Source: Shigella phage Moonfish. From it: DNA of 64,000 nt. Each line of letters opens with the position of its first letter. Within the stretch, counting starts at the first letter, position 1. Positions 1 to 64,000 of this stretch are shown here, piece by piece. Under the pieces are notes generated by a model. That model did no database searches. It was not told where the DNA came from and saw only the letters and a program-made list of their open reading frames with translations. The translations under genes were made by a program, and so were the position numbers. The stretch lies in the sequence record PQ613263. The stretch is one strand, 5' to 3'.

Positions 1-8
1 ATTCTACG

Positions 9-974
9 TTGCGTAACTGCACTACTAGTAGCTGCCGTATGGGGTTACATCTATGGGGGCAAAACGTTTCTATCAATATCACGGGATGCCATTTCCGCCG
101 TGATCATTATTCTACATTGGGTAACACGTTTGGCATTCGCATCCAGCCTAGGGTGTATGCGTGGAGTCCTGACCAGAGTTCAGGATCTCGTAGTGAAGCC
201 ATCGTTATTGACGGGGAAACTATGTGTATTTCTGTAGATTATGGCATCTATGTTGATGACTGCCTGGACTTGCAGATGAGTAATCTGGATTTGGATTACA
301 TTCGAAAGAATGCCGTGTCTATTATTAACGTTAATGGTGGATTTAACCTATCAGATTCGTGGATAGCTGGCGATGGTGAGTCCACAGAGCAATTTTTTGC
401 AGTTTCTTTAAACGCTAACGCAATCCAACAACAGAAATCAATTACTGGTTTGCACTGTAATTTGCATAATGCCAACCCCCTCAATAATAACATTGGTATT
501 AACATTGCTGGCCAAAATGTTGGGCCTGTATATATCGGCCAGTCTACGTTTGTCGGTGGGTGGTCGGGTATAGCAATTTTTAACCATACAAGTGGGGGTA
601 TTGTTATTGATTCGTGTACTTTGGCAAATCAGTTGTACCTAACTGGTTCTAGTGATGTTGTAGTGCAAAATTCTGGATTAACTGGTATTGAGGAAACATT
701 TAAGCCTTCCAATTCTCATCATTACTATCGTTCTAATAGAGGCACACCTGCCACTAATGGGATAGTAAATGTTCCTGTTGCTAGTGGGGCCACTTCAGGA
801 ACATTAACTATACCTAATGCAGACACAACTAAGTCGTATAGCGTTCGCCCATGGGTAGTTGACCCAGCTACTGCAAACGATACTGCTTCCTGCTCTGCTG
901 GTGTAATTACAGTAAACAGGCCTATAGCAGTAGGTATCCCACTCCCATCTACAGTGGAATACTCTTTGTTTTAA
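9..974 (+). CDS. C-terminal part of a tail/appendage protein (beta-helix-like); 5' end probably lies outside the window
   Basis: ORF runs from the window edge; Gly/Asn/Thr-rich repeats typical of tailspike beta-helices; sits upstream of the lysis and head genes. Confidence 0.4.
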   Translation: MRNCTTSSCRMGLHLWGQNVSINITGCHFRRDHYSTLGNTFGIRIQPRVYAWSPDQSSGSRSEAIVIDGETMCISVDYGIYVDDCLDLQMSNLDLDYIRKNAVSIINVNGGFNLSDSWIAGDGESTEQFFAVSLNANAIQQQKSITGLHCNLHNANPLNNNIGINIAGQNVGPVYIGQSTFVGGWSGIAIFNHTSGGIVIDSCTLANQLYLTGSSDVVVQNSGLTGIEETFKPSNSHHYYRSNRGTPATNGIVNVPVASGATSGTLTIPNADTTKSYSVRPWVVDPATANDTASCSAGVITVNRPIAVGIPLPSTVEYSLF

Positions 975-978
975 TCAA

Positions 979-1006
979 AGCCCCCGTAGTTGGGGGCTTT
1001 TTTGTT
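979..1006 (+). terminator. Rho-independent terminator
   Basis: GC hairpin aagcccccgtagttgggggctt followed by a T-run, directly after the stop at 974. Confidence 0.6.
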
Positions 1007-1075
1007 GTACCTCAAACATCCCATTATGTAGACTGTTTCGGTCAATTACGACTTAACCAACCTGAGAATGCCTAT

Positions 1076-1408
1076 ATGGGAAATGAACCAGATAACGTAA
1101 CTCTAGCCAGACTCGAAGAGAGACTGAGAAACATTTTCGAAAACCAAACTCGTGAATCGAGGGAAAGGGAGAAAATGGAAGAGTCTATTAAAAAACTAAG
1201 TGAATCTATGGGTGACCTTAGTACCCGACTTAAACGGGTAGAAGAGAGTATCACTAAGTCTGAACCTACTATCGAAGAGTTCATCACCATCAAACATAAA
1301 GTTGTTGGTGCTGGAATCTTTGGTAAGTGGGTATGGGCTGGAGCAGGTGTAATCATTGGTGTATTGGCTGCTGCACGTCGGGAGATATTTACATGGTTCG
1401 CAAGCTAA
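1076..1408 (+). CDS. Hypothetical membrane-anchored protein (coiled-coil N-terminus, C-terminal TM segment)
   Basis: 110-aa ORF; C-terminal hydrophobic stretch VVGAGIFGKWVWAGAGVIIGVLAAA. Confidence 0.4.
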   Translation: MGNEPDNVTLARLEERLRNIFENQTRESREREKMEESIKKLSESMGDLSTRLKRVEESITKSEPTIEEFITIKHKVVGAGIFGKWVWAGAGVIIGVLAAARREIFTWFAS

Positions 1409-1515
1409 AAGGTAAAGTGGGGATTCATCCCCACTGGAAGTTCTCATGGAAGAAATTGGACTTACAGATAAGTTCATTTCTTCTGATACTATTCACTGGC
1501 ATTGATGTACTACAG

Positions 1516-1653
1516 ATGTCCTTCTCTGGATTACCTAAGCACCTTCTTGAATTGGTTCCATATGGTAATACTGTTGCATTAGCACTGTTTGGTCTTAATG
1601 TAGTAGGGCGTCTCTTTGTTCTTAAGAAGAAGGATAAGTCTCATGAAAGCTAA
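1516..1653 (+). CDS. Small one-TM protein, candidate holin/pinholin
   Basis: In-frame ATG inside track ORF 1327..1653; TM segment LVPYGNTVALALFGLNVVGRLFVL then a Lys-rich tail; directly upstream of the endolysin. Confidence 0.25.
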   Translation: MSFSGLPKHLLELVPYGNTVALALFGLNVVGRLFVLKKKDKSHES

Positions 1654-2278
1654 GCAGAAACTTGCTGCCAAAGGTGGTGCAGTGGGAGGAGTAGTCGCTG
1701 CTATTCTGGGGGCAGTGTTCTACATGGAAGGGGGGTATGTAAATAATCCTCGTGACCCAGGTGGGGAAACTAATCATGGTATTACTCATTCAGTTGCTAA
1801 AACACACAAAGAAGTACTGGCAACTGAATATGGTTGGGATGGTTCCATGAAGGGTCTGTCTAAAGAGATGGCTGCTGAGATATACATTGATGATTACGTA
1901 CTTAAACCTAACTTCGTAGCCTTCGCTGATATATCTCCTGCTGTAACACACAAACTGGTTGATGCTGGTGTTAACACTGGTGTATCTCGTCCGGCTAAGT
2001 GGTTGCAGTTATCCCTTAATGAAATGTCCCGTGATGGCAAAGACTACCCTAAAGTACAAGTTGATGGTAAAGTCGGTGTAGGTACTGTTAATGCATATAA
2101 AGCATTACAGAAAAAACGAGGCAAAGTTGCAGCGTGTCAGGTAATAATCAAGTTGCTTGATGCTAAACAACTGAACCACTATACCTCACTAAACATGCCA
2201 GACTTTACGTATGGTTGGGTAGCTAACCGAATAGGCAATGTGCCACTGGAGGCATGTAATGAAGATGCTAATCTCTAA
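1616..2278 (+). CDS. Endolysin, GH108-type N-acetylmuramidase with N-terminal signal-anchor (SAR-like)
   Basis: Motif EGGYVNNPRDPGGETNHGIT matches the GH108 signature; N-terminal hydrophobic GGAVGGVVAAILGAVFY; C-terminal peptidoglycan-binding-like region. Confidence 0.6.
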   Translation: MFLRRRISLMKAKQKLAAKGGAVGGVVAAILGAVFYMEGGYVNNPRDPGGETNHGITHSVAKTHKEVLATEYGWDGSMKGLSKEMAAEIYIDDYVLKPNFVAFADISPAVTHKLVDAGVNTGVSRPAKWLQLSLNEMSRDGKDYPKVQVDGKVGVGTVNAYKALQKKRGKVAACQVIIKLLDAKQLNHYTSLNMPDFTYGWVANRIGNVPLEACNEDANL

Positions 2279-2759
2279 AGGTTGGCCTTATCTTCTGGTG
2301 GTGGTCCTCGGGGCCACCATTTACTTTTGGGGTAATTCCAACGGACAGTCTACTGTTCAAAAGAAGTGGGATGACCAAAAGGTCGAAGACCTGAAGGCAA
2401 CACAAAAATTACAGGACAAATACAATGCTCTCCAAAGAAACCATAGTTATGAAGTTGGGTTACTCACTTCCCGGTTGCAGACGGCTGAAAGTAATTACGC
2501 AAGCGAGCTTGCTCGCGTTAGCAGTGATTACGATAGCCGGATGCAACAGTCTGAAAGACGAGCATCGGTATATAAACGTCAAGTCGAAGCCGGAACCCTT
2601 GAGTGCAGAAGTCTTGCAAGCCATGCAGCCAGACTCGACAATAGTCTTGAAGAGGGCAGACGTTTGGTTGAAGAACTCCGGGCAACTGTTAGACTCCGTG
2701 ACAACCAACTAATTGAGTTGGGTAAACAAATTCAGGCTGACCGTAAACTTTTTGAATAG
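2238..2759 (+). CDS. i-spanin (Rz-like)
   Basis: N-terminal TM ([16 protein letters not shown]) followed by coiled-coil-rich periplasmic domain; immediately after the endolysin. Confidence 0.5.
2449..2712 (+). CDS. o-spanin (Rz1-like lipoprotein) embedded in the i-spanin gene in another frame
   Basis: ORF wholly inside 2238..2759; lipoprotein signal with lipobox LAVITIAGC; Pro-rich mature part. Confidence 0.5.
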   Translation: MKLGYSLPGCRRLKVITQASLLALAVITIAGCNSLKDEHRYINVKSKPEPLSAEVLQAMQPDSTIVLKRADVWLKNSGQLLDSVTTN

Positions 2760-2767
2760 GAATAACT

Positions 2768-5038
2768 ATGGAACACCAAGATACTATGAAGCCGTTACCA
2801 GACCCGGCTCAATCGGATAAGCTGACAGACTGGAAGAAGGAACCAAGCATCCAACTACTAAAGGGTGACTTGGAATCAGCCAAGCCTGCTCATGATGCCA
2901 TCATGTCCCAGATTCGTGAGTGGAATGACTTGATGGAAATCAAGGGTAAGGCTAAACCCCCAAAGGTTAAGGGACGATCACAAGTCCAACCTAGACTGGT
3001 TCGCCGTCAGGCAGAGTGGCGATATGCACCATTGTCTGAACCATTCCTCTCATCCAGTAAACTCTTTAAACTAACTCCGGTTACTTTTGAAGATGAGTTA
3101 GCTGCTCGACAGAATGAGTTAGTTCTTAATTACCAATTCCGTACACAGCTTAACAAAGTGAAGCTAGTGGATGATTACGTACACAGTGTTGTAGATGATG
3201 GTACTGGTATCGCTCGTATTGGGTGGGAACGTAAGACCGTTAAGATTAAAACAGAAACCCCAGTATTCCAGCTGTATCCAATTGAGAACCAGGAACAGGC
3301 AGATGTTCTTCAACAGGCTTTACAACTTCAAGAAGAAAACCCTCGTGAATATGATGAAACAATGCCAGAGGATATTAAGGAATCTGTTAACTACTTCAAC
3401 GAAACTGGAGAAGCTACTTATGCAATCCAGACTGGGGTTACAGAGGTAGAGGTAGAGAAAGCACTGGTTAACAGACCTACCGTTGAAATGCTTAATCCTA
3501 ATAACGTAGTTATTGACCCAAGCTGTAATGGTGATTTGGATAAGGCTCTGTATGCGGTTATCTCTTTTGAGACATGCAAAGCAGACCTCATGAAGAATAA
3601 GGACCGTTATCACAATTTAGATAAGATTGACTGGGAAAGCTCCAGCCCTATGACTGACCCAGACCATGAGAGTAAAACCCCTAGCGACTTCCAGTTCAAG
3701 GATTCGCTCCGTAAGAAAGTAATTGCTTATGAGTACTGGGGATTTTACGACATCAACGATGATGGTTCACTGGAACCAATTGTTGCTACCTGGATTGGTT
3801 CTACTCTTATCCGTATGGAGAAGAACCCATTCCCGGATGGTAAGTTACCTCTGGTAGTTGTTCCATACATGCCCCGTAAACGTGAACTCTATGGTGAAGC
3901 TGATGCTGAACTGTTGGGAGATAACCAAGCTATTCTTGGTGCAACTATGCGTGGGATGATTGACCTGTTAGGCCGAAGTGCTAATGGACAACGTGGTTAT
4001 CCTAAGGGGATGTTGGATACCCTGAACCGTCGTCGATATGACGATGGTCAAGACTACGAATATAACCCAATGCAGGGTAATCCTAGTCAGGCCATTATGG
4101 AACATAAGTTCCCTGAGTTACCTCAGTCGGCAATAGTAATGACCCAGATGCAAAACCAGGAAGCGGAATCATTAACTGGGGTTAAAGCATTCTCTGGTGG
4201 TGTAACTGGTTCAGCTTATGGAGACGTAGCTGCCGGTATACGTGGTGCACTGGATGCAGCATCCAAACGTGAGATGGCAATCCTTCGTCGATTAGCTAAG
4301 GGTATGGCAGACATTGGTACTAAGATATGTGCAATGAATGCTGTGTTCTTATCTGAGAAGGAAGTAGTACGTATTACCAATGAACAGTATGTAGAGATTA
4401 ACCGAGAAGACCTTAAAGGTAACTTCGACATTGAGGTTGACATTAACACTGCTGAAATTGATAACCAGAAATCCCAGGACTTGGGCTTCATGGTTCAAAC
4501 GTTAGGTAACACAGTTGACCAGTCTATTACGTTATCTCTTGTAGCTAAGATTGCGGAACTTAAACGTATGCCTGACCTTGCACATGAGTTACGTACTTGG
4601 CAACCACAGCCTGACCCCTTGGACGAACAGCTTAAGCAATTGGCAATTCAGAAAGCACAGCTTGAGAATGAAGAGCTGCAAAGTAAGATTGCACTCAATA
4701 TGGCTAAAGCTAAAGAGGCTGCTTCTAGTGGTGACCTTAAAGACCTGGATTATCTGGAACAGGAATCTGGTACTAAACATGCTCGTGATATGGAAAAACA
4801 AAAAGCACAATCTCAAGGAAACCAGAACCTTCAGATAACTAAGGCATTGACAACACCTACCAAAGAAGGTGAAACTACCCCCAACATATCTGCTGCTGTT
4901 GGATATAACACTTTGACTAACGGGAACTCTCCACAAGAACGTGACCTAGCTGCTCAGCAAGACCCGGCTTATTCACTTGGTTCCCAATACTATGACCCTA
5001 GCCAAGACCCAGCATCGGCTCTTGGCATGAACTTGTAA
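2768..5038 (+). CDS. Portal protein (N4 gp59-like)
   Basis: 756-aa ORF upstream of head genes; size and position match the N4-type portal; low-complexity acidic C-terminus. Confidence 0.5.
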
Positions 5039-5051
5039 GGCAGACCTTCAC

Positions 5052-5396
5052 ATGAGTAAAGAATTAACAATCGCTGGACTGGAACATCGACTGGAAGCTG
5101 CTAAAGGTGCAGTTGCACATGCAGAAGATGTACGTAAACTTCTGGAGAATCCACTGTTCCGTAAAGTAATCCTTCGCCAGTTCTGTGTGGAAGATTGTGC
5201 ACGTTACGTGCAAGAGTCTGGTGACCCACTGCTTGAAGCTAACAACCGTGCAGATGCACTGAACATGGCTCAAGCTGCTGGTCACTTACGTCGTTGGCTC
5301 GACCTCGCCATTCGTATGGGCGAACGTGAAGCTGATGTTATTCTACAGGTACAAGAAGAACTCGATGTAGTTCGTGCTGAACCTGAAGACGAATAA
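5052..5396 (+). CDS. Hypothetical head-module protein
   Basis: 114-aa ORF tightly packed between portal and scaffold-like gene. Confidence 0.35.
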   Translation: MSKELTIAGLEHRLEAAKGAVAHAEDVRKLLENPLFRKVILRQFCVEDCARYVQESGDPLLEANNRADALNMAQAAGHLRRWLDLAIRMGEREADVILQVQEELDVVRAEPEDE

Positions 5397-5415
5397 TTAA
5401 CCGGAGATATTTCCT

Positions 5416-6636
5416 ATGACTACGGAAGCTGCAACCACAGCTTCCGACATTCTCGCAATGTCGGATGATGAGATTCTGAATATGGAAGCCCCAGCAGTTA
5501 TTGCTGAGGAAGATACTTCCACTCAGAACAACCCAGAAACCAACGGCGTACAGACTCCTGCTGAAGAAGTTGACACCCCTGCTGTTGAAGACCAACCAAC
5601 CGAAGAAACCTCCCCTGAAACTGAGCCAAACGAAGAAGATGCAGCAAATGCTTTAACTTCTGATAAAGTTGATGATAAAGTTGTCGACACAGAAGTTGAT
5701 AGTAACGGTAAGCCGATTACTAAAGCTGAACCTTCTACTGCTGAACCAGGCCAGGAACAGAAAGAAGAAGGCAAACAGTCTGAAGGTCTGCCTGCTGACT
5801 TCAACTATAAGGAAGGTTATGAGAAGTTGATGGCTCCTTTTAAAGCTAACGGCAAAATGATTACTCCCCGTTCACCGGAGGAGGCCATTAGCCTGATGCA
5901 GATGGGTGCTAACTATACTCGCAAGATGCAAGAACTTCAGCCGTACCGTAAGGTAATGCTGATGTTACAGAACAACGGTTTAATGGATGAGGATAAACTT
6001 TCTTACCTGATTGACCTGGATAAGAAGAATCCTGAAGCTATTAAAAAGTTGCTGAAAGACTCTGGTACAGATCCTCTGGAATTTAATCCAGATGAAGAAA
6101 TTAACTACCAGGGTGGCAATCACCGTGTTACCGACACCGAAGCAGATTTTGCAACCGAAATTGACGACTTAAAGTCTACTCAAGAAGGACAAGCTACATT
6201 AGGTGTTATCGGCTCGACGTGGGATGCTGCCAGTAAAGATGCTCTTTATCAGAATCGTGGTTTACTTCAGACTATTCACGAACAACGTGAGAATGGTATT
6301 TATGACACCATTGCTAACGAAGTGAATCGTCTTCAGATGTTAGGCCAGATTCCGGTTGGTACTCCGTTCATTCAGGCGTATAACCACGTTGGTAATCTCC
6401 TTGCACAACAGGGAGCATTTAACCAAGTGGCTAAGCCAGAACCAGTACAAGCAGTTAAGCCAGTGGTTCAGCCGGTAGTGCGTGTAGCACAACCCAAGCA
6501 GACCCTGACTAACAATGAGCAAGCTAAAGCAGCTTCCCCTAGTCGGGCTGCTACACGTAAAGCAACACCTATTGTAAACCCACTCGCTATGAGTGATGAA
6601 GATTTCGCTAAACTCCCAGTACCGGGTAGTCTTTAA
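5416..6636 (+). CDS. Putative scaffolding/head-assembly protein
   Basis: Highly acidic, low-complexity N-terminal third (E/D/T/P-rich); immediately upstream of the major capsid gene. Confidence 0.3.
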   Translation: MTTEAATTASDILAMSDDEILNMEAPAVIAEEDTSTQNNPETNGVQTPAEEVDTPAVEDQPTEETSPETEPNEEDAANALTSDKVDDKVVDTEVDSNGKPITKAEPSTAEPGQEQKEEGKQSEGLPADFNYKEGYEKLMAPFKANGKMITPRSPEEAISLMQMGANYTRKMQELQPYRKVMLMLQNNGLMDEDKLSYLIDLDKKNPEAIKKLLKDSGTDPLEFNPDEEINYQGGNHRVTDTEADFATEIDDLKSTQEGQATLGVIGSTWDAASKDALYQNRGLLQTIHEQRENGIYDTIANEVNRLQMLGQIPVGTPFIQAYNHVGNLLAQQGAFNQVAKPEPVQAVKPVVQPVVRVAQPKQTLTNNEQAKAASPSRAATRKATPIVNPLAMSDEDFAKLPVPGSL

Positions 6637-6652
6637 ACAGGAATAAGATGAT

Positions 6653-7855
6653 ATGTTAAACTATAACGCTCCAATTGACGGTCAGAAATCTAGTATTGAT
6701 GGTGCTGGTTCCGACCAGATGAATACCTTTTACTGGCTGAAGAAGGCTATTATTCAGTCCCGTAAAGACCAGTACTTCATGCCACTGGCTAACACCATTA
6801 ACATGCCGAAAAACTACGGTAAGACTGTTAAGGTGTATGAGTACGTTCCTCTGCTCGACGACAAGAACATTAACGACCAGGGTATCGATGCTAATGGTGC
6901 TACCATCGTTAACGGTAACCTGTATGGTTCTTCTAAAGACGTTGGTAACATCACCTCTAAACTGCCTCTGCTGACAGAGAATGGTGGCCGTGTTAACCGT
7001 GTAGGCTTTACCCGCCTGTCTCGTGAAGGTTCTATTCATAAGTTCGGTTTCTTCTACGAATTTACTCAAGAGTCCCTGGACTTTGATTCTGATGACCAAC
7101 TGAAAGAACACCTGTCTCGTGAACTGCTTAATGGTGCTATTCAGTTGACTGAAGCTGTTCTCCAGAAAGACTTGCTGGCTGCTGCCGGTACTGTACTGTA
7201 TGCAGGTGCAGCTACCTCTGATGCTACCATCACTGGTGAAGGTGCTACCCCGTCTGTAGTTTCTTATAAGAACCTGATGCGTCTTGACCAGATTCTTACT
7301 GAGAACCGTACCCCGACTCAGACCACTATCATCACTGGTTCCAAGCTGACTGATACCAAAGTACTTGGTGGTACTCGTGTAATGTACGTTGGTTCTGAAC
7401 TGGTTCCAGAACTGAAAGCGATGAAAGACCTGTTCGGTAACAAAGCATTCATCGAAATTCAGCACTATGCTGATGCTGGTACTCTGATGAATGGTGAAGT
7501 TGGTTGTATCGACAAGTTCCGTATTATTCAGGTTCCTGAGATGCTGCATTGGGCAGGTGCTGGTGCTGCTGCAACTACTAACCCGGGCTACCGTTCTTCT
7601 ATGGTTGGTGGTGAAGAACACTACGATGTATTCCCGATGCTGGTAGTTGGTGATGACTCCTTCTCTACCATTGGCTTCCAGACTGATGGTAAGTCTGTTA
7701 AGTTCTCCATCATGACTAAGATGCCGGGTAAAGAAACTGCTGACCGTAATGACCCATATGGTGAGACTGGCTTCAGTTCAATCAAGTGGTACTACGGTAT
7801 CCTGGTTAAACGTCCAGAGCGTCTGGCCCTGATTAAGACTGTTGCTCCTCTGTAA
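6653..7855 (+). CDS. Major capsid protein (N4 gp56-like)
   Basis: 400-aa ORF with strongly biased codon usage; position between scaffold-like gene and a strong terminator; size matches N4 MCP. Confidence 0.6.
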
Positions 7856-7873
7856 TAGTCTGAAATAAAACAA

Positions 7874-7897
7874 GGGGGACTCATGTCCCCCTCTTAA
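7874..7897 (+). terminator. Rho-independent terminator after the capsid gene
   Basis: Hairpin gggggactcatgtccccc followed by a T-rich tract. Confidence 0.45.
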
Positions 7898-7922
7898 TAA
7901 AACTAAATGAACCACAGGAAAT

Positions 7923-8564
7923 ATGAACATGAGTATTAACGATAAACCGACCACTGACGTAGAACTGGACGTACAGGGCAACGAAGATACCGTTAACGAT
8001 ATTGCAATGCCTAGCGAACTTGAAGTTCTTAAGCAACGTGCAACGTTGATGAATATTAAGTTCTCTAACAACATCTCCGTTGAAAAACTCCGTGAGAAAA
8101 TTGAAGCTGCACAAGCAAGCGACGAACCAGAAGTAACAGAAGCTGCTGTTAACCCACTGGGGGCTAAACAGGAAGCAGGTGCTAAGAAGATGACTCTGGG
8201 TCAGAAGATTCGTGCAGAACAGACTCGTTTGATTCGTGTACGTATCCAGAACCTTGACCCCAAGAAGAAAGACCTGCCGGGTGAGATTATCACCGTAGCT
8301 AACGAATATATGGGTACTGTACGTAAGTTTGTTCCATTCGGTGAAGTAACCGACAATGGTTATCATATTCCGTACTGTATTTATGAGTTCCTTAAAGAAC
8401 GTAAGTTCATCAACATTACGACTCGTAAAGGTAAGAATGGCTTACCGGATATCCGTGCAACAGAAGCACGTGAGTTCTCCATTGAGGTACTGCCTCCGCT
8501 GACTGAAGCAGAATTGGCTCAACTGGCTCAAGCACAGATTGCTGCTGGTAGCCTGAACGATTAA
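7923..8564 (+). CDS. Hypothetical virion protein (N4 gp55-like by position)
   Basis: 213-aa ORF with good coding bias and an RBS. Confidence 0.4.
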   Translation: MNMSINDKPTTDVELDVQGNEDTVNDIAMPSELEVLKQRATLMNIKFSNNISVEKLREKIEAAQASDEPEVTEAAVNPLGAKQEAGAKKMTLGQKIRAEQTRLIRVRIQNLDPKKKDLPGEIITVANEYMGTVRKFVPFGEVTDNGYHIPYCIYEFLKERKFINITTRKGKNGLPDIRATEAREFSIEVLPPLTEAELAQLAQAQIAAGSLND

Positions 8565-8634
8565 CGTATAAGCTACAGTTCAACACGGCTCACTGGGGTA
8601 ACTCCGTGGGCCGTTTCTTTTTGAACCAAGAGGA

Positions 8635-9477
8635 ATGATTATGTCTTGTTCTGCTGAGGTAGAAGCTAACCGACTCCTAGAAGAGTTAACTAAGGGTGAT
8701 GACTTTACCCTTCCCGATATTGATATGTCCGGTCCTGAATGGGATATCCCAGGTGGGGATGATTCTCCAATCTTTGGTGCTATTACCAAAGTAACCAATG
8801 AATCACTTACTACCCGCGAAGTAGGTGGTAGTGGTACGTTTGATGCATTAATGGAATCTGCACACAATCACCTTAAAGCTGAGTTTAAAGCTAATCGTAT
8901 TACCGGTGGTGAGTATACCAAGGCATATATTGCTATGATGGAATCTTGCATGGGGAATGCTGTTCAGTTCTTACTTGGTCGTGACCAAGCATACTGGGCT
9001 GCTGCTATGGCACAGATTCAGGCAGTTACTGCTCGTGTTCAACTGGCAACCTCTAAAGCACAGTTTGTACTGGCTAAGATTCAGGCACTGTCCGCTAAGA
9101 GTGAATATGCTCTTACTAAGATGAAGATTGCTACTGAGTCTGAAACGTACTGTGCTGCATTGTTTAATGCTAGTCAGATGTTACCTCAACAGCTTAAGCT
9201 GATTACAGAACAGACCGAAGCACAACGTGCACAGACTCTGGATACCCGTACTGATGGTACTGCCGTTAAAGGTTCTGTAGGTAAACAGAAAGAGTTGTAC
9301 ACCCAACAGATTACTTCTTACCAACGTGATGCAGAAGTTAAAGCATCTAAGCTGTTTACTGATGCATGGATTACTCAGAAGACTATTGATGAAGGCTTGA
9401 ATCCACCTAATGGTTTCACTAACGCAAGTATTGATACTATTCTGACCAAGCTGAAGTCTAACAACGGGCTGAACTAA
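8635..9477 (+). CDS. Hypothetical virion protein (N4 gp54-like by position)
   Basis: 280-aa ORF, coiled-coil-rich. Confidence 0.4.
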
Positions 9478-9478
9478 T

Positions 9479-12121
9479 ATGGGCTTATTCAGTGGGAAGA
9501 CCAAAGTATACGTAGCATCCTCTGTCTATAACATGGCAGGGGATATACAGAAACGTCCAAACTATATGAAGACTGTGGTCATTGGTAAGATTGTTGCTGA
9601 TACAGGATTTACTATGGCAGACACTATCTCTGATAGTTATCTGAATGGACCGGGCATTCGTATGCGACTGTTCTCCGGCTGGAGTAAGAACCACTATGAC
9701 TCAGTAGTTGGTATGGCAGGTTCTTCATTAGGTGTACTAGCTAAGATTGACCCTACTGTTATAGAGGGACAAATTACCCCACCTGCTGGAGAATCTGTCT
9801 ATGTTCAGGCAGCAGAGATTGGCTTTGCTGACTTTGAACAATGGTGTGACCAGTATCTTTATGAGAATGCCCCTAGTCGAATCATGGAACGATTCGACGT
9901 AGACATTGATGAAGATACTAATGAGATTACTATGACCTCCTTAGATGGAGGTTCTACTATTACATTCACACCTACTAACTTTGAACCAGGTGCTTTGTAT
10001 CTCTATGCTGATTACACATTCTATAAGTCCCCTTCTACCAATCCACCGGTAGTAGGGCCGACTACTGTCTACGATGATGAAGATGACCTACCTTCTACTT
10101 TGTTATGGACTACCGTTTCAAGTGATACTACAGCTAATACAACCAATCTTACTAAGACTATACAGACCCATTCTGTTTACTCTGATGGCAGATCGGATGA
10201 AGATAGTACTGTTACTGAACCAAGTGTGGATAACTGGAACTCCTACGTTAAGGTTTATCGTAGAGGATTCACTGAGAAACCCAATGATGTAACTGTAGTT
10301 GTATCTGACAGGGTAATGACCCATACAAAGTTTGGTGAGATTCAAACCAGTACTGCTGTAACTACCAATGTTGTTGATTTAGGTGGGGGTGTTACCCGTA
10401 CTGACACAATCACTACAACTACAGAGACACTGGTTCGTAAGTATTCATCCCAGACTACTCGTACTGATACTGAGATGACTGCTGTTGGTACACCTAAGCT
10501 GCTTATCTACAAGCAGAACTCCGGTAATGTTGCTCTGGATTCACTGTTTGAAACCGAGGCTACTGATAACCGATTCTACCCATTCATCCCAATCAGGAAT
10601 GATAAACAGTGGGTAGAAAATGACCCAATCTACCCGTACTGCAAGAAGGCTCTTTATAAAGCTACTGGTGGTAAACTCAATACAGTAATGACTGAGCTTA
10701 AGAAGAATGAGGACATAGGTGATATTCAATACATTTATGGCTCATTCGGTGTGTCTCTTAATACCCCAGAGGATACTGCTAAGGAATACATCTATCGTTT
10801 CTTTCAGATGGCTACTGAAGCATTCCCACCTGACCCAACCTACCCTACATTGGAAGCAGTGATTGCAGGTTATCAGGCAGCAAATGATGCAGTTGATGAA
10901 TATGTAGCATGGTGGAACAGGCAGGAAGGTCAGATTGTTGGAACACCCCCTCCACTGCCAGAATACCCAGTCATACCTAAACGAGAGTTTAGGGTACATA
11001 GTAATAAGCAGTACAAGTACGACATGACCATTGGCTGGAACTATGTATCTGAAACTACTCATTCAGGTGAAGCATGGTCTGGTGCTAAGCAGGGACAACT
11101 TCGAGCCAGATATGCAGGAGATATAACTCTTACTCGCAAGAACATACGTACAGGTGCTAACAACAAACTGGAAGTTACTACTACGTTTTACTCTATGCAG
11201 GAGTACGAGTTACTTTGGCAGGATGGTAATGACACTTACCGTAAACTTAGAGTACTGGGTCTAAATCACAATAACAGGGTATACAAAAATAAATCAGTAA
11301 GTATTGACGTTGCCGAAGCAATGGGTGATGCAGAAGAGAGTGGTTTCATTATTCCACTGCACACTAACATCTACCGTTCAATGTCACTGGTTCGTAGTAC
11401 CCAATTGTCTACTGCTTGCTCTTACTTAGTGATGAACTCATATAAGAAGGTTAAGCAGAAATGGTATACATCATCTGCATTTAAGATTGTGGTTGTTGTA
11501 GTTGCTGTTGTTGTATCCGTATTCACTATGGGTGCTGGTGGTGCAGGTATTCTTGGGGCATATGGTGCAGTTGGTGCATCACTTGGTTTTGTTGGATTAG
11601 CTGCTGTAATAGTGGGTGCTGTAGCAAACGCTATTGCTGCAATGATTCTGGTATCCATCATCACTAAAGTATCCACTTCACTGTTTGGTGATAAGCTGGG
11701 CTTTATTGTTGCAGCTATTGCTTCAATGGTGGCTATGAACGTTGGTACTGCTATGTCTACTGGAACATCCTTATCCACCTTAGCTGGTGAGATGATGAAT
11801 GCCCAAAACATCATGCAGCTTACTAGTTCAGTAGGTAATGGTATTAGTCAGTATATTAATGCATCCACGGCTGCTACTATTCAGAAAGCAGAGAGTGTAA
11901 TGCAGCAGTACAATACTGATATGATGGCAATCAATAAGCAGTATGAAGAGATGTTTGGTACTGCTGGACAGGGTGTAATTGACCCTATGCAATTTGTGTC
12001 AATGGAGTCGTTGGATTCTTTCTTATCACGTACTCTTATGACTGGTTCAGATATAGCTGACATGTCTTTAAACATGGTTGGAAGCTACTCTGATATGACT
12101 CTTAATACAGACCTTGTTTAA
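9479..12121 (+). CDS. Large internal virion protein with Gly/Ala-rich hydrophobic C-terminal segments (N4 gp53-like by position)
   Basis: 880 aa; Thr-rich central region; C-terminal VVVVAVVVSVFTMGAGGAGILGAYGAVGASLGFVGLAAVIVGAVANAIAAMILVSIIT predicted membrane-inserting. Confidence 0.45.
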   Translation: MGLFSGKTKVYVASSVYNMAGDIQKRPNYMKTVVIGKIVADTGFTMADTISDSYLNGPGIRMRLFSGWSKNHYDSVVGMAGSSLGVLAKIDPTVIEGQITPPAGESVYVQAAEIGFADFEQWCDQYLYENAPSRIMERFDVDIDEDTNEITMTSLDGGSTITFTPTNFEPGALYLYADYTFYKSPSTNPPVVGPTTVYDDEDDLPSTLLWTTVSSDTTANTTNLTKTIQTHSVYSDGRSDEDSTVTEPSVDNWNSYVKVYRRGFTEKPNDVTVVVSDRVMTHTKFGEIQTSTAVTTNVVDLGGGVTRTDTITTTTETLVRKYSSQTTRTDTEMTAVGTPKLLIYKQNSGNVALDSLFETEATDNRFYPFIPIRNDKQWVENDPIYPYCKKALYKATGGKLNTVMTELKKNEDIGDIQYIYGSFGVSLNTPEDTAKEYIYRFFQMATEAFPPDPTYPTLEAVIAGYQAANDAVDEYVAWWNRQEGQIVGTPPPLPEYPVIPKREFRVHSNKQYKYDMTIGWNYVSETTHSGEAWSGAKQGQLRARYAGDITLTRKNIRTGANNKLEVTTTFYSMQEYELLWQDGNDTYRKLRVLGLNHNNRVYKNKSVSIDVAEAMGDAEESGFIIPLHTNIYRSMSLVRSTQLSTACSYLVMNSYKKVKQKWYTSSAFKIVVVVVAVVVSVFTMGAGGAGILGAYGAVGASLGFVGLAAVIVGAVANAIAAMILVSIITKVSTSLFGDKLGFIVAAIASMVAMNVGTAMSTGTSLSTLAGEMMNAQNIMQLTSSVGNGISQYINASTAATIQKAESVMQQYNTDMMAINKQYEEMFGTAGQGVIDPMQFVSMESLDSFLSRTLMTGSDIADMSLNMVGSYSDMTLNTDLV

Positions 12122-12578
12122 CAGGAGAATCCTCATGGATTTGTCATTCTTAACAGGCAACCAAACCCCACAGCCAGCGGCTATGTCTTGGATGTCTAAT
12201 AACAACCAGAACTTTAATACCCCAGCTATGAACTATAACCCAGGTGCTGCCATTGGTATGGGTGCAGATACAGGAGTAACCTCACCTACTTCTTTCTTGT
12301 CTGGTTCAGCTAATCAGTTGGGCATGAACGTACCTACCTTCCAACTAGGACTGGGTGCACTTGGTTCATTAGCTAATATCTATGGTGGTTTCCAGGCTAA
12401 TAAGTTAGCCAAAGACCAGTTGAACTTTACTAAGAGTGTTACTAACACTAACCTGAATAACCAGATTAAGTCTTATAACACTGCATTAGAAGACCGTGCT
12501 CGTAGTCGTGCTACAGCAGAGAACCGTGACCAGTCTTCAGCCGATGCTTACATTGCAGCTAATAAACTAACTCGTTAA
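12114..12578 (+). CDS. Hypothetical virion protein
   Basis: 154-aa ORF overlapping the stop of the upstream gene by 8 nt. Confidence 0.4.
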   Translation: MFNRRILMDLSFLTGNQTPQPAAMSWMSNNNQNFNTPAMNYNPGAAIGMGADTGVTSPTSFLSGSANQLGMNVPTFQLGLGALGSLANIYGGFQANKLAKDQLNFTKSVTNTNLNNQIKSYNTALEDRARSRATAENRDQSSADAYIAANKLTR

Positions 12579-12590
12579 TAGGAAACCATC

Positions 12591-14546
12591 ATGGCTCAAA
12601 TTACATGGCGAAATGTTGACGCACCTAACTTCTCTGGAGTTGGTGACAGCATTCGCACATTTGGCAGCATGATTGGTAACGCTACCTCCGGCTTAAGTGA
12701 TGCACTGGGTAATTTCCAGAACGCTGCTAAGCAGGAGGCTGGCAATGCCGTCATGATGAATGCTATGCAATACCAAGACCCTACTGAGTATCGTAATGCT
12801 TTGGCATCTGGTGCACTGTTTCAGGGGGTTGACCCTTCTCTGGTAAACCAACGTACTCTCCAGAATCTGGATGAGCGAGCAGGTACATTACTGGCTCAGC
12901 AAGGTCAACAGGGAACCAACGACTACAATGCTTATCGTTTTGGTCGTTTACAAGATACCAATACTGCATTGGATAATGCTTCCCCTGCTGTACGTTTACT
13001 GTCTGAGGCTTACCAGTCTGGGGACCAGAACCGTATTAATGCTGCACTGAGTCAGACTCGTGATGCACTGTCTGCACTACCTGCCGACCAGCAACTTGAG
13101 ATGATGAGTCGTCTACAGGGACAAGGTGGTCAGGCTATTAATCAAGCACAGAACCGTTTTGATTTGGGTGTGGCTCAACGTAATGATGCTGATAGTCAGG
13201 CAGCACAGGGTGTTATGGCCCAGATTACTCGTGGTGCAGAAAACCCCAATGATGCTCGTCTGTTGGCAGAAGCATATAGCAAGAATCTGTCTCCGGTTGC
13301 ACAGGCACTTTTGCAGGGATTACTGGCTAATGCTTACCCAGGTGTATATGGTAATGGTGTAGGTGCTGCTTCTGCTCCGGGTACTGCTGGTACTCGTCAG
13401 GGTTCTCCTTATGATGTTACTTACCAGTTTGCTGGTACATCTACTCCTATTACTCAAATGAGTATTGGTGATGTAATTAAACACCAGGATGGTATGAAGT
13501 CTAACCAGGGTGCTTCACCTGTTGGGGCATTCCAGATTAACCAAGCTACCCTAAAAGACTTTGCTCCCAAAGTACTTGGTTCAGATTGGCAGAGCCAGCC
13601 ACTTTCTCCTGAGAACCAGGATAAGATTGGTAAGGCTATCTTCGAACAGCGTAAGAATGGCAACCTTAAAGATACTTGGGCTGCACTTCCTAATGCTGGT
13701 GTCGGTGCTTATAAGGACATGTCATGGGAAGAGATTAAGCCAATCATTGCACAGGCTGAGGTTGGTGCTAATCCATTAGCTATGCGACAGACTGCACAAG
13801 GTAACCAAGCCGTATCTACTCTGGCTCAGGGTATGATTGGTACTCGTTCTATGCAGGACAATACCGGTAGCCTTAACACTGACTTCCTCGGTACTGTTAC
13901 CGACAATACTCCAGTAGGTGAGATTGCTAACCGTTTGTTGGAAGGCGACTTTAAGGGTGCTGACCGAAACTGGGTACTTAACCGACTGACCGATATTTCT
14001 CAACGTGGGAATATGTCACCAGCTATGGCTGCTGCTGTTATGCAACGTTCACAGACTGGTGTTCCAGAAGGTTACATTAGTCGTGCTATTGATGCAGTTA
14101 ACCCATTTATTACCAATGAAGCTGGTAATGGTATGCGTCTTAATGACCGTCAGGTAGACCAGCTAATTGAGGGTGTACGTCGAGGTGAACCACTGGAAGG
14201 TAGTGTACGTAATCTTGGGCGTGCACAGGCAGCACAGAACATTCAGGCAGCACAGACTGCTTATGATGCTGCTGTAGCTGCACTGACAAATACTCAGAAC
14301 AAGATTAACACCGGACAAACTGGTCTTACTGCATTGTTACCTGCTCGACGGGAAGCTGTTACCAGAGCTGCTGCAATGCTCCAAGCTGCACAAGGGCAAG
14401 TTCAAGCAGACCCAGCTAACCTGGCTCCAAGAGGTTTCCAGTCACAGTCTAGTGTGGACCGGGCACGAGCCAAGGAAGATGAAGAACGTGCTGCACGGTA
14501 CTTACGTCAGGCGCAAGGTTTACCTGAGTATATGCAACCTCGCTAA
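12591..14546 (+). CDS. Internal virion protein (N4 gp51-like by position), possibly with a lytic-transglycosylase-like motif
   Basis: 651-aa ORF directly upstream of the vRNAP gene; segment SNQGASPVGAFQINQATLKDF resembles the SLT signature region. Confidence 0.4.
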   Translation: MAQITWRNVDAPNFSGVGDSIRTFGSMIGNATSGLSDALGNFQNAAKQEAGNAVMMNAMQYQDPTEYRNALASGALFQGVDPSLVNQRTLQNLDERAGTLLAQQGQQGTNDYNAYRFGRLQDTNTALDNASPAVRLLSEAYQSGDQNRINAALSQTRDALSALPADQQLEMMSRLQGQGGQAINQAQNRFDLGVAQRNDADSQAAQGVMAQITRGAENPNDARLLAEAYSKNLSPVAQALLQGLLANAYPGVYGNGVGAASAPGTAGTRQGSPYDVTYQFAGTSTPITQMSIGDVIKHQDGMKSNQGASPVGAFQINQATLKDFAPKVLGSDWQSQPLSPENQDKIGKAIFEQRKNGNLKDTWAALPNAGVGAYKDMSWEEIKPIIAQAEVGANPLAMRQTAQGNQAVSTLAQGMIGTRSMQDNTGSLNTDFLGTVTDNTPVGEIANRLLEGDFKGADRNWVLNRLTDISQRGNMSPAMAAAVMQRSQTGVPEGYISRAIDAVNPFITNEAGNGMRLNDRQVDQLIEGVRRGEPLEGSVRNLGRAQAAQNIQAAQTAYDAAVAALTNTQNKINTGQTGLTALLPARREAVTRAAAMLQAAQGQVQADPANLAPRGFQSQSSVDRARAKEDEERAARYLRQAQGLPEYMQPR

Positions 14547-14564
14547 AATACTTCATACTAATAA

Positions 14565-14586
14565 AAGCCCTCCGGGGCTTTTTTCT
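14565..14586 (+). terminator. Rho-independent terminator
   Basis: Hairpin aagccctccggggctt followed by tttttt. Confidence 0.55.
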
Positions 14587-14631
14587 TACACTGGCTTACT
14601 GTAGAGTAGGCTTCCTATATACGATATAAGT

Positions 14632-17600
14632 TTGAACAGGAAACATGCTATGTCAACATTTGACCGTCTGGCAGGTTTCGCAGACAGCATCACTAATGCC
14701 AAGCAAGTCGATGTCTCTACTGCAACCTCTCAGAAGCAAGCTGCACAAGGGCAAAGCCCTTTCCAATTAACCCCAGAGAATGCTTACAATCTCCAGACTG
14801 GACGTGTAGGTAATCTTGGAACTGGTGCATTCGAACCAGGTTCACTTCAGGCTGACTTCACTCAAGCCTCCCCATTAGAAATCATTAATAAGTACGGTAA
14901 TGAGAAAGGTTTACAGATTCTTAATAGCCGAGCTAATGCTGCTGATGTTGTACGTCAGGACTTATCTAAACAGCGTACTAACGCAGAAGCATTTGGCGAT
15001 ACTCTTTCTGGTGTTGGTCTTGGTGTTGCTAATACCCTTGGGGGCATTGCTGCTCTTGGCACAGGTCTGGTCAATGATAATGCCGGGGCATCCATTGCTT
15101 CCGGGATGGATTGGCTGAATGAAGGTGTACGCAATCTCCAGTCTGATGCACTGAATGCTACCCGTAAAGTTGTTCAGAATCAGAACCAGATTTCTGCTCA
15201 AAAGAACCAGAAACTTTACGAGCAAGATATTAAGAATGGGGAGAACGATTTGGTTGCCTCCCTGTCTCGCATTGGTCGTGACGCTTTTGATTCTGTTGCT
15301 AATACACTTGATAATGGTATGGCTGCTACCGATGGACTGAGCGAAGGTGTTGGTTCCCTCTTTACTGCTGGTCCACTTATCCGTGGTGTGTCTGCATTAG
15401 GTAAAGTAATGGTTGGTGGTGATAAAGCTGTTAGGGGTATTACCTTAGCTGCTGAGTTGGGTTCACGTCCTGCACAGGTTGCACTGTCTGCTGGTCGCGT
15501 TGCTGCACCTGCTATTGCAATCGGTGGCATGGAAGCAGGTGGTGCATACCAACAGACTGCATCTGAAATCATGAAGATGTCCCACCAAGAATTGGCAAGT
15601 AAGTCTCCTGTTTACCAACAACATATTGCTGATGGTTTACCTCCTGATGAAGCACGTCGTCAGACTGCATCTGAAACAGGTATCACTGCTGCTGGCTTAA
15701 CTGCTCCAGTTGCTGCTGCTACTGGTCCACTGGTATCTCGCTTTGAACTTAACCCACTTAGAGTAGGTTCACTGGCTGGTGCTGGTTCTAATATGTTACG
15801 TGAGACTGTAGAAGAAGGTATTCAATCCGGCTTTGGTCAGTTCGCACAGAATACTGCAATCAAGGAAAATGTTGATGCATCCCGTGACACCCTCAAAGGG
15901 GTCGGTGAGCAAGCAGGGCTTGGTGCACTCTACGGCTTCGGTAGTGCTGGAGTTGCTCAAGCTCCTGGTGCAACTGTTAAAGCTGCTGGTGCTGCCACTG
16001 CTCCTGTTGTACGTACTACCCTGGCTGGTGCTTCTCTGGTTGGTAATGCATTAGCTAAAGCTGCTTCCCCTATTACTAACATTCTGGTTCAACGTGGTGA
16101 AGAAGTTGCTAAGCGTAATGAACAAGCATCCCCTGTAGCTGATGCTACGGTTAATGCTGCTGCACAAGAAGCTACTGCTCAGGCAGAACAAGCACAAGCG
16201 ACTGTACAGGAAGCAGTAGATGCAATGGATATCTCTCCTGAGGAGAAGGCTGCTGCTACTCAGTATGCTGCTGACTTAACTCAGGCAATGAACTTTGACC
16301 CTGTAGAATTGGAACAAGCTAACCCGGTAATTCGTGAAGCTGTTTCTGGTTCCACTAACCGTGTTGAAGCTATTCAGAAGATGGCTGACTTGGTTAATAC
16401 AGCAGAAGACCCTAACGTTCAAATGGAAGCTGCTATCCAGATGTATGACAACATCATGTCTATGGATAGCTTCATTAACCGTGACCCAGGTGCACTGGCT
16501 AATCTGGAACAGGGTTCACCTGCTGCTACAATCGTAGACCAGTTCTCTGGTCTGATGGCTAACGTACAGAATACACCGAAGGTACTTCGTGCATTCCGTG
16601 CTATCCATTCCATGATTCAGGAACAGGCTGAAGCAGGTAAGCTGAAAGCTACTGAAGAAGCTAACCAAGCTCAAGCAAACAACATTGCCATGGCTGCTGA
16701 CGTGTCTCCAGAAGTATTGGATGCAGATTCAGTGAACATGGTTCTGAAACATGCAAGTGAAGGTAAGATTACACTGGGGAATCGTCAACGTGCTGCCCTG
16801 CAATCTGCTGCTGCCTTGTTACAGGGTGCACGAGAGTTTGACGCTAAAGCAGAAGAACTAGGCTTACGTCCTCAAGACATTGTTAGTAAACAAATTAAAA
16901 CCGACGAGTCTCGTTCTAACGAAGGACAGTACTCTGCGTTGCAACATGCGAAACGCATTCGTTCTGCGTATAACTCTGGTAACTTCGATTTGGCTTACGC
17001 TTATCTGAGCGACTTTATGAAGTTCGCCCAGCACATGCAGAATAAGGTCGGAGCGTTGAATGAGCATCTGATTTCTGGGAATGCGGATAAGAATAAGTCT
17101 GTTCATTATCAGGCTCTCTCGCCTTCCCGTGAATGGGTACGTAGTCGTACTGGCCTCGGTGTCAATCCTTACGATACCAAGTCTGTTAAGTTTGCCCAGC
17201 AAGTAGGACTGGAGGCCAAAACCGTAGCTGATATTGCTAACGCACTTGCTACGGCTTACCCGGAGCTTAATGTTTCTCATGTGAAAGTTACCTCGTTGGA
17301 TTCACGTCTGAACAAGCCAGCTGCCCAGGTAGTTAAAGAGTTCCGTCAAGGTGGTCTTGATGCCACTCAGTCTCAACAGACCAATGAACCAGTGAATCAG
17401 GTTGATGAATCTCCTGCACCAGTGCAAGAGGACACTACTACTGTACAGCCTAAAGCTAAACCTGTGGTAGAAAATAAGACTGCTCCTACTAAGGAGACTA
17501 GCCCAAAAACAGAAGAAGTCTCTACTACCAAGTCTGAAACAGTAGAAGCTACCCTCACTAATGAGGATACCATCCAGGAAGTAGCTGAAACCAAAACAGA

Positions 17601-20600
17601 AATGGAAACAGTGTTCCCCGTCTATAACAATGAAAAGACACCGAACCAGTTCCTGAAAGCATTTACCCTACCAGAAGAACCTAAGTCTCGTACCATTGGT
17701 TCTGAGTCTCCGTTGACTGATGTTAAGCAAGCACTGTCTTCTGTTGCTCGCTTTGAAGCATTCACTCAAAAAGAAAATAACGCTCTCACAGGTGATGTGA
17801 TTAAGCGTTATCAGGACTTAATGGACTTTGGTGAAACTCTGAAGACTACTTTGTCTGAACGACTGGCTAAGTTCCTTGCTAACAAAAATGTCGGTAAACG
17901 TTTTGCAGAAGGTACGGAAGCTAACCGTTGGGTAGGTGGCAAACTACTGAATATCGTTGAACAAGATGGTGACACCTTTAAGTTCAATGACCAGTTGTTA
18001 GAGACTGCTGTGCTTGCTGGTCTGCAATGGCGACTAACTGCTACACAGAATGCTGCTGTTAAAGACATGAAAGACGTAGCTGCTATTACGGGTGTAGAAG
18101 CATCTCTGTTACCAGAAGGTATTCTGGCTGAGTTCGAGAATGCTCAGACTCTGGTTGAAGCTACTAACTCACTGGCTCAGAAGATCGAATCCTACTGGGG
18201 TTTGAACCGTAACCCTAATGCACCACTGGGTTATACCAAGGGTATCCCAATGGCAATGGCTACAGAGATTCTGTCTTCCCTCATTGAGATGGGTGAAGTT
18301 AAAGAGTCTATGCTGGATGTGTCTGAGATTGACCCAGATTCCAATAAGACTGTCGGCCTGTATACCATTGAGAAGCTGGATGACAATGATGCCATTAACA
18401 AATTCCCTACTGCTATTGAGGAAGCTGTCCTCTTAGAACCAGAAGAGAAAATGTATTTCGGTGACGACATTCCTTCCGTGGCTCAAACTCAATTACGTAA
18501 TCCTGCTGTTAAGAATACCCCGGAACAGAAAGCTGCTCTGAAAGTAGAACAGGCTACTGAGTTCCGTGTACACATGCCGATGGTTAACTTCTATGAAGCT
18601 ATGGGCCGTGACAACATACTGGAATTGATGGGTGCTGGTTCTCTTAATCCTGAACTGTTGAACGTGAACACTGCTAAGTCACTGGAGGGTAAAAACCTGT
18701 CCGTGTCCATGGCATATGATTCCTTGTTTGGTGTAATCAATCAGATTAAGGAACAGGAGAATGGACTAGATACACCTATCCACTATGGCTACAACATGAC
18801 CCGTGTAGGTCGTATGCAGATGCTTGGTAAGAACAACCCACAGTCCAGCAAACTGGTACGTGAAGCAATCCTGCCAACCTTCTCTACTATTGACTTGAGT
18901 AATGAAAACAGCCAAACGTTCTCTGACTTCCAGTTAGGTCTGGCTCAGGCATTGGGTATCAAGGTTCATAATATGTCCCGTGAAGCTATGTCTGAAAAGC
19001 TGACCAAAGCTTTGGAAGGTAATCTGAAACCTGCTGTTGATATGATGGTTGAGTTTGATAAGTCTGGTCACTTACCTGCTGATGCAGTTGATATTCTGAA
19101 GACATCTCTGGGTGGCGATAAATCATTCGTAGCTCTCATGGCTCTTATGGAATATGCCCGTTACCTGAACAGTGATGACCGTGCCAACTTTAATACCCCT
19201 CTGTACGTTGAAGCCGATGGTGTAACCAACGGTCCGATTAACGCAATGGTATTAATGACTGGTGGTAAGTTCACTCCAGACTGGATTAAGAATACTGCTA
19301 AAGGTGGTTTGTTCTTCGGTAAAGCTGGTAAGACTATGAACGAACATCGTTCACAGGATGACAGTGTTGACTTGTATGAAGCATCCACCAATGGTCTGCA
19401 ACAAGCATTGGGTGAATTGCGTAGTACTTACCGTAACAACGTTCCTGTTATGAGCCAGATGAACCATCTCCAGAAGTTAATGGACCTGTTCATCAAAGAC
19501 TTTAACTTGAATGAAGACGGTACTTTGGACCTGAAACGTGGTATCGCTAAAAACCCACTGACTATTACCATCTATGGTTCTGGTGCACGTGGTATTGCTG
19601 GCAAGATGGTTAGTGCAATTACTGACACCATCTATGAACGCTTCAGTGACGTTCTGCAAGCACGTGCTGCTGACCCTAGCATTTCCCCAGCTATGGCGAT
19701 GTTTGGTAAGGAGGCTGCGTCTGAGGCTGATGCTCAGGCTATGCTGGATACTTTCCTTACTTCTATGGAAGCACTGACTGGTAATGTTCCAGTTATGCGT
19801 AAAGGCGAACTGTCTATTCAACAGGCAGAAGGTGCTCTGACTGGTAAGTTAGACCCTCAGAAGTTTACTGTATCTGGTAATGCCTTGAAGAACCTACAAG
19901 AGAACATGCTTCACTTGTTCGTTGAACCAATGCGTACAGGTATCCGTAATACTGTTGGTGAAGGTCTGATGCACTCTACTGAGAACTTGCAGAAGGCTAC
20001 TCAGATTCAGTCTCTGGTATTGCAGGATATGTTCCAACAAGCAGTACAGGCTAAACTGGCAGAAAAAGAAAATGACCCAACGTGGAAGAAGGGTGATTTC
20101 TTAACACAGAAAGAACTGAATGAAATTCAGGAATCATTATCTCCACTGGCTCCAATGATTGAGACTGGCGCACAGACTTTCTACATTGCTGGCAGTGAGA
20201 ATACTGATGTTGCTAACCAAGTACTGGCTACCAACTTAGATGACCGTATGCGTGTGCCAATGAGCATCTATGCCCCGTCACAAGCAGGTGTTGCTGGTAT
20301 TCCATTTATGACCATCGGTACTGGTGATGGCATGATGATGCAGACCCTTTCTACTATGAAAGGTGCTCCGAAGAATACCCTGAAAATCTTTGATGGCATG
20401 AACATTGGTATCAATGACATCACTGATGCAAGCCGTAAAGCTAATGAGGCTGTATACACTTCCTGGCAGGGTAACCCTATCAAGAATGTTTATGACTCCT
20501 TCGCTAAGTTCATGAAGAATGTAGACTTCAGTAAACTGTCTGATGAAACCAAACAGGCTATCGCTAAGTCTGCTCTGGAATACGACCAGCGTGAAGGTGC

Positions 20601-28200: not shown

Positions 28201-28677
28201 TTAACTACGTTTCAGGCCAGCGAACAGTGAAGGTTTCGCAGCAGGTTTCTCTGCTGGTTCTTCAACCTTAACTTCTTCCTGCACAACTTCTTCTTGTGCT
28301 TCTGGTTCAGCTACTGCTTCTTCTTCTACAGCAACTTCTACTTCAGGTTCCGGCGTAGAACTCTCGTTCTGACCACCAGTAGAGGTCTGGGTTTCCTCTT
28401 CCTTTACCTCTTCAGCCTGAGCTTCTTCTTCTTCCTCTACAACTTCCGGTTCTACCGGACGATGTTTGGCTTCCTGAGGGTTCTTACGAGGACGACGTGT
28501 CTTCTTACCTACCAAGGGTGGAGTATCATCGTTATGATTTACCTCTTCGTTGATACCAACGGAGGCTGTACCATCTGCATTGATGACAATACTAATGTCA
28601 CCAGCAAGATTGATTTGATCATCTACATAAGCCTGTACAGCAGCTTCTACTTCGGACTGGTTCAAAATGATTTGCAT
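28201..28677 (-). CDS. Highly acidic Glu-rich low-complexity protein
   Basis: 158 aa; ordered N-terminal 45 aa then EEEEEAQAEEVKEEE-type tracts. Confidence 0.4.
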   Translation of the reverse strand: MQIILNQSEVEAAVQAYVDDQINLAGDISIVINADGTASVGINEEVNHNDDTPPLVGKKTRRPRKNPQEAKHRPVEPEVVEEEEEAQAEEVKEEETQTSTGGQNESSTPEPEVEVAVEEEAVAEPEAQEEVVQEEVKVEEPAEKPAAKPSLFAGLKRS

Positions 28678-28678
28678 G

Positions 28679-29233
28679 TTACGCCTTTAATAATTTAATG
28701 AGGTTCTGGAAAGATGGGAGATTTACACCAGCGTGGATTGCACCGATTGCATCAGCCAAGTGCTCATTCTTATTTAGAAGTTTGCCTTTCTTATCAGTGA
28801 GCCAGTTGGCTTCAGGATAAATGGCATGAGCAGCACGAATCATCGTGTCTTTGGATGCAGTCTTATCACCGACCAGTGCAAGTTTGTTTTCAATTGGGGA
28901 TACTTCAAAGATTGGACAACCCAATGCACGAAATGCACCGATTAATCCTACGCATACACCATAGGACTTCATACCGTTAGCGGACTGAGAGCCTACTGGT
29001 ACTTCTACGAATACTGCTTTAGCAGACCGTAACCATTCCTCACAACCAAGAAACAAATCATGAGAGGCTTGTATATCTTTGGAGTTGGTTCGAACTTGTT
29101 TGTTGTGGTCAACTTCAGTTTGAACCAGTTTAAGTTCGACCTGCTCGAAGACGCCGGACTCAATGTCCAGCATCCCACGAGCTAAACCCCAATTGCGGAG
29201 ACTAATATCTGCACCAACAATTGGGATTTTCAT
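28679..29233 (-). CDS. RuvC-like Holliday-junction resolvase
   Basis: N-terminus MKIPIVGADISLRNWG (RuvC-like first acidic motif) and C-terminal HLADAIGAIHAG. Confidence 0.45.
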   Translation of the reverse strand: MKIPIVGADISLRNWGLARGMLDIESGVFEQVELKLVQTEVDHNKQVRTNSKDIQASHDLFLGCEEWLRSAKAVFVEVPVGSQSANGMKSYGVCVGLIGAFRALGCPIFEVSPIENKLALVGDKTASKDTMIRAAHAIYPEANWLTDKKGKLLNKNEHLADAIGAIHAGVNLPSFQNLIKLLKA

Positions 29234-30030
29234 TATTTCTTACCGAACAGTGATTTACCACCTGCCGGAGCAGGACCAGTGTTAGCACCCGGTTTAGGAG
29301 GCAAGCCACCTTTACCATTACCACCAGCAGAACCCTTGGTCTTATCACGGGTTTTACCTTTGTTCTTTTCCAACCATGCTGTATGGAATACAGCCAGTTC
29401 TGGGGTCAGTTCTTTCTCAGCCTTCTCTGCTTCCTGAGCCTCGATGACTGTGACCAGCAGTTCCGGGTGAAACACTTTCTGAATCTCGTTTACTTCACGA
29501 GTTTCACCAGAGTCAACGTAACCGTTGTCACCTTTAACCTGCTTAGCTTCCAGAACCTTTTCCAGAGCAAAGGTAACAGTCTGACCTACCAGTTCAACTG
29601 GAACCATGACAGACTTGTTGGTTTCTGCTTTCAGGTCAAAGTCATAGACTTTAACAATCTTCTCTTCGAAGTCAGCATCCGGCAGTTCATTACCAGTAGC
29701 CATCAGCATCATGTCATTAATGACAGTGTAACCAGGCAGGAAGTATTCTTTACCGTTCTTCTCGTAAGTCGGCTTGTTGCCTTTAGCATTACCAGAAGTG
29801 AAGTACACCTGGGCACGGAACTCACCAGCATCATTTCCATCGGAACCTTTCAGGTTTTCGATGATTAACTGCATCCAGTCTGCACCGGAGTCAGCTTTAC
29901 CTACGTAAGCTACTTTTACAGTACCGGTATAGATATCAGTTTCTTTGGCACCGAAGCCACCACCACCAAGGGAGTCTTTTGCAGCTTCAACGTTTTTGGT
30001 TTTTTCTTTCAAGTTACCGAACAGTGACAT
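29233..30030 (-). CDS. Single-stranded DNA-binding protein (N4 gp45-like)
   Basis: 265 aa, matching the N4 SSB length as I recall it; Gly/Lys-rich flexible termini; sits in the replication module. Confidence 0.45.
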   Translation of the reverse strand: MSLFGNLKEKTKNVEAAKDSLGGGGFGAKETDIYTGTVKVAYVGKADSGADWMQLIIENLKGSDGNDAGEFRAQVYFTSGNAKGNKPTYEKNGKEYFLPGYTVINDMMLMATGNELPDADFEEKIVKVYDFDLKAETNKSVMVPVELVGQTVTFALEKVLEAKQVKGDNGYVDSGETREVNEIQKVFHPELLVTVIEAQEAEKAEKELTPELAVFHTAWLEKNKGKTRDKTKGSAGGNGKGGLPPKPGANTGPAPAGGKSLFGKK

Positions 30031-30071
30031 AGTATTTTTTCCTATTAAGTGATTAACAACCAGGCAAACGC

Positions 30072-30824
30072 TTAAGCGTAGTATTCAGCCAGATGGTCTA
30101 AGAGTTTTTGAGCGTCATTATCAATGTACGTCTCTGATTTATCGAACATACCCATTGGGGAACGTAAGCGTTTACCAACAGACTTCTTGGTTGGGCGAGT
30201 CTGGAATACGTGCTTATAGCCTAAGTCACGTTCTTCTTCGGTAATTTCAAGCATCTTGTTGCCATACTTCTCCAGTTCTTTAATGTCTACACGTTCTGCG
30301 TAAACCACTGTAGAGAAGTATGCCTCAAGGCCATTATTCTTCAGGGAGCCTTTCACTGGGATGAAGGTTTTCATCACACCAGCTGCCTCGTCGAGTTCAT
30401 CTTTGGCATGAGCAGTAATGATTACAGGCTTACCAAACTTAACAACTTTCTGTTGCAGCAGTACTTTAAAGAACTGTGCAAAGTCTCCCCAGGCTTTCTG
30501 GGTATTAGCAGATGGCAATACATATTGTGATTCCAACATGTCCATCATGAAGGTAGCAGAGTCGATAATGATACCATCAACATCGTCTGCCATTTCCCCA
30601 CCCGGAGATGCAACATCAAATGCTTCCCAAATCTGATATGGGTCTTCAATGTTGTAGGTGTTGAACTTATTACGGAAAGGTAGGCGTTTACCTGCTTCAG
30701 TATTCAGATACAACCAGCGTTCCTGGTTACGAATATTACGCAGTGATGCTGATTTACCACTCGCTGAAAATCCTGCAATCAGGATTAGCTGAGTGTTCAT
30801 ATCATTGGAAATTTCTTCGGACAT
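30072..30824 (-). CDS. P-loop NTPase (putative replication/recombination ATPase)
   Basis: Walker A LILIAGFSASGKS; 250 aa. Confidence 0.45.
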   Translation of the reverse strand: MSEEISNDMNTQLILIAGFSASGKSASLRNIRNQERWLYLNTEAGKRLPFRNKFNTYNIEDPYQIWEAFDVASPGGEMADDVDGIIIDSATFMMDMLESQYVLPSANTQKAWGDFAQFFKVLLQQKVVKFGKPVIITAHAKDELDEAAGVMKTFIPVKGSLKNNGLEAYFSTVVYAERVDIKELEKYGNKMLEITEEERDLGYKHVFQTRPTKKSVGKRLRSPMGMFDKSETYIDNDAQKLLDHLAEYYA

Positions 30825-30880
30825 TATTTTTCCTCGTTTAGTTTAGGAGTCCTTCAAACCAAAGAAAGACTCCTGTTTGC

Positions 30881-33091
30881 TTATTTGCCAGCGTAGCGTT
30901 TAGCCACAGTGACCATTACGGTTGCATTCAATTCATCATCTGGTAATGGATTAGCCAGTTTCTTATTGAATGAGTAGACGGATTGTTGTACTTGAGCAAA
31001 GTCCCAACCACTGTCTACTAATGCCAGTGCGTACTTAATCATTTGATTATTACGATTACCGGAGGCAATGCGATCAGCGAACCAACGCTCCAGATTGTCT
31101 AACGACTGAACTTCCTTCATCTGGTTCTGGAACTGCTCGTTCTTACTGGTACGAGGAATAAAGTCACGCACGTCCAACAGATTCGCATCAAGGTTGTAAT
31201 GATAGGAACCAGTTTCACAGGACATCCACTTCTTGGCTCGTTGGTTAGCAGACTCATCCGTTTCGAATGGTAGCCAAGCCATAACGTTATTCATGAACTC
31301 TTTATACTCCTCAGTATCGAGGTGTAACTCATAGTTCATTGGAATAATCAGACGGAAGCGGTTCTCTTCATCAGTATGACGCTTAGTGGTATAGGTCATG
31401 AACTTATAATCCTTCATTAGTTCATGGCACGTATGCAGTGGTACTCCACCATCACAATCAATAACAATCATGTTAAATCCTGGAATCACGTTCTCATCAG
31501 AACGATGTCCATTCTTCATGTGATGGTTCACCCAGTGCATACCGGGAGCTTGGGTTAATACATGTAGCTGGTCGAACGGTACGCGTTCACCAACATAGTC
31601 ATAAGCAAAGCTTTCACTATAAGCCACCAGCATCTCATTGGTGTCAGTCTCTTTCAGAGTTTCACCACGGAAGAACTCAATACCTTCATTGAATGTCTTC
31701 TTAATAATGATGTGCTGTTTGTAACCCCATGCTGTAGCAAGAGTCATCATCTCATTGCGAGCTGCATTACCACTCTTATAGAACGGTAAGGACTCCAGCA
31801 AGTCAGCATGGGTTACTTCTTTCCCTACTGAAGCAATATACTTAGCCAGCTTCACATAGGCTTTTTCACGATTGAGGATTGTCTGGAATGCTGCCCCGGA
31901 TTCCTCTACAAGCAGGATTGCTTGTTTGAGGTGAGCCATCTCAATGAATGAACTCTGGTCAACAAACGCCAGTGCACCTGCTAGCTTAAGAGCTTTGAAG
32001 TAACGATGGGATATTTCAGCCTTACGAATTTCTTCGTGGTCAGCCATAGCTTCTGCTTGTTTCTCACAATCAATTTTGTAAGTAATCAGAGCAATACCCA
32101 CTGCATCTTCCACAATCATCTTAAAGCCAAACAAGTTTGGGTCAGCCAGACTATGGAAGTGGTTAGCCCACTTACCAAGAGACTGAACGTTATCCTGCTT
32201 AATCAGGTTACGGTAGATTTCTTCAGGAGTCAGTGTTGCATGTGCTCGCTTGTCTAAGTGCCCGATGGCAAACAGGCAACGACGAGCATACCCTGTATCA
32301 AGGAAGTCATAGAACTGGTCTTCAGTTTGCCCACCATCCAGCAGCTTACTCGGAGTACCGAACAGCAGTAGGTTAGCAGGAGTTTTACCATCCAGTTCTT
32401 CGCCACGAACACTTTCAGCAGTGTTCTTGGTTAACTTCTGTTTTACTTTCCCCTGGTCATATAACTCAAGGAACAGGTTAAGTACTTCAACGTTGGCAAT
32501 AAGGTTGGAACCAATCTCGTCAATCTGTAGGTTAATGCCACCACAACCAGCCATAAGCAGTTTGTGACGGAGTTGTTTTACAGCAGGTGCTGTACCAGAG
32601 TCGAATGTGAATGGGAATGCCCCAGCACGTTTATACTCTGCTTCAACTTTATCGAACTCTTCCTGCTGGTCAGTACCCTGACGTGCAGAACGTTCGTTAG
32701 CAATCTTCCATAGACGGTCATTTGCAATGACGGGCATGGTGTCTTCCATAAAACGTTTACGGAAGCCAGTCATGAACCCGTCTTCAATGATATTTACTGA
32801 GTGACCTTTACCGAAACCAGATGTAGCCAACGCCATAGCGTAGATGTTTACTGGCAGGTCACCACGGTCTTTAGTTACGATGGTTGCACCCATGCAGGAT
32901 GCCATTTTAGCCAAGAAGTAGGCTACTTCGACACGGAAGAATCCCCGGTCGTTATTCTGGGTTTTATTGCAGAGCACATCTACGATTTCTTCAATCGCCG
33001 GATGATGCACTACTCCGGTAAGGTCAATACTCATGATGGAAAATATCTCTCTCTTTGTTTGCAAATGGACGCGACAGGGCAATATAAACAA
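30881..33091 (-). CDS. Putative DNA primase (N4 gp43-like)
   Basis: 736-aa ORF between the ATPase/SSB genes and the polymerase; size and position match the N4 primase. Confidence 0.4.
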   Translation of the reverse strand: MFILPCRVHLQTKREIFSIMSIDLTGVVHHPAIEEIVDVLCNKTQNNDRGFFRVEVAYFLAKMASCMGATIVTKDRGDLPVNIYAMALATSGFGKGHSVNIIEDGFMTGFRKRFMEDTMPVIANDRLWKIANERSARQGTDQQEEFDKVEAEYKRAGAFPFTFDSGTAPAVKQLRHKLLMAGCGGINLQIDEIGSNLIANVEVLNLFLELYDQGKVKQKLTKNTAESVRGEELDGKTPANLLLFGTPSKLLDGGQTEDQFYDFLDTGYARRCLFAIGHLDKRAHATLTPEEIYRNLIKQDNVQSLGKWANHFHSLADPNLFGFKMIVEDAVGIALITYKIDCEKQAEAMADHEEIRKAEISHRYFKALKLAGALAFVDQSSFIEMAHLKQAILLVEESGAAFQTILNREKAYVKLAKYIASVGKEVTHADLLESLPFYKSGNAARNEMMTLATAWGYKQHIIIKKTFNEGIEFFRGETLKETDTNEMLVAYSESFAYDYVGERVPFDQLHVLTQAPGMHWVNHHMKNGHRSDENVIPGFNMIVIDCDGGVPLHTCHELMKDYKFMTYTTKRHTDEENRFRLIIPMNYELHLDTEEYKEFMNNVMAWLPFETDESANQRAKKWMSCETGSYHYNLDANLLDVRDFIPRTSKNEQFQNQMKEVQSLDNLERWFADRIASGNRNNQMIKYALALVDSGWDFAQVQQSVYSFNKKLANPLPDDELNATVMVTVAKRYAGK

Positions 33092-34011
33092 CGTTTAACC
33101 TGCCCCTCCACGACCTTGATAGCACCCTTGCCACCTTTTTCAGCCATGAAGATACGGGCAGATGCCATATCATCAAAGTTTTTGGTACTTCTGGCTCCAG
33201 GTACATCTACCCTAGAAGCATCAGAGAAGTATTTGAACTGTGGCTCTGTTCGCCACAACTCCTCGTCAGTACATTCGGGGATTTCCTCTTCAGGTGCATC
33301 CCAGTACTTCTCGATTAAGTGAATTTTCTCTTCCACCCAACGTTCAGTCTTCTCGGCAGACAGCAACGGAATATCCTTATGCATAATACGATTAGCAGGA
33401 TAGTTAGGATTACTGTTAGCCATGTGTTTCATGAAGTCGGTGAAGATGTAGTTAATACGGATTACATCCTCGGTAATGATGTCGTTGTGAATCCAACGAT
33501 ACAAGCTGCCCTGCATCTTGTGTTCATCATCACGGGAACCAGCAACCCAAGAATAGGTTGAGGTAGACTTGAAGTCTTGCAACAGACCTTCTGTTACGAT
33601 GTCGAACTTACCACCGATAGTCCAACCCTTAACTACCTTGGTTCCACGTTGTTCAATGTAGATTGGGATAAGGTCAGGGTTAGCAGCAAAGTCTGCTTTG
33701 GTTGGGTTAATGACTACTGCATCAATGACTCGCTGAGGATAACCCAGCTTCTTCAATGCAGTCTTGTGGCCTAGCTTCCAGGCTTTCTCGATAGAATCAT
33801 GTAAGCCAGTGCCCATTGATGTGGCGACGAAATCCATAACATCAATAGACTGGTCACTAAAATCTACACGATGCTTCATGACGATTTGCTTAATAGGCTT
33901 AAGCAATGTAGTAGCAGACAGATACTTAGGATTGTCTACGTAATCATACTCGTCATGCAATAGCCATACAGCCAGAGCCAGTGAGACATCATGATTGTTG
34001 GTTATCCTCAT
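33031..34011 (-). CDS. Putative PD-(D/E)XK-type nuclease with C-terminal Cys cluster (Cas4/RecB-like)
   Basis: 326 aa; C-terminal CLYCPVASIC; 3' end overlaps the primase ORF start by about 60 nt. Confidence 0.35.
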   Translation of the reverse strand: MRITNNHDVSLALAVWLLHDEYDYVDNPKYLSATTLLKPIKQIVMKHRVDFSDQSIDVMDFVATSMGTGLHDSIEKAWKLGHKTALKKLGYPQRVIDAVVINPTKADFAANPDLIPIYIEQRGTKVVKGWTIGGKFDIVTEGLLQDFKSTSTYSWVAGSRDDEHKMQGSLYRWIHNDIITEDVIRINYIFTDFMKHMANSNPNYPANRIMHKDIPLLSAEKTERWVEEKIHLIEKYWDAPEEEIPECTDEELWRTEPQFKYFSDASRVDVPGARSTKNFDDMASARIFMAEKGGKGAIKVVEGQVKRCLYCPVASICKQRERYFPS

Positions 34012-34273
34012 TGTAAGCCTTTTTTAATATGCGGTTGGCATAGTGCACAATCTTCTCTGAGTCATACACCGAAGAGTTTCCGGGTTTACCATTACCCATA
34101 CGGGCAGCAGCATTTCGCCATAGAGCTTTAAAGGCACAACCTTCATCGAAGGTCATGCCCAGTGCTTGGATAATATCCTCACACTCTGCTTGATATGGTT
34201 TTTGCTCTATCCGTTGAGGGTTCTTAACTGACACTACATAGTAGTTATTAAGACCGCCGGAGAGCTTAGTCAT
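33989..34273 (-). CDS. Hypothetical protein
   Basis: 94-aa ORF. Confidence 0.3.
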   Translation of the reverse strand: MTKLSGGLNNYYVVSVKNPQRIEQKPYQAECEDIIQALGMTFDEGCAFKALWRNAAARMGNGKPGNSSVYDSEKIVHYANRILKKAYNEDNQQS

Positions 34274-34578
34274 TATTCCCCCTTAGGAACCATGTTTGCT
34301 TGGAACTCTGGTTCAGACATTAGACCCAGATTGTTAATAGACAGATAAACAATGTCTTTTAAATCAACTGAGGTGTCGAAACGCTGGTCCAGACTAATCT
34401 TCAAGGAATGGTTGGCACGGGCCAAATCTTTGTAGGTCACATGAGGTTCGTCAGTGAGCAGCATTGTGTTCATGGTAAGCAGGGAACCATCATCAGCTTT
34501 AGGAAGCTGGAAGATTACCTGTGCTGCTACCATCCAATGATATTTTCTGACAACGGTTTCTTTAGTACTTTTAGTCAT
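34273..34578 (-). CDS. Hypothetical protein
   Basis: 101-aa ORF, start/stop overlap with neighbours. Confidence 0.3.
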   Translation of the reverse strand: MTKSTKETVVRKYHWMVAAQVIFQLPKADDGSLLTMNTMLLTDEPHVTYKDLARANHSLKISLDQRFDTSVDLKDIVYLSINNLGLMSEPEFQANMVPKGE

Positions 34579-35498
34579 GCGAATGCCTTTTGAATTATTT
34601 GATGAACTTCTTCAGGGGTAGCGTGATTTGGAATCTCAATCTCGTTAGCCCACGTTGGGTAGAACAAGGACAGTTCCCCACCCAAACCAACTTCTGGATG
34701 AGCAATATCAGGATGGTCTTGCCAGTTAACGGCTTCAACCAAATGCTTGTTCGTGTACTGCAAGGTATCCATGTTGTCACGAATCATGAAGTACTGAGCA
34801 TCATGAATGTGAATACTAGGACGAATATCTAACCTGAACTCACTGGCTCTAACTTTACGCATAAACTCCGAGCCAGCACGGTTATTCAGTAGGCACCAGC
34901 TTTGCCCTAAGGCATTACCAGCAGTTCTACCTTCAGCTTCTGCTTCATATGGAGTCTTACATGTCCCACGTAAAACCTGAGCCAGTAAAGGAGTACGCAC
35001 TCTCAAACCAAATGCAGCAGTTACATAACCAGTCTTGGCAGCTTCGTCTAGCTTAGCCTGAACCCAAGCATCACTAACTACATAAAGGTCGTGATAACGT
35101 TTCTCTGTGAGCTTTGCTTTCTCTTCCGAGAAGCCACAGTTCTTCATTAAGCCCATATACGTACCACCATAGGTAAGCAGGAAGGTTGGAGCCTTCGAGT
35201 CACCTCGTAATGATTTGTATTTGTGCTGGATGGAGTTGATGGATTCAACCGTATCTACAATGTCTGGCATCTGCTCACCGAAGTAAGCATACGCACGAAG
35301 ACTGTGCCCATCATAACCATCGGTATATACCTTAAGTTTCTGGGGGTCTTTCGTAGTCAATGCAGAGATACGGTCTTCAAGGCTTGCAAAGTCCAGTCCA
35401 CAAAATATCCAACCTGGGGGTGCTTCGAAGCATTTCTTAATCTTCTTGGCATATTTGGAACCACTAGGGATGGTCTGTAGATTCCTGATGTTCAGCAT
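34575..35498 (-). CDS. DNA polymerase, family A, C-terminal part (downstream exon or fragment)
   Basis: Contains NLQTIP, the second half of the conserved PolA motif RLSSSDPNLQNIP, and a motif-C-like IHIHDAQ. Confidence 0.65.
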   Translation of the reverse strand: MLNIRNLQTIPSGSKYAKKIKKCFEAPPGWIFCGLDFASLEDRISALTTKDPQKLKVYTDGYDGHSLRAYAYFGEQMPDIVDTVESINSIQHKYKSLRGDSKAPTFLLTYGGTYMGLMKNCGFSEEKAKLTEKRYHDLYVVSDAWVQAKLDEAAKTGYVTAAFGLRVRTPLLAQVLRGTCKTPYEAEAEGRTAGNALGQSWCLLNNRAGSEFMRKVRASEFRLDIRPSIHIHDAQYFMIRDNMDTLQYTNKHLVEAVNWQDHPDIAHPEVGLGGELSLFYPTWANEIEIPNHATPEEVHQIIQKAFA

Positions 35499-35561
35499 GG
35501 GTCGTTAATCCATGCCCGTCTTTCGACTGCTGCATATTCCTATGCAGAGCAGACTATATCA

Positions 35562-36095
35562 TCACGCCAGATAGTAAGGCGTGCCATGCGCTTCCACCCA
35601 CTTGAGTGTACTCTCTTTCGAGATAGTCGTTGCACCTTTCAATGCTGCGTGTAACCGAGCGTGGTCAGGAACACTTAGCAATACAAGATTATCAAAGTCG
35701 TTGTTATACGGATTCTCATCACAATGATGCACACACCAGCCTTTTGGTATTTCACTGATATTAAGTGCCTCACATACTACCACATGGTGAGCAAAAACGT
35801 GTTTACTGCCTTTGCGTGCAGTATACCAATCCGGTTTAAGTACCATTAAGTAACCTTTACTGTCGGATACTAAACCTTTGTAGTTATGATGGTCTTTCCC
35901 AAATTTACCTAGCATGGGGTTATTTTCCCCCAGCTTGGAGCGTCGGTAAGACTTTGCATTTCTGTTTTGACGGTATTCTTTACTGTAGTTCTCCATAATA
36001 TATTTAGAGACTTTTTTGTAATTAATACCTAAACGCTTTGATATTTCTGCTTGAGATAGGTCAGTATTCTCGTACAGAGTCTTGATATCCATCAT
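35562..36095 (-). CDS. HNH homing endonuclease inserted in the DNA polymerase gene
   Basis: HNH core HHVVVCEALN...CVHHCDENPYNNDFDNLVLL...DHARLH; own RBS TAGGAGG; lies between the two polymerase pieces. Confidence 0.6.
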   Translation of the reverse strand: MMDIKTLYENTDLSQAEISKRLGINYKKVSKYIMENYSKEYRQNRNAKSYRRSKLGENNPMLGKFGKDHHNYKGLVSDSKGYLMVLKPDWYTARKGSKHVFAHHVVVCEALNISEIPKGWCVHHCDENPYNNDFDNLVLLSVPDHARLHAALKGATTISKESTLKWVEAHGTPYYLA

Positions 36096-36168
36096 GTGCC
36101 TCCTAAGGCAGGTATGGTTGATTTGGCTCAGGATTGCCCGGTCTGGGTTTCCCCTGAATTCACATGGT

Positions 36169-37860
36169 TTAAATAGCCCAATTTATTTTAGGCTCTGAAG
36201 CCGATAACCTGCCGGAGACCGTGCCTCCCAAATTGAGATTACCGAACAGATAGTGCCAGCCATCCGGTCCCGGTTGGGCGTTCCTGAAAGCTGGTATAAA
36301 GCTAGTAATAATCTTATCCACGAGCTTATAGTCGATAAGAGCATTGAGCAGTTCCTTAACATCTTCACTCTGCGTATGTGTACGCAGTGCTTTAATAGTG
36401 TCACCATCAGTAGCTGGTTGCTTGCTCTTAGTAAGACCAAGAACTGGTAAGCCAATAAAATCAAATAACAATTTCTGTAACTGTGGACCGGAGTTAGGAT
36501 TGAACTCGATGTCACAATCAGCCAATGTTACCTGCTTCTTCTTAAGCTTGGTATTCTTATCGTCTACCCATTCCTGACGAAGCATCAGGGTGAAATTCTT
36601 CATGAGCTTAGACTCACGAATAGTTTTCAGAGCCTGGTTCCTGTCAGTTTCCATTTCCTCAGCTACTTGGTTAACGGTTTCCATATTCATTGGCATACCG
36701 GTTAACTGCATCTGAATAATGTCTTCACAGGCAGGTTTAAAGATGTTGTTATAAACATCCAGTTGGTCATCAGCAATGAGAGTATCCCAGTGCTTCTCGT
36801 AGGTGTACCACGTACACAGTCCATCGATTAGGTTGTAGCGTAACAATTGCTCATTAGGAATAAGACAAATGTCTTTGATATCGTCTTGAGCATAGTTACC
36901 GGCATACTCCTGAGCCTGGTCTTTCAGACTAAGGTGATTACCAGCACAACTGTTAGTAGCCAGATAAGTGATTAACTTAGTGCAGTCCCAGTTACGTAGC
37001 ATGACGTTCATGCCATACAGTAGACCTTCTGTATCAATCAGGTTATCCATGAATAACTGATAGATAAGTACATACACGTCATAGCTAATGTTGTGATACA
37101 TCTGCCGTTGGGTGTACTTAATGAAGAACTCACGTAACAGGTTACGGACAATATCATTTCTGTTGATACGCCCATAAGGTGCTTCAGTAGCTCCCTTAAT
37201 TGGCTCGTAGTCCACATTAAAAGCTATGCCTTGTGTCTTACTCCAACAGAATGTAATCGTTCCTATACCGGCGTTATAGTGCTTTAAACCGAATGATTCG
37301 ATGTCTATAGCCAATGGCTTATTCATCTCCAGCAACTGGTCTAGCCAGGCTTTAATCTCTTCGGGGGTATCTGGGTAGGCCTCAAACTCAATGATTCCCT
37401 GACCTGGTTCAGCATACTGTCCACGTATGTGGTTAAGTAGTGCATCCATACCCTGAGCAATTTTAGCTCTCACTACAGGTGGGTCATAAAAGACCTGTCT
37501 GTAGTTAGGCGTATAGATAACCTTCTGCTTACCCCATACTGAGTCACAAACGTAGCCGAGGTTGGCCTCTGCTTTAGCTTCTTTAGTCAGTATTTTAAAG
37601 TAATCAGAATCGGTACAGATGACGTACTGAGTTTCTGCATCATCCAGTACTTGTTGCAGTTCCTGCTGTATGAACTCCTTAATCTCCTTTGCAGGAGTCT
37701 TCTTTTTGCCGGGGGCAGAGTGAAGTTCAAGGAAGATAAAATCTTCCATGCTTAGGTCATATGGCAGCAGGTAGGTTTTAATCATCTCCTCCCTTCGGAT
37801 TTGATGACCGAGGATAGCAATAGGATATTTACCCGTATCCTGAGAGGTGATGTAACGCAT
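36169..37860 (-). CDS. DNA polymerase, family A, N-terminal part (3'-5' exonuclease and start of the polymerase domain)
   Basis: Exo I motif LAIDIESFG; ORF ends inside SGRLSASEP, the first half of the PolA motif. Confidence 0.7.
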   Translation of the reverse strand: MRYITSQDTGKYPIAILGHQIRREEMIKTYLLPYDLSMEDFIFLELHSAPGKKKTPAKEIKEFIQQELQQVLDDAETQYVICTDSDYFKILTKEAKAEANLGYVCDSVWGKQKVIYTPNYRQVFYDPPVVRAKIAQGMDALLNHIRGQYAEPGQGIIEFEAYPDTPEEIKAWLDQLLEMNKPLAIDIESFGLKHYNAGIGTITFCWSKTQGIAFNVDYEPIKGATEAPYGRINRNDIVRNLLREFFIKYTQRQMYHNISYDVYVLIYQLFMDNLIDTEGLLYGMNVMLRNWDCTKLITYLATNSCAGNHLSLKDQAQEYAGNYAQDDIKDICLIPNEQLLRYNLIDGLCTWYTYEKHWDTLIADDQLDVYNNIFKPACEDIIQMQLTGMPMNMETVNQVAEEMETDRNQALKTIRESKLMKNFTLMLRQEWVDDKNTKLKKKQVTLADCDIEFNPNSGPQLQKLLFDFIGLPVLGLTKSKQPATDGDTIKALRTHTQSEDVKELLNALIDYKLVDKIITSFIPAFRNAQPGPDGWHYLFGNLNLGGTVSGRLSASEPKINWAI

Positions 37861-37869
37861 GGCTTTACC

Positions 37870-38400
37870 TTAGAAAATCAGATGGGAAGCTGCATAGTAC
37901 TCAATGGAAGGTAGAATCTTCTCATACTGCTTGATTGCTAAATCATCACCAGCAAGAGTCCAAGCTGCTTCACGAGTACGCTGTAGTCCTTTGTACTGAC
38001 CAGTCTGGTCTTGAGCTACCAGACATTCAGGTAGAGCATCACGTACATCCTGATAGGACATACAACCACGAACCAGACGATATACAGTCTGGTTCACAAG
38101 GTGTACTTCCATAATCAGACTACTGGAGGCTTTCAGATACTTGTCCATTGCTGGCCATAGTTCTGGATTAAGTGTTAATCGTTCGCCGTAGGTTGGGGGT
38201 CTAGAAGCATTAGAACGTTGATAGAACTCCCCCTGATAAAGGAATCCAGCCGATATATCTACACCGTTGATACGGTCATTCTTATCAATGATACTGTTTA
38301 GCACACCATCAAGACGAACCAGTTCTGCTAAGAACAGGTGTTTGACTATCTCACTACTATTGGCAACCTGACCAATAGTCGTTGAACCAATCTGAGGCAT
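37870..38400 (-). CDS. Hypothetical protein
   Basis: 176-aa ORF between helicase and polymerase. Confidence 0.35.
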   Translation of the reverse strand: MPQIGSTTIGQVANSSEIVKHLFLAELVRLDGVLNSIIDKNDRINGVDISAGFLYQGEFYQRSNASRPPTYGERLTLNPELWPAMDKYLKASSSLIMEVHLVNQTVYRLVRGCMSYQDVRDALPECLVAQDQTGQYKGLQRTREAAWTLAGDDLAIKQYEKILPSIEYYAASHLIF

Positions 38401-38410
38401 ACACCCTCCC

Positions 38411-39721
38411 TTAAAAAGTTAGACCACCGTACTTGCTAGCAAGATTGCCATAGAACACTACACGCTTACGTGCACGGGACACAGCGACGTAAAGCAGACG
38501 GGCAACCATATCTGGTTGGCGACAGCTTGAGAGGTCATCTGCATCAATGAAGATTGTGTCGTAAGTGGAGCCTTGTGATTTATGGACGGTACATGCATGA
38601 GTAGCACGTAGGTCTGGAATGTTTTCTTTAAGACGGAAGTAAGGTTCCCAGTTCTTTTCTTTACCCAACCATTTAACCAAACGGTTAAAATAGTCTGGGT
38701 CAGTAGGAACAGGAACTTCACTTACGATACCACCATAACCAAGGTCAAGAGTACTATCACGGACTTCCAGTTCCAGGTCACCTGTAACTTTAATCATGCG
38801 AGTACTGCTATCCTGGTCGATGAGTTTAACGTCTTGCTCAATAGACAGACGGTCTTCCGCACCTAAGCGAACAGCAGAGTTAGAAACTAACTGTTCCCCG
38901 ATGGAGTACTCACCCACGTAGCCTTTAGCTTCACGAATGTAGTTATTGTAATTAATAACTTGGTCATTGGTGTAAGCAACAATACGGCTATTAGTAGGTT
39001 GAGTGAAGTGACTGAGAACCAGTTTCTCCATCTCTTCCCCCTGTACCCAGTCAATGATGCCTGGAATACATTTAATAGGAAGGAAGCCTGTCTTACCTTC
39101 CACCGTATCACGCAATTGCTGGTGCAATGCTTTGAGTTCTGGTGTATCGGTACGCATCTGTTCAGTCAGATAGTGTGTTGGTATATTACCTGCATACACC
39201 GGAGACTTATTCTCTTTAACAGGTAGAAGCTGAGAAGCATCACCTACGAATACCAGTTTGCACTGGTGAGTACCTTCACGAGCATACTTAAGTAACTGAC
39301 GGTCAATCATGGATGCTTCATCTACGAAGATGATTTTATTCTTCTTAATATTGAATGATTTGGATGGTACGACATTAGCCTCACCAGTCTTAAAATCATT
39401 CTTAACAATCAGACCCTGAAAGGAGTGATAGGTAGAGGTTGGACGTCCAGTAGCTTGAGCTAGAACTTCAGCAGCTTTGTTCGTGGTCGCTGTCATGACA
39501 ACTTCGTTATACAGAGGCTTGGTCCCCATCAGAGAACAGGTTTCCATATATGCAGGCATAGTGTCATCAATTAGGTGCGACATCAGGAATGTCTTACCAG
39601 TTCCTCCAGGTCCACTGATCCCGAACTCTGTGGCATTAGGGTCGAGCAGGAAGTCGAAGAACTCCTTCGCAACCGCTTCTTGCCCCTGGTTCAATGGGGC
39701 TTTGGTAGGTTTGGAAAACAT
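38411..39721 (-). CDS. SF1 DNA helicase (RecD/Pif1-like; N4 gp37-like)
   Basis: Walker A GPGGTGKT, motif II-like VFVGDASQLLPV, C-terminal TVHKSQGSTYDTIFID. Confidence 0.65.
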   Translation of the reverse strand: MFSKPTKAPLNQGQEAVAKEFFDFLLDPNATEFGISGPGGTGKTFLMSHLIDDTMPAYMETCSLMGTKPLYNEVVMTATTNKAAEVLAQATGRPTSTYHSFQGLIVKNDFKTGEANVVPSKSFNIKKNKIIFVDEASMIDRQLLKYAREGTHQCKLVFVGDASQLLPVKENKSPVYAGNIPTHYLTEQMRTDTPELKALHQQLRDTVEGKTGFLPIKCIPGIIDWVQGEEMEKLVLSHFTQPTNSRIVAYTNDQVINYNNYIREAKGYVGEYSIGEQLVSNSAVRLGAEDRLSIEQDVKLIDQDSSTRMIKVTGDLELEVRDSTLDLGYGGIVSEVPVPTDPDYFNRLVKWLGKEKNWEPYFRLKENIPDLRATHACTVHKSQGSTYDTIFIDADDLSSCRQPDMVARLLYVAVSRARKRVVFYGNLASKYGGLTF

Positions 39722-39754
39722 TTAAATCTCCAGTAAAAAACCCTCCGTAGAGGG

Positions 39755-40216
39755 TTAGACGTATGGTTTGAGGTTAGGCTTGGTGTAATGTGGGCCTTTC
39801 ATTACTTTCATATTTTCATTGAAGATGGGATTACCGTCTTCGCCGAACTTAGAATAGTTTGAGCGATTGACTTCAGCTAATGCTCCAGGGACATTCATCC
39901 CAAGGAAAGTACCGACGCCAGTTGCTGTAACAATCTGGTCAGCCAGAGCGTCCAGCAGTTCCACTCGGTCTTTAACCATAATACCCCCATCCTTTTTGAT
40001 GAGGTTACCTACGTGGTCAATGGCTTCACTTAAGAAGCCCATCTTAGTAGCTAACTCTGGGTCAGCGTTAGTGAGAGCATTAAGCATCTCTGCTACTTCT
40101 TCCAGGTGACAGCCCACCTGGGTACTAATGTTCTTACTCGTCGGATTCTCCACTGCCTTCTTGAACCAGGCTTCGGTTCTTGCCAGCGTACAAACGGATG
40201 AACTTGTCATGCTCAC
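39755..40216 (-). CDS. MazG-like nucleotide pyrophosphohydrolase (tentative)
   Basis: Helical 153-aa protein with HLEEVAEMLNAL and ELLDALADQIV-type motifs; overlaps the upstream ORF, so the true start may be internal. Confidence 0.3.
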   Translation of the reverse strand: MSMTSSSVCTLARTEAWFKKAVENPTSKNISTQVGCHLEEVAEMLNALTNADPELATKMGFLSEAIDHVGNLIKKDGGIMVKDRVELLDALADQIVTATGVGTFLGMNVPGALAEVNRSNYSKFGEDGNPIFNENMKVMKGPHYTKPNLKPYV

Positions 40217-40559
40217 TCTCTTGGTTAAGGTGGCGATTATTATATGCCTCCAGAATCAAGTCTCTTATGTATGAGCGAATCTCATACTTAGGACCAACTT
40301 GTTCTGAAAGCCAATCAGCCACATGGGTTGGTAATGGACGGAGTACATTCTCCATGAACGTCCGACGTGTGTCGGCTGGTTCAATGTTTAAAGAACGCAA
40401 TCGCAAAGTAACCGTAGTGGGGTGAACCCCCAACGTCTTAGCGATAGTTGCGAGGGACAGTCCAACAGCATTCATACGAATGATGTCTTCATCAGTTGCT
40501 TTGCGATTAACTCTGTAAACTTTACTCATAGTACATTTCCTCTTCAAATTTACCCTCAC
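40134..40559 (-). CDS. HTH DNA-binding protein
   Basis: Helix-turn-helix-like LSLATIAKTLGVHPTTVTLRL. Confidence 0.35.
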   Translation of the reverse strand: MRVNLKRKCTMSKVYRVNRKATDEDIIRMNAVGLSLATIAKTLGVHPTTVTLRLRSLNIEPADTRRTFMENVLRPLPTHVADWLSEQVGPKYEIRSYIRDLILEAYNNRHLNQESEHDKFIRLYAGKNRSLVQEGSGESDE

Positions 40560-40591
40560 TTTATTATAAGTGAGGGCATTTGAACAGGCTA

Positions 40592-42625
40592 TTACTTAAC
40601 GGCTTTGACCAGTTTGGTAGCTAACTTAGCTTCTTCTTCAGTCAGTCCCATTGCAGTGAATGACTTCTTAGCATGGCGCTTATAGTCTTGCAGAGCATGG
40701 CCTTTCTGATAGTCAGGATATGACTCATCATTCAGGATACTACGCAGGTTATCAGCGTGTTTGCTATTGGCAGGTGCTTTAGCCACTGGAGCTTTAGCAA
40801 CCTTAATCGGTTTGCCAACAGGCTTACAGGAGCAGGTTGCACGTACATCAGCAATCTTAGCAACAACATCATTGCCAACATCGAATGCAGCCCAAGGCTT
40901 ACGAGCTTTTCCACGTAACTCTACCAGCAGGTCAGCAGCAGCTAACTTATCTTCCGGGGTAGTTGCATTAAGGAACTCTTTAACCAGTTCCTGGATTTGT
41001 TCTTTCACAGTCGGAGCCTTCTTAATAACAGGTTTAAGGTCAGTAGCCTTCACTGGTTCAGAAGCTACAGCTTCATTCAGTGACTCTTCCATATTCAGTG
41101 CTTCTTTATTAGCAACAGTACGGAATTGTTCTACGGAACCAGATGATAGATTGGTGTATTTGAGGTTAGTACCATAATGACCACCAACCATAACAAGTGT
41201 GGTAGGTGAGCTGTGGTTCCCAACGATAGCATCGTTAAGCAATTTCTTGCCTACTTCTGTTTTAGACAGGTAGATACCTTTATTAACGTTACTACGTTCC
41301 TCTTCTGGCAGTTCAGCAATAATGTGATACGCAGCTACACGCATCTTATTGGTGTTGTATTCAGGAACAGCAAATACATCTTCCGGTGCTACTTTACCGA
41401 GGATAGTTACATCACCGCCGAAGGTGCGGATATAGCTCATGGATGCTACATGCAGACCATTGGAGCAGTCCTGACGGCGGTCAGGGTCTACCAGGTCTTC
41501 ACGTATCTGTACTTTACATCCTACCCATTGACGGATGTTGCCTGAGTGACAGTCAACGAATACACGTTTACCGTCTTCTGTACCTTTATACTTAAGGCGT
41601 TTCAGGAACAGGATTGAACCATCATCAGCAATAGGTAGTTCAGCAGTTTCCATGAACTTCATCAGGTCTTCCACTGAATGCAGACGGTCTTTAATAACTG
41701 GAGCCAGACGTTCAAGGAACTTAGTAAATCCCTTGTAGTCTTTCAACTTGGCAGACTGACGCAGGTGACGTTGTAGGTTCTCAACTCCAGGGATAACCCC
41801 ATCGTTGGTAACAGCAACAACCACTTCATCTTCCTTCACATCAGTGTGGAAGTTGGCGTCATCGGTACAAATAGCCCCCAATGCAGTTAGCTTCTCAGAA
41901 GCAGCAGCCAGTTTATCCTGGTTCGTAACTTTATCCTCTTCTACGTAAGGTAGAGGGGTTTCCTCACGATTGGTAAATACAATTTGTACGCCTTTGATGT
42001 TCCGGGCTTGTTTAGCAAACTCACCCATTTCATCATCAGATACCCCACGAATTGCAATAGGCCATTCCTGTGCAAGAATGTTGTTGGTGTGGTAATAACC
42101 CCAACCCAACACATCGTTAATAAAACGAACCAGTGCAGTATGGTTATGGTCTTTATCCCAGCCGGTAACCCACATCAGATTGTCGCGTTTGTCACGCCAA
42201 CCCTCTGATACAGTTACTACTGGTTCATTAGCCTGTACAGCCAGGAAGGTATCCATAGCTTTTGACACCAACGTCTTGGTAGGACTGCCCAGCTTAATAT
42301 CTGAAATGATACGAGTAGGTGGAACACCTGTACCATCTTCGAAGAACTCTTTGAGTTTAGCTTTTGCTACCTTGAAGAAACGGACGAATCCGTTAGTATT
42401 CTTCTCTGCTTCCAGATACTCGATACGTAGGCTTACTTCTGGTGCAATGTTTACTTCTATTTGGTCCAGGATAGTACCCAGACCTTTGGTTTGTGCTTCG
42501 GATACAATGCGAGCAACCCGAGGGTCGCTCTGGGGATATACAACCGTGGAGCCATCAGGCTTCCACAATGTGAGGTTACGACTGTCAACTGCCAGTGCGA
42601 TGATAGAAATCAGCTCGATTTTCAT
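40592..42625 (-). CDS. rIIB-like protein (by position after the rIIA-like gene)
   Basis: 677-aa ORF immediately downstream of the rIIA-like gene; assignment is positional only. Confidence 0.3.
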   Translation of the reverse strand: MKIELISIIALAVDSRNLTLWKPDGSTVVYPQSDPRVARIVSEAQTKGLGTILDQIEVNIAPEVSLRIEYLEAEKNTNGFVRFFKVAKAKLKEFFEDGTGVPPTRIISDIKLGSPTKTLVSKAMDTFLAVQANEPVVTVSEGWRDKRDNLMWVTGWDKDHNHTALVRFINDVLGWGYYHTNNILAQEWPIAIRGVSDDEMGEFAKQARNIKGVQIVFTNREETPLPYVEEDKVTNQDKLAAASEKLTALGAICTDDANFHTDVKEDEVVVAVTNDGVIPGVENLQRHLRQSAKLKDYKGFTKFLERLAPVIKDRLHSVEDLMKFMETAELPIADDGSILFLKRLKYKGTEDGKRVFVDCHSGNIRQWVGCKVQIREDLVDPDRRQDCSNGLHVASMSYIRTFGGDVTILGKVAPEDVFAVPEYNTNKMRVAAYHIIAELPEEERSNVNKGIYLSKTEVGKKLLNDAIVGNHSSPTTLVMVGGHYGTNLKYTNLSSGSVEQFRTVANKEALNMEESLNEAVASEPVKATDLKPVIKKAPTVKEQIQELVKEFLNATTPEDKLAAADLLVELRGKARKPWAAFDVGNDVVAKIADVRATCSCKPVGKPIKVAKAPVAKAPANSKHADNLRSILNDESYPDYQKGHALQDYKRHAKKSFTAMGLTEEEAKLATKLVKAVK

Positions 42626-42629
42626 CAGA

Positions 42630-45293
42630 TTAATTACCTTTCAGTTTATTTAGACGATTACGGTAGAGGGACTTAAACCCAGGAATATCATCTGGATGTT
42701 TCTTGAGATACCTGACTAAGCTAGTCAAGTCCAGGTTTTGCAGGATGTCATCCTTATTCCAGCTATAACAAAATAAAGCTTTGTACTTGCTGAGTATTTC
42801 GTAATGTTTATGATTACGTGGGTTAGTCATTGTCATGTATGGCACTAAGTCTTCCTCTGACTTAATGTAACCCATTTCAATGAGCTTCCTCTCTTTACTC
42901 CGATGATTTCTTAGGAAATCATACGCCCATTCATACTCTGGATTAAAAATCAGATTTTGTAGTGGTTTGAATGTTAGACCAAGAATACCGAGGATTTCCC
43001 AATACTCTCTGTCATCCAATCCTATGTACTCAGTAATACCAATACGCTGTTCAGTGACATACTTCTTGAATCCCTTACTGGAAATAACAGACATCAATTC
43101 ACTGAGTCGAATATCGTCAATGTGAATAGCACCACGTCGTTTAGCCTTGTTAACTTCGATTTGATTGCGACAGACAACAGTTTCTGCTTTCATCTCATCG
43201 GACAACTCATACCATTTCCACATGGTTCCAATCCGGGCATTATCTGGTCTACCAGAACTAACCTGATTGGCTAGTACGTAGTACTTAGGCTGTTCCACTT
43301 CAACGAAACCAGATTTCTCATGGTAGATTGGGTCAGCAAACTCCTTCTGGATATACGGTTTATATATCCGATCTCCATTTTCATCTCGTACAAGAGTAGT
43401 ACCTAGTACTGCATTCAATGAAATTAGAGCATTGGTTTTACCCCCTGCTTTGGTTTTATTGTCAGCTAGTGTCTTAGCTCGATTCTCGGCAGCTATCCTA
43501 GCTTGCTCCTTACGGAAGTTAGTTGGTTTGTCCCACTCATTGTATTGAGTAAGGTCAATTACCCGATAACCCATAGCAGTGAATTTAGCTACAGCCTCCT
43601 CTGCTGCACCCTTCTTAGAACTAACGTTGTCCCACTCATTGTATTGAGTAAGGTCAATTACCCGATAACCCATAGCAGTGAATTTAGCTACAGCCTCCTC
43701 TGCTGCACCCTTCTTAGAACTAACGACGTGAACAAAAGCTGTACGCTCCAGGTCACCTCGGTTGTACTCAGGGAAGTATGAGAAAGAGTCTGCACAATCA
43801 GATAAACGGCGAGTAACTACAACGTTCTTGGTAGTGAATATACCAATACCTAGATGGGAGTGATAATCCACCTTAAAGTAATCAGTAAGTTTACCTTTCA
43901 CCAGTTTGGTACAGCTACCCTGGTTCATTATGTAACCTGACCACTTAATACCAGTAGCTTTTAAAGCAGCAATCTGAGGTAAGTGCAGATGGCGATATAC
44001 GAATCCCTGGAATGGATAGCGTGTACCATTTGCACGAGTATGCTTAAGAGCACTTATAGCCTTACTATACAGTTTTTTAAGACCTGCATATTCAGGACGA
44101 GCTAGTAATGCTTTATTGGATAAATTACGCCAGTGTTTGATGTGGTGCTTGCGTTGCTTAGCCCATAAACTAGAGGACATATAGCGTTGAACAATAGGGT
44201 CTGTAACAGCAAGTAGGAAAGGTGGATACCTCCAGAAGCAGGAAGAAGCTTTAGAAGCATATTCTTCAATCTGCTTAATAGCTTCAGGAATCTTAGCCTT
44301 AATCTCTTTCTCCATACGGTCTACTAAATCTACACATAGAGCAGTAATACCATCGTCGGTTAACTTCTGGTTAGACAGGGTTTCTCGACTAGGAGCAATA
44401 GCTAAGGTATCCGGTGCAGCCTGAACTACTAAATTAGAAGCACCAATGATGTTCATAAAGTTGAGAATAAGACCTACAGCTTCTTCACTAGCTGGGCTGG
44501 ATACTATTGGGTACATTACATTACCGTAACGAATAAAGATGTTACTGCTACCCATATAGTTTTGATACCAGCTATCAGACATATCATATGAACCAGGTTT
44601 AAATGACATACCTAACGTAGGTAATAAAGTGTAGTCACCTTGTAGAATACTATTACCCGTTTCTTCACGAGTGAGTTTGGGGGTACTAAGCTCAGCCTTA
44701 ATTTCACCGTTAAACACAATAGATTTGATGTAGTGAATAAAGGTACTTACGTCGTGTTTACCTAGCTGGAATTTAACTTCCAGACCGGATTCCTCAGTAG
44801 GAATACCAGTAACGATAGGAACAATACCTGGTTTACCATCATTCTCTATTGCAGCTTTAGCTACGTTATATACCGACATCTTTCCTTGGTTCCACGAAGT
44901 AACCTGGAAGCTATCTGTATAAGCGAATGGGGACTTACATCCCAGACCAAATCCACCAGTAACACTACTGTTGGACTTCTTGGTAGATGCACCATAGACA
45001 CCATAAATGGAACCAATGAGTTCATCTGGGATACCGTTACCAAAGTCACGGAAGGTAATAAAGTTGTCTGTATCAATAGTAATACGGATAGGAGTATCAG
45101 TCTTACCTGCTTCAATATGAGCATCCCAACTGTTACAGATAGTCTCACGGACTACTGCCAGAGTAGGATTGTTATATAGGGAAGTACTTAATACGTGAAA
45201 GAATGCCGGGTCATCAGAGATGCCAAAGGCGATTGCTTCTTTACCACCCAGTGTCGCTGAAGTGGCTGATTGATTAGTATCTGCAACTAACAT
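42630..45293 (-). CDS. rIIA-like protein with N-terminal GHKL ATPase domain
   Basis: GHKL motifs ETICNSWDA, RDFGNGI, GGFGLGCKS; 887 aa; contains an in-frame 33-aa tandem duplication. Confidence 0.55.
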   Translation of the reverse strand: MLVADTNQSATSATLGGKEAIAFGISDDPAFFHVLSTSLYNNPTLAVVRETICNSWDAHIEAGKTDTPIRITIDTDNFITFRDFGNGIPDELIGSIYGVYGASTKKSNSSVTGGFGLGCKSPFAYTDSFQVTSWNQGKMSVYNVAKAAIENDGKPGIVPIVTGIPTEESGLEVKFQLGKHDVSTFIHYIKSIVFNGEIKAELSTPKLTREETGNSILQGDYTLLPTLGMSFKPGSYDMSDSWYQNYMGSSNIFIRYGNVMYPIVSSPASEEAVGLILNFMNIIGASNLVVQAAPDTLAIAPSRETLSNQKLTDDGITALCVDLVDRMEKEIKAKIPEAIKQIEEYASKASSCFWRYPPFLLAVTDPIVQRYMSSSLWAKQRKHHIKHWRNLSNKALLARPEYAGLKKLYSKAISALKHTRANGTRYPFQGFVYRHLHLPQIAALKATGIKWSGYIMNQGSCTKLVKGKLTDYFKVDYHSHLGIGIFTTKNVVVTRRLSDCADSFSYFPEYNRGDLERTAFVHVVSSKKGAAEEAVAKFTAMGYRVIDLTQYNEWDNVSSKKGAAEEAVAKFTAMGYRVIDLTQYNEWDKPTNFRKEQARIAAENRAKTLADNKTKAGGKTNALISLNAVLGTTLVRDENGDRIYKPYIQKEFADPIYHEKSGFVEVEQPKYYVLANQVSSGRPDNARIGTMWKWYELSDEMKAETVVCRNQIEVNKAKRRGAIHIDDIRLSELMSVISSKGFKKYVTEQRIGITEYIGLDDREYWEILGILGLTFKPLQNLIFNPEYEWAYDFLRNHRSKERKLIEMGYIKSEEDLVPYMTMTNPRNHKHYEILSKYKALFCYSWNKDDILQNLDLTSLVRYLKKHPDDIPGFKSLYRNRLNKLKGN
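43528..43725. repeat. Perfect 99-bp direct tandem duplication (2 copies) inside the rIIA-like CDS
   Basis: Two identical adjacent 99-nt units beginning ttgtcccactcattgtattgagtaaggtc; encodes VSSKKGAAEEAVAKFTAMGYRVIDLTQYNEWDN twice. Confidence 0.9.
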
Positions 45294-45320
45294 TTATTTA
45301 CTCTCCAGTTTAAATGTTGC

Positions 45321-45512
45321 TTAAAGTAGTACTTGTTTACACTTATCAAAAATAGCTTTACGTAGTTCAGCTTCTTCCAGCGGTTCATCATTGGGGTGAT
45401 GACCCAATGGACTGTTTTGAAAAGCATTCATTAGGAATAAGACTTGATATTCTGTTAAGCCATTGATCTGAATGCTATACGTTTTCTCTGAGGCGATATT
45501 TACATTAACCAT
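45321..45512 (-). CDS. Hypothetical protein
   Basis: 63-aa ORF. Confidence 0.3.
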   Translation of the reverse strand: MVNVNIASEKTYSIQINGLTEYQVLFLMNAFQNSPLGHHPNDEPLEEAELRKAIFDKCKQVLL

Positions 45513-45837
45513 TACGTTTACTTGCCATTGCTTGTAGGACGAATACAGCTATATCACTTGCAGTGTCATCAGTAAGTTCCTCCACTGAATAGTGACTTTC
45601 ACCATCAAGTTCACCATTTTGCCATTCATCCAGCATACGCTGCACTTCAGCTAATCCAGCCTGTATCATTTTCTTGCTTGGTTCCAGCCATAATTTACGT
45701 TCCTCTGCCAGTGCAGCAATGCACATACACAGTGAAGCGATGTTAGCCGGACAAGCAGCAATATCACCAGTGAGAGCTATCTCACTTAAAGGTTTAGCTT
45801 CCCCAGTTTGGGCCAGTATAACTTCAGGATTAATCAC
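45505..45837 (-). CDS. Hypothetical protein
   Basis: 110-aa ORF. Confidence 0.3.
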   Translation of the reverse strand: MINPEVILAQTGEAKPLSEIALTGDIAACPANIASLCMCIAALAEERKLWLEPSKKMIQAGLAEVQRMLDEWQNGELDGESHYSVEELTDDTASDIAVFVLQAMASKRNG

Positions 45838-46075
45838 GGATTTGCTCCAGGTTATGAGTAGGAATAGGGAAGAACGGATAGTCCCCAGTAGGGTCTAAGG
45901 TTACGGACACATGATGAATACCAGTAATCTGGGACATGCTGAGAGCAGTGTCGAAATCATCCTGTGTACAGGCATAAACAACATCACCTTTATTGACTTG
46001 TGGATCCATTACAGGTGTGTCTTTGATACGGTATTTAGCAGGCATATGCCCCCCTAAAAGGGTTAATAGAATCAA
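45830..46075 (-). CDS. Hypothetical protein
   Basis: 81-aa ORF. Confidence 0.3.
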   Translation of the reverse strand: MILLTLLGGHMPAKYRIKDTPVMDPQVNKGDVVYACTQDDFDTALSMSQITGIHHVSVTLDPTGDYPFFPIPTHNLEQIRD

Positions 46076-46098
46076 AAAAAGACCTCCCGGAGGAGGTC
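46073..46098 (-). terminator. Rho-independent terminator
   Basis: Hairpin gacctcc-cgga-ggaggtc; on the - strand it is followed by TTTTTTT. Confidence 0.6.
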
Positions 46099-46104
46099 TT
46101 AGGT

Positions 46105-46341
46105 TTACTTACTATTTCTCCCAAAGAAGCGTATTACACGTTCCTTTGCTTCATCCTGCTCCTTAATGGCTACATAATCTCGTGCATAGTAATACACACA
46201 CCATAAGCCAAGAACACATGCAGAAAAACGGGCTACTACGAAGAACATCTCTTCCAGGCTCTGTGCACCATGTAGTGCAAATACAAATTCCAGAACCAGG
46301 ATGATACTTATAATCATTGCTTGGATAGCTAAACGTTTCAT
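46105..46341 (-). CDS. Small membrane protein (2 TM)
   Basis: 78 aa with two hydrophobic segments. Confidence 0.35.
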   Translation of the reverse strand: MKRLAIQAMIISIILVLEFVFALHGAQSLEEMFFVVARFSACVLGLWCVYYYARDYVAIKEQDEAKERVIRFFGRNSK

Positions 46342-47282
46342 TCTGTAATTGTTTCTCCTGGGATTAACTTACGGAATTGGATGAAATCTAGCAGGTTGCC
46401 TGAATACAGATTACCTTCACGGTCCATAGAGGTAACACCCTGTTCCCAGGTTAATGGGTTCTGGTTGTTAATGAACTTATCACCGAATAGCATAGGAGTT
46501 GCTTGGTGTTCAGTAGGGGATGCATGAATAGGTTGGTCTTCGACTAACTTAGCAAACAATCCCAAGTCCTCTTCAATAGTAGAAGGGCGGCCTTCGAAAT
46601 TGTTGTAAGAAGCACGAGCACAACGAGCAGCACTTACTTTAAGAAGTAAGCCATACACTTCTTCACGACTTGGCTCATCACGAGTAATTCGTTGATGTTT
46701 GCAGTAATTATAAGCCCCGACACGATCAATATGAGCAATATACGGTAAATGCCATTCCCCTTGTGGGAGTGCTCTTGGAGTGCTTTCATTATGAGCCTTA
46801 CGCATTGCTTGAGCCAGTTCACGAATCTCCGGTTGGGCATCTTCATGGTCACGCAGTCCATAGAAGTTAGTCCAGCTAGTTGAAGTTACCACTACACGAA
46901 TATGTGTGAATGGTTCCAGAATACGGTTAACAATCTGCTTATGTACTTGCCCACGACGCAGCATTTCTGCATAGGTAGCAGCACTGGACGCAGCCTGGTT
47001 CCAGATAAAGATTGCATCACTACGTTGGTCTTCGGACAATTCTTCAAATGCCTGCATCCCTTTCTGGTTCTTACCCCAGTGACTTGGCATCACTGGTTCA
47101 TTACGAACCTGTTCGATGAACTTAGAAGTAGGGATAGCACGACTACTTGAAGCGTTGCGGTTAAACACACGGTGGGTCATAAACTCACTGTGAATGAATC
47201 GGGGATAGACCAATTCAAAGGTAGTAATACGAGTACCCGTTGCATGATGAACGGAATCTGCAATGACAGTTGCCTTAATCAT
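46338..47282 (-). CDS. thyX: Flavin-dependent thymidylate synthase (ThyX-like)
   Basis: ThyX signature region SEFMTHRVFNRNASSSRAIP (RHR-x7-S-like); 314 aa. Confidence 0.5.
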   Translation of the reverse strand: MIKATVIADSVHHATGTRITTFELVYPRFIHSEFMTHRVFNRNASSSRAIPTSKFIEQVRNEPVMPSHWGKNQKGMQAFEELSEDQRSDAIFIWNQAASSAATYAEMLRRGQVHKQIVNRILEPFTHIRVVVTSTSWTNFYGLRDHEDAQPEIRELAQAMRKAHNESTPRALPQGEWHLPYIAHIDRVGAYNYCKHQRITRDEPSREEVYGLLLKVSAARCARASYNNFEGRPSTIEEDLGLFAKLVEDQPIHASPTEHQATPMLFGDKFINNQNPLTWEQGVTSMDREGNLYSGNLLDFIQFRKLIPGETITE

Positions 47283-47725
47283 TAGAATGACCTTAGATAG
47301 TTGGTAATACCACTACGGTTTTCTGTAATCTTCTTGGCCTGAACATATACCAGCTTAAACTCACTACGGGGTAGTTCCTGTAATACTGCTATACCTTCAG
47401 TAAGAGCCACAGAACACGCTACAGCGGTTTCTTTTTTAAAGGAGTACAAGTCTTCATACAAGAGGGCTTCATACTCTTTACGGAGCATACAGAGAGCATC
47501 TCTTGCCTTATCACTTACTTCTTTTGAACCAGCAGACATAGCTAAACTGTATATGATAAAGACTTGTTCAAAAACAAAGTCCAGTAATCTATCAGGGTTG
47601 TTAGTACCCATGAATAATTTTGTTGTGTAGGAACGGGCTTTACGGTTGAGTACATACTCATCCTCTATACCTTTCTTATAAAGAACGGGGCTTCGTTCCC
47701 TTTTCCGTAGGAATGGAATACGCAT
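47282..47725 (-). CDS. Hypothetical protein
   Basis: 147-aa ORF. Confidence 0.3.
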   Translation of the reverse strand: MRIPFLRKRERSPVLYKKGIEDEYVLNRKARSYTTKLFMGTNNPDRLLDFVFEQVFIIYSLAMSAGSKEVSDKARDALCMLRKEYEALLYEDLYSFKKETAVACSVALTEGIAVLQELPRSEFKLVYVQAKKITENRSGITNYLRSF

Positions 47726-47745
47726 TAGTAAATCTTTCTTAGTAA

Positions 47746-47773
47746 ATAAAAAAGCCCACGGGTTAGGTGGGCT
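47746..47773 (-). terminator. Rho-independent terminator
   Basis: Hairpin agcccac-gggttag-gtgggct preceded on + by an A-run (U-run on the - strand). Confidence 0.55.
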
Positions 47774-47853
47774 TGGGTTAGGAGAAGGATAAGCAATGAT
47801 CTGGAAGTAACTTCCACAAATAGCCCTACTAGAGGGCTATACAGGTAAGTTGC

Positions 47854-48060
47854 TTATTCAGCTTCTGCTTCAGGCTTAGCTCCAGACAGTGCTTTAGCTA
47901 CATTACGACGAACAGAGTCGTAACCTACTTCAGTTCGTAGAAGAGAGCCGTCAACAAAAGCAATATCTGCTTTTCCGTCATCGCTGCATTGTACTGTTAC
48001 TACGTTTGCTGCAACTACTGTAAACTTACGACCATTTGCTTTGGTAGTGAATACTGACAT
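47854..48060 (-). CDS. Hypothetical small protein
   Basis: 68-aa ORF. Confidence 0.3.
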   Translation of the reverse strand: MSVFTTKANGRKFTVVAANVVTVQCSDDGKADIAFVDGSLLRTEVGYDSVRRNVAKALSGAKPEAEAE

Positions 48061-48069
48061 GTTGTTTCC

Positions 48070-48576
48070 TTATTTACTGCTTCTCGCAGCTACTGGTTTG
48101 TTTTCCTGGTTATTGTACTTGCCTGTGTATGTGGCAGGTTCTTGAACCAGATGAAATAATACTTGAGCTATCCCGGAACCAGCCGGGATATGTAATTTCT
48201 TACGTCCGTGATAGACCAGTTCAAGGGTAAGATACCCTTTCCATCCTGGTTCAATCACGGTATTGAACACTGATAATGCACGTCTTGCCCATGTAGACTT
48301 ATCGTGAACGATTGCTACACAGGATGGGGACATGTTGAACTTCTCAATGGCTGAAGCCAATGCGAACTTACCGAGATGGTGTGATACCTGTTTTCCATCA
48401 ATGATTTTCACCATTGGAATCAACCCAAATAAGCGATAGAAGGTAATATCTTGTTTGATACGAATATCATAACCAGCTTCACCCAACCCATAGCTTACAC
48501 CATGCTCGGATACCTTACGGTCTGGGACATCCAGTAATTGAGAGGAACGATATAGGGAATTACCGTTAACAACCAT
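48070..48576 (-). CDS. dcd: dCTP deaminase / dUTPase-superfamily protein
   Basis: Motif VIEPGWKGYLTLEL resembles the dCTP deaminase signature; 168 aa. Confidence 0.5.
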   Translation of the reverse strand: MVVNGNSLYRSSQLLDVPDRKVSEHGVSYGLGEAGYDIRIKQDITFYRLFGLIPMVKIIDGKQVSHHLGKFALASAIEKFNMSPSCVAIVHDKSTWARRALSVFNTVIEPGWKGYLTLELVYHGRKKLHIPAGSGIAQVLFHLVQEPATYTGKYNNQENKPVAARSSK

Positions 48577-49751
48577 TATTTCATTCCTTTAGGGATATGA
48601 ACTACCTCCCCAAAAGGTACGGTAGCACTAGGATTATTCAGAACACACCATATGATAGGGATATCAAATGGTAATTCCTCCATTGGATGAACATACATAT
48701 CGGAGAATATGATTGCAGCGGTTGGCTTATTCTTAATAATCCAATCCCGTACTGGCACAAGACTTGTACCACCACGGCCCGTAATCTTAATCTCTTCAAA
48801 AGTATCTTCTTCAGTGATGTCTATTTCTTCTTGGATAATATCGTCGAAGGTAATTAAGGACATCTTCTTAGGATTGAACTGGCTCTTAACGTAGGCAACC
48901 TCAGAGTTAAAACGCAGAGAGTCAGCACTACTAATAGAACCAGATACATCCTCAAAGTAAGCTAAGTGTCGTAAGCGTCCTTCATCATCTTCCAGGGATG
49001 GTAGATAGATGTCAGTGAAACGACGGTTAGGTCTGGCCCACGTATAACGTGAGTCATCAATGTCAGTGAAGAAATCCATCAAGACTTCCTGCCATGGAAC
49101 TACTGGCTTAAGGAATTGGGTAATAACCTCTTCCATATGACCAGCACCCTTACCAGGCATTGTTCCACCAGCCATCTTCTGGCTTTGCATCGCACGTACT
49201 ACGTTGTTGACAACAGCACCCTGGGACTGCCCCGGAGTGGGAGCTTTCATGTCGCCAGCAAGACCTGCTCCAGCACCCCCTGACGGCTGCTGCCTTTTCT
49301 GAGGGTTCTTCATCAGGTCATCGTAGATGTCTTCTTCAACCCATCCTTTGTATTGAGGGTCTTTGCAAATACCTTCGTCGATACCAGTGAACTTGTAACC
49401 ATCTTCCTCTAACTGAAGATTAATGAAGTGGTCACATGCCTGGTTCCAGACTTCTGGGTCACGGCTTCCACATCGGATGCCATGCAGATATGCCACATGC
49501 CAGAGTTCGTGCATTAATACGGTTTCTCTGGCATCTGGACACATCCAGACAAAGAAATCGGGATTGAAATGGAGTTCTATCCCATCAGTACATGCAGTGG
49601 GACAATCCTCACGTCTCCATGAGAATTTAAGGCTACACAGCAATGAACCAAAAAACGCTGCGCTGCGTCCAAGAAATGCGTTGGCTTGTATTCTATCGTA
49701 CTCCCTCATTAACTGTTCATCAGTGAGGGTATGTGAAGGTATGTTATTCAT
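48576..49751 (-). CDS. VWA-domain protein with N-terminal metallopeptidase-like domain (partner of the MoxR-like ATPase)
   Basis: HExxH in LMHELWHVAYLH; MIDAS-like FEDVSGSIS; 391 aa. Confidence 0.45.
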   Translation of the reverse strand: MNNIPSHTLTDEQLMREYDRIQANAFLGRSAAFFGSLLCSLKFSWRREDCPTACTDGIELHFNPDFFVWMCPDARETVLMHELWHVAYLHGIRCGSRDPEVWNQACDHFINLQLEEDGYKFTGIDEGICKDPQYKGWVEEDIYDDLMKNPQKRQQPSGGAGAGLAGDMKAPTPGQSQGAVVNNVVRAMQSQKMAGGTMPGKGAGHMEEVITQFLKPVVPWQEVLMDFFTDIDDSRYTWARPNRRFTDIYLPSLEDDEGRLRHLAYFEDVSGSISSADSLRFNSEVAYVKSQFNPKKMSLITFDDIIQEEIDITEEDTFEEIKITGRGGTSLVPVRDWIIKNKPTAAIIFSDMYVHPMEELPFDIPIIWCVLNNPSATVPFGEVVHIPKGMK

Positions 49752-49845
49752 TAAGATGCTCCATGATTAGGGTGATAGCCATACAGTTTTTCAGCTGCTT
49801 TTCTAGCGTCTATGGCATCCTGCTTTTCAGCAAAAGTGCCTAAAC

Positions 49846-50199
49846 TTACCAGATGGAATCTCGTTTATGCCAGTACACCCCAGTTACTCCACTGGAATTA
49901 GTTACACGTTTCTTTTGGTTTCTACTGTTAGTTTTGCTGTCCACCAACCTAAAGTTACTTAATAGATTGTTAACCCTATTATGGTCTATGTGGTCAACCT
50001 GCATTCCCTTTGGTATAGGTCCATTGTGCATTTCCCATATGACACGATGCACTTTGTAGCTTTTGCACTTATAGTTAAAACACAGATACCCATCACCATT
50101 TAAAGAGCCAACCCTGCCCCCAGCAATGGCCCTTGAGGACAATGTAACTTTCCAGAATAGCTCACCATTTTCATAAACGAGTATGTCATTCCAGTTCAT
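49846..50199 (-). CDS. HNH homing endonuclease (free-standing)
   Basis: HRVIWEMHNGPIPKGMQVDHIDHNRVNNLLSNFRLV; wedged between the AAA and VWA genes. Confidence 0.55.
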   Translation of the reverse strand: MNWNDILVYENGELFWKVTLSSRAIAGGRVGSLNGDGYLCFNYKCKSYKVHRVIWEMHNGPIPKGMQVDHIDHNRVNNLLSNFRLVDSKTNSRNQKKRVTNSSGVTGVYWHKRDSIW

Positions 50200-50202
50200 A
50201 GA

Positions 50203-51255
50203 TTATCCGTGAATGTAACGAGAGATATTGGCAGCAGCCTTACGCCATTCAGGGGTAGCCTGAATTTCTGGTAATGCTCTACCTACTGTACGGAAGTACA
50301 GAATCTTATGAGTGAACGTTTTAAAGCGTTCAATGTACTGAAGAACATCAGCGAAGTTTTCTTCAGTAGTTTTGTTAGCCAGATGGTTAACGGTAGCCCA
50401 ACACAGGTTGTTATCTTCCGGTAGTGCACAGCCCATAGGGTCTTTGACTACTTTCTCAATCGTAATCATACGATTGTATACCTGAGTGAACTGAACAAAT
50501 TCTGTAGCCTTACCAGCAGTAACGTGGCCTGCATAATAGATAGAATCTTCATCAGGCAGAGCACCTTCTGGTCGGTTCTTGAGGTCTTTATTAACAAAGT
50601 CCCAGGTACGAGGGCAACAGAATGTTTTGTTCTTGTGGGCAGGATCGAAGTCATGCAGATAACCAGGGTTAGCATGTAAGAATGCAACCAGACGCTCGTC
50701 CCATTCCTGTGGAATCATTACGTCTTCAACAAAGATGTCGAAGTTAAGTTCCATTTCGAAGTGGACAACTCGAGACTGCATTGCAGTACCTAGTGGGTTA
50801 ACAATGGCACGGTCAGTAGCTTTGTTACCAGCACAGACAATCATCACATTAGGGTGAAGTTTTTTCTGACCAGTCATGCGGTCAAGAATTAGTTTGTATG
50901 CAGCAGCTACTACTTCTTTCTTAGCTGAGTTGAACTCATCAAGGAACAGGAGCCATCCATTGTAACCTTCAGGGATTTCATCCCCTTCAATTGGGAACAA
51001 GTCAGCGAATGGAATAAACTCTGCACGGTCACCATTACGGAATGGTAGACCTGATAGGTCTTCTGGGGCAGAAGTAGACAGACGATGGTCAATCAGCTTC
51101 ATACCAAATTCATCTGCAACAGAACGAATAATTGCAGATTTACCCATGCCTGGTGATGAAGTCAGGAACGGTACGTTACCTGCTTGTAAGGCACGGATAA
51201 TAAAGTTACGGGCTTGACGTGTGTTACATACAGTCAAGGAGTCAATGCTTGCCAT
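50203..51255 (-). CDS. MoxR-like AAA+ ATPase
   Basis: Walker A SSPGMGKSAI, Walker B LLFLDEFN; 350 aa. Confidence 0.55.
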   Translation of the reverse strand: MASIDSLTVCNTRQARNFIIRALQAGNVPFLTSSPGMGKSAIIRSVADEFGMKLIDHRLSTSAPEDLSGLPFRNGDRAEFIPFADLFPIEGDEIPEGYNGWLLFLDEFNSAKKEVVAAAYKLILDRMTGQKKLHPNVMIVCAGNKATDRAIVNPLGTAMQSRVVHFEMELNFDIFVEDVMIPQEWDERLVAFLHANPGYLHDFDPAHKNKTFCCPRTWDFVNKDLKNRPEGALPDEDSIYYAGHVTAGKATEFVQFTQVYNRMITIEKVVKDPMGCALPEDNNLCWATVNHLANKTTEENFADVLQYIERFKTFTHKILYFRTVGRALPEIQATPEWRKAAANISRYIHG

Positions 51256-51289
51256 TTACTTACTCTCCTAAAGGTAATGGAATTACTAA

Positions 51290-51619
51290 TTAAGATTTAA
51301 CACAAGGGTATGCTTTATTAACGGCGTAGCTCATGATTGCGAATGAGGACTGCATCGATAATACTTCAGGGTCATACACAATTACTCGCGCTACACGATC
51401 GGTGATGCTTCCGTACTTCATTCCTTCCGGGATACAGTTTTCAGTACTATCCCCATACAATTGAACCATGCCAGAGAAGTAACCTTGTAGGAAATGCCTA
51501 CCAGCGTCATTGTGGTAAGCTTGTGCAGCCTTAATAAGGTTATCTGCTGAGCCAGATGCCTTAGCAGAAAAGGACAGAGCTGACAAAGCTACTACAGCAA
51601 CAGCAATTAAAGTTTTCAT
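51290..51619 (-). CDS. Secreted/periplasmic small protein
   Basis: Signal peptide MKTLIAVAVVALSALSFSAKASG; 109 aa. Confidence 0.4.
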   Translation of the reverse strand: MKTLIAVAVVALSALSFSAKASGSADNLIKAAQAYHNDAGRHFLQGYFSGMVQLYGDSTENCIPEGMKYGSITDRVARVIVYDPEVLSMQSSFAIMSYAVNKAYPCVKS

Positions 51620-51805
51620 TTAGTTACCTTTTAACTCGTTGAGTTGAAGTACTCCGGTAGGGGTTAATGACCACCCAAGACCAGCATTGAACTGTACTAA
51701 GCCCAGTTTCTTAAGAGACTGTGCGGTTTTGTTATTACGGTTGCTGGTGGCAGAACCACCTTGAACCATGCGAAGGAATATTACTTGGGACTGGGTAAGT
51801 TTCAT
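51620..51805 (-). CDS. Hypothetical small protein
   Basis: 61-aa ORF. Confidence 0.25.
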   Translation of the reverse strand: MKLTQSQVIFLRMVQGGSATSNRNNKTAQSLKKLGLVQFNAGLGWSLTPTGVLQLNELKGN

Positions 51806-51990
51806 TTCTTCTCCGGTACGAACTGTATTACACAGCTTTGGTTACGAGGGATATTCAATTCACATTCATGCTTGAGGGTTTGTGTTACAGAAATTGGAAT
51901 AGAACCAAAGTAGGTATTAGAAATAGCTACAATTCCTGCACCAATTAACCCTCCTAACATGAACGAGAATAATGAAAGCTCTTTATACAT
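51802..51990 (-). CDS. Small membrane protein
   Basis: 62 aa with TM segment LFSFMLGGLIGAGIVAI. Confidence 0.3.
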   Translation of the reverse strand: MYKELSLFSFMLGGLIGAGIVAISNTYFGSIPISVTQTLKHECELNIPRNQSCVIQFVPEKK

Positions 51991-52014
51991 TTCCTGGCTC
52001 CAGTTTGTTTAAGT

Positions 52015-52044
52015 CAAAAAAAGACCTCCCTTCAATAGGGAGGC
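52015..52044 (-). terminator. Rho-independent terminator
   Basis: Hairpin cctccc-ttcaata-gggagg with flanking A-run on + (U-run on -). Confidence 0.5.
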
Positions 52045-52095
52045 CAAACTTGAGGGTTTCATGTCAGGGTTTGTAACCCCAAATAAGGGATACCC

Positions 52096-52677
52096 TTACT
52101 CTTCAACAGTATCAGCGTAGTAGCCTACAGCCAGCAATGAGGTATCTTCTACCGTGGTTCCATTAGCATCAGTAACAATCACTTTATAAGTACCAGCAGA
52201 AGCAGCTGTTACGTTACTAAGGGTCAATGTTGCAGTAGCAGCAGATGCGTTATCGCCAGAATCAATATCAGCGAATACTGCACCATCAGTGTCTGCTTTG
52301 AATTGCCACTTATAAGTAAATGGTGCTTTACCACCTGCTACATCAATATGCCAGTTAATATCTTCACCTTCGATGGCAGAGATTACACGAGGCAGTTTGG
52401 TAGCAATAGTCAGTCGTGGAGTAGCTTTCATATCAATAGAGATAGACTGCATATCCACGATGTTGTCAGGCCAGAAGCCTTCTTCAGCAGGGTTTTTAGC
52501 AGATCGTTTATACAACAGGTCACGTACACCGTGATAAATAACCAAGCTATCAGGGTAAGTGGCATCTGGATGTTCAAAAGTACCTACTTCCACGGAACCA
52601 CCTGGAACACTGCCACCTGAATCAAGCACGGTAGCAACGTTGGTAGTTTTATTAAACGCAATCTTTAGGGTTGGCAT
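52096..52677 (-). CDS. Ig-like-domain protein (possibly N4 gp17-like capsid decoration protein)
   Basis: C-terminal TATLTLSNVTAASAGTYKVIVTDANGTTVEDTS resembles bacterial Ig-like domains; followed by a strong terminator. Confidence 0.35.
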   Translation of the reverse strand: MPTLKIAFNKTTNVATVLDSGGSVPGGSVEVGTFEHPDATYPDSLVIYHGVRDLLYKRSAKNPAEEGFWPDNIVDMQSISIDMKATPRLTIATKLPRVISAIEGEDINWHIDVAGGKAPFTYKWQFKADTDGAVFADIDSGDNASAATATLTLSNVTAASAGTYKVIVTDANGTTVEDTSLLAVGYYADTVEE

Positions 52678-52723
52678 GTATGTATCCTCTTGAGTAAATA
52701 TGCCTAATCATTATGAAGGCTGA

Positions 52724-52754
52724 TAAAAAAGAAAGCCACCCTTGAGGGTGGCTA
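52724..52754 (-). terminator. Rho-independent terminator
   Basis: Hairpin agccaccc-ttga-gggtggct with A-run on +. Confidence 0.5.
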
Positions 52755-52970
52755 GTTGTTGATGTGGTAAATCCAGTAAGCTATCCAACCGGCTAATACA
52801 AAGCATCCGGCAGAGTACGCCCCATAGTAGCAATAGGCAAACTTGGATTTATGAGCGTTAACCATAGTGAGTATTACAATAGCAGATAAAACTATCAGTA
52901 CGGTTTTAGTAATAACATCATAGATGTCTGGCATGTTGACTACCTCCAAGCAAAAAATAAAAGGCCTCAC
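52752..52970 (-). CDS. Small membrane protein
   Basis: 72 aa, two hydrophobic helices. Confidence 0.3.
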   Translation of the reverse strand: MRPFIFCLEVVNMPDIYDVITKTVLIVLSAIVILTMVNAHKSKFAYCYYGAYSAGCFVLAGWIAYWIYHINN

Positions 52971-52988
52971 ACCCGAAGGTATGAGGCC
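52952..52988 (-). terminator. Rho-independent terminator after the RNA polymerase II gene
   Basis: Hairpin ggcctca...tgaggcc preceded on + by AAAAAATAAAA. Confidence 0.5.
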
Positions 52989-52994
52989 AGTTTA

Positions 52995-53222
52995 TTAACT
53001 TAATGCATAATCCGTTTCAAGAATGTCCTGCCAGAGGCTGTCATCCAGCTTACCCGCAGAGAACTCTTGTCCCAGTACCTGAGATAGGATGAAGCCCAGC
53101 AAGTCACTCTTAGCAATGTCAGATAGAATCTGATTGTACTGACGACGTAGGTCATTACCATAGTTAGGATGACAACGAAAACCATTAGTTAAACGAGTCG
53201 TTAGCTCGCCCTTACCTTCCAT
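52995..53222 (-). CDS. RNA polymerase II large subunit, C-terminal segment (downstream exon or fragment)
   Basis: Ends WQDILETDYALS, resembling the T7 RNAP C-terminus LRDILESDFAFA; overlaps the HNH ORF stop. Confidence 0.5.
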   Translation of the reverse strand: MEGKGELTTRLTNGFRCHPNYGNDLRRQYNQILSDIAKSDLLGFILSQVLGQEFSAGKLDDSLWQDILETDYALS

Positions 53223-53856
53223 GATTAACATGAAAGCCATATGTAGCATCTGCTTGTTTACGAGCAAGCATTGCCTCCTCAAGTGTGTCGTACGTACCCA
53301 GACCGATCTGTTTGCGATTGACTGTGATGTGTGCCTGAAATCTACCAGAAGGCAGTATTCTCACACCGTTCACTTTGCTTGAAGTATTACTAGATAAACT
53401 CATATTCATCTGGTTCTGTCTGCTGGTTACATTTCTCAAATTAGACCAACGATTGTCGTTTCTAGTATGATTGATGTGGTCCACCTGGTTAGGTGTTTCC
53501 CCAGTTTCCATTATCCAGATTATTCGATGTAGTAAGTACTCTTTGCGGCCCAGGCTAACGGATAGATACCCTTCTTTGTGAGGATACCCCACAATTGTTC
53601 CGGCTAACCCACTGGCAGAGTCATAACGATGAGTCACTAGCCCACTATCCCTGTCATACCTTAAAACCTTCTGCAAAGATTCTTGGGTAATATTACCCAA
53701 GTTTATTATTAGGTTTTTACAGGTAGAGCATAGATGACCTATTGGACTCTTTCTAGCATCATAGAAGTTACAAACAAACTCATTAGAGCATTGCTTGCAA
53801 CTACAGATAGCTGTGTACTTACCAGTTTTACGTAATATTTGAGAGTTATCTAACAT
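53212..53856 (-). CDS. HNH-AP2 homing endonuclease inserted in the RNA polymerase II large-subunit gene
   Basis: HNH motif HRIIWIMETGETPNQVDHINHTRNDNRWSNL plus AP2-like NGVRILPSGRFQAHITVNRKQIGLGTYDTLEEA; own RBS. Confidence 0.6.
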   Translation of the reverse strand: MLDNSQILRKTGKYTAICSCKQCSNEFVCNFYDARKSPIGHLCSTCKNLIINLGNITQESLQKVLRYDRDSGLVTHRYDSASGLAGTIVGYPHKEGYLSVSLGRKEYLLHRIIWIMETGETPNQVDHINHTRNDNRWSNLRNVTSRQNQMNMSLSSNTSSKVNGVRILPSGRFQAHITVNRKQIGLGTYDTLEEAMLARKQADATYGFHVNHGR

Positions 53857-54148
53857 ATGGATTCCTTAGTAATTTTGCATACAATTTCAGATTGTATCCT
53901 AACCAAGGAAGTAAGTCTCCAATTTTCACTGGAGTATCGGACTATATCATCACCCACTAATCAGTGGGGCAAGGCGCTTGGGTGGTCACTTGACTCACCT
54001 ACTCTACTCACATACGAAATGCTTTCGATAGTCTCTGAACCTTCCCTCATAGAGGGCTTGGCTGCTGATTGGCATATCCATAGGACTTAGCTTTCCAGCA
54101 ATTCACCTTGTTTTCGACACGGATTACTCCGTGAAGGATCATTTATGT

Positions 54149-55180
54149 TTAATCATGTACAGTCAATACAGGGAATGGCTTCTTAGGTAAAGTGTCCAGC
54201 ATGTCTGCTACTACCTGACGGTCAACCATAGCAATAGTGCCTGGGTCGAGATAGTCGATAATAGACATAGATAAGAATCCAGACTTCTCGTAGTGTTCCC
54301 ACAAGGTCTGTACCATTTCCATGTTACCTTCAATCTCCCCATACTCTGCTGGGCCTGTGTCGCAGAGTTCACGAACAGCAGCAACCAGGTTAGCATCGAA
54401 GTTACAACGACGCAGCATCTCGCGTACCACCATCCCATCAATAGAGTGGGTGATGTTAGCAGAGAGCATACGAGTCTTCTCTTCAGTACCCTGAACCATG
54501 CGGGTAATGTCGAATGGTTTACCTAAGAAGTTAACAGTCTGTACTTCTGGAACCATGACCTTAATGACGGCATGGAAGTTGTCAGACAATACCCATACGT
54601 AACGGTTAGCATCCGGGTTACCACATTGCAGTAAGAACTTGTTCAATGCCCAAGGCCCACTAGCAACAGTTTCCATTACATTCTCAAAAGTCTTGAGACG
54701 GATACCCTCACCGAATACTTCTTTAGGCTTAGCTTCTGAACCGTAGAATGCAGTCATAACTGCCTGCTTAGTGTCACTACGCTTAATACGAGATGCTTCA
54801 CCAAGGATGTCCAACATCTTGTGATAGATAACTGTATAAGCATCACGACGTAATGGCTTACCGTTTTCACCCATGTAGTTAACTACGTTACACAGTTCAG
54901 CAGCAGAACGGTCACCAGTCAGGCAAGCCAGTAACTGCAAGCCTGATGATGTAGCATCCAGAGCTACGGCATAGCCAATAGGCTTACCGGCTTTCATATC
55001 TTTCCATGCGTTTACACCTGCATAGAACAATGCGGATTCTTCAGCTTCATCTACCAGATTAAGCAGGTTAGCTTCGTTTTCATCGAACCAGCTAATACGT
55101 TCATCCCATGTTTTCTTATCCAGACCCATGTTATTCGCAATATCAATCTTTAAATATTCTTTCGCTGTGAAAAGCTGCAT
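54149..55180 (-). CDS. T7-like single-subunit RNA polymerase, N4 RNAP II large subunit (gp16-like), N-terminal segment ending at motif C
   Basis: Motif A ALDATSSGLQ (T7 DGSCSGIQ), motif B RSDTKQAVMTAFYGSE (T7 RSVTKRSVMTLAYGSK); ORF stops right after VHD (T7 motif C IHDSFG). Confidence 0.7.
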   Translation of the reverse strand: MQLFTAKEYLKIDIANNMGLDKKTWDERISWFDENEANLLNLVDEAEESALFYAGVNAWKDMKAGKPIGYAVALDATSSGLQLLACLTGDRSAAELCNVVNYMGENGKPLRRDAYTVIYHKMLDILGEASRIKRSDTKQAVMTAFYGSEAKPKEVFGEGIRLKTFENVMETVASGPWALNKFLLQCGNPDANRYVWVLSDNFHAVIKVMVPEVQTVNFLGKPFDITRMVQGTEEKTRMLSANITHSIDGMVVREMLRRCNFDANLVAAVRELCDTGPAEYGEIEGNMEMVQTLWEHYEKSGFLSMSIIDYLDPGTIAMVDRQVVADMLDTLPKKPFPVLTVHD

Positions 55181-55181
55181 C

Positions 55182-55763
55182 TTAAGCTCCTAGTTTCCAC
55201 GTATAGCCATATGCTTGTGCATATGTACCAATAATTGATTGTTTAATGTTTGATGGTATTCCATTTACACTGCGTGCTGCTGCACTCAGTGAATGGAATG
55301 TCTGGATGTAAATACCATCCAGTGTGTATTGCTCTACAGGGATAGCAGATTTGGTATTAATACCGTTGATTGCATCAGAGTAATACCTTCTTACATTGGC
55401 GTTTACCGTAACAACACGAATGTTATCCAGTGAGTAACCTTTATAGTCATCCAGCCTGTCAAGGCTTGGCTTCAGGTTGGTTGGGTAATCCTCTATTACC
55501 CATTTATCATACAGAGTGTGAAACTCTTTCTTTGATAACACCCATTGTTCTAGTTCCTCTTTAGTAAAAGTAACAGGATTAAACCCTTTCTTCTTGGTTC
55601 TGCTTACGCAACCGGAGTACATTTGATTAATGACTCCTTGTTTGGAATGGATAAAACGTTTCACACAGTCTTTACAGTCTGCTCTTACACCCTGTTTACC
55701 TGTGGACTGTTTATTGAACATGTCCAGAGGCAAGTTCTGCTTACATACTGAACATGTCTTCAT
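55182..55763 (-). CDS. Putative homing-endonuclease-like DNA-binding protein (Cys-rich N-terminus, NUMOD-like HTH C-terminus)
   Basis: CSVCKQ...CKDC at N-terminus; C-terminal FHSLSAAARSVNGIPSNIKQSIIG...GYTWK; stop/start within 1-3 nt of both neighbours. Confidence 0.35.
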   Translation of the reverse strand: MKTCSVCKQNLPLDMFNKQSTGKQGVRADCKDCVKRFIHSKQGVINQMYSGCVSRTKKKGFNPVTFTKEELEQWVLSKKEFHTLYDKWVIEDYPTNLKPSLDRLDDYKGYSLDNIRVVTVNANVRRYYSDAINGINTKSAIPVEQYTLDGIYIQTFHSLSAAARSVNGIPSNIKQSIIGTYAQAYGYTWKLGA

Positions 55764-55764
55764 A

Positions 55765-56583
55765 TTAATCCTCGTTTACTAACTCTTTATCTGCGAACTC
55801 TATAACTGCCTTATTGTAAGAGGTTCCCGCATAGTTAATATGGTATCCACATGCATATGTTCTTCCCCTCTTATCAAATTTATGTGCTAGTGAGAAGTTA
55901 TTACCTTCTTTGGTCACTAACTCCATTACTTCCTTAGCTGTACGGCTGTACTTCTCAAAGGCTTTAACTCGTTTCTCATAGTCCTGACGGGTTTCACCCT
56001 CTTTGGGTTTATCCATGTTAGGACGAGAGTCTTTTACATAGTTGGCAACGTCCCAGTTAATACAGAGTCGTTGGTTGTTCATACGGTTAATGTGGTCAAG
56101 GCAGACGTCCATCTCATGATGGTTCTTCTTGAGGATGATTGAGCCTTTAGATTCATAGTAGCCAGTGTCCCGATTAGTCAGGACTGGCTTAGGCTTACTG
56201 ACGATAGGTAATGGATACTGGAATGCCTCCAGTTCCATCTGAACATCTTCACTAATCTCATAAATAACACCGAACTTGTCGATGGTAGGGTCATAGTTGA
56301 AGCAGTCATTCTCTGCCATCTTATACAGACAGTCAGCGATATACTGAGCGTCATCTGAGTGACTCATGAGAGAGCCAATCATAGTCTGAATGTCAGCACG
56401 TTTATGTAGGGCAATCTGCACCATTGCATCAATGAGCAGCTTATAATCAATTTCTAAATAGGCGGCGAATGCCTTAAAGTCAATTTCTTTGGAGTCCTCA
56501 AATTCCTTCCTCATGCGAGGGAGTAATTGGTTTTTGTTGAAAAGGATTTCAAGTTGCTTCTGATGTTCAATAGATGAGTACAT
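55765..56583 (-). CDS. RNA polymerase II small subunit (N4 gp15-like)
   Basis: 272-aa ORF immediately upstream of the large subunit; sizes match the N4 two-subunit RNAP II. Confidence 0.45.
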   Translation of the reverse strand: MYSSIEHQKQLEILFNKNQLLPRMRKEFEDSKEIDFKAFAAYLEIDYKLLIDAMVQIALHKRADIQTMIGSLMSHSDDAQYIADCLYKMAENDCFNYDPTIDKFGVIYEISEDVQMELEAFQYPLPIVSKPKPVLTNRDTGYYESKGSIILKKNHHEMDVCLDHINRMNNQRLCINWDVANYVKDSRPNMDKPKEGETRQDYEKRVKAFEKYSRTAKEVMELVTKEGNNFSLAHKFDKRGRTYACGYHINYAGTSYNKAVIEFADKELVNED

Positions 56584-56616
56584 CGCATATTCTCCTAAAT
56601 GTTATTAATAACCAAA

Positions 56617-56631
56617 AGCTGCGGAGCAGCT
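56617..56631 (-). promoter_or_regulatory. Hairpin promoter candidate (N4 vRNAP-type), core agctGCGGAGCagct
   Basis: 6-bp stem, 3-nt GGA loop; 35 nt upstream of the RNAP II small-subunit start; identical core at three other sites. Confidence 0.55.
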
Positions 56632-56636
56632 ATTAC

Positions 56637-57017
56637 CTAAAAGGTTCCCCAGTAGATATAGTCATCTCCCAGGATAGGTTTCCAGGCTTCGTCAAACATG
56701 ACGTTGCCTGTAGCATTTGCAAACATAGGGGCAATGTCCTTGTCTTCATAACCAGCCAGTCCACAACCAATGCGTGTTACTTTAAAGTCCCACTCTGGGT
56801 GTGCTGCTGCATACAGGATGAATGCTGCTACAAATTTCTCAATATCCTCTAAGGACATAGTCTTGATTGACTGGTTTTTGGTTGGGATTGCATAGCTGCA
56901 ACCATAATGGCCTACGCCCATACCCCAACGAGCACCGTGCTTCTTATATGCAACTTTCGCTGCACCAGCACCGTGACGGCCTGCTAAATTACTACCGAAT
57001 ACTAATATCTCTTTCAT
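56637..57017 (-). CDS. Hypothetical protein (Gly-rich nucleotide-binding-like motifs)
   Basis: 126 aa; VFGSNLAGRHGAGAAK and IGCGLAG. Confidence 0.3.
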   Translation of the reverse strand: MKEILVFGSNLAGRHGAGAAKVAYKKHGARWGMGVGHYGCSYAIPTKNQSIKTMSLEDIEKFVAAFILYAAAHPEWDFKVTRIGCGLAGYEDKDIAPMFANATGNVMFDEAWKPILGDDYIYWGTF

Positions 57018-57021
57018 GCTA

Positions 57022-57342
57022 TTAATCCTTTGGTTTAAGAACTTGGAATGCGAACACAGGACGTTTACTACGCCACTGGTTCATAGCTAGTTCACTAGCA
57101 GGAGAGCCATCATGTAAGTCATATATGAATGTAATCATATACTCTGGTTCCTCTGGGAAGTTCTCTGTAGAGAACGGTAGACCTGCTTCTTTTAATACAG
57201 GAACCAGTGGTGATTCAGCTGCACAATAAATAATGAACTTTTCGCTGAATGCTTTACTGGTCTGAGATACGTAATCAATATTACGCATCATCTTATCGAC
57301 ATCAGTAAATGTATTATCATGTACTACTACGATGTTATTCAC
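57022..57342 (-). CDS. Hypothetical protein
   Basis: 106-aa ORF. Confidence 0.3.
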   Translation of the reverse strand: MNNIVVVHDNTFTDVDKMMRNIDYVSQTSKAFSEKFIIYCAAESPLVPVLKEAGLPFSTENFPEEPEYMITFIYDLHDGSPASELAMNQWRSKRPVFAFQVLKPKD

Positions 57343-57596
57343 TCTACTTTCTCCAGGGTTAGATATACTGTATTCATTTGAGGCACATAATCACAAAAAC
57401 CAATTTCCTCTTGTCTGCCACTAGACTTCCAAATACAGTTTTCAGTTAGTTTAGGCTTTCTACTAAATCCAATTAGTGAGGCATTCTTACTCTTCTGAGG
57501 ACGAGGTAATAAGGCTACATATTTAACCCATAATGGGACTTCAATAGTTTGTCCCATATAGTTAAATGATTTAGTTACAGGGAATGTAATAATCAC
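57339..57596 (-). CDS. Hypothetical protein
   Basis: 85-aa ORF. Confidence 0.3.
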   Translation of the reverse strand: MIITFPVTKSFNYMGQTIEVPLWVKYVALLPRPQKSKNASLIGFSRKPKLTENCIWKSSGRQEEIGFCDYVPQMNTVYLTLEKVE

Positions 57597-57956
57597 TTAG
57601 TACCTCACCACTATTACTTTCTTATTATTTAACCGAGTCATGATATCAATCATGTGTTTGGTTCCTTTTGACTTACCATCCCAGAATGCTACAAGAGTAT
57701 CTGCGAAATTAGCCATTTCAGTATTACGTACATAACCTGCACGCTTACCTAATCTGTCCCAGTCAGCAGGAAATTCATGTATTATCATCCCTGCCTCTTT
57801 CCAGAGATTATATGCTGTAATGTCTGCTCCTCTAGCCATACCACATACAAGTTCAGGTGAATCAGTTATTTCACCAGATTCTACTAGCTTCTGTAATTCA
57901 GCAATCATGCGATTAGTGTCAATGAAGTCACGTCCACCAGCTACAATTAGTCTCAT
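57597..57956 (-). CDS. SLOG-family protein (DUF2493/YspA-like)
   Basis: Motifs IVAGGRDF, CGMARGADI, FPADWDRLGKRAGYVRN, VAFWDGKSKGT. Confidence 0.5.
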   Translation of the reverse strand: MRLIVAGGRDFIDTNRMIAELQKLVESGEITDSPELVCGMARGADITAYNLWKEAGMIIHEFPADWDRLGKRAGYVRNTEMANFADTLVAFWDGKSKGTKHMIDIMTRLNNKKVIVVRY

Positions 57957-58174
57957 TTCTGATACCCCTGAATATAGTTAATACGGCGAATACGTTGAGT
58001 AGATGCCTTAACAGCCATCTGATGATTTTCTTCTTTGTGCTGATTTTCCAGCACCTTAGCCCATTCTTCCTGGTTCCGTTGTTTCTGTAATATACGACTA
58101 CAACGTTTATGATTGGCAACTCCACGTCCTTTCTTACAGACTGGGCATATACCATAATCGTTTGAGTACATCAT
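57953..58174 (-). CDS. Small zinc-ribbon protein
   Basis: 73 aa with CPVCKK...HKRC. Confidence 0.3.
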   Translation of the reverse strand: MMYSNDYGICPVCKKGRGVANHKRCSRILQKQRNQEEWAKVLENQHKEENHQMAVKASTQRIRRINYIQGYQK

Positions 58175-58479
58175 TGGCTTAAAGCCTCCATTAATATTTT
58201 ACGAATAACGTTAACATCAGATTCAGTACCAATTAAACCAACAGGTTTCTTTGTACTATCTGTGACAAAGGATGCAATCCTTTCCATCTCTGCTGTAATT
58301 AATTTGTCACCACTAATAAGACGATTACGAAGGTAAGCCTCATAAGCTACCTCTATATCTTCTACTGTGGTTCTTTCATTACGAGTGAATGGATTACTTA
58401 ATGGGAAGGGTAAATGTACCCGTATATTCCTGTCAGCTACCTTAGCTAAGTGAGGGAGTATACATACTATTTCATTCAA
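58171..58479 (-). CDS. Hypothetical protein
   Basis: 102-aa ORF. Confidence 0.3.
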   Translation of the reverse strand: MNEIVCILPHLAKVADRNIRVHLPFPLSNPFTRNERTTVEDIEVAYEAYLRNRLISGDKLITAEMERIASFVTDSTKKPVGLIGTESDVNVIRKILMEALSQ

Positions 58480-58520
58480 GATTCTTTCTCCTATTTAAAT
58501 ACATATCTAAACTATTCAAG

Positions 58521-58557
58521 AATAAAAAATAGGAGCCTCCTATTGGAGGACTCCTTA
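58521..58557 (-). terminator. Rho-independent terminator
   Basis: Hairpin aggagcctcc-tatt-ggaggactcct with A-run on +. Confidence 0.45.
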
Positions 58558-58848
58558 CTATTTGATACATGGGTGATTGAAGGTAACAATCTTACGTACT
58601 GGTTCAGATGTCTGTTGCTTAGCAGCCAGACGCCCTTTCATCTTTTGTACGTCAGCTTTGGTTCCCATGATTAATGACTTACGCATGTTTAGTACTCCAC
58701 ATAAAGTTATAAGGTTTACCGTTACGTACAATTCTTACAGCCATTTGATAACCATTGATTTGTACAACACCATAGTGTCTCTTTTGGTCACCAGTCTGGT
58801 TCCGTCTGAAGATACACTCTTCAATAGCATCATTGATATTAGTGAACA

Positions 58849-59037
58849 TCATTGGTTCCTCTTTGCAAACTCTTCTGCTTGTTGCTTGTAGTACTGAGTC
58901 ATTGCTTTCTTGTGTTTAACACTAGCAATGAGACACTCGATAGTAACGAATGGCAGCTTAGCAATAAGCAGCCACTTTTGACGTAACTTCCAGCCTAGAA
59001 AGTAGAAGATTACACAGAAAGCGATGAAGTCTAACAT
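58849..59037 (-). CDS. Small membrane protein
   Basis: 62 aa with TM segment. Confidence 0.3.
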   Translation of the reverse strand: MLDFIAFCVIFYFLGWKLRQKWLLIAKLPFVTIECLIASVKHKKAMTQYYKQQAEEFAKRNQ

Positions 59038-59139
59038 GGTTATTTCCTCTTCTAAGATAGCTCTAATGGGATAGGTTTTAATTTTAGACCCCCTTCGTCG
59101 AAAGAGGCGTAAAAGTTAAACTTAGCTTATCGCATAGTT

Positions 59140-59168
59140 AAAATAAAAGGACTCCCCGAAGGGAGTCC
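59140..59168 (-). terminator. Rho-independent terminator
   Basis: Hairpin ggactccc-cgaa-gggagtcc with preceding A-run on +. Confidence 0.55.
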
Positions 59169-59177
59169 AGTTGTTGA

Positions 59178-59564
59178 TTAGAAAGTCAGTTTACGAGCAT
59201 ATTTATTCTCATCGGCAGGAATAGATTCTTCCTGAGCCTTCACGCGTCTTAACTGAACTTGCAGGTTAATGATACCTTCTTCACCTGGTTCCAGGTTCTG
59301 AGCATATTCGATTAACTGTTCCAGCAAATCGTTCTGTGCACAACGCATAGCACGGAAGTCAGCATTGCTGCTATTAGTAGGCAGTGCTTCCTGAGTATCC
59401 AGTGGAATACCAGTAGGCAGAGAGATGAATTTCTCATCATCAGAGCCTTCATTAGCAACATAACCAATGTTCAGCCAGAACTGAGCCTTAGGCTTAGCAG
59501 CTTTAGTTTCAGCAGTGGTAGCAGCAACGTTAGATTGACCGAAAGTGAATTTTTGAATAGACAT
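59178..59564 (-). CDS. Early protein, unknown function (start at internal ATG with GGAGAG RBS)
   Basis: Track ORF 59178..59663; the ATG at about 59564 has an RBS; first gene downstream of a hairpin promoter. Confidence 0.35.
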
Positions 59565-59674
59565 TTTGTACTCTCCAGATAAATGATTGTTTGATTGATG
59601 GGTTTGTCTGTCGGTGACTAAACCCAAGAAAAGACTTAGGATTTCAATGATTAGTGGATGCATTTACGTCCTCA

Positions 59675-59689
59675 AGCTGCGGAGCAGCT
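59675..59689 (-). promoter_or_regulatory. Hairpin promoter candidate (N4 vRNAP-type), core agctGCGGAGCagct
   Basis: Identical to the 56617 hairpin; intergenic. Confidence 0.55.
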
Positions 59690-59693
59690 ACTT

Positions 59694-59897
59694 TCAGACC
59701 GACTGCAATACTGACTTATCGTGAGGTAAGTCCTCAAGGGAGTTGAATACTTCTTCTGTGCTATCCAATCGGATACCAATGGATGGATCTTCAACCATTA
59801 CACAGTTGTAATCAGTTGATTCATTTACTTTTTGTAACTCAAATCCACCATGTACAAAGAACTTTTCACCATCTTTAACGTCAACAAATGTAGCCAT
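59694..59897 (-). CDS. Hypothetical early protein
   Basis: 67-aa ORF 34 nt downstream of a hairpin promoter. Confidence 0.3.
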   Translation of the reverse strand: MATFVDVKDGEKFFVHGGFELQKVNESTDYNCVMVEDPSIGIRLDSTEEVFNSLEDLPHDKSVLQSV

Positions 59898-59930
59898 TTT
59901 ATTACTCCAGTAGTTATAGGGATACCCAAT

Positions 59931-59945
59931 AGAAGCGGAGCTTCT
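59931..59945 (-). promoter_or_regulatory. Hairpin promoter candidate (N4 vRNAP-type), core agaaGCGGAGCttct
   Basis: 6-bp stem, GGA loop; intergenic. Confidence 0.55.
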
Positions 59946-59951
59946 TGGTTT

Positions 59952-60305
59952 TTAAGACAAGCGTTTAAGTAATTCTGCCTTAGCAGACTCATACTCTTGT
60001 TTAGCTTTAGTGAGGTCAATGGTTGACTCACCCCAGTGAAGGATATCTATTGTATAGGTTGTAAGAACATCGACTGCATCTTCGAAGCGAGCCAGTAGTT
60101 CTTCCTTATCAGGACCATCGAATTGTTCCCATTGCCATACATAACCGGATAACTTAACTGTTTCCCCTTTCTCAAAGTAAGGTTCTTCTCCAAATAGGAA
60201 AGTAGAATCTTCAGTTAATCGGATATGTTCTCCTTCCAATTCTCCTACGATAATTGTTCCAATAGGGATGTCAGAATTACCCCTGATACAACGGAATTTA
60301 GTCAT
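59952..60305 (-). CDS. Hypothetical early protein
   Basis: 117-aa ORF. Confidence 0.3.
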   Translation of the reverse strand: MTKFRCIRGNSDIPIGTIIVGELEGEHIRLTEDSTFLFGEEPYFEKGETVKLSGYVWQWEQFDGPDKEELLARFEDAVDVLTTYTIDILHWGESTIDLTKAKQEYESAKAELLKRLS

Positions 60306-60361
60306 GATTTTCTATCCTAGAAGTAGATAGTTATCTACTTAGTCTATCTATCTAATGTTTA

Positions 60362-60388
60362 TAAAAGGAGACTCCGAAGAGCCTCCAT
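60362..60388 (-). terminator. Weak terminator-like hairpin
   Basis: Imperfect hairpin ggagactc-cgaa-gagcctcc with A-run on +. Confidence 0.3.
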
Positions 60389-60398
60389 ATTTGATTTA

Positions 60399-60719
60399 CT
60401 ATTTAGTCAGGATGTCGATTACTTTTGAATATTCTGCGTTATAGATACGAGCGTTCTCTGAATCTTTGCAGAATTCTTCGATACTTTTCTTACGCATAGT
60501 CTCGTTCATAGCTGTTTCTTCAGCTAATTTGTTTACGAATGTATGCATTTCTAATTTAGTACGGATGGCTTGTTTCTCTGCCATAGTAGATACATATGAA
60601 TTAAGCATACCTACTGCTTTAGTAGCTGTGCCGAATGTATCTGCAACAGTAGTAGCAGCTGAGTTAACAGTACCCAGTAAAGTTCCTGCGGTCATACGTA
60701 CAGTAGCGGTAGTAGTCAT
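60399..60719 (-). CDS. Hypothetical early protein (coiled-coil)
   Basis: 106-aa ORF 43 nt downstream of a hairpin promoter. Confidence 0.3.
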   Translation of the reverse strand: MTTTATVRMTAGTLLGTVNSAATTVADTFGTATKAVGMLNSYVSTMAEKQAIRTKLEMHTFVNKLAEETAMNETMRKKSIEEFCKDSENARIYNAEYSKVIDILTK

Positions 60720-60761
60720 GATGATAGCTCCAATAGTTGATGATAGGACGACATGTCCATA

Positions 60762-60776
60762 ACATGCGGAGCATGT
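60762..60776 (-). promoter_or_regulatory. Hairpin promoter candidate (N4 vRNAP-type), core acatGCGGAGCatgt
   Basis: 6-bp stem, GGA loop; in a 267-nt intergenic region. Confidence 0.5.
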
Positions 60777-60986
60777 GTAACGTGTAAGGTGGGGTAGGGT
60801 AGTGGCTACAGGGTCAACATACCGGGGGGGATGGTTGAGTGTAAGGGTGTAGCCCCAGCCACACCACTAAAGCTGAACATAGCTATGATGAAATCCCTAA
60901 GAAAAAATATGAGAAGTACTTTCCCTATGCGACTACTGCTAGACATAGCTATCAACATTTTGACATGCAAAAATATCATAGCTATC

Positions 60987-61313
60987 TCACTTATAAGCAG
61001 CTAAATAGGAGGGAGCATACACCAGGAATATGGATTGAAGGGTATCGCTCGATGTGAAGGTAAGGGTGTACTTATCAGTGTTCACATGCCAGGGGGAATG
61101 TACATATGTAGACCAGGGTAATTCCTTTCCTGGTTCCTGAAGTTTTACAATAACTTTCCTGCCTAGTATTAGAGCCAGACCTTTCACTTCATGAAGGGTT
61201 TGCTCATCTGGTACTAGGATAATAGGAGTGAGTCTACCTGGTTCGAGGTCTTGTAAGGTTGTATGGGCAGTGGGATTGGGTCCACCAGCATAACCTATCT
61301 TAGTGAGTTTCAT
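60987..61313 (-). CDS. Small early protein, paralog family member A
   Basis: Shares IILVPDEQTLHEVKGL and SPWHVNTDKYTLTF with 62014..62298. Confidence 0.4.
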   Translation of the reverse strand: MKLTKIGYAGGPNPTAHTTLQDLEPGRLTPIILVPDEQTLHEVKGLALILGRKVIVKLQEPGKELPWSTYVHSPWHVNTDKYTLTFTSSDTLQSIFLVYAPSYLAAYK

Positions 61314-61316
61314 TTG

Positions 61317-61694
61317 TTATACCCCGTAATCTATCTTAACCAGTCTACCTTTGTAGTAACCAAAGTTCTTAGGGAAGGCATCATACTCAAAGAACTCTTT
61401 ACCGAGTGGCTGTGGTTCATTGGCTGCATCTAAGTATAGCTTCTCTAACTCTACCCAGAATAAACCAGTATGTTTCACAGGCTTAGCCCTGTGCATGATT
61501 AGAACCAGACCAAATCTATTAGAGTACTTGATTGGGCATAGGAACTTATTGTTGTAATCCTTCCACTGTCCTTCAGTTAGATTGCTTAACATACCTTGTA
61601 CGAAGTGTTTCCATGTAGAGAGGATAGGGAACTTAATTGCGTAATGACGAGTGAGTATTACCCATCTGGTTCCACCGGAGCGTATTAGTTTCAT
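61317..61694 (-). CDS. Hypothetical early protein
   Basis: 125-aa ORF. Confidence 0.3.
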   Translation of the reverse strand: MKLIRSGGTRWVILTRHYAIKFPILSTWKHFVQGMLSNLTEGQWKDYNNKFLCPIKYSNRFGLVLIMHRAKPVKHTGLFWVELEKLYLDAANEPQPLGKEFFEYDAFPKNFGYYKGRLVKIDYGV

Positions 61695-62017
61695 TTGGTA
61701 GCCTTGAATTGTGGTAACTGATTAAGAAGACTATCCATGTAGTAGCAGTATGCCTCGGAGGATTCGTCATTAATTGGAAGACCAATGAATCCAAAGGTAT
61801 AAATGCAGAAGTGATTAAGCTCATGAACCAAGGTTATCTTACTATCATCAAATATACCCATAAGCACAAAGTTGTCCGCTATGTAGCAGGTTTTTCCTTT
61901 AAGGGTTGTTTCCTTTTCTGGTTCAGTACCACGGTATGCTTTATGCTTCTTAGAGAATGTAGCCCAGTCATATACTACTTCTAACTGTACTGGATAGGGG
62001 GATGTGTTTAGTTTCAT
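61691..62017 (-). CDS. Hypothetical early protein
   Basis: 108-aa ORF. Confidence 0.3.
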   Translation of the reverse strand: MKLNTSPYPVQLEVVYDWATFSKKHKAYRGTEPEKETTLKGKTCYIADNFVLMGIFDDSKITLVHELNHFCIYTFGFIGLPINDESSEAYCYYMDSLLNQLPQFKATK

Positions 62018-62298
62018 TGTCTTTCCTTATAGATTAGGGTGTTATCCTCGAAGGATAGAATGTACTTGTCTGTATTGAGATACCAAGGACTGAAGCTCCC
62101 CTGCCAGGACATAGGTGCACTTGGTTCAAGTAGATGTACTTCTGCTTTCTTATTGTATAAGAAAAGTAATCCTTGTAGTTCATACAAGGACTGTTCGTCT
62201 GGAACCAGGATAAGTATATCAGCATCCATGCGAGCTACTTCTTTATGGTGGGAGCAAACATTTCCGAATTCTCCTGAATAATTTTTATAGATAACCAT
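62014..62298 (-). CDS. Small early protein, paralog family member B
   Basis: ILILVPDEQSLYELQGL and SPWYLNTDKYILSF. Confidence 0.4.
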   Translation of the reverse strand: MVIYKNYSGEFGNVCSHHKEVARMDADILILVPDEQSLYELQGLLFLYNKKAEVHLLEPSAPMSWQGSFSPWYLNTDKYILSFEDNTLIYKERQ

Positions 62299-62618
62299 TA
62301 GCAGCTCCCGTCGCTAGATAAATATGAGGTAGAAGGATAGAGGGTAATGAGTCTACCAGTAAGAGTAGTAGCTACCATAGGTTCGCTGGAGGAGTAGATG
62401 TATACCCTCTTACCTTCTGGTATCTCAATAGAGGTATCTATCTTAACAAAGTTAATAGGTACACCTAACATTAGACAAGAACCAATGAACTCATCTGCTT
62501 CCTCACTGGGTTCATAATAGACAGTGACACCATCCAGTTTACCTTCGAAGAAATCCCTCTTAGTTAGACCAGGCCATCTAATGTTAGAACTGTATGCAGC
62601 TAATGTGTAGAAGTGCAT
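62298..62618 (-). CDS. Small early protein, possible distant family member
   Basis: VTVYYEPSEEADEFIGSCLMLG resembles the family motif. Confidence 0.3.
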   Translation of the reverse strand: MHFYTLAAYSSNIRWPGLTKRDFFEGKLDGVTVYYEPSEEADEFIGSCLMLGVPINFVKIDTSIEIPEGKRVYIYSSSEPMVATTLTGRLITLYPSTSYLSSDGSC

Positions 62619-62621
62619 AGC

Positions 62622-62936
62622 TTACTTCCTTACATAGTAATAACGGTATTCGTCATTCTCATAACGACTAACCCATTGGTAGTCATCAGACACCAACATA
62701 TATGGGATAGGGTCACCTGCACTGTAGTCGGTATAGACAGAAGGAGGAACAATGCATACAACCTTACGGGCATTACCTGCTAAGAAGAGTTGACCCCTTA
62801 CTTCGTGATAATCTTCTAAAGTAGGAACCAGGATTACTTGGTGAGGATTACTGTTCATGACTTCTTCTAAAGTGAAGTCAGTTGTGTACAGTAACTTCTC
62901 TTTAGTAAAACTGAGGACGGTCATTATGAATTTCAT
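62622..62936 (-). CDS. Small early protein, paralog family member C
   Basis: VILVPTLEDYHEVRGQLFL. Confidence 0.35.
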   Translation of the reverse strand: MKFIMTVLSFTKEKLLYTTDFTLEEVMNSNPHQVILVPTLEDYHEVRGQLFLAGNARKVVCIVPPSVYTDYSAGDPIPYMLVSDDYQWVSRYENDEYRYYYVRK

Positions 62937-63300
62937 GATGGATTCTCCTTCCTTTGGGAAGAGGTCTGAAGTAAATGGAAAGTGTTTTATTAAATACGTT
63001 ATGGTCAGCTATCAATTCCCAACCATCAATCTTATAGAAGCGTACACCGGGAAAGAATGTAGTGAAGTCACTATACTTAGTGAGGTCATACACCCTTGGT
63101 TCAGTAAGTATCTCGGTATTGAGTTGCAGGTTGGATAAGAAAAAAGAACCAATAACTTCATGGGACTCTTCACAATCAGGTAAGAAGACTTGCTGCCATG
63201 GAGCAATGAACTTACTTACTGCTTCTGGTTCTCCTAAGAGATAAGGCTCCTGCCCTCGTAGTACTCCGGTAATATCAAAATCAAAACAGTAGATGCTCAT
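62902..63300 (-). CDS. Small early protein, paralog family member D
   Basis: VFLPDCEESHEVIGSFFL; start may be internal because the ORF overlaps its neighbour. Confidence 0.35.
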   Translation of the reverse strand: MSIYCFDFDITGVLRGQEPYLLGEPEAVSKFIAPWQQVFLPDCEESHEVIGSFFLSNLQLNTEILTEPRVYDLTKYSDFTTFFPGVRFYKIDGWELIADHNVFNKTLSIYFRPLPKGRRIHHEIHNDRPQFY

Positions 63301-63315
63301 AATTGCATACCTCCA

Positions 63316-63352
63316 GAAAAAGAAATGGGGTAGAGCCTCTCGACTCTACCCC
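63316..63352 (-). terminator. Terminator-like hairpin
   Basis: 9-bp stem ggggtagag...ctctacccc preceded on + by an A-rich run. Confidence 0.4.
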
Positions 63353-63501
63353 TTACCGTTTTCAATCACGGGTCAGTTCATCCCCCTAGGTACTTATGTA
63401 CCATTAGACCTACGGAGTAGGAAAGGAGCCGGGGAACCCTGACTGTAGAAGTTATTAACTCTTTACGAGTACCGCCACTGTCTACTAGGCGGTATGACTA
63501 A

Positions 63502-63792
63502 TCACATCATCTCCGTCATCCGAACGCTATCTTTGCTTCGTTTGATGGAGACACTATGAGGTAATTTTGTGAAGAACACAATAGCAGAAATAGCTTTTTC
63601 TAAAGAGTAACTTTTTGCAGGTTCTTTGACGGTAACCCCTGAAACGTTTTCAAGGAGGAGTATACCGGACAACTCGTGGTATTCCTGCTCGGTCGTGGTA
63701 ATGATGATATCTCCTGGCAGGAACCCAGCCTTCTTGTGGTCAAGTTCTACATATCCGTCAAAGGTATCATCGCTTTTGGTAAATAGTCTCAA
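63502..63792 (-). CDS. Small early protein, paralog family member E
   Basis: IIITTTEQEYHELSGILLL. Confidence 0.35.
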   Translation of the reverse strand: MRLFTKSDDTFDGYVELDHKKAGFLPGDIIITTTEQEYHELSGILLLENVSGVTVKEPAKSYSLEKAISAIVFFTKLPHSVSIKRSKDSVRMTEMM

Positions 63793-64000
63793 GGTAGTAC
63801 TCCTTGGGGAATAAGGTCATCGGAACATTACATACTATTTAGTATCATGAACTTTTTCTATATCATGACTAAAGTGTAACTGTATGGTATGGTTTCTTCA
63901 AGGGGTATCTCACCCCAAGAAAAGAATCTTCGTTAATAGACATAACTTTGTAGAGAGATAAGTATGAGTGAGCTAACTAAGCAGCAGATCATTAATGCCT

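Follow-up and report, generated by a model that had tools for sequence, protein, structure and literature searches.

One of the closest described systems to the locus reported here is the DNA polymerase intron of Pf-WMP3, a T7-like cyanophage. This intron belongs to subgroup IA2 of the group I introns, lacks P2 and interrupts its gene between the Pro and Asn codons that also flank the element described below (PMC3428280). It splices both in vivo and in vitro (Kong et al. 2012, PMC3428280), and its guanosine-dependent self-splicing is established (PMC3428280). The polymerase introns of the Bacillus phages SPO1, SP82 and Bastille, associated with I-HmuI, I-HmuII and I-BasI respectively, occupy the same position (PMC3428280), which is site 674 in Escherichia coli Pol I numbering. 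Further known introns are the DNA polymerase intron of Xanthomonas phage phiL7 (Lee et al. 2009, as cited in PMC3428280) and the introns of PhiI and W31 (Bonocora and Shub 2004), which served as the structural model in PMC3428280. The hallmark of subgroup IA2 is the presence of two extra helices, P7.1 and P7.2, located between P7 and P3' and joined by G-U-A (PMC3428280).

Closer still in sequence, the Escherichia phages vB_EcoP_PhAPEC5 and PhAPEC7 (KF192075 and KF562340) belong to the same genus as Shigella phage Moonfish and carry an insert in the same gene, at the same insertion point, that is 96% identical to that of Moonfish over all 706 nt. Their GenBank records already bear the annotations 'DNAP split by an intron' and 'HNH endonuclease inducing intron mobility'; a literature search on the structure or splicing of the PhAPEC5/PhAPEC7 intron found no description. 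The Moonfish intron is a real, already known kind of mobile element, with a near-identical copy annotated in these two sister phages. The records give an intron of 672 bp, which is near the 670-nt gap between the called ORFs, whereas the splice boundaries give 706 nt, and this length should replace the annotated one. Judged from its sequence and predicted fold, the Moonfish insert is very probably a mobile IA2 group I intron. It lies in the polymerase gene of an N4-like coliphage (Gamaleyavirus) of the G7C-like kind, and the predicted spliced product is 859 aa long.

In the window analysed (a 64,000-nt stretch of Moonfish DNA, sequence record PQ613263), the family A DNA polymerase gene (N4 gp39 type, Gamaleyavirus) lies on the minus strand and is interrupted by the 706-nt insert after the Pro codon of ...RLSASEP|NLQTIP.... 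Exon 1 (36190..37860, minus strand) consists of 557 codons and ends with ...RLSASEP. The ORF that contains it (37860..36169, minus strand, 563 aa) continues past ...SGRLSASEP for six extra codons (KINWAI) before reaching a stop. Exon 2 (34575..35483, minus strand) starts with NLQTIP and consists of 302 codons and a stop; the corresponding ORF (35498..34575, minus strand, 307 aa) opens with MLNIR and proceeds directly to NLQTIP. The assignment of both exons is based on the ORF list, Pfam and alignment with G7C. Both halves are matches to Pfam DNA_pol_A, over neighbouring stretches of the profile (positions 12-128 and 127-303). Phage G7C has an uninterrupted gp39, with which the joined exons align colinearly and with no gap at the junction; their length is exactly that of the G7C gene, 2580 nt.

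The last base of exon 1 is U 36190, the third base of a CCU codon, and exon 2 begins with AAU at 35483. The spliced junction RNA would read ...GAGCCU|AAUCUA..., and the junction peptide of the joined polymerase would be LSASEPNLQTIPSGSK. The intron-less g39 of G7C reads ...TCAGAGCCA|AATCTACAA... around the insertion site. A sequence-only reading of this DNA had described a polymerase broken within a conserved motif by an HNH gene, had placed the splice junctions after CCT (Pro) and before AAT (Asn), and had remarked that the upstream piece ends in U and the 706-nt segment in G. Each of these features was found, with the genes on the minus strand, and the junctions proved correct when the joined exons were set against G7C gp39, which also supplies the comparison with an intact polymerase of a related N4-like phage that the reading had proposed and fixes the insertion point. 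A second group I intron is present in the RNA polymerase 2 gene of the same window.

The insert (35484..36189, minus strand) displays the full architecture of a subgroup IA2 intron, comprising P1, P10 and P3-P9, including P7.1 and P7.2, and ending in the terminal omega G at 35484. This assignment draws on partial matches to Rfam RF00028, a hand-built structure with covariation and the precise absence of the insert from G7C. P1 is formed by the internal guide sequence GGGCU (36175..36179, minus strand), which pairs with the exon sequence AGCCU (36194..36190) and places a U·G pair at the splice site, while P10 is formed by AUU (36182..36180), adjacent to the guide, and the first exon 2 bases AAU. 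The 5' ribozyme core (36096..36189, minus strand) contains P1', P3, P4, P5, P4', P6 and the 5' strand of P6a, together with a hairpin (36110..36097, minus strand) in which the HNH ORF has its Shine-Dalgarno sequence. The 3' ribozyme core (35484..35644, minus strand) contains P6a', P6', P7, P7.1, P7.2, P3', P8, P7', P9, P9.1 and P9.2. The P7 strands are GACUAU (35628..35623) and AUAGUC (P7', 35557..35552), and the segment characteristic of IA2 takes the form of P7.1 (CUC-GAAA-GAG), A-GUA and P7.2 (CACUC-AAGU-GGGUG), with both helices covarying. Sequence outside the ORF amounts to 94 + 78 = 172 nt, in agreement with the earlier estimate of about 170 nt, but the accompanying remark that this is short for a group I core does not stand. 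The HNH ORF and the 3' core share 83 nt, the last of the former and the first of the latter, which double as P6a', P6', P7, P7.1, P7.2, P3' and P8, and because the 3' end of the ORF also encodes core helices, the core totals approximately 255 nt.

At its gathering threshold of 50 bits, Rfam does not report the Moonfish intron, the best piece of which scores 33 bits. In a permissive scan with RF00028 this score (E 8.6e-6) falls on the 3' core, and a further 14 bits on the P4-P6 region. The copy remains below threshold because the 534-nt ORF sits inside P6a; related introns that have no ORF score 69.7-84.7 bits. Covariation was assessed for 58 pairs in P3-P9.2 across 17 related introns, which were aligned without reference to structure. 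Base-pair cells are paired in 97.6% of cases, compared with 28-40% when the pairing register is slid, a control in which the structure has an advantage as it was built from the Moonfish sequence itself. Compensatory double changes occur in 33 of the 58 pairs, and the covariation score of 0.474 compares with 0.05-0.09 in controls and is attained by none of 500 shuffles. P7 is invariant across the introns compared and so is uninformative for covariation. Across four different exon contexts, changes in the exon are matched by changes in the guide, the U·G pair is kept in all 13 introns (13/13), and the minimum-energy fold of the core has a z of -3.9. The exact junctions, the covarying IA2 core, the ORF-less relatives above the Rfam threshold and the splicing homologue in Pf-WMP3 all support the group I intron that the sequence-only reading had put forward.

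Divergence between Moonfish and PhAPEC5 is unevenly distributed. It is 0-1.3% in the core (0 differences in the 94 nt of the 5' core and 2 in the 161 nt of the 3' core), 5.5% and mostly synonymous in the part that is ORF only, and 7-9% in the exons. In a check for co-conversion, the sequence immediately after the junction is somewhat more divergent from PhAPEC5, with other parts of exon 2 equally divergent. The conservation of the core bears on whether the element might be a decayed group I intron, the self-splicing of which is now inefficient, leaving the phage to depend on low-level splicing or on help from a factor of its own or of the host. P1 and P10 do have only 5 bp and 3 bp respectively, as such decay might predict; however, the same 5-bp P1 is found in the intron of Shigella phage B2, every core helix is intact in the Moonfish copy, the core is near-identical in the two sister phages despite the 7-9% divergence of the exons, and the DNA polymerase is essential. 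Decay is, on this evidence, extremely unlikely.

The HNH homing endonuclease gene (35562..36095, minus strand, 177 aa) lies in the P6a loop. The sequence-only reading had recognised it as a complete ORF with its own ribosome-binding site, and AGGAGG is indeed found 5 nt before the ATG. Its product consists of an N-terminal helix-turn-helix and a C-terminal HNH domain, the latter matching Pfam HNH_3 over residues 104-147 with 31.5 bits against a cut-off of 24.8. The protein is 45% identical to I-PfoP3I (E 3e-44), 59% to P45 of phiL7 and 62% to gp15 of Shigella phage B2, and endonuclease activity is predicted by homology to I-PfoP3I. Comparison with the PhAPEC5 gene finds 26 codons that differ and only 5 amino acids, a pattern of substitution indicative of purifying selection on the ORF. 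When the HNH protein was searched against the sequences of solved structures, nothing significant was returned, the best match (E 0.83) being to an unrelated protein, and I-HmuI (PDB 1U3E) was absent from the matches. Inteins at conserved polymerase motifs can also contain homing endonucleases, but an intein or programmed read-through is excluded here, as a stop follows after six codons of the insert in the exon 1 frame, and the HNH ORF, which has its own start and ribosome-binding site, is joined in frame to neither half of the polymerase.

That both polymerase halves are open, and that the second has an initial ATG, would also fit an arrangement in which a homing endonuclease cassette has split the polymerase into ORFs of 563 aa and 307 aa that are translated separately and form a two-chain enzyme without splicing; the sequence-only reading had retained separately translated halves as its alternative. 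There is precedent within the phage group, as the g39 insert of the related phage 10Gb gave two polypeptides and no spliced RNA (bioRxiv 10.1101/542787), and other Gamaleyavirus g39 inserts (the SP5M and ST4 types), located at other sites, are devoid of any group I signal. Such an arrangement is nevertheless very unlikely for Moonfish, since it accounts neither for the presence of a complete covarying group I core nor for the much stronger conservation of this RNA core compared with the coding sequence on either side. The ATG at 35498 sits in helix P9.2, and this C-fragment start is not conserved in relatives that carry an insert at the same site. Its anti-Shine-Dalgarno pairing is weak (-3.5 kcal/mol, compared with -12.3 kcal/mol for the SP5M-type C-fragment start), although Shine-Dalgarno strength discriminates poorly, the genuine polymerase start itself having only -3.9 kcal/mol.

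The 10Gb insert is approximately 800 bp long, lies at G7C coordinate ~25420 and contains a homing-nuclease ORF; its C-fragment ATG is reported to be preceded by a Shine-Dalgarno sequence, and it gave no Rfam hit (bioRxiv 10.1101/542787). It shares its gene and phage group with the Moonfish insert, but what is reported of it agrees with inserts of the ST4 or SP5M type rather than with that of Moonfish. Compared by the coordinate in supplementary Table S1 of the preprint, position 25420 is nearer to the sites of the ST4 (25387) or SP5M (25483) inserts than to the Moonfish site (25325). Inserts of the SP5M and ST4 types have no Rfam match even at E <= 1. A free-standing cassette is distinguished by having no ribozyme core, and the Moonfish insert contains a full one. 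The Moonfish insert could in principle be the non-splicing element of 10Gb, with a two-chain polymerase and a ribozyme fold kept for a purpose such as homing or control of endonuclease expression, but this is regarded as highly improbable.

If the insert is a mobile IA2 intron, as preferred here, the intron RNA would fold after transcription into a P1-P10 ribozyme, and an external guanosine would attack after U 36190. The exons would then be ligated and the intron released after G 35484, such that one 859-aa polymerase reading ...RLSASEP-NLQTIP... would be translated. Splicing of the Moonfish copy is thus predicted from its junctions and core. By homology to I-PfoP3I, the most likely role of the HNH product in mixed infection is to nick polymerase alleles that lack the intron, adjacent to its insertion site, and repair from the intron-carrying copy would spread the intron (homing). 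The conserved hairpin over the HNH ribosome-binding site probably limits HNH translation. Automatic gene callers overlook the intron and report the polymerase as two fragments; the product to annotate would be the one 859-aa polymerase from the spliced exons.

The Moonfish intron is visibly homologous to that of Pf-WMP3. The two have core sequence blocks in common, as well as a hairpin around the ribosome-binding site, and in both the HNH ORF begins in P6a and runs into P7-P7.2. The Pf-WMP3 intron is 672 nt long and lacks the P9.1 and P9.2 extensions found in Moonfish. The introns of Xanthomonas phage phiL7, Providencia PS3, Pseudomonas phiB1_1 and Dickeya BF25/12 belong to the same family, being 66-70% identical over 90-97% of their length. 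They interrupt the same polymerase motif, but at site 676 (PNL|Q), which is 6 nt downstream of the Moonfish site, and they use a retuned guide, GAGGUUG, in place of the Moonfish GGGCU. A same-family IA2 core, with an HNH ORF in P6a, is also found in the T7-like phages PhiI and W31 (I-TslI) and in Salmonella phage Vi06, where the introns are inserted at another polymerase motif (site 881, ...AKTF|IYGF...). The Moonfish element is one more case of a widespread lineage of IA2 introns with HNH genes that is aimed at the motif most strongly conserved among family A polymerases. This lineage has moved between T7-like and N4-like phages, and the Moonfish copy, whilst introducing no new principle, helps to trace that horizontal transfer.

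Judged from its sequence, the 706-nt insert (36189..35484, minus strand) in the family A DNA polymerase gene (N4 gp39 type, g39) is a genuine group I (IA2) intron that carries an I-PfoP3I-type HNH homing endonuclease gene, and it lies at a position where insertions into family A polymerase genes are already known. The sequence-only reading had called a group I intron, rightly, as the IA2 core, the exact junctions and a homologous intron at the same site indicate. The finding holds up but is not novel. All genes of 34575-37860 are on the minus strand, and the region shares 92-93% identity with G7C-like coliphages (Gamaleyavirus, Schitoviridae, N4-like), in most of which, G7C included, gp39 is uninterrupted; among these the insert is common only to the sister phages PhAPEC5 and PhAPEC7, in whose GenBank entries the 96%-identical copy already appears as 'DNAP split by an intron of 672bp' and its ORF as 'putative HNH endonuclease inducing intron mobility'.

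The first ORF (37860..36169, minus strand) consists of 557 polymerase codons to ...SGRLSASEP, six further codons and a stop; the second (36095..35562, minus strand) encodes a 177-aa protein, and the third (35498..34575, minus strand) starts with MLNIR, followed by NLQTIP. The outer two match adjoining positions of the Pfam DNA_pol_A profile (12-128 and 127-303), and the 177-aa protein has an HNH_3 match above the Pfam cut-off and weak N-terminal helix-turn-helix matches. The last exon 1 codon is CCU, at 36190, the final base of the insert is G and the first exon 2 codon is AAU, at 35483. The ORF ends, this junction, the 706-nt length with its terminal G and the complete HNH ORF are all as the sequence-only reading described them. 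Comparison with intact polymerase genes of relatives, which it had proposed, sets the insertion point: the joined exons align without a gap there to G7C gp39, and their length is exactly that of the G7C gene (2580 nt).

A permissive Rfam scan for RF00028 (group I intron; gathering score 50) has two minus-strand hits, one of 33 bits (E 8.6e-6) at 35804..35530 with a good fit to the R and S elements and P9, the other of 14 bits at 36157..36095, in the P4-P6 region; both scores fall below 50 because one helix holds the 534-nt ORF. A hand reading of the window sequence yields a full core with the ORF inside P6a, a peripheral placement that had been anticipated. P1 pairs exon AGCCU with guide GGGCU, with U·G at the splice site, and P10 pairs exon 2 AAU with the AUU adjoining the guide. 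The other helices are P3 (CCAUGUG/CGCAUGG), P4 (UCAGG/CCUGA), P5 (CCC/GGG), P6 (GCC/GGU), P6a (UCAA/UUGA, enclosing the ORF), P7 (GACUAU/AUAGUC), P7.1 (CUC-GAAA-GAG), P7.2 (CACUC-AAGU-GGGUG, with an A-GUA link to P7.1), P8 (CACGCC/GGCGUG), P9 (CUGCAUA-GGAA-UAUGCAG), P9.1 (GUC-GAAA-GAC) and P9.2 (GCAUGG/CCAUGC), followed by a short tail and the terminal G. IA2 introns are marked by P7.1 and P7.2 with a GUA link and by the lack of P2 (PMC3428280); the insert has P7.1-GUA-P7.2 and no P2. The final 83 nt of the HNH ORF (...ALKGATTISKESTLKWVEAHG...) double as P6a', P6', P7, P7.1, P7.2, P3' and P8, so the ribozyme core is about 255 nt, not 170, which removes the earlier reservation that some 170 non-ORF nt are short for a group I core. 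Nested-only energy folding of the core minus its ORF loop recovers P1, P3, P4, P5, P7.1, P8, P9 and P9.2 (z = -3.9).

Relatives of the intron sequence are found in 495 phage records, where polymerase, primase-helicase and RNA polymerase genes host ORF-less or differently loaded versions, the ORF-less members scoring 70-85 bits on RF00028. Seventeen cores were aligned with MAFFT, the contents of the P6a loop having been cut out beforehand, and the hand-assigned structure was counted on the alignment. Standard pairs occupy 97.6% of 977 cells, against 28-40% in slid versions whose 3' partners are offset by 1-3 columns, a control that favours the structure, which was derived from the window sequence itself. 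Both-sided changes, which are independent of that derivation, occur in 33 of 58 pairs, and the covariation score is 0.474 versus 0.05-0.09 in the slid versions; none of 500 shuffles reached the observed values. Covariation is heavy in P3, P5, P6a, P7.1, P8, P9.1 and P9.2, and P7 is unchanging. The guide changes with its exon partner (AGCCU/GGGCU in the window and phage B2; AAACCCU/GGGGUUU, CAACCUU/GAGGUUG and AGACGUU/GACGUCU in relatives), and the U·G pair is present in 13 of 13 introns with fixable junctions.

It is very improbable that the polymerase is instead made as two separately translated halves without splicing, although the G7C-like group holds a precedent: g39 of phage 10Gb, described by the laboratory that isolated G7C, has an insert of ~800 bp that includes a nuclease ORF, for which a spliced RT-PCR product was not seen and two polypeptides were found (bioRxiv 10.1101/542787). 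There the C-fragment ATG is preceded by a Shine-Dalgarno sequence, and the insert is placed at ~25420 in G7C coordinates (supplementary Table S1, bioRxiv 10.1101/542787). Compared by this published coordinate, the candidate sites are that of the window (25325, 706 nt), the ST4-type insert (25387, 849 nt) and the SP5M-type insert (25483, 702 nt, with GAGGAGG ahead of the C-terminal fragment ATG). In the window the downstream-ORF ATG lies within P9.2 and its anti-Shine-Dalgarno pairing is weak (-3.5 versus -12.3 kcal/mol for SP5M), a minor argument only, because pairing at the genuine polymerase start is just as weak (-3.9). Rfam searches of the ST4- and SP5M-type inserts gave no match even at E <= 1, and these therefore serve as an internal negative control of the method. 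The reading frames are incompatible with an intein.

The ST4-type insert (locus L004, 1516-2365, 849 nt) follows ~aa 578 of gp39 and is also found in PGN829.1, U1G and phi G17; the SP5M-type insert (locus L003, 1407-2109, 702 nt) follows ~aa 610, is also found in PD205 and has 77% relatives in VEc25-like phages. Both are endonuclease-bearing, belong to other Gamaleyaviruses and lie at sites different from the window's; a strong Shine-Dalgarno sequence precedes the C-terminal fragment of the SP5M type. They may be the counterpart of the non-splicing 10Gb insert.

Relative to PhAPEC5, the difference is 0% in the 5' core of the intron (94 nt), 1.2% in the ORF/core overlap (83 nt, one difference), 1.3% in the 3' core beyond the stop codon (78 nt, one difference), 5.5% in the ORF-only part (451 nt), 6.9% in exon 1 (1671 nt) and 9.4% in exon 2 (909 nt). 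Differences being lowest in the RNA core, this is under the strongest constraint, and purifying selection acts on the endonuclease, since the complete HNH ORF has 26 codon differences but only 5 amino-acid differences.

A second group I intron lies at 53183-54150 (minus strand) in the RNA polymerase 2 subunit A gene (N4 gp16 type), with 91 bits on RF00028 (threshold 50) and a core at 54160..53917. It splits the gene inside ...TVHD/CFRCHP...; exon 1 ends with U 54151 and exon 2 starts with G 53182, restoring the G7C gp16 sequence. Its 3' part contains an HNH_3 and AP2 ORF (53856..53212), followed by a P9.2-like hairpin and a terminal G. In the phage collection it recurs only in ZQ2 (91% identical over the query part covered by the ZQ2 record), whose annotation gives the gene as two 'RNA polymerase' CDSs. 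Phages N4G2 and Sz33 have a published, spliced g16 intron at QAVMTAFYGSEAK, a site other than this one. The two RNA polymerase 2 subunit genes are separated by a free-standing ORF (55182-55763, minus strand) whose 193-aa product has a NUMOD1 domain; it is the counterpart of G7C ORF15.1, 'putative HNH homing endonuclease'. A tRNA gene lies at 26821-26894 (minus strand; RF00005, 63.8 bits).

In cyanophage Pf-WMP3, a 672-bp IA2 intron that splices in vivo and in vitro separates Pro363 from Asn364 in the polymerase, at position 674 by E. coli Pol I numbering; the ORF for its HNH protein I-PfoP3I begins in P6a and extends across P7-P7.2, and the enzyme makes a nick in the intron-less gene 4 nt upstream of where the intron inserts (Kong et al. 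2012, PMC3428280). SPO1, SP82 and Bastille also use site 674, and phiL7 uses site 676 (PMC3428280). On inspection, the Pf-WMP3 insertion point (AAGCCU/AAC) is that of the window intron, and the two introns are alike in their core blocks and in the hairpin at the ribosome-binding site of the ORF; the window HNH protein is 45% identical to I-PfoP3I (E 3e-44) and 59% identical to phiL7 P45. The hairpin, UGCCU-UAGG-AGGCA (36097-36110, minus strand), contains the HNH ORF Shine-Dalgarno sequence, its stem covaries among relatives (UACCU/AGGUA, CGCCU/AGGCG, CACCU/AGGUG), and it probably restrains endonuclease translation.

Site 674 (P/NLQ) is occupied in the window, PhAPEC5/7, B2, Acinetobacter 4AB-P and KEN_02, Klebsiella RCIP0039, PPWS1 and Pf-WMP3, and site 676 (PNL/Q) in phiL7, Valrath, PS3, phiB1_1 and BF25/12; the two are 6 nt apart and used by closely related introns with homologous HNH genes and retuned guides. 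The KEN_02 polymerase gene (locus 1150-2400) has an ORF-less 239-nt intron copy at the P/N site and, further downstream and 3' of an HNH ORF, a second S-element (GATATAGTC), and so seems to hold two introns. Across the aligned relatives, similarities between site-674 and site-676 cores interleave, the window core (674) being 85% identical to that of Pseudomonas phiB1_1 (676) and only 78% to that of Shigella B2 (674). Such pairwise core similarities suggest repeated switching between the 674 and 676 sites and intron transfer between T7-like and N4-like phages.

What the first reader, a model, noticed from the sequence alone, without database searches (positions are those of the whole stretch)
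43528..43725. Perfect in-frame 99-bp tandem duplication inside the rIIA-like gene
Two adjacent identical 99-nt units (43528-43626 and 43627-43725) duplicate 33 codons (VSSKKGAAEEAVAKFTAMGYRVIDLTQYNEWDN). The only difference in the encoded protein is the last residue of the unit (N versus K), which is set by the first codon after each copy, so the event looks very recent. It could also be an assembly artifact. The duplication generates a spurious + strand ORF (43503..43781) in the track.
Basis: seen in the sequence. Interest (0 to 1): 0.65.

Follow-up and report, generated by a model that had tools for sequence, protein, structure and literature searches.

The report
Assembly-overlap duplicate inside phage rIIA gene
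The perfect 99-base tandem repeat in this phage's rIIA-like gene is really in the sequence, but it is most likely a leftover assembler overlap (k = 99) from joining contig ends, not a biological duplication.

Summary
Window 43528-43626 and 43627-43725 are two abutting, 100% identical 99-bp units. They are the only exact repeat of 20 bp or more in the 64 kb. They lie in frame inside an 887-aa rIIA-like gene (42630-45293, minus strand) of a G7C-like N4-type coliphage (Gamaleyavirus).

Every relative examined has one copy: 55 phage genomes whose gene spans about 2565 bp, 15 metagenome or IMG/VR contigs, and all 120 listed homologues.

Two contigs assembled independently (Logan, k = 31) from public run SRR32252115 match the window at 100.000% over 9.7 kb. 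One of them runs straight through the site with a single copy.

The window also passes through one collapsed copy of the terminal repeat, so the record is a circularly closed assembly that was reopened elsewhere. The repeat length equals a standard de Bruijn k value (99), the copies are identical, and the junction has no microhomology.

Best explanation (about 0.85): an untrimmed k-mer overlap left when contig ends were joined or the genome was rotated. A genuine, very recent 33-aa duplication is not excluded (about 0.1). Reads or PCR would settle it: 351 bp against 252 bp. Interest is low.

The parts
43528..43626 (-). 99-bp unit, copy nearer the 3' end of the gene. It encodes residues 557-589 (VSSKKG...EWDK).
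   Evidence: In the AlphaFold model this copy is built into the fold (helix 563-573, strand 577-580, pLDDT 83-91).
43627..43725 (-). 99-bp unit, copy nearer the 5' end of the gene. It encodes residues 524-556 (VSSKKG...EWDN). This is the 33-aa stretch that aligns to a gap in all relatives.
   Evidence: It is modelled as a low-confidence excursion (pLDDT below 50 at 526-533 and 544-560).
43612..43641 (.). The novel junction (unit end to unit start, 43626|43627). This is the only sequence that would not exist in a single-copy genome.
   Evidence: The 30-mer CTTCTTAGAACTAACGTTGTCCCACTCATT is absent from IMG/VR. There is no in-register microhomology: the bases before the copies are t and g, and the bases after them are t and a.
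42630..45293 (-). rIIA-like gene, 887 aa as written and 854 aa with one unit. It has an N-terminal GHKL/Hsp90-like ATPase domain.
   Evidence: ORF; PF13589, residues 47-155; PHROG 2979, E = 1.6e-297; 55 relatives with about 2565 bp; fold matches to Hsp90/HtpG.
40592..42625 (-). rIIB-like gene immediately downstream (context).
   Evidence: PHROG 2886, E = 3.4e-210. Synteny with phi G17 and G7C gp34.
43503..43781 (+). Antisense ORF of 92 aa, lengthened by the repeat. Not a gene.
   Evidence: It lies wholly inside the rIIA coding region on the opposite strand.
60408..60886 (.). A single collapsed copy of the N4/G7C-type terminal repeat, flanked by right-end and left-end unique sequence. It shows that the record is a circularly closed assembly reopened elsewhere.
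   Evidence: G7C bases 6-456 (left end) and 71733-72213 (right end) both map to window 60408-60886. Both lie in regions annotated 'contains terminal repeat'.

Best explanation
The second 99-bp copy is an assembly or finishing artefact. A de Bruijn graph assembler run with a final k of 99 (or k-1 = 99) gives a circular-looking phage contig whose two ends repeat the same k bases. It also gives adjacent contigs that overlap by k bases. N4-like phages have direct terminal repeats that collapse in short-read assemblies, so the genome closes into a circle and is cut at an arbitrary point, here inside rIIA. When the sequence was later rotated or joined to bring it into the layout of its closest reference (phi G17), the two ends were butted together without removing the overlap. 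That created a perfect, abutting 99-bp duplication.

Because 99 is divisible by 3, the reading frame stays open and the result looks like a 33-codon duplication.

Shown here:
- The repeat is perfect and unique in the window.
- Its length is 99.
- The record passes through a collapsed terminal repeat.
- All relatives have a single copy.
- An independent assembly of a run containing the identical sequence has a single copy.

Inferred, not shown:
- Which assembler and k were used.
- That SRR32252115 is the run behind this record.
- The rotation or joining step itself.
For: (1) The repeat is exactly 99 bp, the copies are 100% identical and directly abutting, and it is the only exact repeat of 20 bp or more in 64 kb. 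From my own knowledge, 99 is in the usual SPAdes k lists (21,33,55,77,99,127) and in the MEGAHIT default list.

(2) There is no in-register microhomology at the junction, and no hairpin or other structure at the unit edges.

(3) The window runs through one collapsed terminal-repeat copy at 60408-60886. It is collinear with the non-canonical phi G17 record and reversed relative to G7C. The sequence was therefore closed as a circle and reopened or reoriented after assembly.

(4) Logan contig SRR32252115_14 (5770 bp) is 100.000% identical to window 42436-48304 but has one unit. A second contig of the same run, SRR32252115_0 (3943 bp), is 100.000% identical to window 34176-38118. The nearest database relative is only about 90% identical.

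(5) Logan contigs are non-branching paths of a k = 31 graph after simplification, with every 31-mer used once (PMC12424806). A fixed tandem duplication would branch at both unit edges and break the contig. This contig continues 1.1 kb and 4.6 kb past the unit.

(6) All relatives have a single copy:
- 55 phage genomes.
- The alignment with phi G17 and G7C.
- 20 loci whose two halves overlap by exactly 99 bp.
- 15 metagenome or IMG/VR contigs with one match each.
- None of the 120 best homologues is 887 aa long.

(7) There is a precedent. Repeats of about 79 bp inside short-read-only Shovill/SPAdes phage assemblies were seen in 7 of 10 phages and shown by Sanger sequencing to be artefacts (PMC10438801).
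Against: The reads and the assembly log behind this record cannot be seen. It is not proven that SRR32252115 is the source run rather than a sibling isolate.

The Logan assembly of that run is fragmented at places with no repeat in the window (ends at 34176, 38118, 42436 and 48304). The run may therefore be mixed, noisy or thinly covered.

A real duplication in the record's own reads would also leave no intact 887-aa protein in Logan, so its absence there says nothing.

The ORF stays intact. The structure model suggests the extra helix-strand element could be accommodated as a surface excursion, so a real duplication would not obviously be lethal.

A final k of 99 is not the SPAdes default for 150-bp reads.
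Confidence: 0.85

Rival explanations
1. A genuine, very recent in-frame tandem duplication of 33 codons, fixed in the sequenced phage stock. It would have arisen by replication slippage or illegitimate recombination. It would add a second helix-strand element to the central alpha/beta domain of rIIA.
For: The duplication keeps the 887-aa ORF open. An otherwise identical single-copy allele exists, as expected for a brand-new mutation. The model folds copy 2 normally and leaves copy 1 as an excursion next to a long linker helix, which is compatible with a tolerated insertion. From my own knowledge, rII genes are dispensable on many hosts in T4, so selection against such a change could be weak.
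Against: An exact length of 99 is an unlikely coincidence for a biological event but expected for a k-mer overlap. There is no junction microhomology. No other member of the family carries it. The only public run carrying this phage's exact sequence shows an unbranched single-copy path. A perfect 99-bp direct repeat would be unstable to homologous recombination unless selected (inference).
Confidence: 0.1
2. A real duplication present only in a subpopulation of the lysate. The depositor's assembler wrote it into the consensus, while the Logan simplification removed it as a low-coverage connection.
For: Logan contigs are built after graph simplification that removes weakly covered connections. 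A minority junction could therefore be dropped, giving the observed single-copy contig.
Against: An assembler normally keeps the better-covered branch, so a minority allele should not end up in the consensus. The coincidence with k = 99 remains unexplained. There is no direct evidence of heterogeneity at this site.
Confidence: 0.04

Closest known systems
k-mer-length overlap at the ends of circular or adjacent contigs from de Bruijn graph assemblers (SPAdes, MEGAHIT, IDBA-UD), left untrimmed after rotation or concatenation
   Same: The repeat is perfect and directly abutting, with a length equal to a standard k (99). It occurs once. The genome demonstrably closed as a circle through its collapsed terminal repeat and was reopened elsewhere.
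   Different: The assembler, the k list and the original contig ends are not available, so the match rests on length and context, not on the assembly log. The k-overlap behaviour itself is cited from my own knowledge, not from a tool result.
Repeats of about 79 bp inside short-read-only Shovill/SPAdes assemblies of przondoviruses, shown by Sanger sequencing to be artefacts (PMC10438801)
   Same: Both concern a phage with direct terminal repeats and a short-read style assembly. Both show a short repeat of about k length inside the genome, not supported by read depth, arising where assemblies were reoriented.
   Different: The length is 79 bp there and 99 bp here. Most of those repeats lay close to or within the terminal repeat region. 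This one is about 17 kb away from it, inside a gene.
rIIA-like proteins of N4-like phages (G7C gp33, N4 gp33, phi G17 rIIA)
   Same: Outside the extra 33 aa, the protein is 85-89% identical to the G7C and phi G17 proteins. It has the same GHKL ATPase N-domain and the same rIIA-rIIB gene pair.
   Different: It is 887 aa rather than 852-855 aa, solely because of the repeated unit.
Classical tandem duplications of the T4 rII region (phage genetics of the 1960s-70s; from my own knowledge)
   Same: Both involve a tandem duplication touching an rII gene of a lytic coliphage.
   Different: The T4 cases were kilobase-scale duplications selected in crosses and were unstable. Here the repeat is 99 bp, nothing indicates selection, and the data favour a non-biological origin.

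Membership tests
Untrimmed assembler k-mer overlap (artefact) | The two copies are 100% identical and directly adjacent, with no spacer. | tested here: met
   99/99 identity and start-to-start spacing of 99.
Untrimmed assembler k-mer overlap (artefact) | The repeat length equals a k value used by de Bruijn assemblers. | tested here: met
   The length is exactly 99. That 99 is a standard k in SPAdes and MEGAHIT lists is my own knowledge. The record's actual k is unknown.
Untrimmed assembler k-mer overlap (artefact) | The genome was assembled as a closed circle and then reopened or reoriented, so the original contig ends can be internal. | tested here: met
   One collapsed terminal-repeat copy lies at window 60408-60886, with right-end and left-end sequence on either side. 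The orientation and layout follow phi G17, not the canonical G7C layout.
Untrimmed assembler k-mer overlap (artefact) | The reads do not support the unit-to-unit junction. | tested here: inconclusive
   An independent k = 31 assembly of SRR32252115 gives an unbranched single-copy path. That run shares 9.7 kb at 100% identity with the window. The reads themselves could not be inspected, and the link between that run and this record is unproven.
Untrimmed assembler k-mer overlap (artefact) | Only one such repeat occurs per circular contig. | tested here: met
   It is the only exact repeat of 20 bp or more in the 64-kb window. The few kb of the genome outside the window were not seen.
Genuine tandem duplication (slippage or illegitimate recombination) | The duplication is present in independent sequence data for the same or related phages. 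| tested here: not met
   The junction is absent from IMG/VR. The 887-aa protein is absent from the 15-billion protein collection. All relatives, and the identical-sequence run, have a single copy.
Genuine tandem duplication (slippage or illegitimate recombination) | Short microhomology at the duplication endpoints (common but not obligatory). | tested here: not met
   There is 0 nt of in-register homology on either side.
Genuine tandem duplication (slippage or illegitimate recombination) | The reading frame is preserved if the gene is under selection. | tested here: met
   99 = 33 x 3 and the ORF is intact. This does not discriminate, because any 99-bp artefact is also in frame.
rIIA protein family (for the gene, not the repeat) | Sequence membership, an N-terminal GHKL ATPase domain and an adjacent rIIB gene. 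| tested here: met
   PHROG 2979 at E = 1.6e-297 and PF13589 above its cut-off. rIIB-like PHROG 2886 immediately downstream. Fold matches to the Hsp90/HtpG N-domain.

The most novel reading that the evidence does not exclude
The duplication is real: a mutation so recent that no substitution separates it from its single-copy parent. It would add a second helix-strand element to the central alpha/beta domain of a Gamaleyavirus rIIA protein. It might have been selected during propagation, for example by changing how rIIA interacts with a host exclusion system.
Probability: 0.1. Interest if true: 0.3.

Novelty: not a real feature. Interest (0 to 1): 0.08.

Why it matters
As biology it matters little. 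Even if real, it would be a private, recent 33-aa duplication in an accessory gene of a well-populated phage genus.

As data quality it matters more. The record probably carries 99 extra bases and an rIIA protein 33 residues too long. These would propagate into protein databases and comparative analyses. The case also illustrates a general screening rule: a perfect, abutting repeat whose length equals an assembler k value, in a genome that was circularised and rotated, should be treated as an artefact until reads say otherwise.

Tried and rejected
- Junction 30-mer and left-flank 30-mer in IMG/VR: no hits, so this phage is not there.

- Exact look-up of the 887-aa protein: not on record. This is uninformative, because a k = 31 assembly can never contain both copies.

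- Exact look-ups of five other window proteins, to test whether SRR32252115 holds the whole phage. Four were not on record (rIIB, portal, helicase and the 391-aa ORF), nor was the 272-aa ORF. One succeeded. The run's Logan assembly is fragmented, so the whole-genome comparison could not be completed.

- Idea that the 99-mer is a graph node shared between co-occurring related phages, so that contigs were joined there. The unit is only moderately conserved (91% against a gene mean of 87%, rank 715 of 2467 windows). No relative shares the full 99-mer. The idea is neither supported nor excluded.

- Structure-forming sequences at the unit edges that might promote a real duplication: none of note. 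Base composition is unremarkable.

- Literature search for the run accession, to learn the assembler: no paper found.

- Search for an explicit published statement of the k-overlap behaviour of SPAdes or MEGAHIT: not found in four searches. Only the przondovirus precedent and general advice to check contigs for duplicated regions turned up.

- PDB sequence search with the protein: no hits.

- The other member of P0001's cluster (P0121) is just an 88%-identical single-copy relative.

- Whether the window's first base is the start of the record could not be decided. An ORF begins at base 9, and bases 1-998 have no match in relatives.

Full report
**Observation**

The sequence at 43528-43725 consists of two directly abutting 99-nt units that are identical at every base.
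- Tandem Repeats Finder reports period 99, 2.0 copies, 100% matches, no indels and score 396. The next best array in the window scores 46.
- A census of all k-mers on both strands shows these two units are the only exact repeat of 20 bp or more in the 64,000 bases. The repeat is real and far beyond chance.
- The base before copy 1 is t and the base before copy 2 is g. The bases after them are t and a. The repeat is therefore exactly 2 x 99 bp, with no in-register microhomology.

**What surrounds it**

The units lie inside a minus-strand ORF, 42630..45293, of 887 aa.
- The protein matches PHROG 2979 'RIIA lysis inhibitor' at E = 1.6e-297.
- It carries a GHKL-type ATPase domain (PF13589, residues 47-155, 37.1 bits against a cut-off of 25).
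- The next gene downstream (40592..42625) matches the rIIB PHROG 2886 at E = 3.4e-210.
- A fold search with the predicted structure returns Hsp90/HtpG-type GHKL proteins.
- There is no sequence relative in the PDB.

The genome is a G7C-like N4-type coliphage (Gamaleyavirus, Schitoviridae). The rIIA gene hits 56 phage records. The best is phi G17 at 90.2% identity, so the phage itself is not in that collection.

In gene orientation the unit is the last base of codon V523, 32 whole codons, and the first two bases of the next codon. The junction codon therefore reads AAC (N556) and the distal one AAA (K589). The plus-strand ORF 43503..43781 (92 aa) exists and is an antisense by-product.

**Relatives have one copy**

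- In 55 phage genomes the homologous stretch is about 2565 bp, which is 2664 minus 99.
- Protein alignment with phi G17 and G7C shows a clean 33-residue gap opposite residues 524-556.
- A unit-internal 31-mer occurs once per contig in 11 metagenome contigs and 4 IMG/VR contigs.
- When window 43228-44025 is compared with 20 related loci, the two halves of the query always map to subject intervals that overlap by exactly 99 bp.
- Among the 120 best protein homologues, the close group is 852-855 aa and a 50%-identity group is 869-875 aa. None is 887 aa.

**An identical sequence with one copy**

The best protein hit, P0001 (854 aa), is identical to the window protein at all 854 positions and lacks only the 33 residues. 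It is encoded on Logan contig SRR32252115_14.
- All 5770 bases of that contig match window 42436-48304 with zero mismatches, apart from the missing unit.
- A second contig of the same run, SRR32252115_0 (3943 bp), matches window 34176-38118, again with zero mismatches.
- The nearest database relatives are about 90% identical, so this run contains this very phage or a practically identical sibling.

According to the Logan paper, contigs are non-branching paths of a k = 31 de Bruijn graph after simplification, and every 31-mer occurs once (PMC12424806). A tandem duplication that was fixed in the reads would create a loop with a branch at each edge of the unit, and the contig would stop there. 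Instead it continues 1.1 kb on one side and 4.6 kb on the other. I infer that the junction 31-mers were absent, or at most a weak minority, in that run.

Caveats:
- I could not prove that this run is the one behind the record.
- Its Logan assembly is fragmented at places where the window has no repeat.
- Several other window proteins are not found intact.

**The record is a reopened circle**

The left end of G7C (bases 6-456) and its right end (bases 71733-72213) both lie in regions annotated as containing the terminal repeat. Both map to the same window segment, 60408-60886. Right-end unique sequence continues above it and left-end unique sequence continues below it. The assembly therefore ran through a single collapsed terminal repeat, as short-read assemblies of such phages do, and the sequence was opened somewhere else. 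Its strand and layout follow the non-canonical phi G17 record, not G7C. Post-assembly handling (reorientation, rotation or joining) is therefore very likely.

**Best explanation**

From my own knowledge, de Bruijn graph assemblers leave an overlap of k bases between the two ends of a circular contig and between adjacent contigs. 99 is a standard k (SPAdes lists 21,33,55,77,99,127; the MEGAHIT default list includes 99; IDBA-UD with k = 100 gives k-1 = 99). If the ends are butted together without trimming, the result is exactly what is seen: one perfect, abutting repeat of k bases, with no microhomology, at an arbitrary place. Because 99 is a multiple of 3, it automatically preserves the frame.

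A published precedent exists. Repeats of about 79 bp inside short-read-only Shovill/SPAdes assemblies were found in seven of ten przondoviruses and shown by Sanger sequencing to be artefacts (PMC10438801). The phage annotation guide also tells authors to check contigs for duplicated regions and describes reordering genomes (PMC8785237).

I put this explanation at about 0.85.

**Rivals**

A genuine, very recent duplication fixed in the stock remains possible (about 0.1).
- The ORF stays open.
- A single-copy, otherwise identical allele is what a new mutation's parent would look like.
- The AlphaFold model has mean pLDDT 79.7. It builds the copy next to the downstream linker helix into a small alpha/beta domain (strand 519-523, helix 563-573, strand 577-580, pLDDT 83-91). 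It leaves the other copy as a low-confidence excursion (pLDDT below 50 at 526-533 and 544-560). The insertion could therefore be tolerated.
- That placement is partly dictated by how the homologues align, so it is weak evidence.

Against the real-duplication reading stand the coincidence of the length with k, the lack of microhomology, the absence of the duplication everywhere else, and the unbranched single-copy path in the only public run that carries this sequence. A minority variant in the lysate that the depositor's assembler happened to keep is less likely still (about 0.04).

**Leads that went nowhere**

I tested whether the 99-mer sits in an unusually conserved stretch, which would fit contigs being joined at a node shared between co-occurring related phages. 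It is only moderately conserved (91% against 87% for the gene, rank 715 of 2467), and no relative shares the full 99-mer. There are no notable inverted repeats at the unit edges. No paper mentions the run accession.

**Verdict**

The rIIA gene should most likely read 2565 bp and 854 aa.

Interest is low as biology. The finding is useful as a correction to the record and as a screening rule. Read mapping across 43626|43627, or a PCR across 43450-43800 (252 bp against 351 bp), would settle it.

Noticed in passing
L002 (PQ435408.1, Escherichia phage vB_EcoP_CU10EC) 4661-4970, 6431-6874, 6718-7183: This public relative carries near-perfect tandem repeats of 155 bp x2 inside its rIIA gene, plus 221 bp x2 and 155 bp x3 a little further on. 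The 155-bp repeat is not a multiple of 3. In the annotation it coincides with rIIA being split into two CDSs, one of them labelled 'DNA topoisomerase 6 subunit B'. These look like assembly errors in that record.
   Followed up: partly
window 60408-60886: This is a single collapsed copy of the N4/G7C-type terminal repeat. Both G7C ends map to it. The true physical ends of this phage genome therefore lie inside the window, and the record is a circular permutation lacking one repeat copy.
   Followed up: yes
window 34575-37860 (minus strand); L024 259-3544: The family-A DNA polymerase is encoded as two separate ORFs (563 aa at 36169-37860 and 307 aa at 34575-35498). Both hit PF00476. A 176-aa HNH_3 endonuclease ORF lies between them (gene table; ORFs). 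This looks like a polymerase gene split by a homing endonuclease.
   Followed up: no
window 1-998 and about 61016-61713: Neither stretch has a megablast match in the closest relatives, although the flanks match at 84-94%. Bases 9-974 form a 321-aa ORF next to the lysis and portal genes. It may be a swapped host-range or tail module.
   Followed up: no
Logan contigs L004 and L024 (SRR32252115); window 34176, 38118, 42436, 48304: The Logan assembly of this run breaks at positions where the window has no repeat of 20 bp or more. Several genes are not recovered intact. The run may hold a mixture of related phages, noisy reads or thin coverage.
   Followed up: partly
search hits H4 (PP989839.1), H37 (OP312987.1), H14 (OY979416.1): The rIIA homologue is annotated as 'RIIB lysis inhibitor', as 'rllB-like protein' (twice), and as 'virion structural protein | unknown function | hypothetical protein' in these records. 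These are inconsistent annotations of the same gene across the genus.
   Followed up: no

Follow-up and report, generated by a model that had tools for sequence, protein, structure and literature searches.

Two group I introns and two free-standing cassettes as probable selfish elements of homing-endonuclease type in a Gamaleyavirus genome

Between the genes for an AAA ATPase (gp24) and a VWA/metallopeptidase protein (gp25), the phage DNA analysed here (a stretch of 64,000 nucleotides, hereafter the window) carries a short HNH-type open reading frame at 49846..50199, which raises the question of what kind of element lies there and whether it can still move. The first-pass annotation of the window grouped it with three further homing-endonuclease-like genes, and all four ORFs lie exactly where that annotation placed them (35562..36095, 49846..50199, 53212..53856 and 55182..55763), on the minus strand. 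By sequence comparison, the source of the window is a Gamaleyavirus, a G7C-like N4-family coliphage of the Schitoviridae: the whole window is ~91% identical to G7C and its neighbours are all Gamaleyavirus. HEG-related variable loci have already been documented in G7C-like phages (bioRxiv 10.1101/542787). The four genes very probably belong to selfish elements of homing-endonuclease type, two of them mobile group I introns in essential genes and two of them free-standing cassettes. The intron-encoded status of two of the genes was absent from the earlier reading.

Profile searches agree with the endonuclease-like nature assigned to the four products, placing HNH_3 above its Pfam cutoff (24.8 bits) in three and finding NUMOD1 in the fourth, which has a His-Me-type fold; a lack of endonuclease domains in all four ORFs is thus clearly not what the searches show. 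HNH_3 matches the 49846..50199 product with E 8.8e-19 (67.3 bits), the 53212..53856 product with E 6e-15 (55.0 bits) and the 35562..36095 product, where an N-terminal HTH matches too, with E 1.3e-7 (31.5 bits). The sole Pfam match of 55182..55763 is NUMOD1 (E 1.8e-6). PHROG endonuclease families are matched by all four (E 3e-28 to 2e-56). Canonical histidine and metal-ligand motifs can be read from the translations, as VDHINH..N..N in the 53212 ORF, VDHIDHN..N..N in the 49846 ORF and VHHCDEN..N..H in the 35562 ORF. The AP2 domain that had been described in 53212..53856 is present as a match (E 1.3e-4), but its 22.6 bits fall below the Pfam cutoff of 33.3; every AP2 match is below the gathering score, those in the ZQ2, MIF8 and G7C gp24.1 homologues included (E 1e-4 to 6.5e-7). 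Among the 82 ORFs of the window, a Pfam scan found no further HNH_3 member and the best 25 of 39 families matched included no other endonuclease family, while phmmer, given the four proteins as queries and every six-frame ORF of the window as target, detected no additional paralogue.

The genomic settings are also those described before. Two DNA_pol_A fragments flank 35562..36095, gp24 and gp25 flank 49846..50199, and 53212..53856 lies downstream of a truncated RNA_pol ORF, as had been claimed for RNAP II. The fourth gene, 55182..55763, lies between the RNAP2 subunit genes gp15 and gp16.

The element between gp24 and gp25 comprises the following features.

49752..50202, minus strand: free-standing HNH-AP2 homing-endonuclease cassette, degenerate, between gp24 and gp25 (site comparison in 41 relatives)
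49846..50199, minus strand: truncated HEG ORF, 117 aa, HNH_3 intact (HNH_3 match; comparison with G7C gp24.1)
49752..49845, minus strand: out-of-frame remnant of the AP2 C-terminus, ending in LGTFAEKQDAIDARKAAEKLYGYHPNHGAS and a stop (frame-0 translation; Bp4/G7C alignment)

The G7C counterpart, gp24.1, is a protein of 158 aa with HNH_3 and AP2. In the window's ORF, a 31-nt deletion between 7-bp TCTGGTA direct repeats is responsible for the stop codon of the 117-aa ORF, whose AP2 ends after the first strand; in TAATG, the stop of the AP2 remnant overlaps the start of gp25. Of 41 relatives, 31 have nothing at the site but 4-7 nt of intergenic DNA, nine have a cassette of ~480 nt belonging to the same family and one has an insert of ~870 nt. 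Compared with its closest copies (Bp4, PD38 and Uz-1) the cassette is 80.4% identical, against 92% for the flanks, and its identity to the G7C copy is 67% (80% for Bp4's). The Bp4 copy has an independent frameshift of its own. Judged from its sequence, the gp24/gp25 copy is probably a decaying, immobile remnant and its 117-aa ORF probably inactive. The gp25 VWA protein next to it bears the label 'HNH endonuclease' in PHROG.

The DNA polymerase gene (polA, gp39) is interrupted by an intron.

36190..37860, minus strand: DNA polymerase exon 1 (DNA_pol_A, phrog_17; 93.7% nucleotide identity to G7C gp39 nt 1-1673)
35484..36189, minus strand: group I (IA2-like) intron, 706 nt, in the gp39 homologue (G7C comparison, covarying fold)
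35562..36095, minus strand: intron-encoded HNH endonuclease gene, 177 aa, with N-terminal HTH and C-terminal HNH (HNH_3; phrog_7545, 3.8e-57)
34575..35483, minus strand: DNA polymerase exon 2 (DNA_pol_A, E 9e-21; aligns with G7C gp39 nt 1672-2580)

The insertion point is a Pro/Asn boundary, SASEP/NLQTIP (here and below a slash marks the intron position or splice site), at nt 1671/1672 of the intronless G7C gp39, and removal of the intron leaves a CDS of 2580 nt, the length of that gene. In P1, GGGCU is the partner of GAGCCU and a U.G pair marks the 5' splice site; the last nucleotide of the intron is G, and the 3' splice site reads ..CAUCAGG/AAUCUACAG. The ligated exon junction expected from these boundaries is ..GAGCCT/AATCTACAG... 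Once the ORF is deleted, the fold is complete from P1 to P9.2, including P7.1 and P7.2. An ORF-deleted alignment of eight homologues has 98.5% of cells paired over 59 pairs in 12 helices, compared with 29-44% in slid controls, and compensatory changes occur at 25 of the 59 pairs, a number reached by none of 500 shuffles. The set covers phiL7 and Acinetobacter, Providencia, Pseudomonas and Dickeya phages (Schitoviridae and Autographiviridae). The contiguous intron scores only 33 bits with Rfam RF00028 (38 in PhAPEC5), where the cutoff is 50, since its core is split at P6 by the 534-nt ORF; a separate 14-bit Rfam match covers P4-P6. The ORF, looped out in P6, has an AGGAGG Shine-Dalgarno ahead of its ATG and extends at its 3' end into the ribozyme core (P7 to P8).

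Introns of this kind are well known. IA2 introns with HNH ORFs reside, like that of the window, in the family-A DNA polymerase genes of Pf-WMP3, phiL7 and SPO1/SP82/Bastille (I-HmuI, I-HmuII, I-BasI). The Pf-WMP3 site corresponds to E. coli position 674 and is common to SPO1, SP82 and Bastille; the Pf-WMP3 intron splices in vitro as well as in vivo, and its ORF product is the nicking enzyme I-PfoP3I (PMC3428280). The window's polA intron shares with it the Pro/Asn residues of the P/N(L/M)Q motif, the lack of P2, the presence of P7.1/P7.2 and the location of the ORF in P6, and differs from the Pf-WMP3/SPO1 group in its host, a Schitoviridae rather than a T7-like or SPO1-like polymerase. In phiL7 and several Autographiviridae the copies lie 6 nt downstream (NL/Q), with the internal guide sequence retargeted. 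The intron-encoded protein is 59% identical to phiL7 gp45, which is reported to be unique in its high similarity to the characterised I-PfoP3I (PMC3428280). On sequence and predicted structure the polA intron belongs to this characterised Pf-WMP3/phiL7 IA2 family. The same element occupies the same site in PhAPEC5 and PhAPEC7 (KF192075, KF562340), with 96% identity over all 706 nt and ~90% in the flanking exons; their annotation gives 672 bp, as opposed to the 706 nt derived here, and the PhAPEC5 GenBank record already speaks of 'DNAP split by an intron' and an 'HNH endonuclease inducing intron mobility'.

A second intron interrupts the RNAP2 large-subunit gene (gp16).

54151..55180, minus strand: RNAP2 large-subunit exon 1 (RNA_pol E 3e-12; phrog_2051 positions 1-339 of 401; collinear with G7C gp16)
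53183..54150, minus strand: group I (IA2-like) intron, 968 nt, in the gp16 homologue (Rfam RF00028, restored CDS, covariation)
53212..53856, minus strand: intron-encoded HNH-AP2 endonuclease gene, 214 aa, in the P9.1 loop (HNH_3, AP2)
52995..53182, minus strand: RNAP2 exon 2, 62 codons (CFRCHPNYGNDLRR..YALS and stop, identical to the G7C gp16 C-terminus)

This intron splits catalytic motif C, TVHD/CFRCH, between nucleotides 1 and 2 of the Cys codon. It matches RF00028 with 91 bits (cutoff 50; E 5e-22) over the entire model (1-253 of 253) at 54160-53917. Its removal yields a CDS of 1218 nt encoding a collinear protein of 405 aa, the length of G7C gp16, with the junction TVHDCFRCHPNYG; the predicted ligated exons would read ..GTACATGATT/GTTTTCGT... 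The 5' splice site is ..GAUU/AAACAUAAAUGAUC, with a U.G pair in P1, and the 3' end is ..CUAAUG/GUUUU, with a terminal G and a 4-bp P10 (AAAU with GUUU). In the core, 81.9% of cells are paired versus 33-41% in slid controls, and 28 of 67 pairs show compensatory change, matched by 0 of 500 shuffles. The ORF loop is closed by P9.1, in which 53915-53907 pair with 53220-53211. Constructs of the window and of Erwinia phage MIF8 from which the ORF was deleted both form the P9, P9.1 and P9.2 hairpins (z -4.5 and -6.2), so that the P9.1/P9.2 architecture is kept in MIF8 despite a different sequence. A local hairpin hiding the Shine-Dalgarno of the intron ORF was considered and discarded: its z of -2.2 is weak, it lacks comparative support and it competes with P9.1.

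Relatives of the RNAP2 intron are few. The same Rfam-positive core occurs in ZQ2 (92 bits) and MIF8 (94 bits), the MIF8 intron lying 3 nt out of register with the window's site. The window and ZQ2 ORFs both encode 214 aa and are ~92% identical in DNA, while identity to the MIF8 intron ORF is 45%. A protein-seeded IMG/VR scan for more copies returned one distant HNH relative only, a search with a conserved core 25-mer found four introns, all in unrelated genes, and the junction 19-mer found one genuine copy (L024, an ENA contig) and five chance matches in the metagenome collection. The T4 sunY (nrdD) intron, also IA2-type, resembles the RNAP2 intron in that its I-TevII ORF is looped from a 3' peripheral helix past P9 and not from P6, but it resides in a different host gene and I-TevII is a GIY-YIG enzyme rather than HNH-AP2. 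Closer in host are the G7C-like horse phages N4G2 and Sz33, of the same genus, in which the same gp16 gene contains a spliced HEG-containing intervening sequence (bioRxiv 10.1101/542787). There the splice junction falls within the peptide QAVMTAFYGSEAK, which precedes the window's HD/CF site by ~190 codons, and the element is ~800 bp without an Rfam match, versus 968 nt and 91 bits in the window (bioRxiv 10.1101/542787). No earlier description of the motif-C intron was found, and it is unannotated in the public records examined.

The remaining gene stands alone within the RNAP2 region.

55182..55763, minus strand: free-standing endonuclease-like gene, 193 aa, G7C gp15.1 homologue, between gp15 and gp16 (NUMOD1, fold)

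Its product combines a Zn ribbon, a His-Me-finger-like core (I-HmuI/PacI-like) and a NUMOD1/I-HmuI-like DNA-binding domain; it is not recognised as HNH by profile, and the gp15.1 family lacks the canonical HNH histidine. Arg replaces this general base in all 26 aligned gp15.1-like homologues, making nuclease activity uncertain. A sequence search against PDB chains gave noise only (E above 0.4). The gene is 82-84% identical to its nearest copies, versus ~90% for its flanks, and since it is the more diverged it may be long-resident or domesticated rather than actively homing. A 'G7C-type' endonuclease between RNAP1 and RNAP2 has been noted (PMC5418858). In G7C, gp15.1 and gp24.1 are intergenic cassettes at sites identical to those of the window, likewise of patchy distribution, and the seg/mob genes of T4 are free-standing HEGs of the same kind, located between conserved phage genes.

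The strain-to-strain presence and absence that the first-pass annotation predicted holds at all four loci, as judged by junction searches in about 41 distinct Gamaleyavirus genomes. In this sample the polA intron occurs elsewhere only in PhAPEC5 and PhAPEC7 and the RNAP2 intron only in ZQ2, whereas the gp15/gp16 cassette is found in four genomes and many other occupants share its site. Alternative occupants or presence/absence characterise every locus, and at most two of the four elements occur together in any relative. The genus also has polA insertions of an ST4 type (843 nt) and an SP5M type (~700 nt), neither with an Rfam intron match. The 'high mobile-element load' is high only in relative terms, Vibrio phage phiJA1 having four such genes and N4 none (PMC3670811).

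For the introns, we infer a conventional cycle. They interrupt their host genes at catalytic, highly conserved motifs, EP/NLQ in polA and HD/CF in gp16, and each ribozyme would excise itself from the mRNA so that the host enzyme would still be made; the HNH ORFs are looped out of peripheral helices (P6 in polA, P9.1 in RNAP2). When a phage with the intron and a relative lacking it infect the same cell, the endonuclease would nick or cut the relative's empty allele close to the insertion point, and recombinational repair from the intron-bearing genome would copy the intron in (homing). The gp24/gp25 and gp15/gp16 cassettes would spread by the same cut and repair with no need for splicing.

The elements might instead be fixed, inactive relics, neutral passengers that no longer move. 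This explanation, the most durable of the alternatives though improbable, draws on the truncation of the gp24/gp25 copy, the independent frameshift in Bp4 and the greater divergence of the two free-standing cassettes, relative to their flanks, from their nearest copies. However, all ORFs but one are full length, and the three HNH_3 ORFs, the truncated one included, all retain canonical active-site motifs. Both introns are also markedly closer than the flanking exons to copies in more divergent genomes: 96.2% against 90.4% for polA with PhAPEC5, and 94.2% against 83.4% for RNAP2 with ZQ2. Conservation of the introns above their exons indicates recent lateral spread. No clear co-conversion tract common to the intron-bearing genomes was found. 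A hypervariable segment of the gp16 CDS (nt 780-990) was rejected as such a tract: the window, ZQ2 and G7C all differ alike there, which provides no evidence for co-conversion.

Somewhat less probable still is that the polA and/or RNAP2 insertions are not spliced, but are free-standing HEG insertions that leave genes in pieces whose products assemble into a functional enzyme. An ~800 bp HEG-bearing g39 insertion in the G7C-like phage 10Gb gave no RT-PCR splice product and two polypeptides, the C-terminal polymerase piece having an internal Shine-Dalgarno and ATG, although the preprint gives no coordinates or accessions by which to equate it with the window's element (bioRxiv 10.1101/542787). 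The window offers an in-frame ATG (35498) 13 nt ahead of the polA 3' splice site proposed here, N4-type RNAP2 is already a two-piece T7-like polymerase (PMC5418858), and the ST4-type and SP5M-type insertions are without the Rfam signature. Yet the ATG at 35498 lies inside P9.2 without a convincing Shine-Dalgarno, and a break within HD/CF would part the catalytic Asp from the next residues of its motif. Both insertions contain complete covarying group I cores with the 5' U.G pair, terminal G and P10, each excision gives exactly the intron-less CDS, and a self-splicing IA2 intron occupies the same Pro/Asn position in Pf-WMP3 (PMC3428280). Finally, that the HNH proteins are ordinary, non-mobile phage nucleases of terminase-associated packaging or host-DNA degradation is highly improbable: HNH proteins are widespread in phage packaging machines (Kala et al. 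2014, as cited in PMC5746245) and the gp15.1-like family is conserved in length, with homologues on metagenomic contigs, several of ~64-74 kb, but none of the four genes adjoins a terminase gene, all are missing from most close relatives, which are viable phages, two are inside introns of essential genes, one is truncated without apparent consequence, and N4 has none at all (PMC3670811).

Selfish elements of homing-endonuclease type thus remain the preferred reading, and they are an ordinary phage-parasite phenomenon to which the RNAP2 intron adds one modestly new member; the current view of how such elements work is unchanged. It is conceivable, though we regard it as doubtful, that the motif-C intron with its P9.1-looped HNH-AP2 ORF represents an undescribed mobile lineage crossing Schitoviridae genera, and that this lineage, with the enzyme of middle-gene transcription in co-infecting relatives as its target, may serve competing N4-like phages as a weapon of interference or marker exclusion. 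Such a role has already been suggested for the intron endonucleases found in polymerase genes of jumbo phages. No Tad2-like ORF was found among the ten early ORFs examined.

For annotation, gp16 and gp39 of the window phage, ZQ2 and MIF8 should be given as joined, intron-containing genes and not as fragments plus a 'hypothetical protein', and counts of HEGs in Gamaleyavirus are distorted by the PHROG label on the gp25 VWA protein. The four elements make poor phylogenetic markers. Gamaleyaviruses are in use in therapeutic and typing collections, so that gene conversion and mosaicism are predictable at these elements when infections are mixed. A single-subunit-type phage RNA polymerase, split exactly at the catalytic HD motif, joins the known intron targets, and every stage of the homing-endonuclease life cycle can be seen within 64 kb, from recently spread introns through an older resident cassette to a decaying copy.

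All four endonuclease-like ORFs proposed in the first-pass annotation of Shigella phage Moonfish (PQ613263) were found at exactly its coordinates, and the three described as HNH-type carry HNH_3 above the Pfam threshold.

Endonuclease-like ORFs of the window
35562-36095, minus strand: HNH_3 (E 1.3e-7), in polA
49846-50199, minus strand: HNH_3 (E 8.8e-19), between gp24 and gp25
53212-53856, minus strand: HNH_3 (E 6e-15) and sub-threshold AP2, in RNAP2
55182-55763, minus strand: NUMOD1 as the only Pfam match, between gp15 and gp16

The AP2 domain claimed for the third ORF scores below threshold (E 1.3e-4, 22.6 vs 33.3 bits) and recurs in every homologue tested. The fourth ORF matches a PHROG 'endonuclease VII' family (3e-28). 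Its family has an invariant PSxDR..Y..N..N with Arg at the position of the HNH_3 catalytic His, and because of this replacement the product is only a putative active endonuclease. No further HNH_3 members occur among the 82 window ORFs, and the matches listed for these ORFs (25 of 39 families) include no other endonuclease family. Beyond that annotation, two of the four genes are recognized here as intron ORFs, with exact intron boundaries and structures.

The window is ~91% identical in nucleotide sequence to Escherichia phage vB_EcoP_G7C, and its close matches are all Gamaleyavirus (Schitoviridae, Enquatrovirinae; genomes ~70-76 kb). Gene order follows G7C and N4, all on the minus strand: the RNAP2 subunit genes gp15 (small) and gp16 (large), gp17 for the Hoc-like decoration protein, the AAA ATPase gene gp24, the VWA/metallopeptidase gene gp25 and dCTP deaminase, followed by helicase, the DNA polymerase gene gp39 (polA) and others. 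A tRNA gene (26821-26894, minus strand; Rfam 63.8 bits) lies where the plus-strand block switches to the minus-strand block. The Hoc-like Ig-domain decoration protein (52096-52677, minus strand) has 193 aa vs 273 aa in G7C gp17, and an early-region ORF (57597-57956, minus strand) encodes a YAcAr (YspA/cpYpsA-related SLOG) domain (E 4.6e-9). One window protein has a Tad2-like (Thoeris anti-defence 2) Pfam domain (E 6e-22), its ORF being absent from the ten early ORFs tested (56637 to 62017); other proteins match Rap1a immunity and HATPase_c_3.

The RNAP2 element (54150..53183, 968 nt) is predicted to be a group I intron. A full-length RF00028 match (54160-53917, minus strand; 91 bits, cutoff 50, E 5e-22 in Rfam) lies directly upstream of the HNH-AP2 ORF, and the upstream RNA_pol ORF (54149-55180) is without the ~62 C-terminal residues of gp16. 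The 5' splice site follows ..GUACAUGAUU, whose U pairs with a G in P1, and the 3' site follows ..CUAAUG, where a 4-bp P10 is possible. Joining 55180..54151 to 53182..52995 restores a CDS of 1218 nt, the length of intron-less G7C gp16, that is collinear with it through TVHD/CFRCHPNYG (slash, junction), so that the intron would split catalytic motif C of this T7-like polymerase.

The intron ORF is placed downstream of P9, in a loop closed by P9.1, where CUUACUUCC (53915-53907, just past P9) pairs with GGAAGGUAAG (53220-53211, at the ORF stop codon). On the 3' side of P9.1 come the P9.2 hairpin, whose loop is UAACGA, and a 9-nt tail that runs to the terminal G. ORF-deleted constructs of the window and of Erwinia phage MIF8 form the same three hairpins from different sequences (z -4.5 and -6.2). 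Across eight related introns the core is 81.9% paired, with compensatory changes in 28 of 67 pairs; none of 500 shuffles reached this, and slid controls gave 33-41%. A local hairpin (53845-53920, minus strand; UUCCUUGGU with ACUAAGGAA, z -2.2) would hide the Shine-Dalgarno of the intron ORF and competes with long-range P9.1 for the UUCC bases; modelled without comparative support, it could be a translation/splicing switch. Upstream of the intron site by 40-250 nt, exon 1 contains a hypervariable segment (~54191-54400, minus strand; CDS nt 780-990) that is ~50% identical to G7C, compared with ~93% elsewhere in the gene. ZQ2 differs from the window here as well, and the intron-bearing genomes do not have the segment in common; it may reflect past recombination.

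The polA element (36189..35484) likewise appears to be a group I intron. In the alignment with G7C gp39, nt 1-1673 and nt 1672-2580 of that gene match window segments 706 nt apart, and the spliced CDS has the G7C length of 2580 nt. At the 5' boundary, GAGCCU/AAAAUAAAUUGGGCU.., P1 is formed by GAGCCU with GGGCU, leaving a U.G pair at the site; the 3' boundary is ..CAUCAGG/AAUCUACAG. The contiguous intron scores only 33 bits in Rfam because the ORF sits within P6, and a second local match spans P4-P6. The main caveat to splicing comes from G7C-like phages, in which a non-spliced g39 insertion, reported for phage 10Gb, splits the polymerase into two polypeptides (bioRxiv 10.1101/542787). For the Moonfish element, comparative structure argues for an intron. 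The window was aligned, ORFs deleted, with homologues from PhAPEC5, Shigella phage B2 and Acinetobacter, Providencia, Pseudomonas, Dickeya and Xanthomonas phages, and a hand-drawn P1-P9.2 structure including P7.1 and P7.2 was scored. It is paired in 98.5% of cells, with compensatory changes in 25 of 59 pairs (0 of 500 shuffles; slid controls 29-44%). The Pf-WMP3 intron, shown to splice both in vivo and in vitro and to encode a nicking enzyme, I-PfoP3I (PMC3428280), likewise has no P2, has P7.1/P7.2 and a P6 ORF with C-terminal HNH, and is inserted between Pro and Asn. The phiL7 intron site is two codons downstream of that of Pf-WMP3 (PMC3428280). Both registers, ..P/N.. and ..NL/Q.., are seen among the homologues here with matching guide-sequence changes, the related introns lying 6 nt apart and GGGCU becoming GAGGUU. 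The window ORF is 59% identical to phiL7 gp45, and the PhAPEC5 GenBank record already names the same element an intron.

Gamaleyavirus polA is invaded at three sites within ~170 nt (G7C gp39 nt 1671, 1739 and ~1830). The ST4-type (869-1711 of the ST4 locus) and SP5M-type (~959-1660 of the SP5M locus) inserts carry ORFs resembling homing endonuclease genes (HEGs), and neither has an Rfam intron match; one or the other may be the non-splicing 10Gb insertion. The ST4 insert ORF (944-1600 of that locus) has no Pfam match. It contains SIDRIDAYKGYSPDN..N, the His-less 'DR..YKGY..N' motif of the gp15.1-like family, which suggests that His-Me-like phage endonucleases with Arg for His form a broader family. 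Felixounavirus DNA polymerase genes hold an ORF-less intron of ~230 nt (~1125-1460 of the loci; Rfam 62-64 bits) with a core 73-79% identical to that of the window RNAP2 intron, and the polymerase gene is closely followed by a separate HNH gene.

The gp24/gp25 insert of 451 nt occupies the place of a 158-aa HNH_3+AP2 gene in G7C, with only 67% identity between the inserts although the flanks are nearly identical. The closest copies are in Bp4, PD38 and Uz-1 (80.4% identity). Relative to these, 31 nt were lost between two TCTGGTA repeats, creating a stop codon at 49846 and leaving the AP2 C-terminus out of frame (49752-49845); the Bp4 copy has an independent frameshift. The cassette is probably a decaying HEG, and ORF 49846-50199 a truncated relic. 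The gp15/gp16 element (584 nt) is common only to G7C, PGN829.1, ST4 and Bas96, at 82-84% identity. PHROG 1314 tags gp25 (48576-49751, minus strand) as 'HNH endonuclease'; the protein matches Pfam DUF2201_N and DUF2201 (E 3e-55). The same name stands on gp25 in many RefSeq Gamaleyavirus records, even those without an inserted endonuclease, and this mislabel inflates apparent HEG counts.

Homing endonucleases and introns are already known in N4-like phages. Vibrio phage pVa5 has a td intron (PMC5746245), phiJA1 has four HNH genes, three of them interrupting other genes (PMC3670811), and homing endonucleases occur both inside RNAP2 and in the interval from RNAP1 to RNAP2 (PMC5418858). G7C-like phages have 22 variable loci, many HEG-related, and a spliced g16 intron with its junction in QAVMTAFYGSEAK (bioRxiv 10.1101/542787), ~190 codons upstream of the motif-C site. 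No description of the motif-C intron was found in the literature, and in the records of ZQ2 and MIF8 the RNAP2 pieces stand as separate genes. The intron is apparently undescribed but conventional.

The predicted presence/absence variation was borne out at all four loci; the earlier observation and prediction were both correct.

State of the four sites by 1-kb 'empty-site' queries across ~41 distinct Gamaleyavirus genomes
polA: same 706-nt intron in PhAPEC5 and PhAPEC7; 843-nt insert 68 nt downstream in ST4, PGN829.1, phiG17 and U1G; ~700-nt insert ~160 nt downstream in SP5M; uninterrupted in all other listed genomes except PD205 (ambiguous)
RNAP2 motif C: same intron in ZQ2 and an intron-sized insert in no other listed genome
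gp24/gp25: same-family ~480-nt cassette in 9 (67-80% identity); an insert of ~870 nt in one genome; the site empty in 31
gp15/gp16: 584-nt element in 4; inserts of at least 8 other sizes, among them further HNH and 'endonuclease VII' genes

At most two of the four elements are present in any one database genome. Outside the genus, the RNAP2 gene of MIF8 (Efbeekayvirus) has a homologous intron (Rfam 94 bits), not annotated as such, whose HNH-AP2 ORF is 45% identical to the window's; its site (HDAF/GCH; ~2990 of the MIF8 locus) is apparently shifted by 3 nt relative to that in the window and ZQ2. The window-type junction also occurs on one ENA metagenome contig. The polA intron is 96.2% identical to that of PhAPEC5 vs 90.4% for adjoining exons, and the RNAP2 intron 94.2% identical to that of ZQ2 vs 83.4%, as recent lateral transfer would predict; in the free-standing cassettes the relation is reversed. 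Judged from sequence, the endonucleases, whether intron-encoded or free-standing, would act by the standard homing mechanism.

Follow-up and report, generated by a model that had tools for sequence, protein, structure and literature searches.

The His-less active site of the PacI type has, to our knowledge, been characterised in the restriction enzyme only. The restriction enzyme PacI (PDB 3ldy, 3m7k), placed in His-Me finger group 20 by Jablonska et al. (2017), cuts the 8-bp palindrome TTAATTAA as a homodimer of 142-aa subunits, has two Cys4 sites per subunit and carries no NUMOD domain. It lacks the catalytic histidine, which is replaced as base or nucleophile by a tyrosine of the omega loop (PMC5714182, PMC4081073); its single metal ion is held by one aspartate and one asparagine, and the group to which it belongs has no Pfam model (PMC5714182, PMC4081073, PMC3384342). 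I-HmuI of Bacillus phage SPO1 (PDB 1u3e), an intron-encoded HNH homing endonuclease, has the canonical D74-H75...N96 site (D74/H75 numbering as in PMC12724721) and resides in a group I intron. The protein of Shigella phage Moonfish described here differs from it in having an arginine at the position of that histidine and in being encoded by a free-standing gene.

SegG and MobE are intron-less, sporadically distributed and associated with co-conversion of their flanks; the Seg enzymes belong to the GIY-YIG class and T4 MobE is classed as canonical HNH. SegB of the T-even phages shares this habit, lying without an intron between conserved genes, occurring sporadically and spreading with co-conversion of flanking markers (PMC2330249). 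Cleavage and homing are experimental for all three, whereas for the Moonfish gene we infer both. In lactococcal phages of the genus Skunavirus, 'PacI-like' HNH endonucleases assigned to PacI by profile are also free-standing and variably present (PMC12724721). These are likened to the Moonfish gene by description; they come from another phage family with another host and are inserted elsewhere, in the morphogenesis module. The sole PacI-like enzyme among them that was tested in vivo was outside the two that strongly reduced plaque numbers (PMC12724721). The nearest precedent is ORF15.1 of Escherichia phage vB_EcoP_G7C, annotated as a 'putative HNH homing endonuclease' (AEL79623.1), which is likewise 193 aa long, occupies the gp15-gp16 junction with 1-nt gaps and is 86% (aa) and 83.5% (nt) identical to the Moonfish gene. 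A comparative study of N4-like phages counted five HNH homing endonuclease genes in G7C, each inserted without disrupting a gene, and no such selfish elements in N4 (PMC3670811). As the orthologue has already been annotated and counted in G7C, the general homing-endonuclease reading is prior art.

The DNA analysed here, called the window, is a 64,000-nt stretch of Moonfish (sequence record PQ613263), and the features of the RNA polymerase (RNAP) II locus within it are collected in Table 1. An earlier note on this DNA had described, between the genes for the RNAP II small and large subunits, an endonuclease-like ORF with a Cys-rich N-terminus and a NUMOD-like C-terminal helix-turn-helix, separated from its neighbours by 1–3 nt. 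The ORF is present as described, with 1 nt between the end of gp15 and its ATG and 1 nt between its stop codon and the start of gp16. The cysteines (C4, C7, C30 and C33) form a conserved Cys4 zinc ribbon, and the helix-turn-helix peptide, FHSLSAAARSVNGIPSNIKQSIIG at aa 156–179, belongs to a NUMOD1 domain that exceeds the Pfam threshold.

Table 1. Features at the RNAP II locus of phage Moonfish, in 5' to 3' order along the minus strand; positions are those of the window.
Feature	Position	Strand	Details
RNAP II small subunit gene (N4 gp15-like, 272 aa)	55765..56583	-	phrog_2166 'N4-like RNA polymerase', E 8e-115
gp15 nt 696-738, upstream cluster of endonuclease-linked substitutions	55846..55888	-	7/7 diagnostic positions of gp15 nt 1-800
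Shine-Dalgarno GAGGA for endonuclease gene	55769..55773	-	within last gp15 codons; read from sequence
Free-standing gene, probable homing endonuclease	55182..55763	-	193 aa + TAA stop, ATG start; orthologue of G7C ORF15.1
Cys4 zinc ribbon, aa 1-36 (C4, C7, C30, C33)	55656..55763	-	family alignments; aligns with PacI and Hpy99I N-terminal zinc ribbons
Helical linker domain, aa 37-95	55479..55655	-	AF2 helices 41-59, 68-77, 79-90, pLDDT >90; within Foldseek alignment to PacI (136 columns)
Predicted His-less beta-beta-alpha-metal nuclease core, aa 96-135 (D102, R103, Y110, N114, N123)	55359..55478	-	AF2 strands 99-103, 115-119; helix 120-133
NUMOD1 / I-HmuI-like helix-turn-helix DNA-binding domain, aa 136-193	55185..55358	-	
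Shine-Dalgarno UAGGAG for gp16	55187..55192	-	within last endonuclease codons; read from sequence
gp16 nt 6-36, cluster of endonuclease-linked substitutions (candidate co-conversion/target-immunity tract)	55145..55175	-	9/10 diagnostic positions of gp16 nt 1-430
Downstream ORF, RNAP II large subunit, 343 aa	54149..55180	-	phrog_2051 'RNA polymerase', E 5e-145; Pfam RNA_pol
gp16 exon 1 (N4 gp16-like)	54151..55180	-	collinear with G7C gp16 nt 1-1030; phrog_2051, Pfam RNA_pol
Group I intron with HNH_3-AP2 ORF (53212..53856)	53183..54150	-	968 nt; Rfam RF00028
gp16 exon 2	52995..53182	-	phrog_2051 positions 340-401; aligns to G7C gp16 nt 1031-1218
Strong terminator-like hairpin + T-run	52963..52988	-	11-bp stem, 7 GC pairs; directly after gp16 exon 2

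The 193-aa ORF is a genuine intact gene and no chance reading frame, with homologues over its full length at E 1e-110 or better. Compared with the G7C orthologue its dN/dS is 0.10 at a dS of 0.80, indicating that the gene is kept by selection; the most constrained parts are the nuclease core (omega 0.048) and the zinc ribbon (0.066). The gp15 proteins of the two phages are 97% identical, and no paralogue of the endonuclease gene was found elsewhere in the 64-kb window.

Domain searches of the kind suggested in the earlier note, for HNH, GIY-YIG and NUMOD, bore out the last of these and neither of the others. Pfam NUMOD1 (PF07453) matches aa 141–167 with 28.4 bits against a gathering threshold of 22.8, and Pfam models for HNH, GIY-YIG and Endonuclease_7 gave no match at E up to 1. 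A GIY-YIG domain was likewise absent from PHROG and NCBIfam matches, and the NCBIfam search yielded nothing meaningful for the protein as a whole. PHROGs places the entire length of the protein in phrog_1035 'endonuclease VII' (E 3e-28), and the PADLOC 'homing endonuclease' model matches weakly (E 4e-4). With no nuclease match in Pfam or NCBIfam, the labels 'HNH' and 'endonuclease VII' are unconfirmed by curated profiles.

Family alignments of 18 and 76 relatives (31–91% identity) reveal a core motif, PSxDRxDDYKGYxLDNIQxxTxxxN, that resembles an HNH-type beta-beta-alpha-metal site with arginine at the position of the catalytic histidine. Residues C4, C30, C33, P99, D102, R103, Y110, N123, S158 and W189 are invariant in these alignments and C7, W88, S100, D106 and N114 nearly so; all four cysteines are invariant among the 18 sequences, and C7 is retained in at least 90% of the 76. 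No position across the 76-sequence alignment holds a conserved histidine, and R103, invariant in these 76 sequences, aligns with the histidine of the I-HmuI D-H pair in the hmmsearch alignment. In a set of 113 proteins of 180–240 aa, composed of close homologues and the 150 best matches of an exhaustive profile search that fell in this length range, 107 carry the D-R...Y...N...N pattern. Conservation of the His-less site across the family identifies it as a family trait and not a mark of decay.

The same residues occur in PacI, whose segment GVDRSDSFEGYSPQNARLACFICN is spaced identically: D92, R93, Y100, N104 and N113 correspond to D102, R103, Y110, N114 and N123, with eight positions from D to Y, four from Y to N and nine from N to N in both proteins (PacI numbering from the PDB sequence alignment, residue roles from reviews). 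D102 and N123 align both with PacI D92 and N113 and with the aspartate and asparagine of I-HmuI. The N-terminal CxxC...CxxC ribbon of PacI also aligns with that of the Moonfish protein. At the sequence level hmmsearch matches PacI only weakly (E 0.003–1), and a profile of the 76-sequence family aligns with PacI at a probability of 92.7% (E 4e-7), the 99 aligned columns running from zinc ribbon to nuclease core; I-HmuI and PacI are also the top structural matches of the AF2 model. Unlike PacI, the Moonfish protein has no second zinc site (the second PacI cluster, CGYC...CFIC, taken as the second Cys4 site, is without Cys counterparts), has gained a NUMOD1 helix-turn-helix and is a sporadic phage insertion. 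We conclude that the protein combines a zinc ribbon, a PacI-type His-less nuclease core and a DNA-binding tail of the I-HmuI/NUMOD1 type. From the structural model, the nuclease domain is predicted to be a His-less PacI-type beta-beta-alpha-metal fold that is visible by profile and structure comparison only. By analogy with PacI, single residues can be given putative roles, including those of D102 and N123 as metal ligands, and the NUMOD1 tail, monomer-style, suggests an asymmetric binding mode like that of I-HmuI.

The region around the locus is 88–92% identical to Gamaleyavirus (G7C-like, Schitoviridae) coliphages. Comparison with N4-like phages lacking the insert, as the earlier note had proposed, showed the endonuclease gene in no more than 6 of the 63 phage records that match the locus; these six represent four phages (G7C, PGN829.1, ST4 and Bas96). 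The opposite pattern, an ORF present at this position in all relatives and devoid of endonuclease domain matches, was not observed; sporadic presence and domain make-up instead back the reading as an endonuclease-like mobile gene. A full spacer of 206–207 nt takes its place in 22 of the 63 records, with a 53-aa ORF and a 9-bp hairpin 22 nt 5' of gp16, and other records keep only the gp16-proximal part of the spacer, with different inserts. Three records have a paralogue at the junction. In pSb-1 and HK2, whose gp15 is 95–96% identical to that of Moonfish, the junction holds the gene of a 204-aa protein of the same family that is only 31–33% identical; this gene has come to occupy the site independently. 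The Moonfish gene takes up the whole spacer between the subunit genes and is free-standing: gp15 and gp16 are intact as its neighbours and neither an intron nor an intein surrounds it, the sole Rfam match over positions 52000–57500 being a separate intron at 53917–54160.

PhAPEC5 (L002 2812..2880), Bp4, pSb-1 and HK2 share a conserved hairpin with a 9-bp stem and a 3-nt loop, GGCUCUCCA-UAG-UGGGGAGCC, located 22 nt 5' of the gp16 ATG. Moonfish and G7C lack this hairpin; in them the ribosome-binding site of gp16 is supplied by the 3' end of the endonuclease gene.

Signs of movement were sought in the flanks through identity profiles of gp15 and gp16 in 60-nt bins and through diagnostic positions, defined as fixed in Moonfish, G7C and locus L014 and absent from PhAPEC5, Bp4, pSb-1 and HK2. 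Diagnostic positions are clustered on both sides of the gene (Table 1) and mark a candidate target zone. Over its first 60 nt, gp16 shares 82% identity with G7C as opposed to 62–72% with PhAPEC5, Bp4 and HK2, which have no G7C-type gene, and beyond these 60 nt the difference is gone. Similarly, the last 120 nt of gp15 are 85–87% identical to G7C compared with 63–83% to gene-less alleles, whereas the 5' end of gp15 is closer to gene-less phages (92–97%) than to G7C (83%). Synonymous divergence from G7C is higher in the endonuclease gene (dS 0.80) than in the adjoining gp16 segment (0.29). Short of proving homing, this pattern is consistent with a cassette that moves together with short co-converted flanks, which would also shield the carrier allele. 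The clustered substitutions could instead derive from ordinary recombination breakpoints.

Near the end of gp15, the codons AAC GAG GAT, which create the GAGGA site of the endonuclease gene, are confined to gene-carrying alleles, gene-less alleles having the synonymous AAT GAA GAC. Moonfish lacks the native leader of gp16, hairpin included. We found no promoter-like site between gp15 and gp16 exon 1 and, on the coding (minus) strand, no terminator-like site at or between the junctions of gp15, endonuclease gene and gp16; the hairpin that follows exon 2 probably ends a transcription unit comprising all three genes. In some T4 homing genes the ribosome-binding site is masked by RNA structure, and the predicted structure over the start regions of the Moonfish endonuclease gene and gp16 was no better than that of shuffled sequence (z +1.4 and +0.4). 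We infer that the endonuclease gene shares a transcript with the polymerase subunit genes and that its translation is coupled to theirs.

The earlier note had also counted an HNH-AP2 ORF in the large-subunit gene as a second mobile-element-like insertion within 2.6 kb. That ORF is real, and the insertion is more than an ORF within a gene: the ORF is carried by a group I intron, downstream of the intron's catalytic core. Rfam RF00028 matches positions 53917..54160 of the minus strand with 91 bits against a threshold of 50, and alignment to G7C gp16 sets the exon boundaries at 54151|54150 and 53183|53182, with a U before the 5' splice site and a G as the last intron nucleotide. The intron splits the codon of Cys344 directly after the 'HD' of motif C, and the joined exons encode an intact gp16 of 405 aa. 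A 94% identical gp16 intron occurs in vB_EcoP-ZQ2, in which it is annotated just as a split polymerase and an HNH gene, and related gp16 introns are present in Erwinia phage MIF8 and the metagenomic locus L010. As ZQ2 lacks the junction endonuclease, the pairing of both elements seen in Moonfish was not found in the phage collection; relative to G7C, the Moonfish genome combines a diverged endonuclease allele with a ZQ2-type intron.

Just upstream of the intron site, gp16 contains a hypervariable patch (nt 781–1029; 54152..54400, minus strand) that is 43–67% identical at the nucleotide level to G7C, PhAPEC5 and HK2 and 63–88% to ZQ2, with a dN/dS of 0.33; the rest of gp16 is 90–98% identical. 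A co-conversion tract of the intron was tested for this patch and not borne out: the patch is divergent even from ZQ2, which has the same intron, and is a hypervariable region for which a link to the intron is not demonstrable. Elsewhere in the window, between an AAA ATPase gene (50203..51255) and a gene for a 391-aa protein (48576..49751), positions 49760..50199 of the minus strand contain a 117-aa HNH_3 ORF (Pfam E 9e-19) followed by an out-of-frame AP2-like fragment, an arrangement that looks like an HNH-AP2 homing gene after a frameshift or truncation and makes a third endonuclease relic.

The family is a large one. At E 1e-30 or better, the exhaustive profile search returned 1,960 cluster representatives, multi-NUMOD repeat proteins included. 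Diverged members occupy the same junction in metagenomic and isolate N4-like genomes, with identities to Moonfish (gp15 / endonuclease / N-terminal part of gp16) of 98 / 91 / 96% in L014, 54 / 51 / 51% in L010, 34 / 48 / 35% in L012 and 32 / 38 / 36% in Vibrio phage pVco-5. In Acinetobacter phage XC38, Erwinia phage MIF8 and the IMG/VR locus L019, a family member is found just 3' of gp16 instead. By these comparisons, the closest sublineage has been linked with the RNAP II genes for a long time and diverges no faster than they do, which could be explained by continual transfer or by functional constraint. A tie of the whole family to RNAP II loci was ruled out, as only 5 of the 45 IMG/VR loci with a family member are RNAP II loci; site fidelity is therefore restricted to the closest sublineage.

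A further type of insertion was observed in L014 (the nearest relative with the junction gene; 5114..5674), pVco-5 (L006 3723..4271) and XC38 (L008 1411..1938), where gp16 is split after approximately 143–150 aa by an ORF of 175–186 aa that matches phrog_1035 and no Pfam model, and around which no Rfam intron was detected. Compared directly, the ORFs of L014 and pVco-5 are 41% identical, share the motif LSxDxIEPSKGYxxGNVQWLxWxxNRAKG and represent another His-less PacI-like variant (D-Q or D-K) without NUMOD1.

We consider it probable that the Moonfish gene is a free-standing homing endonuclease gene whose product joins a PacI-type core (Tyr, no His) to a NUMOD1 targeting domain, and that it is expressed alongside the RNAP II subunits. 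Under this hypothesis, the NUMOD1 domain and linker would bind an extended target that the nuclease core would cut or nick by a PacI-type one-metal mechanism, in which D102 and N123 would hold Mg2+, R103 would contact the phosphate and Y110 in the omega loop would substitute for the missing histidine as base or nucleophile. In a mixed infection, the endonuclease would cleave the junction allele of phages without the gene, and repair from the carrier allele would copy the gene along with approximately 40–125 nt of flanking sequence; the carrier allele is proposed to be immune because its flanks are recoded and the spacer is replaced. The literature yielded no report of cleavage, a target site or a homing event for the Moonfish protein or its subfamily. 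Points against this reading are the absent catalytic histidine, the missing second PacI zinc site, the weak hmmsearch match to PacI and the in vivo result for the PacI-like Skunavirus enzyme, and also the finding that in distant N4-like phages the gene is at least as conserved as its essential neighbours (48% vs 34–35%), which is unexpected for a purely selfish, decaying element. This last observation, together with strong purifying selection (dN/dS 0.10), would suit a nuclease that is vertically inherited and kept by selection for its benefit to the phage, through competitor exclusion or restriction-like attack, more than for its own propagation. From genus to genus, the gene has diverged no more quickly than the essential genes on either side of it (51% vs 54/51%, 48% vs 34/35% and 38% vs 32/36%), PacI is itself a restriction enzyme, and free-standing phage HNH enzymes are able to exclude related phages (PMC12724721). 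We nevertheless regard such a role as unlikely to be the main one, since the gene is missing from most close Gamaleyavirus relatives and from N4 and is therefore dispensable, and the mosaic flanks suggest horizontal movement of a cassette. The two explanations also overlap heavily, marker exclusion being the same biochemical act as homing. A historical variant, which we view as rather unlikely, holds that an N4-family sublineage has resided at the RNAP II junction since before the Schitoviridae genera split and has turned from a parasite into a partly co-opted gene, serving competitor exclusion or coupled subunit expression, and that it belongs to a very large class without a Pfam model match.

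The family-wide replacement of the His-Me finger histidine by arginine and the lack of a Pfam nuclease match might also indicate a protein that lost its catalytic activity and was domesticated for DNA binding, for example a regulator acting close to the RNAP II genes that has kept its zinc ribbon and helix-turn-helix functions in the manner of the SMAD MH1 domain, and inactive His-less His-Me domains are known (PMC5714182). This is, however, distinctly improbable: the residues that replace histidine function in PacI (Asp, Arg, the omega-loop Tyr and two Asn) are all kept at identical spacing in 107 of the 113 members, no part of the gene is under stronger constraint than the nuclease core (omega 0.048), and the patchy distribution suits a mobile element better than a regulator. 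Both phrog_1035 and the RefSeq names in PGN829.1 and pSb-1 would make the protein a Holliday junction resolvase of the T4 endonuclease VII type. T4 endonuclease VII also has a CxxC...CxxC zinc site, which would favour that assignment. We find it hardly credible and rejected it, given that Pfam Endonuclease_7 gave no match at E up to 1 and that the structural matches are I-HmuI and PacI; neither a match to the family profile (PF02945), nor a His-containing active site, nor a resolvase fold was found.

With an equivalent in G7C, the Moonfish gene is ordinary save for the rare His-less active site known from PacI. For annotation, the RNAP II locus of Moonfish should be described as carrying two independent selfish elements, the junction endonuclease and a group I intron with an HNH-AP2 ORF, and the polymerase large subunit as intact only after splicing. 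The protein belongs to a large phage family whose nuclease domain has no matching model in the copy of Pfam searched and routinely goes under a wrong label, 'endonuclease VII' or plain 'HNH'. At stake is whether many phage homing enzymes rely on Tyr-dependent beta-beta-alpha-metal catalysis, and enzymes of this family could give new long-target nickases or cutters.

Follow-up and report, generated by a model that had tools for sequence, protein, structure and literature searches.

Four short hairpins in the early region of Shigella phage Moonfish are most probably promoters for the virion-encapsidated RNA polymerase (vRNAP), predicted from their sequence to work as in coliphage N4; we put the probability of this reading at roughly 0.93. 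They lie in a 64-kb stretch of DNA (the window, i.e., the whole stretch analysed) from a G7C-like N4 relative (Gamaleyavirus); in the 25-kb segment compared, it shares only ~93–94% identity with its closest GenBank relatives. The observation holds but is an ordinary one: three of the sites have direct N4 counterparts (P1, P2 and P3), and the remaining one is a variant known from the annotation of a related phage. The sites and the early genes around them are as follows.

56617–56631, + strand: site 1, hairpin AGCTGC-GGA-GCAGCT, flanked by a stop (56637) and the start of gp15 (56583)
59675–59689, + strand: site 2, hairpin AGCTGC-GGA-GCAGCT, flanked by the stop of orf67 (59694) and the start of the long gp2 ORF (59663)
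59931–59945, + strand: site 3, hairpin AGAAGC-GGA-GCTTCT, flanked by the stop of orf117 (59952) and the start of orf67 (59897)
60762–60776, + strand: site 4, hairpin ACATGC-GGA-GCATGT, counterpart of N4 P1, upstream of the gp1 start at 60719
60399–60719, − strand: gp1 homologue, 106 aa, 65% identical to N4 gp1 (phrog_5020)
59952–60305, − strand: orf117, small early ORF (phrog_24403)
59694–59897, − strand: orf67, small early ORF of 67 aa (phrog_2183), with sites 3 and 2 on either side
59178–59663, − strand: gp2 homologue, RNAPII cofactor, 161 aa as the long ORF, 64% identical to N4 gp2 (residues 1–161)
55765–56583, − strand: gp15 homologue, RNAPII small subunit (phrog_2166, N4-like RNA polymerase, E=8e-115)

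A Pfam search returned no match for gp1, orf117, orf67 or gp2.

Hairpin sequence, folding and conservation

The window reads agctGCGGAGCagct at site 1 and again at site 2, agaaGCGGAGCttct at site 3 and acatGCGGAGCatgt at site 4. A sequence-only reading of the same DNA had placed four hairpins with a 6-bp stem, a GGA loop and a GCGGAGC core at these coordinates; all of this is exact, and the stems are perfect. In the both-strand motif scan which that reading had proposed, GCGGAGC occurs four times in 64 kb, each time on the + strand, within one of these hairpins and in intergenic DNA, as borne out by the ORF boundaries, instead of being equally abundant inside coding regions in random orientation. 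As a bare heptamer, its count is unremarkable (4 observed vs 2.5 expected in the window); in a perfect stem of 5 bp or more, however, the four copies compare with a mean of 0.04 and a maximum of 1 per window in 200 dinucleotide-preserving shuffles. The minimum-energy single-stranded DNA fold is the given hairpin at all four sites (−4.7 to −5.7 kcal/mol), with z-scores that are unremarkable for two of them (−1.4 and −1.65), as is expected with such short stems. None of the four sites matched an RNA family in Rfam.

The distance of 34–107 nt to the next gene start, as originally proposed, generally holds, except that for site 2 the figure presumes an internal ATG at 59566; the longest gp2 ORF starts only 12 nt from this hairpin. 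Counted from the inferred left end of the genome, the sites extend from ~93 nt (site 4) to 4240 nt, the linear records of G7C, PhAPEC7 and KKP3715 terminating at about window position 60856–60862.

Hairpins before gp1 and gp2 are present in 17/17 relatives examined and, before gp15, in all 16 whose fetched locus extends to that gene; this set leaves out Klebsiella phage K57alpha1.2, which matched a differently arranged record. Across 266 kb comprising the window and the related loci, 61 of the 62 GCGGAGC heptamers are part of a hairpin whose stem is 5 bp or longer. The stems covary. In a set of 31 distinct sites (18 genomes), pairing holds in 95.7% of cells, and both sides are changed in 35. 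The covariation score is 0.495 vs 0.125 in shuffles; 0/500 shuffles reached the observed score, which collapses once the stem partners are slid. Selection of these sites for a stem of at least 4 bp forced the two inner variable pairs and left pairs 11/23 and 10/24 free; given that 61/62 heptamers were already in hairpins, it threw out almost nothing. The 7-nt core is invariant save for −11, where N4 P1 has A in place of G.

These data bear on two other explanations. The window is rich in inverted repeats, perfect ones of 6 bp or more occurring at 2–3 times the shuffled level (44 vs 17.7 for 3-nt loops), and the hairpins could, in principle, be chance members of this population. Against this stand the four copies of one 7-nt core on one strand of a 4.2-kb early region and their syntenic conservation in 17 other genomes, so that a chance origin is refuted by the shuffles, by the relatives' hairpins and by the near-complete confinement of the heptamer to stems; its likelihood is negligible. 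Alternatively, inverted repeats in intergenic regions upstream of genes might be palindromic double-stranded operators for a dimeric phage or host regulator. However, what is conserved is the asymmetric centre GCGGAGC, the reverse complement of which (GCTCCGC) differs, while the symmetric arms vary freely with compensatory substitutions and offer no two conserved symmetric half-sites. Such a centre combined with compensating arms is the mark of a structure rather than of a pair of identical half-sites; in addition, every copy holds one orientation relative to its gene. We regard the operator explanation as highly improbable.

Geometry of the probable promoters, polymerase and predicted transcripts

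The three early promoters of N4, P1, P2 and P3, have been described in detail (Haynes & Rothman-Denes 1985; Glucksmann et al. 1992; Gleghorn et al. 2008; reviewed in PMC4496689). Their determinants are −11A/G, −10G, −8G, +1C, −9C and −12A, and transcription starts 8 nt from −8 (PMC4496689). All four Moonfish sites read 5'-G(-8)C G G A G C(-14)-3' and, hence, carry −8G, −9C, −10G, −11G and −12A together with the G:C loop-closing pair. The purine-loop form is on the + strand, i.e., the template for the − strand early genes, as had been pointed out from the sequence, and the same is true of N4. At the level of sequence, template CC is found at +1/+2 in 4/4 sites (56612–13, 59670–71, 59926–27, 60757–58), matching the two GTPs seen in the N4 initiation complex (PMC4496689). 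Likeness to P1–P3 extends from the template-strand location, the 3-nt purine loop with GCG(G/A)AGC centred at −11, the template C at +1 and a stem within the 5–7 bp range to the positions before gp1, gp2 and gp15. Differences concern the loop of site 4 (GGA vs GAA in N4 P1), the stem length (6 bp vs 5 or 7 bp in N4), the T at −1 of site 2 and the number of promoters—four vs three—which is accounted for by an additional hairpin, located together with a 67-aa ORF in the interval from the P2 counterpart to gp2.

Two other purine-loop, GC-clamped hairpins of the window, GCAAAGC (14751, 6-bp stem) and GCAGGGC (15913, 5-bp stem), were rejected as promoters; they are without −10G and a conserved CC at +1 and are located within the vRNAP gene, on its coding strand.

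Site 4, with its loop centre (−11) at 60769, shares the flank TGTCCATAA with N4 P1, the hairpin before gp1; the predicted start is the template C at 60758, from which a − strand RNA would carry GG at its 5' end and a 39-nt leader before gp1, the first early gene and the one predicted to be driven by this site. The 15-nt hairpin of site 3 is exactly that of N4 P2, and by position it is the counterpart of the relatives' gp2 promoter; its flanks CCAATAGA...TCTTGGTTTTTAAGACAAGCGTT are common to SP5M and ST4, and a start predicted at 59927 would yield a 30-nt leader with a GGAG Shine-Dalgarno motif ahead of orf67. Site 1 corresponds to N4 P3, the hairpin before gp15, with identical sequence from −18 to +2; the predicted start at 56613 would leave a 30-nt leader with AGGAGAA ahead of gp15. 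The sequence-only reading had stressed that this hairpin lies directly upstream of the RNAPII genes; the position is right, yet it is the canonical P3 position and, hence, not new (in N4, the P3 hairpin is centred about nt 4554 and gp15 starts at 4603).

Site 2 appears to be an additional promoter directly ahead of gp2, with a start predicted at 59671 and a leader that would measure 8 nt if the long gp2 ORF is used and 105 nt if translation begins at the internal ATG. The template base at −1 is A in sites 1, 3 and 4; in site 2, it is T and not a purine. Considering that the initiating nucleotide of N4 stacks on a −1 purine (PMC4496689), site 2 may be weak; however, T at −1 also occurs in the gp2 promoters of several relatives and a purine may, thus, not be a strict requirement.

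The enzyme expected, from homology, to read the four hairpins is encoded in the window.

14632–25002, + strand: virion RNA polymerase gene, 3456 aa (PDB N4 vRNAP match, E=0)

The Moonfish vRNAP is 67% identical to that of N4 overall and 72% within the mini-vRNAP domain; it keeps K114, R119, W129, K849, K850, D901 and R904 as well as both catalytic aspartates, D559 and D951. K267 of the β-intercalating hairpin is N in Moonfish, which counts against the promoter reading. In sum, the proposal that the four hairpins are vRNAP promoters is supported by strand, stem/loop geometry, the bases at −8 to −12 and the template CC, and it also fits the position before gp1, gp2 and gp15 and the presence of a cognate vRNAP with intact recognition residues.

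By analogy with the N4 mechanism (PMC4496689), each inverted repeat would extrude as a small cruciform, in which the GGA loop of the template-strand (+) arm would be stabilised by a sheared G:A pair and resist melting by the host SSB. The vRNAP would bind this arm, with W129 and R119 placed at −11G, K114 at −10G, and D901 and R904 contacting −9C/−10G and −8G; RNA synthesis would then begin with two GTPs opposite the template C at +1/+2, 11 nt from the loop centre. For a promoter of the N4 type, extrusion would further depend on supercoiling, with host SSB stabilising the template-strand hairpin, and initiation by vRNAP would be resistant to rifampicin. The resulting − strand transcripts would lead from 60758 to gp1, from 59927 to orf67 and then gp2, from 59671 to gp2, and from 56613 to gp15, the HNH ORF and gp16, the latter three together encoding RNAPII, so as to jointly provide the middle-transcription machinery. 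The gene for the RNAPII large subunit is split by a group I intron with an HNH endonuclease. T7-type single-subunit RNA polymerases are comparable in their homologous fold, a recognised region from −17 to +1 or beyond, initiation with GTP, and a specificity loop and β-intercalating hairpin that read the promoter; T7 promoters, however, are double-stranded linear sequence elements, unlike the extruded single-stranded hairpins predicted here.

Under a third explanation, the hairpins would act as intrinsic terminators or attenuators for transcripts coming from upstream, either at the RNA level or through the non-template strand, and the resemblance to promoters would be secondary or reflect dual use. 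A terminator scan did flag site 1 (AGCTGCTCCGCAGCT followed by TTTTGGTTATT on the − strand), and the A-run at −1 to −4 of N4 P2, N4 P3 and site 1 necessarily becomes a U-run 3' of the hairpin in read-through RNA. Sites 2, 3 and 4, by contrast, are unflagged in the transcribed (− strand) sense and have no T-run (tails TGAGGAC, ATTGGGT and TATGGAC); all the stems are just 6 bp with 3–4 G:C pairs, and far stronger candidates with 8-bp stems are found 3' of gp1 and gp2.

60367–60386, − strand: intrinsic-terminator-like hairpin with TTCG loop and T-run, 3' of gp1
59149–59168, − strand: intrinsic-terminator-like hairpin with TTCG loop and T-run, 3' of gp2

Furthermore, termination leaves the invariant asymmetric purine loop and the conserved CC at +1/+2 unexplained, and we consider it very unlikely to be what the four hairpins serve. 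Between the gp1 terminator and site 3 sits orf117, which has no hairpin of its own.

Number of predicted promoters and the gp1–gp2 interval

The sequence-only reading had also pointed out that four copies exceed the three early promoters of N4 by one. The count is right; as a novelty it does not stand, four putative early promoters, P1–P4, having been published for Klebsiella phage KP8 (PMC6950046 Table 1; GenBank MG922974 "early promoter" features). The layout is the same: P1 precedes gp1, P2 precedes a small homologue of orf67, P3 (GCTGC-type stem) lies immediately ahead of the gp2 analogue, and P4 is found upstream of the gene for the RNAPII small subunit. The KP8 homologue of orf67 (ORF4, 1004–1219; 51% identical) likewise lies between two annotated early promoters, and both KP8 P3 and a site in Jgk1 occupy the position of site 2, 3' of the orf67 homologue, with a GGCTGC stem. 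KP8 differs in belonging to the genus Kaypoctavirus, in stem sequences that deviate by compensatory changes, and in an extra ORF that sets P4 apart from gp15, unlike site 1; its early promoters are, as those of Moonfish, predictions. In the scan of this analysis, four hairpin promoters were also found in G7C and KKP3715, and five in Jgk1; SP5M probably has four, too. A literature search on promoters of G7C or Gamaleyavirus returned only the KP8 paper. Short hairpins with 3-nt loops have further been predicted, by N4 analogy, in the early regions of LUZ7, LIT1 and PEV2 (PMC3715699) and of the Pectobacterium phages CB1, CB3 and CB4 (PMC6027278); these phages are distant, and their hairpins differ in sequence, with reported stems of 4–5 nt, whereas the Moonfish sites are near-identical to those of N4 itself.

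Knowledge of N4-type transcription is unchanged by the four hairpins. The gain lies in correctly annotated early transcription units for a G7C-like coliphage, including four precise predicted start sites, and there is a modest added value of a comparative kind: within the subfamily, the number of vRNAP promoters ranges from three to five, the variation is confined to the gp1–gp2 interval, and the hairpin immediately upstream of gp2 is nearly always kept. Promoter number may be of interest to a model in a recent preprint (PMC12633501), which proposes one promoter per vRNAP copy, with roughly four copies in the virion.

Tentatively, the gp1–gp2 interval might be a cassette slot with vRNAP hairpin promoters as its boundaries, in which the short, conserved sequences of promoter and leader would act as homology boxes for swapping small early ORFs among Enquatrovirinae; a newcomer ORF would inherit the upstream promoter, and gp2 would keep or regain a dedicated one. 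Between the window and SP5M, homology runs through both hairpins, but the ORFs enclosed by these are unrelated; the orf67 family is found between two hairpins in KP8 and Jgk1, and ST4 has an SP5M-type ORF along with a decayed second hairpin, GACGAGGAGCATC. If this possibility were true, promoter number (3 to 5) would follow cassette content.

Hairpins of the early region and the defined N4 promoter

The four 15-nt sequences reported by the sequence-only reading are present in the window as exact matches, and all four are, as it stated, intergenic and located 5' of - strand ORFs. The hairpins and the features around them are listed below.

Features of the early region (window coordinates)
56617-56631, +: site 1, GGA-loop hairpin
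59675-59689, +: site 2, GGA-loop hairpin
59931-59945, +: site 3, GGA-loop hairpin
60762-60776, +: site 4, GGA-loop hairpin
55765-56583: homologue of gp15, the small subunit of RNAPII, downstream of a hairpin
59178-59663: homologue of N4 gp2, downstream of a hairpin
60399-60719: homologue of N4 gp1, downstream of a hairpin
59694-59897, -: orf67, a small ORF between sites 3 and 2
59952-60305, -: orf117
59149-59168, -: terminator-like hairpin after gp2 (8-bp stem, TTCG (UUCG-type) tetraloop, then TTTTAT)
60367-60386, -: terminator-like hairpin after gp1 (8-bp stem, TTCG (UUCG-type) tetraloop, then TTTTAT)

The motif scan proposed with that reading, run on the 64 kb, returned four copies of GCGGAGC, on the + strand every time, each forming the centre of a perfect inverted repeat with a 6-bp stem and a 3-nt loop; this hairpin is also the minimum-energy structure of all four sites as single-stranded DNA. 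By itself, the heptamer count is ordinary (4 seen vs 2.5 expected). GCGGAGC enclosed by a stem of 5 bp or more occurs four times, whereas 200 dinucleotide-preserving shuffles averaged 0.04 such cases and never had more than 1, and across 266 kb comprising the window and related loci, 61 of 62 heptamers reside in such hairpins, the lone exception lying in the N4 late region; chance inverted repeats are, hence, excluded as an explanation. Generally, the window is two to three times as rich as shuffled sequence in perfect inverted repeats whose stem has 6 bp or more—44, 53 and 51 for 3-, 4- and 6-nt loops vs about 18 expected (SD 4-5), using triplet-block shuffles for all three loop sizes and dinucleotide shuffles for 3-nt loops only—and no common motif was seen among them beyond the four promoters.

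The N4 promoter comprises a GC-rich heptamer centred at -11 with inverted repeats on either side, in which -11A/G, -10G, -8G and +1C are recognition bases and -9C is contacted; hairpin extrusion needs a sheared -10G:-12A pair and a G:C loop-closing pair, and transcription starts 8 nt downstream of -8, with two GTPs aligning with +1 and +2 (PMC4496689). GCGGAGC corresponds to -8 to -14 of the template strand, read 5' to 3', so that every required base is present in all four sites. A template C is found 11 nt from each loop centre, preceded by a second C, placing the predicted transcription starts at 56613, 59671, 59927 and 60758; given the template CC at +1/+2, the predicted RNAs start with GG. 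Their predicted leaders (sites 1-4) measure 30, 8, 30 and 39 nt, with a GGAG-type ribosome-binding site in three of the four. Sites 1 and 2 share one hairpin and differ at -1, which is A in site 1; in site 2, a T takes the place of the purine there, and it may, for this reason, be a weaker promoter.

The cognate enzyme is encoded in the window as well. Its virion RNA polymerase (vRNAP; 3456 aa, 14632-25002) gives an E=0 match to the solved N4 vRNAP structures; identity to N4 gp50 is 67% over the whole protein and 72% in the mini-vRNAP domain, which corresponds to about residues 972-2077 of the ORF. It keeps K114, R119, W129, K849, K850, D901 and R904 along with the catalytic residues D559 and D951; the sole difference among the residues compared is K267, which is N in the beta-intercalating hairpin. 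As far as sequence analysis shows, the interpretation of the hairpins as N4 vRNAP promoters is correct.

Conservation and covariation among relatives

The early regions of 17 relatives were scanned (13 Gamaleyavirus genomes, N4, Klebsiella phage KP8, Jgk1 and SP5M). Hairpins precede gp1 and gp2 in 17 of 17, and gp15 in all 16 whose locus extends that far. Throughout 31 aligned distinct sites, the 7-nt core is invariant except for position -11, where N4 P1, the early promoter before gp1, has A. The three variable stem pairs nearest to the core are paired in 31 of 31 sites, with 3, 13 and 17 double (compensatory) changes; the sample required a stem of at least 4 bp, by which the two inner variable pairs are forced, and this filter removed essentially nothing. 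Of the 31 sites, 23 form the outermost pair. The stem covariation score amounts to 0.495 vs 0.125 for shuffled data, a value reached by none of 500 shuffles, and it collapses upon sliding the stem partners. Because the symmetric arms covary and the conserved portion is asymmetric, a role as palindromic operators is contradicted. Only site 1 gives a weak hint of a terminator function, with TTTTGG after the hairpin on the - strand; such a role agrees neither with sites 2-4 nor with the asymmetry conserved in the loop.

In the first 9 kb of N4 (NC_008720), three such hairpins are found on the template strand.

Hairpins of N4
GTTGC-GAA-GCAAC, centre about nt 96: before gp1
AAGAAGC-GGA-GCTTCTT, about 565: before gp2; 7-bp stem, four A's at -1 to -4
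AAGCTGC-GGA-GCAGCTT, about 4554: before gp15

The stem and the A's of the second agree with the description of P2 (PMC4496689). Site 1 is identical to the gp15 hairpin from -18 to +2, site 3 shares its 15-nt hairpin with that before gp2, and site 4 has the initiation flank TGTCCATAA in common with that before gp1. The sequence-only reading had singled out a hairpin directly upstream of the RNAPII genes; its position is right and, given the identity of site 1 to the N4 gp15 hairpin, it is nothing unusual, being the canonical position of P3.

Genome ends and neighbouring genes

The hairpin region is 84-93% identical to the Gamaleyavirus G7C-like N4 relatives Bas96, ST4, PhAPEC7, G7C and KKP 3715, and phi G17, PhAPEC5 and PhAPEC7 match the structural half at 93-94% identity. 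The linear GenBank records of G7C, PhAPEC7 and KKP 3715 terminate at about window 60856-60862; the window, therefore, spans joined genome termini, which makes the hairpin region the left-end early region in reverse reading, and its assembly is read as circularised or repeat-collapsed. Site 4 is probably part of the terminal repeat and may, thus, be present at both ends of the virion DNA. The records of CU10EC and Jgk1 contain the P1-type hairpin in two copies, 215 and 500 bp apart.

Between the gp1 terminator and site 3, orf117 has no hairpin promoter of its own and would, consequently, rely on read-through. The gene of the RNAPII large subunit, gp16, is interrupted (52998-55180, - strand), with residues 1-343 encoded at 55180-54152 and about 344 to 405 at 53180-52998. 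The gap of about 0.9 kb contains a group I intron (Rfam RF00028, 91 bits, E=7e-23, 53917-54160, -) and an ORF for an HNH-type endonuclease (214 aa, 53212-53856). Among GenBank phages, the same insertion is present only in vB_EcoP-ZQ2 (94% identical), annotated with two RNA polymerase CDSs and an HNH endonuclease and with no intron; gp16 is uninterrupted in G7C and N4. The intron core is similar to introns that myoviruses of Salmonella and Escherichia carry in DNA polymerase genes and Erwinia phage MIF8 in an RNAP2-like gene. The RNAPII subunit genes are separated by an ORF of 193 aa (55182-55763, -) that is endonuclease VII/HNH-like and has a NUMOD1 domain, an arrangement as for G7C gp15.1 and absent from other relatives.

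The gp1-gp2 interval and the probable additional promoter

The commonest number of hairpins per genome is three; four are found in the window, G7C and KKP 3715, five in Jgk1, and SP5M probably has four, three of them detected in its first 2.1 kb, the stretch scanned. The count of four, contrasted earlier with the three of N4, is correct and not new: four putative promoters, P1-P4, have been published for KP8 (PMC6950046 Table 1), and its GenBank record annotates four as "early promoter". Their layout is the same as in the window—KP8 P2 precedes ORF4, the best database homologue of orf67 (51% identity); P3, with a GCTGC-type stem, lies directly before the gp2 analogue; and P4 is followed by one small extra ORF and then by the gp15 homologue.

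Aligned with SP5M, the window is homologous across both hairpins and the leader, with an unrelated intervening ORF. In ST4, the ORF is of the SP5M type and the second hairpin is mutated, GACGAGGAGCATC; located where the window has site 2 (5619-5635 of the ST4 comparison locus), this hairpin is decayed (AAGACGAGGAGCATCTT), with A instead of C at -9 and one stem mismatch, and seems to be the remnant of a second promoter preceding gp2. Judged by its flanking sequence, site 3 corresponds to the gp2 promoter of the relatives, and site 2 is the additional promoter, maintaining a hairpin immediately before gp2.

At site 2, the long gp2 ORF begins 8 nt past the predicted +1 and lacks a Shine-Dalgarno sequence (window 59564-59671); a good GGAG site accompanies the internal ATG at 59566. 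The 33-aa N-terminal extension is kept in N4 and KP8, and the PHROG profile of the gp2 family starts at the internal Met. Either gp2 is translated from an mRNA with almost no leader, or its start is misannotated throughout the family.

On sequence grounds, three of the sites are orthologues of N4 P1, P2 and P3, and the remaining one is an additional promoter of a kind for which the KP8 annotation provides a precedent; little in this is new.
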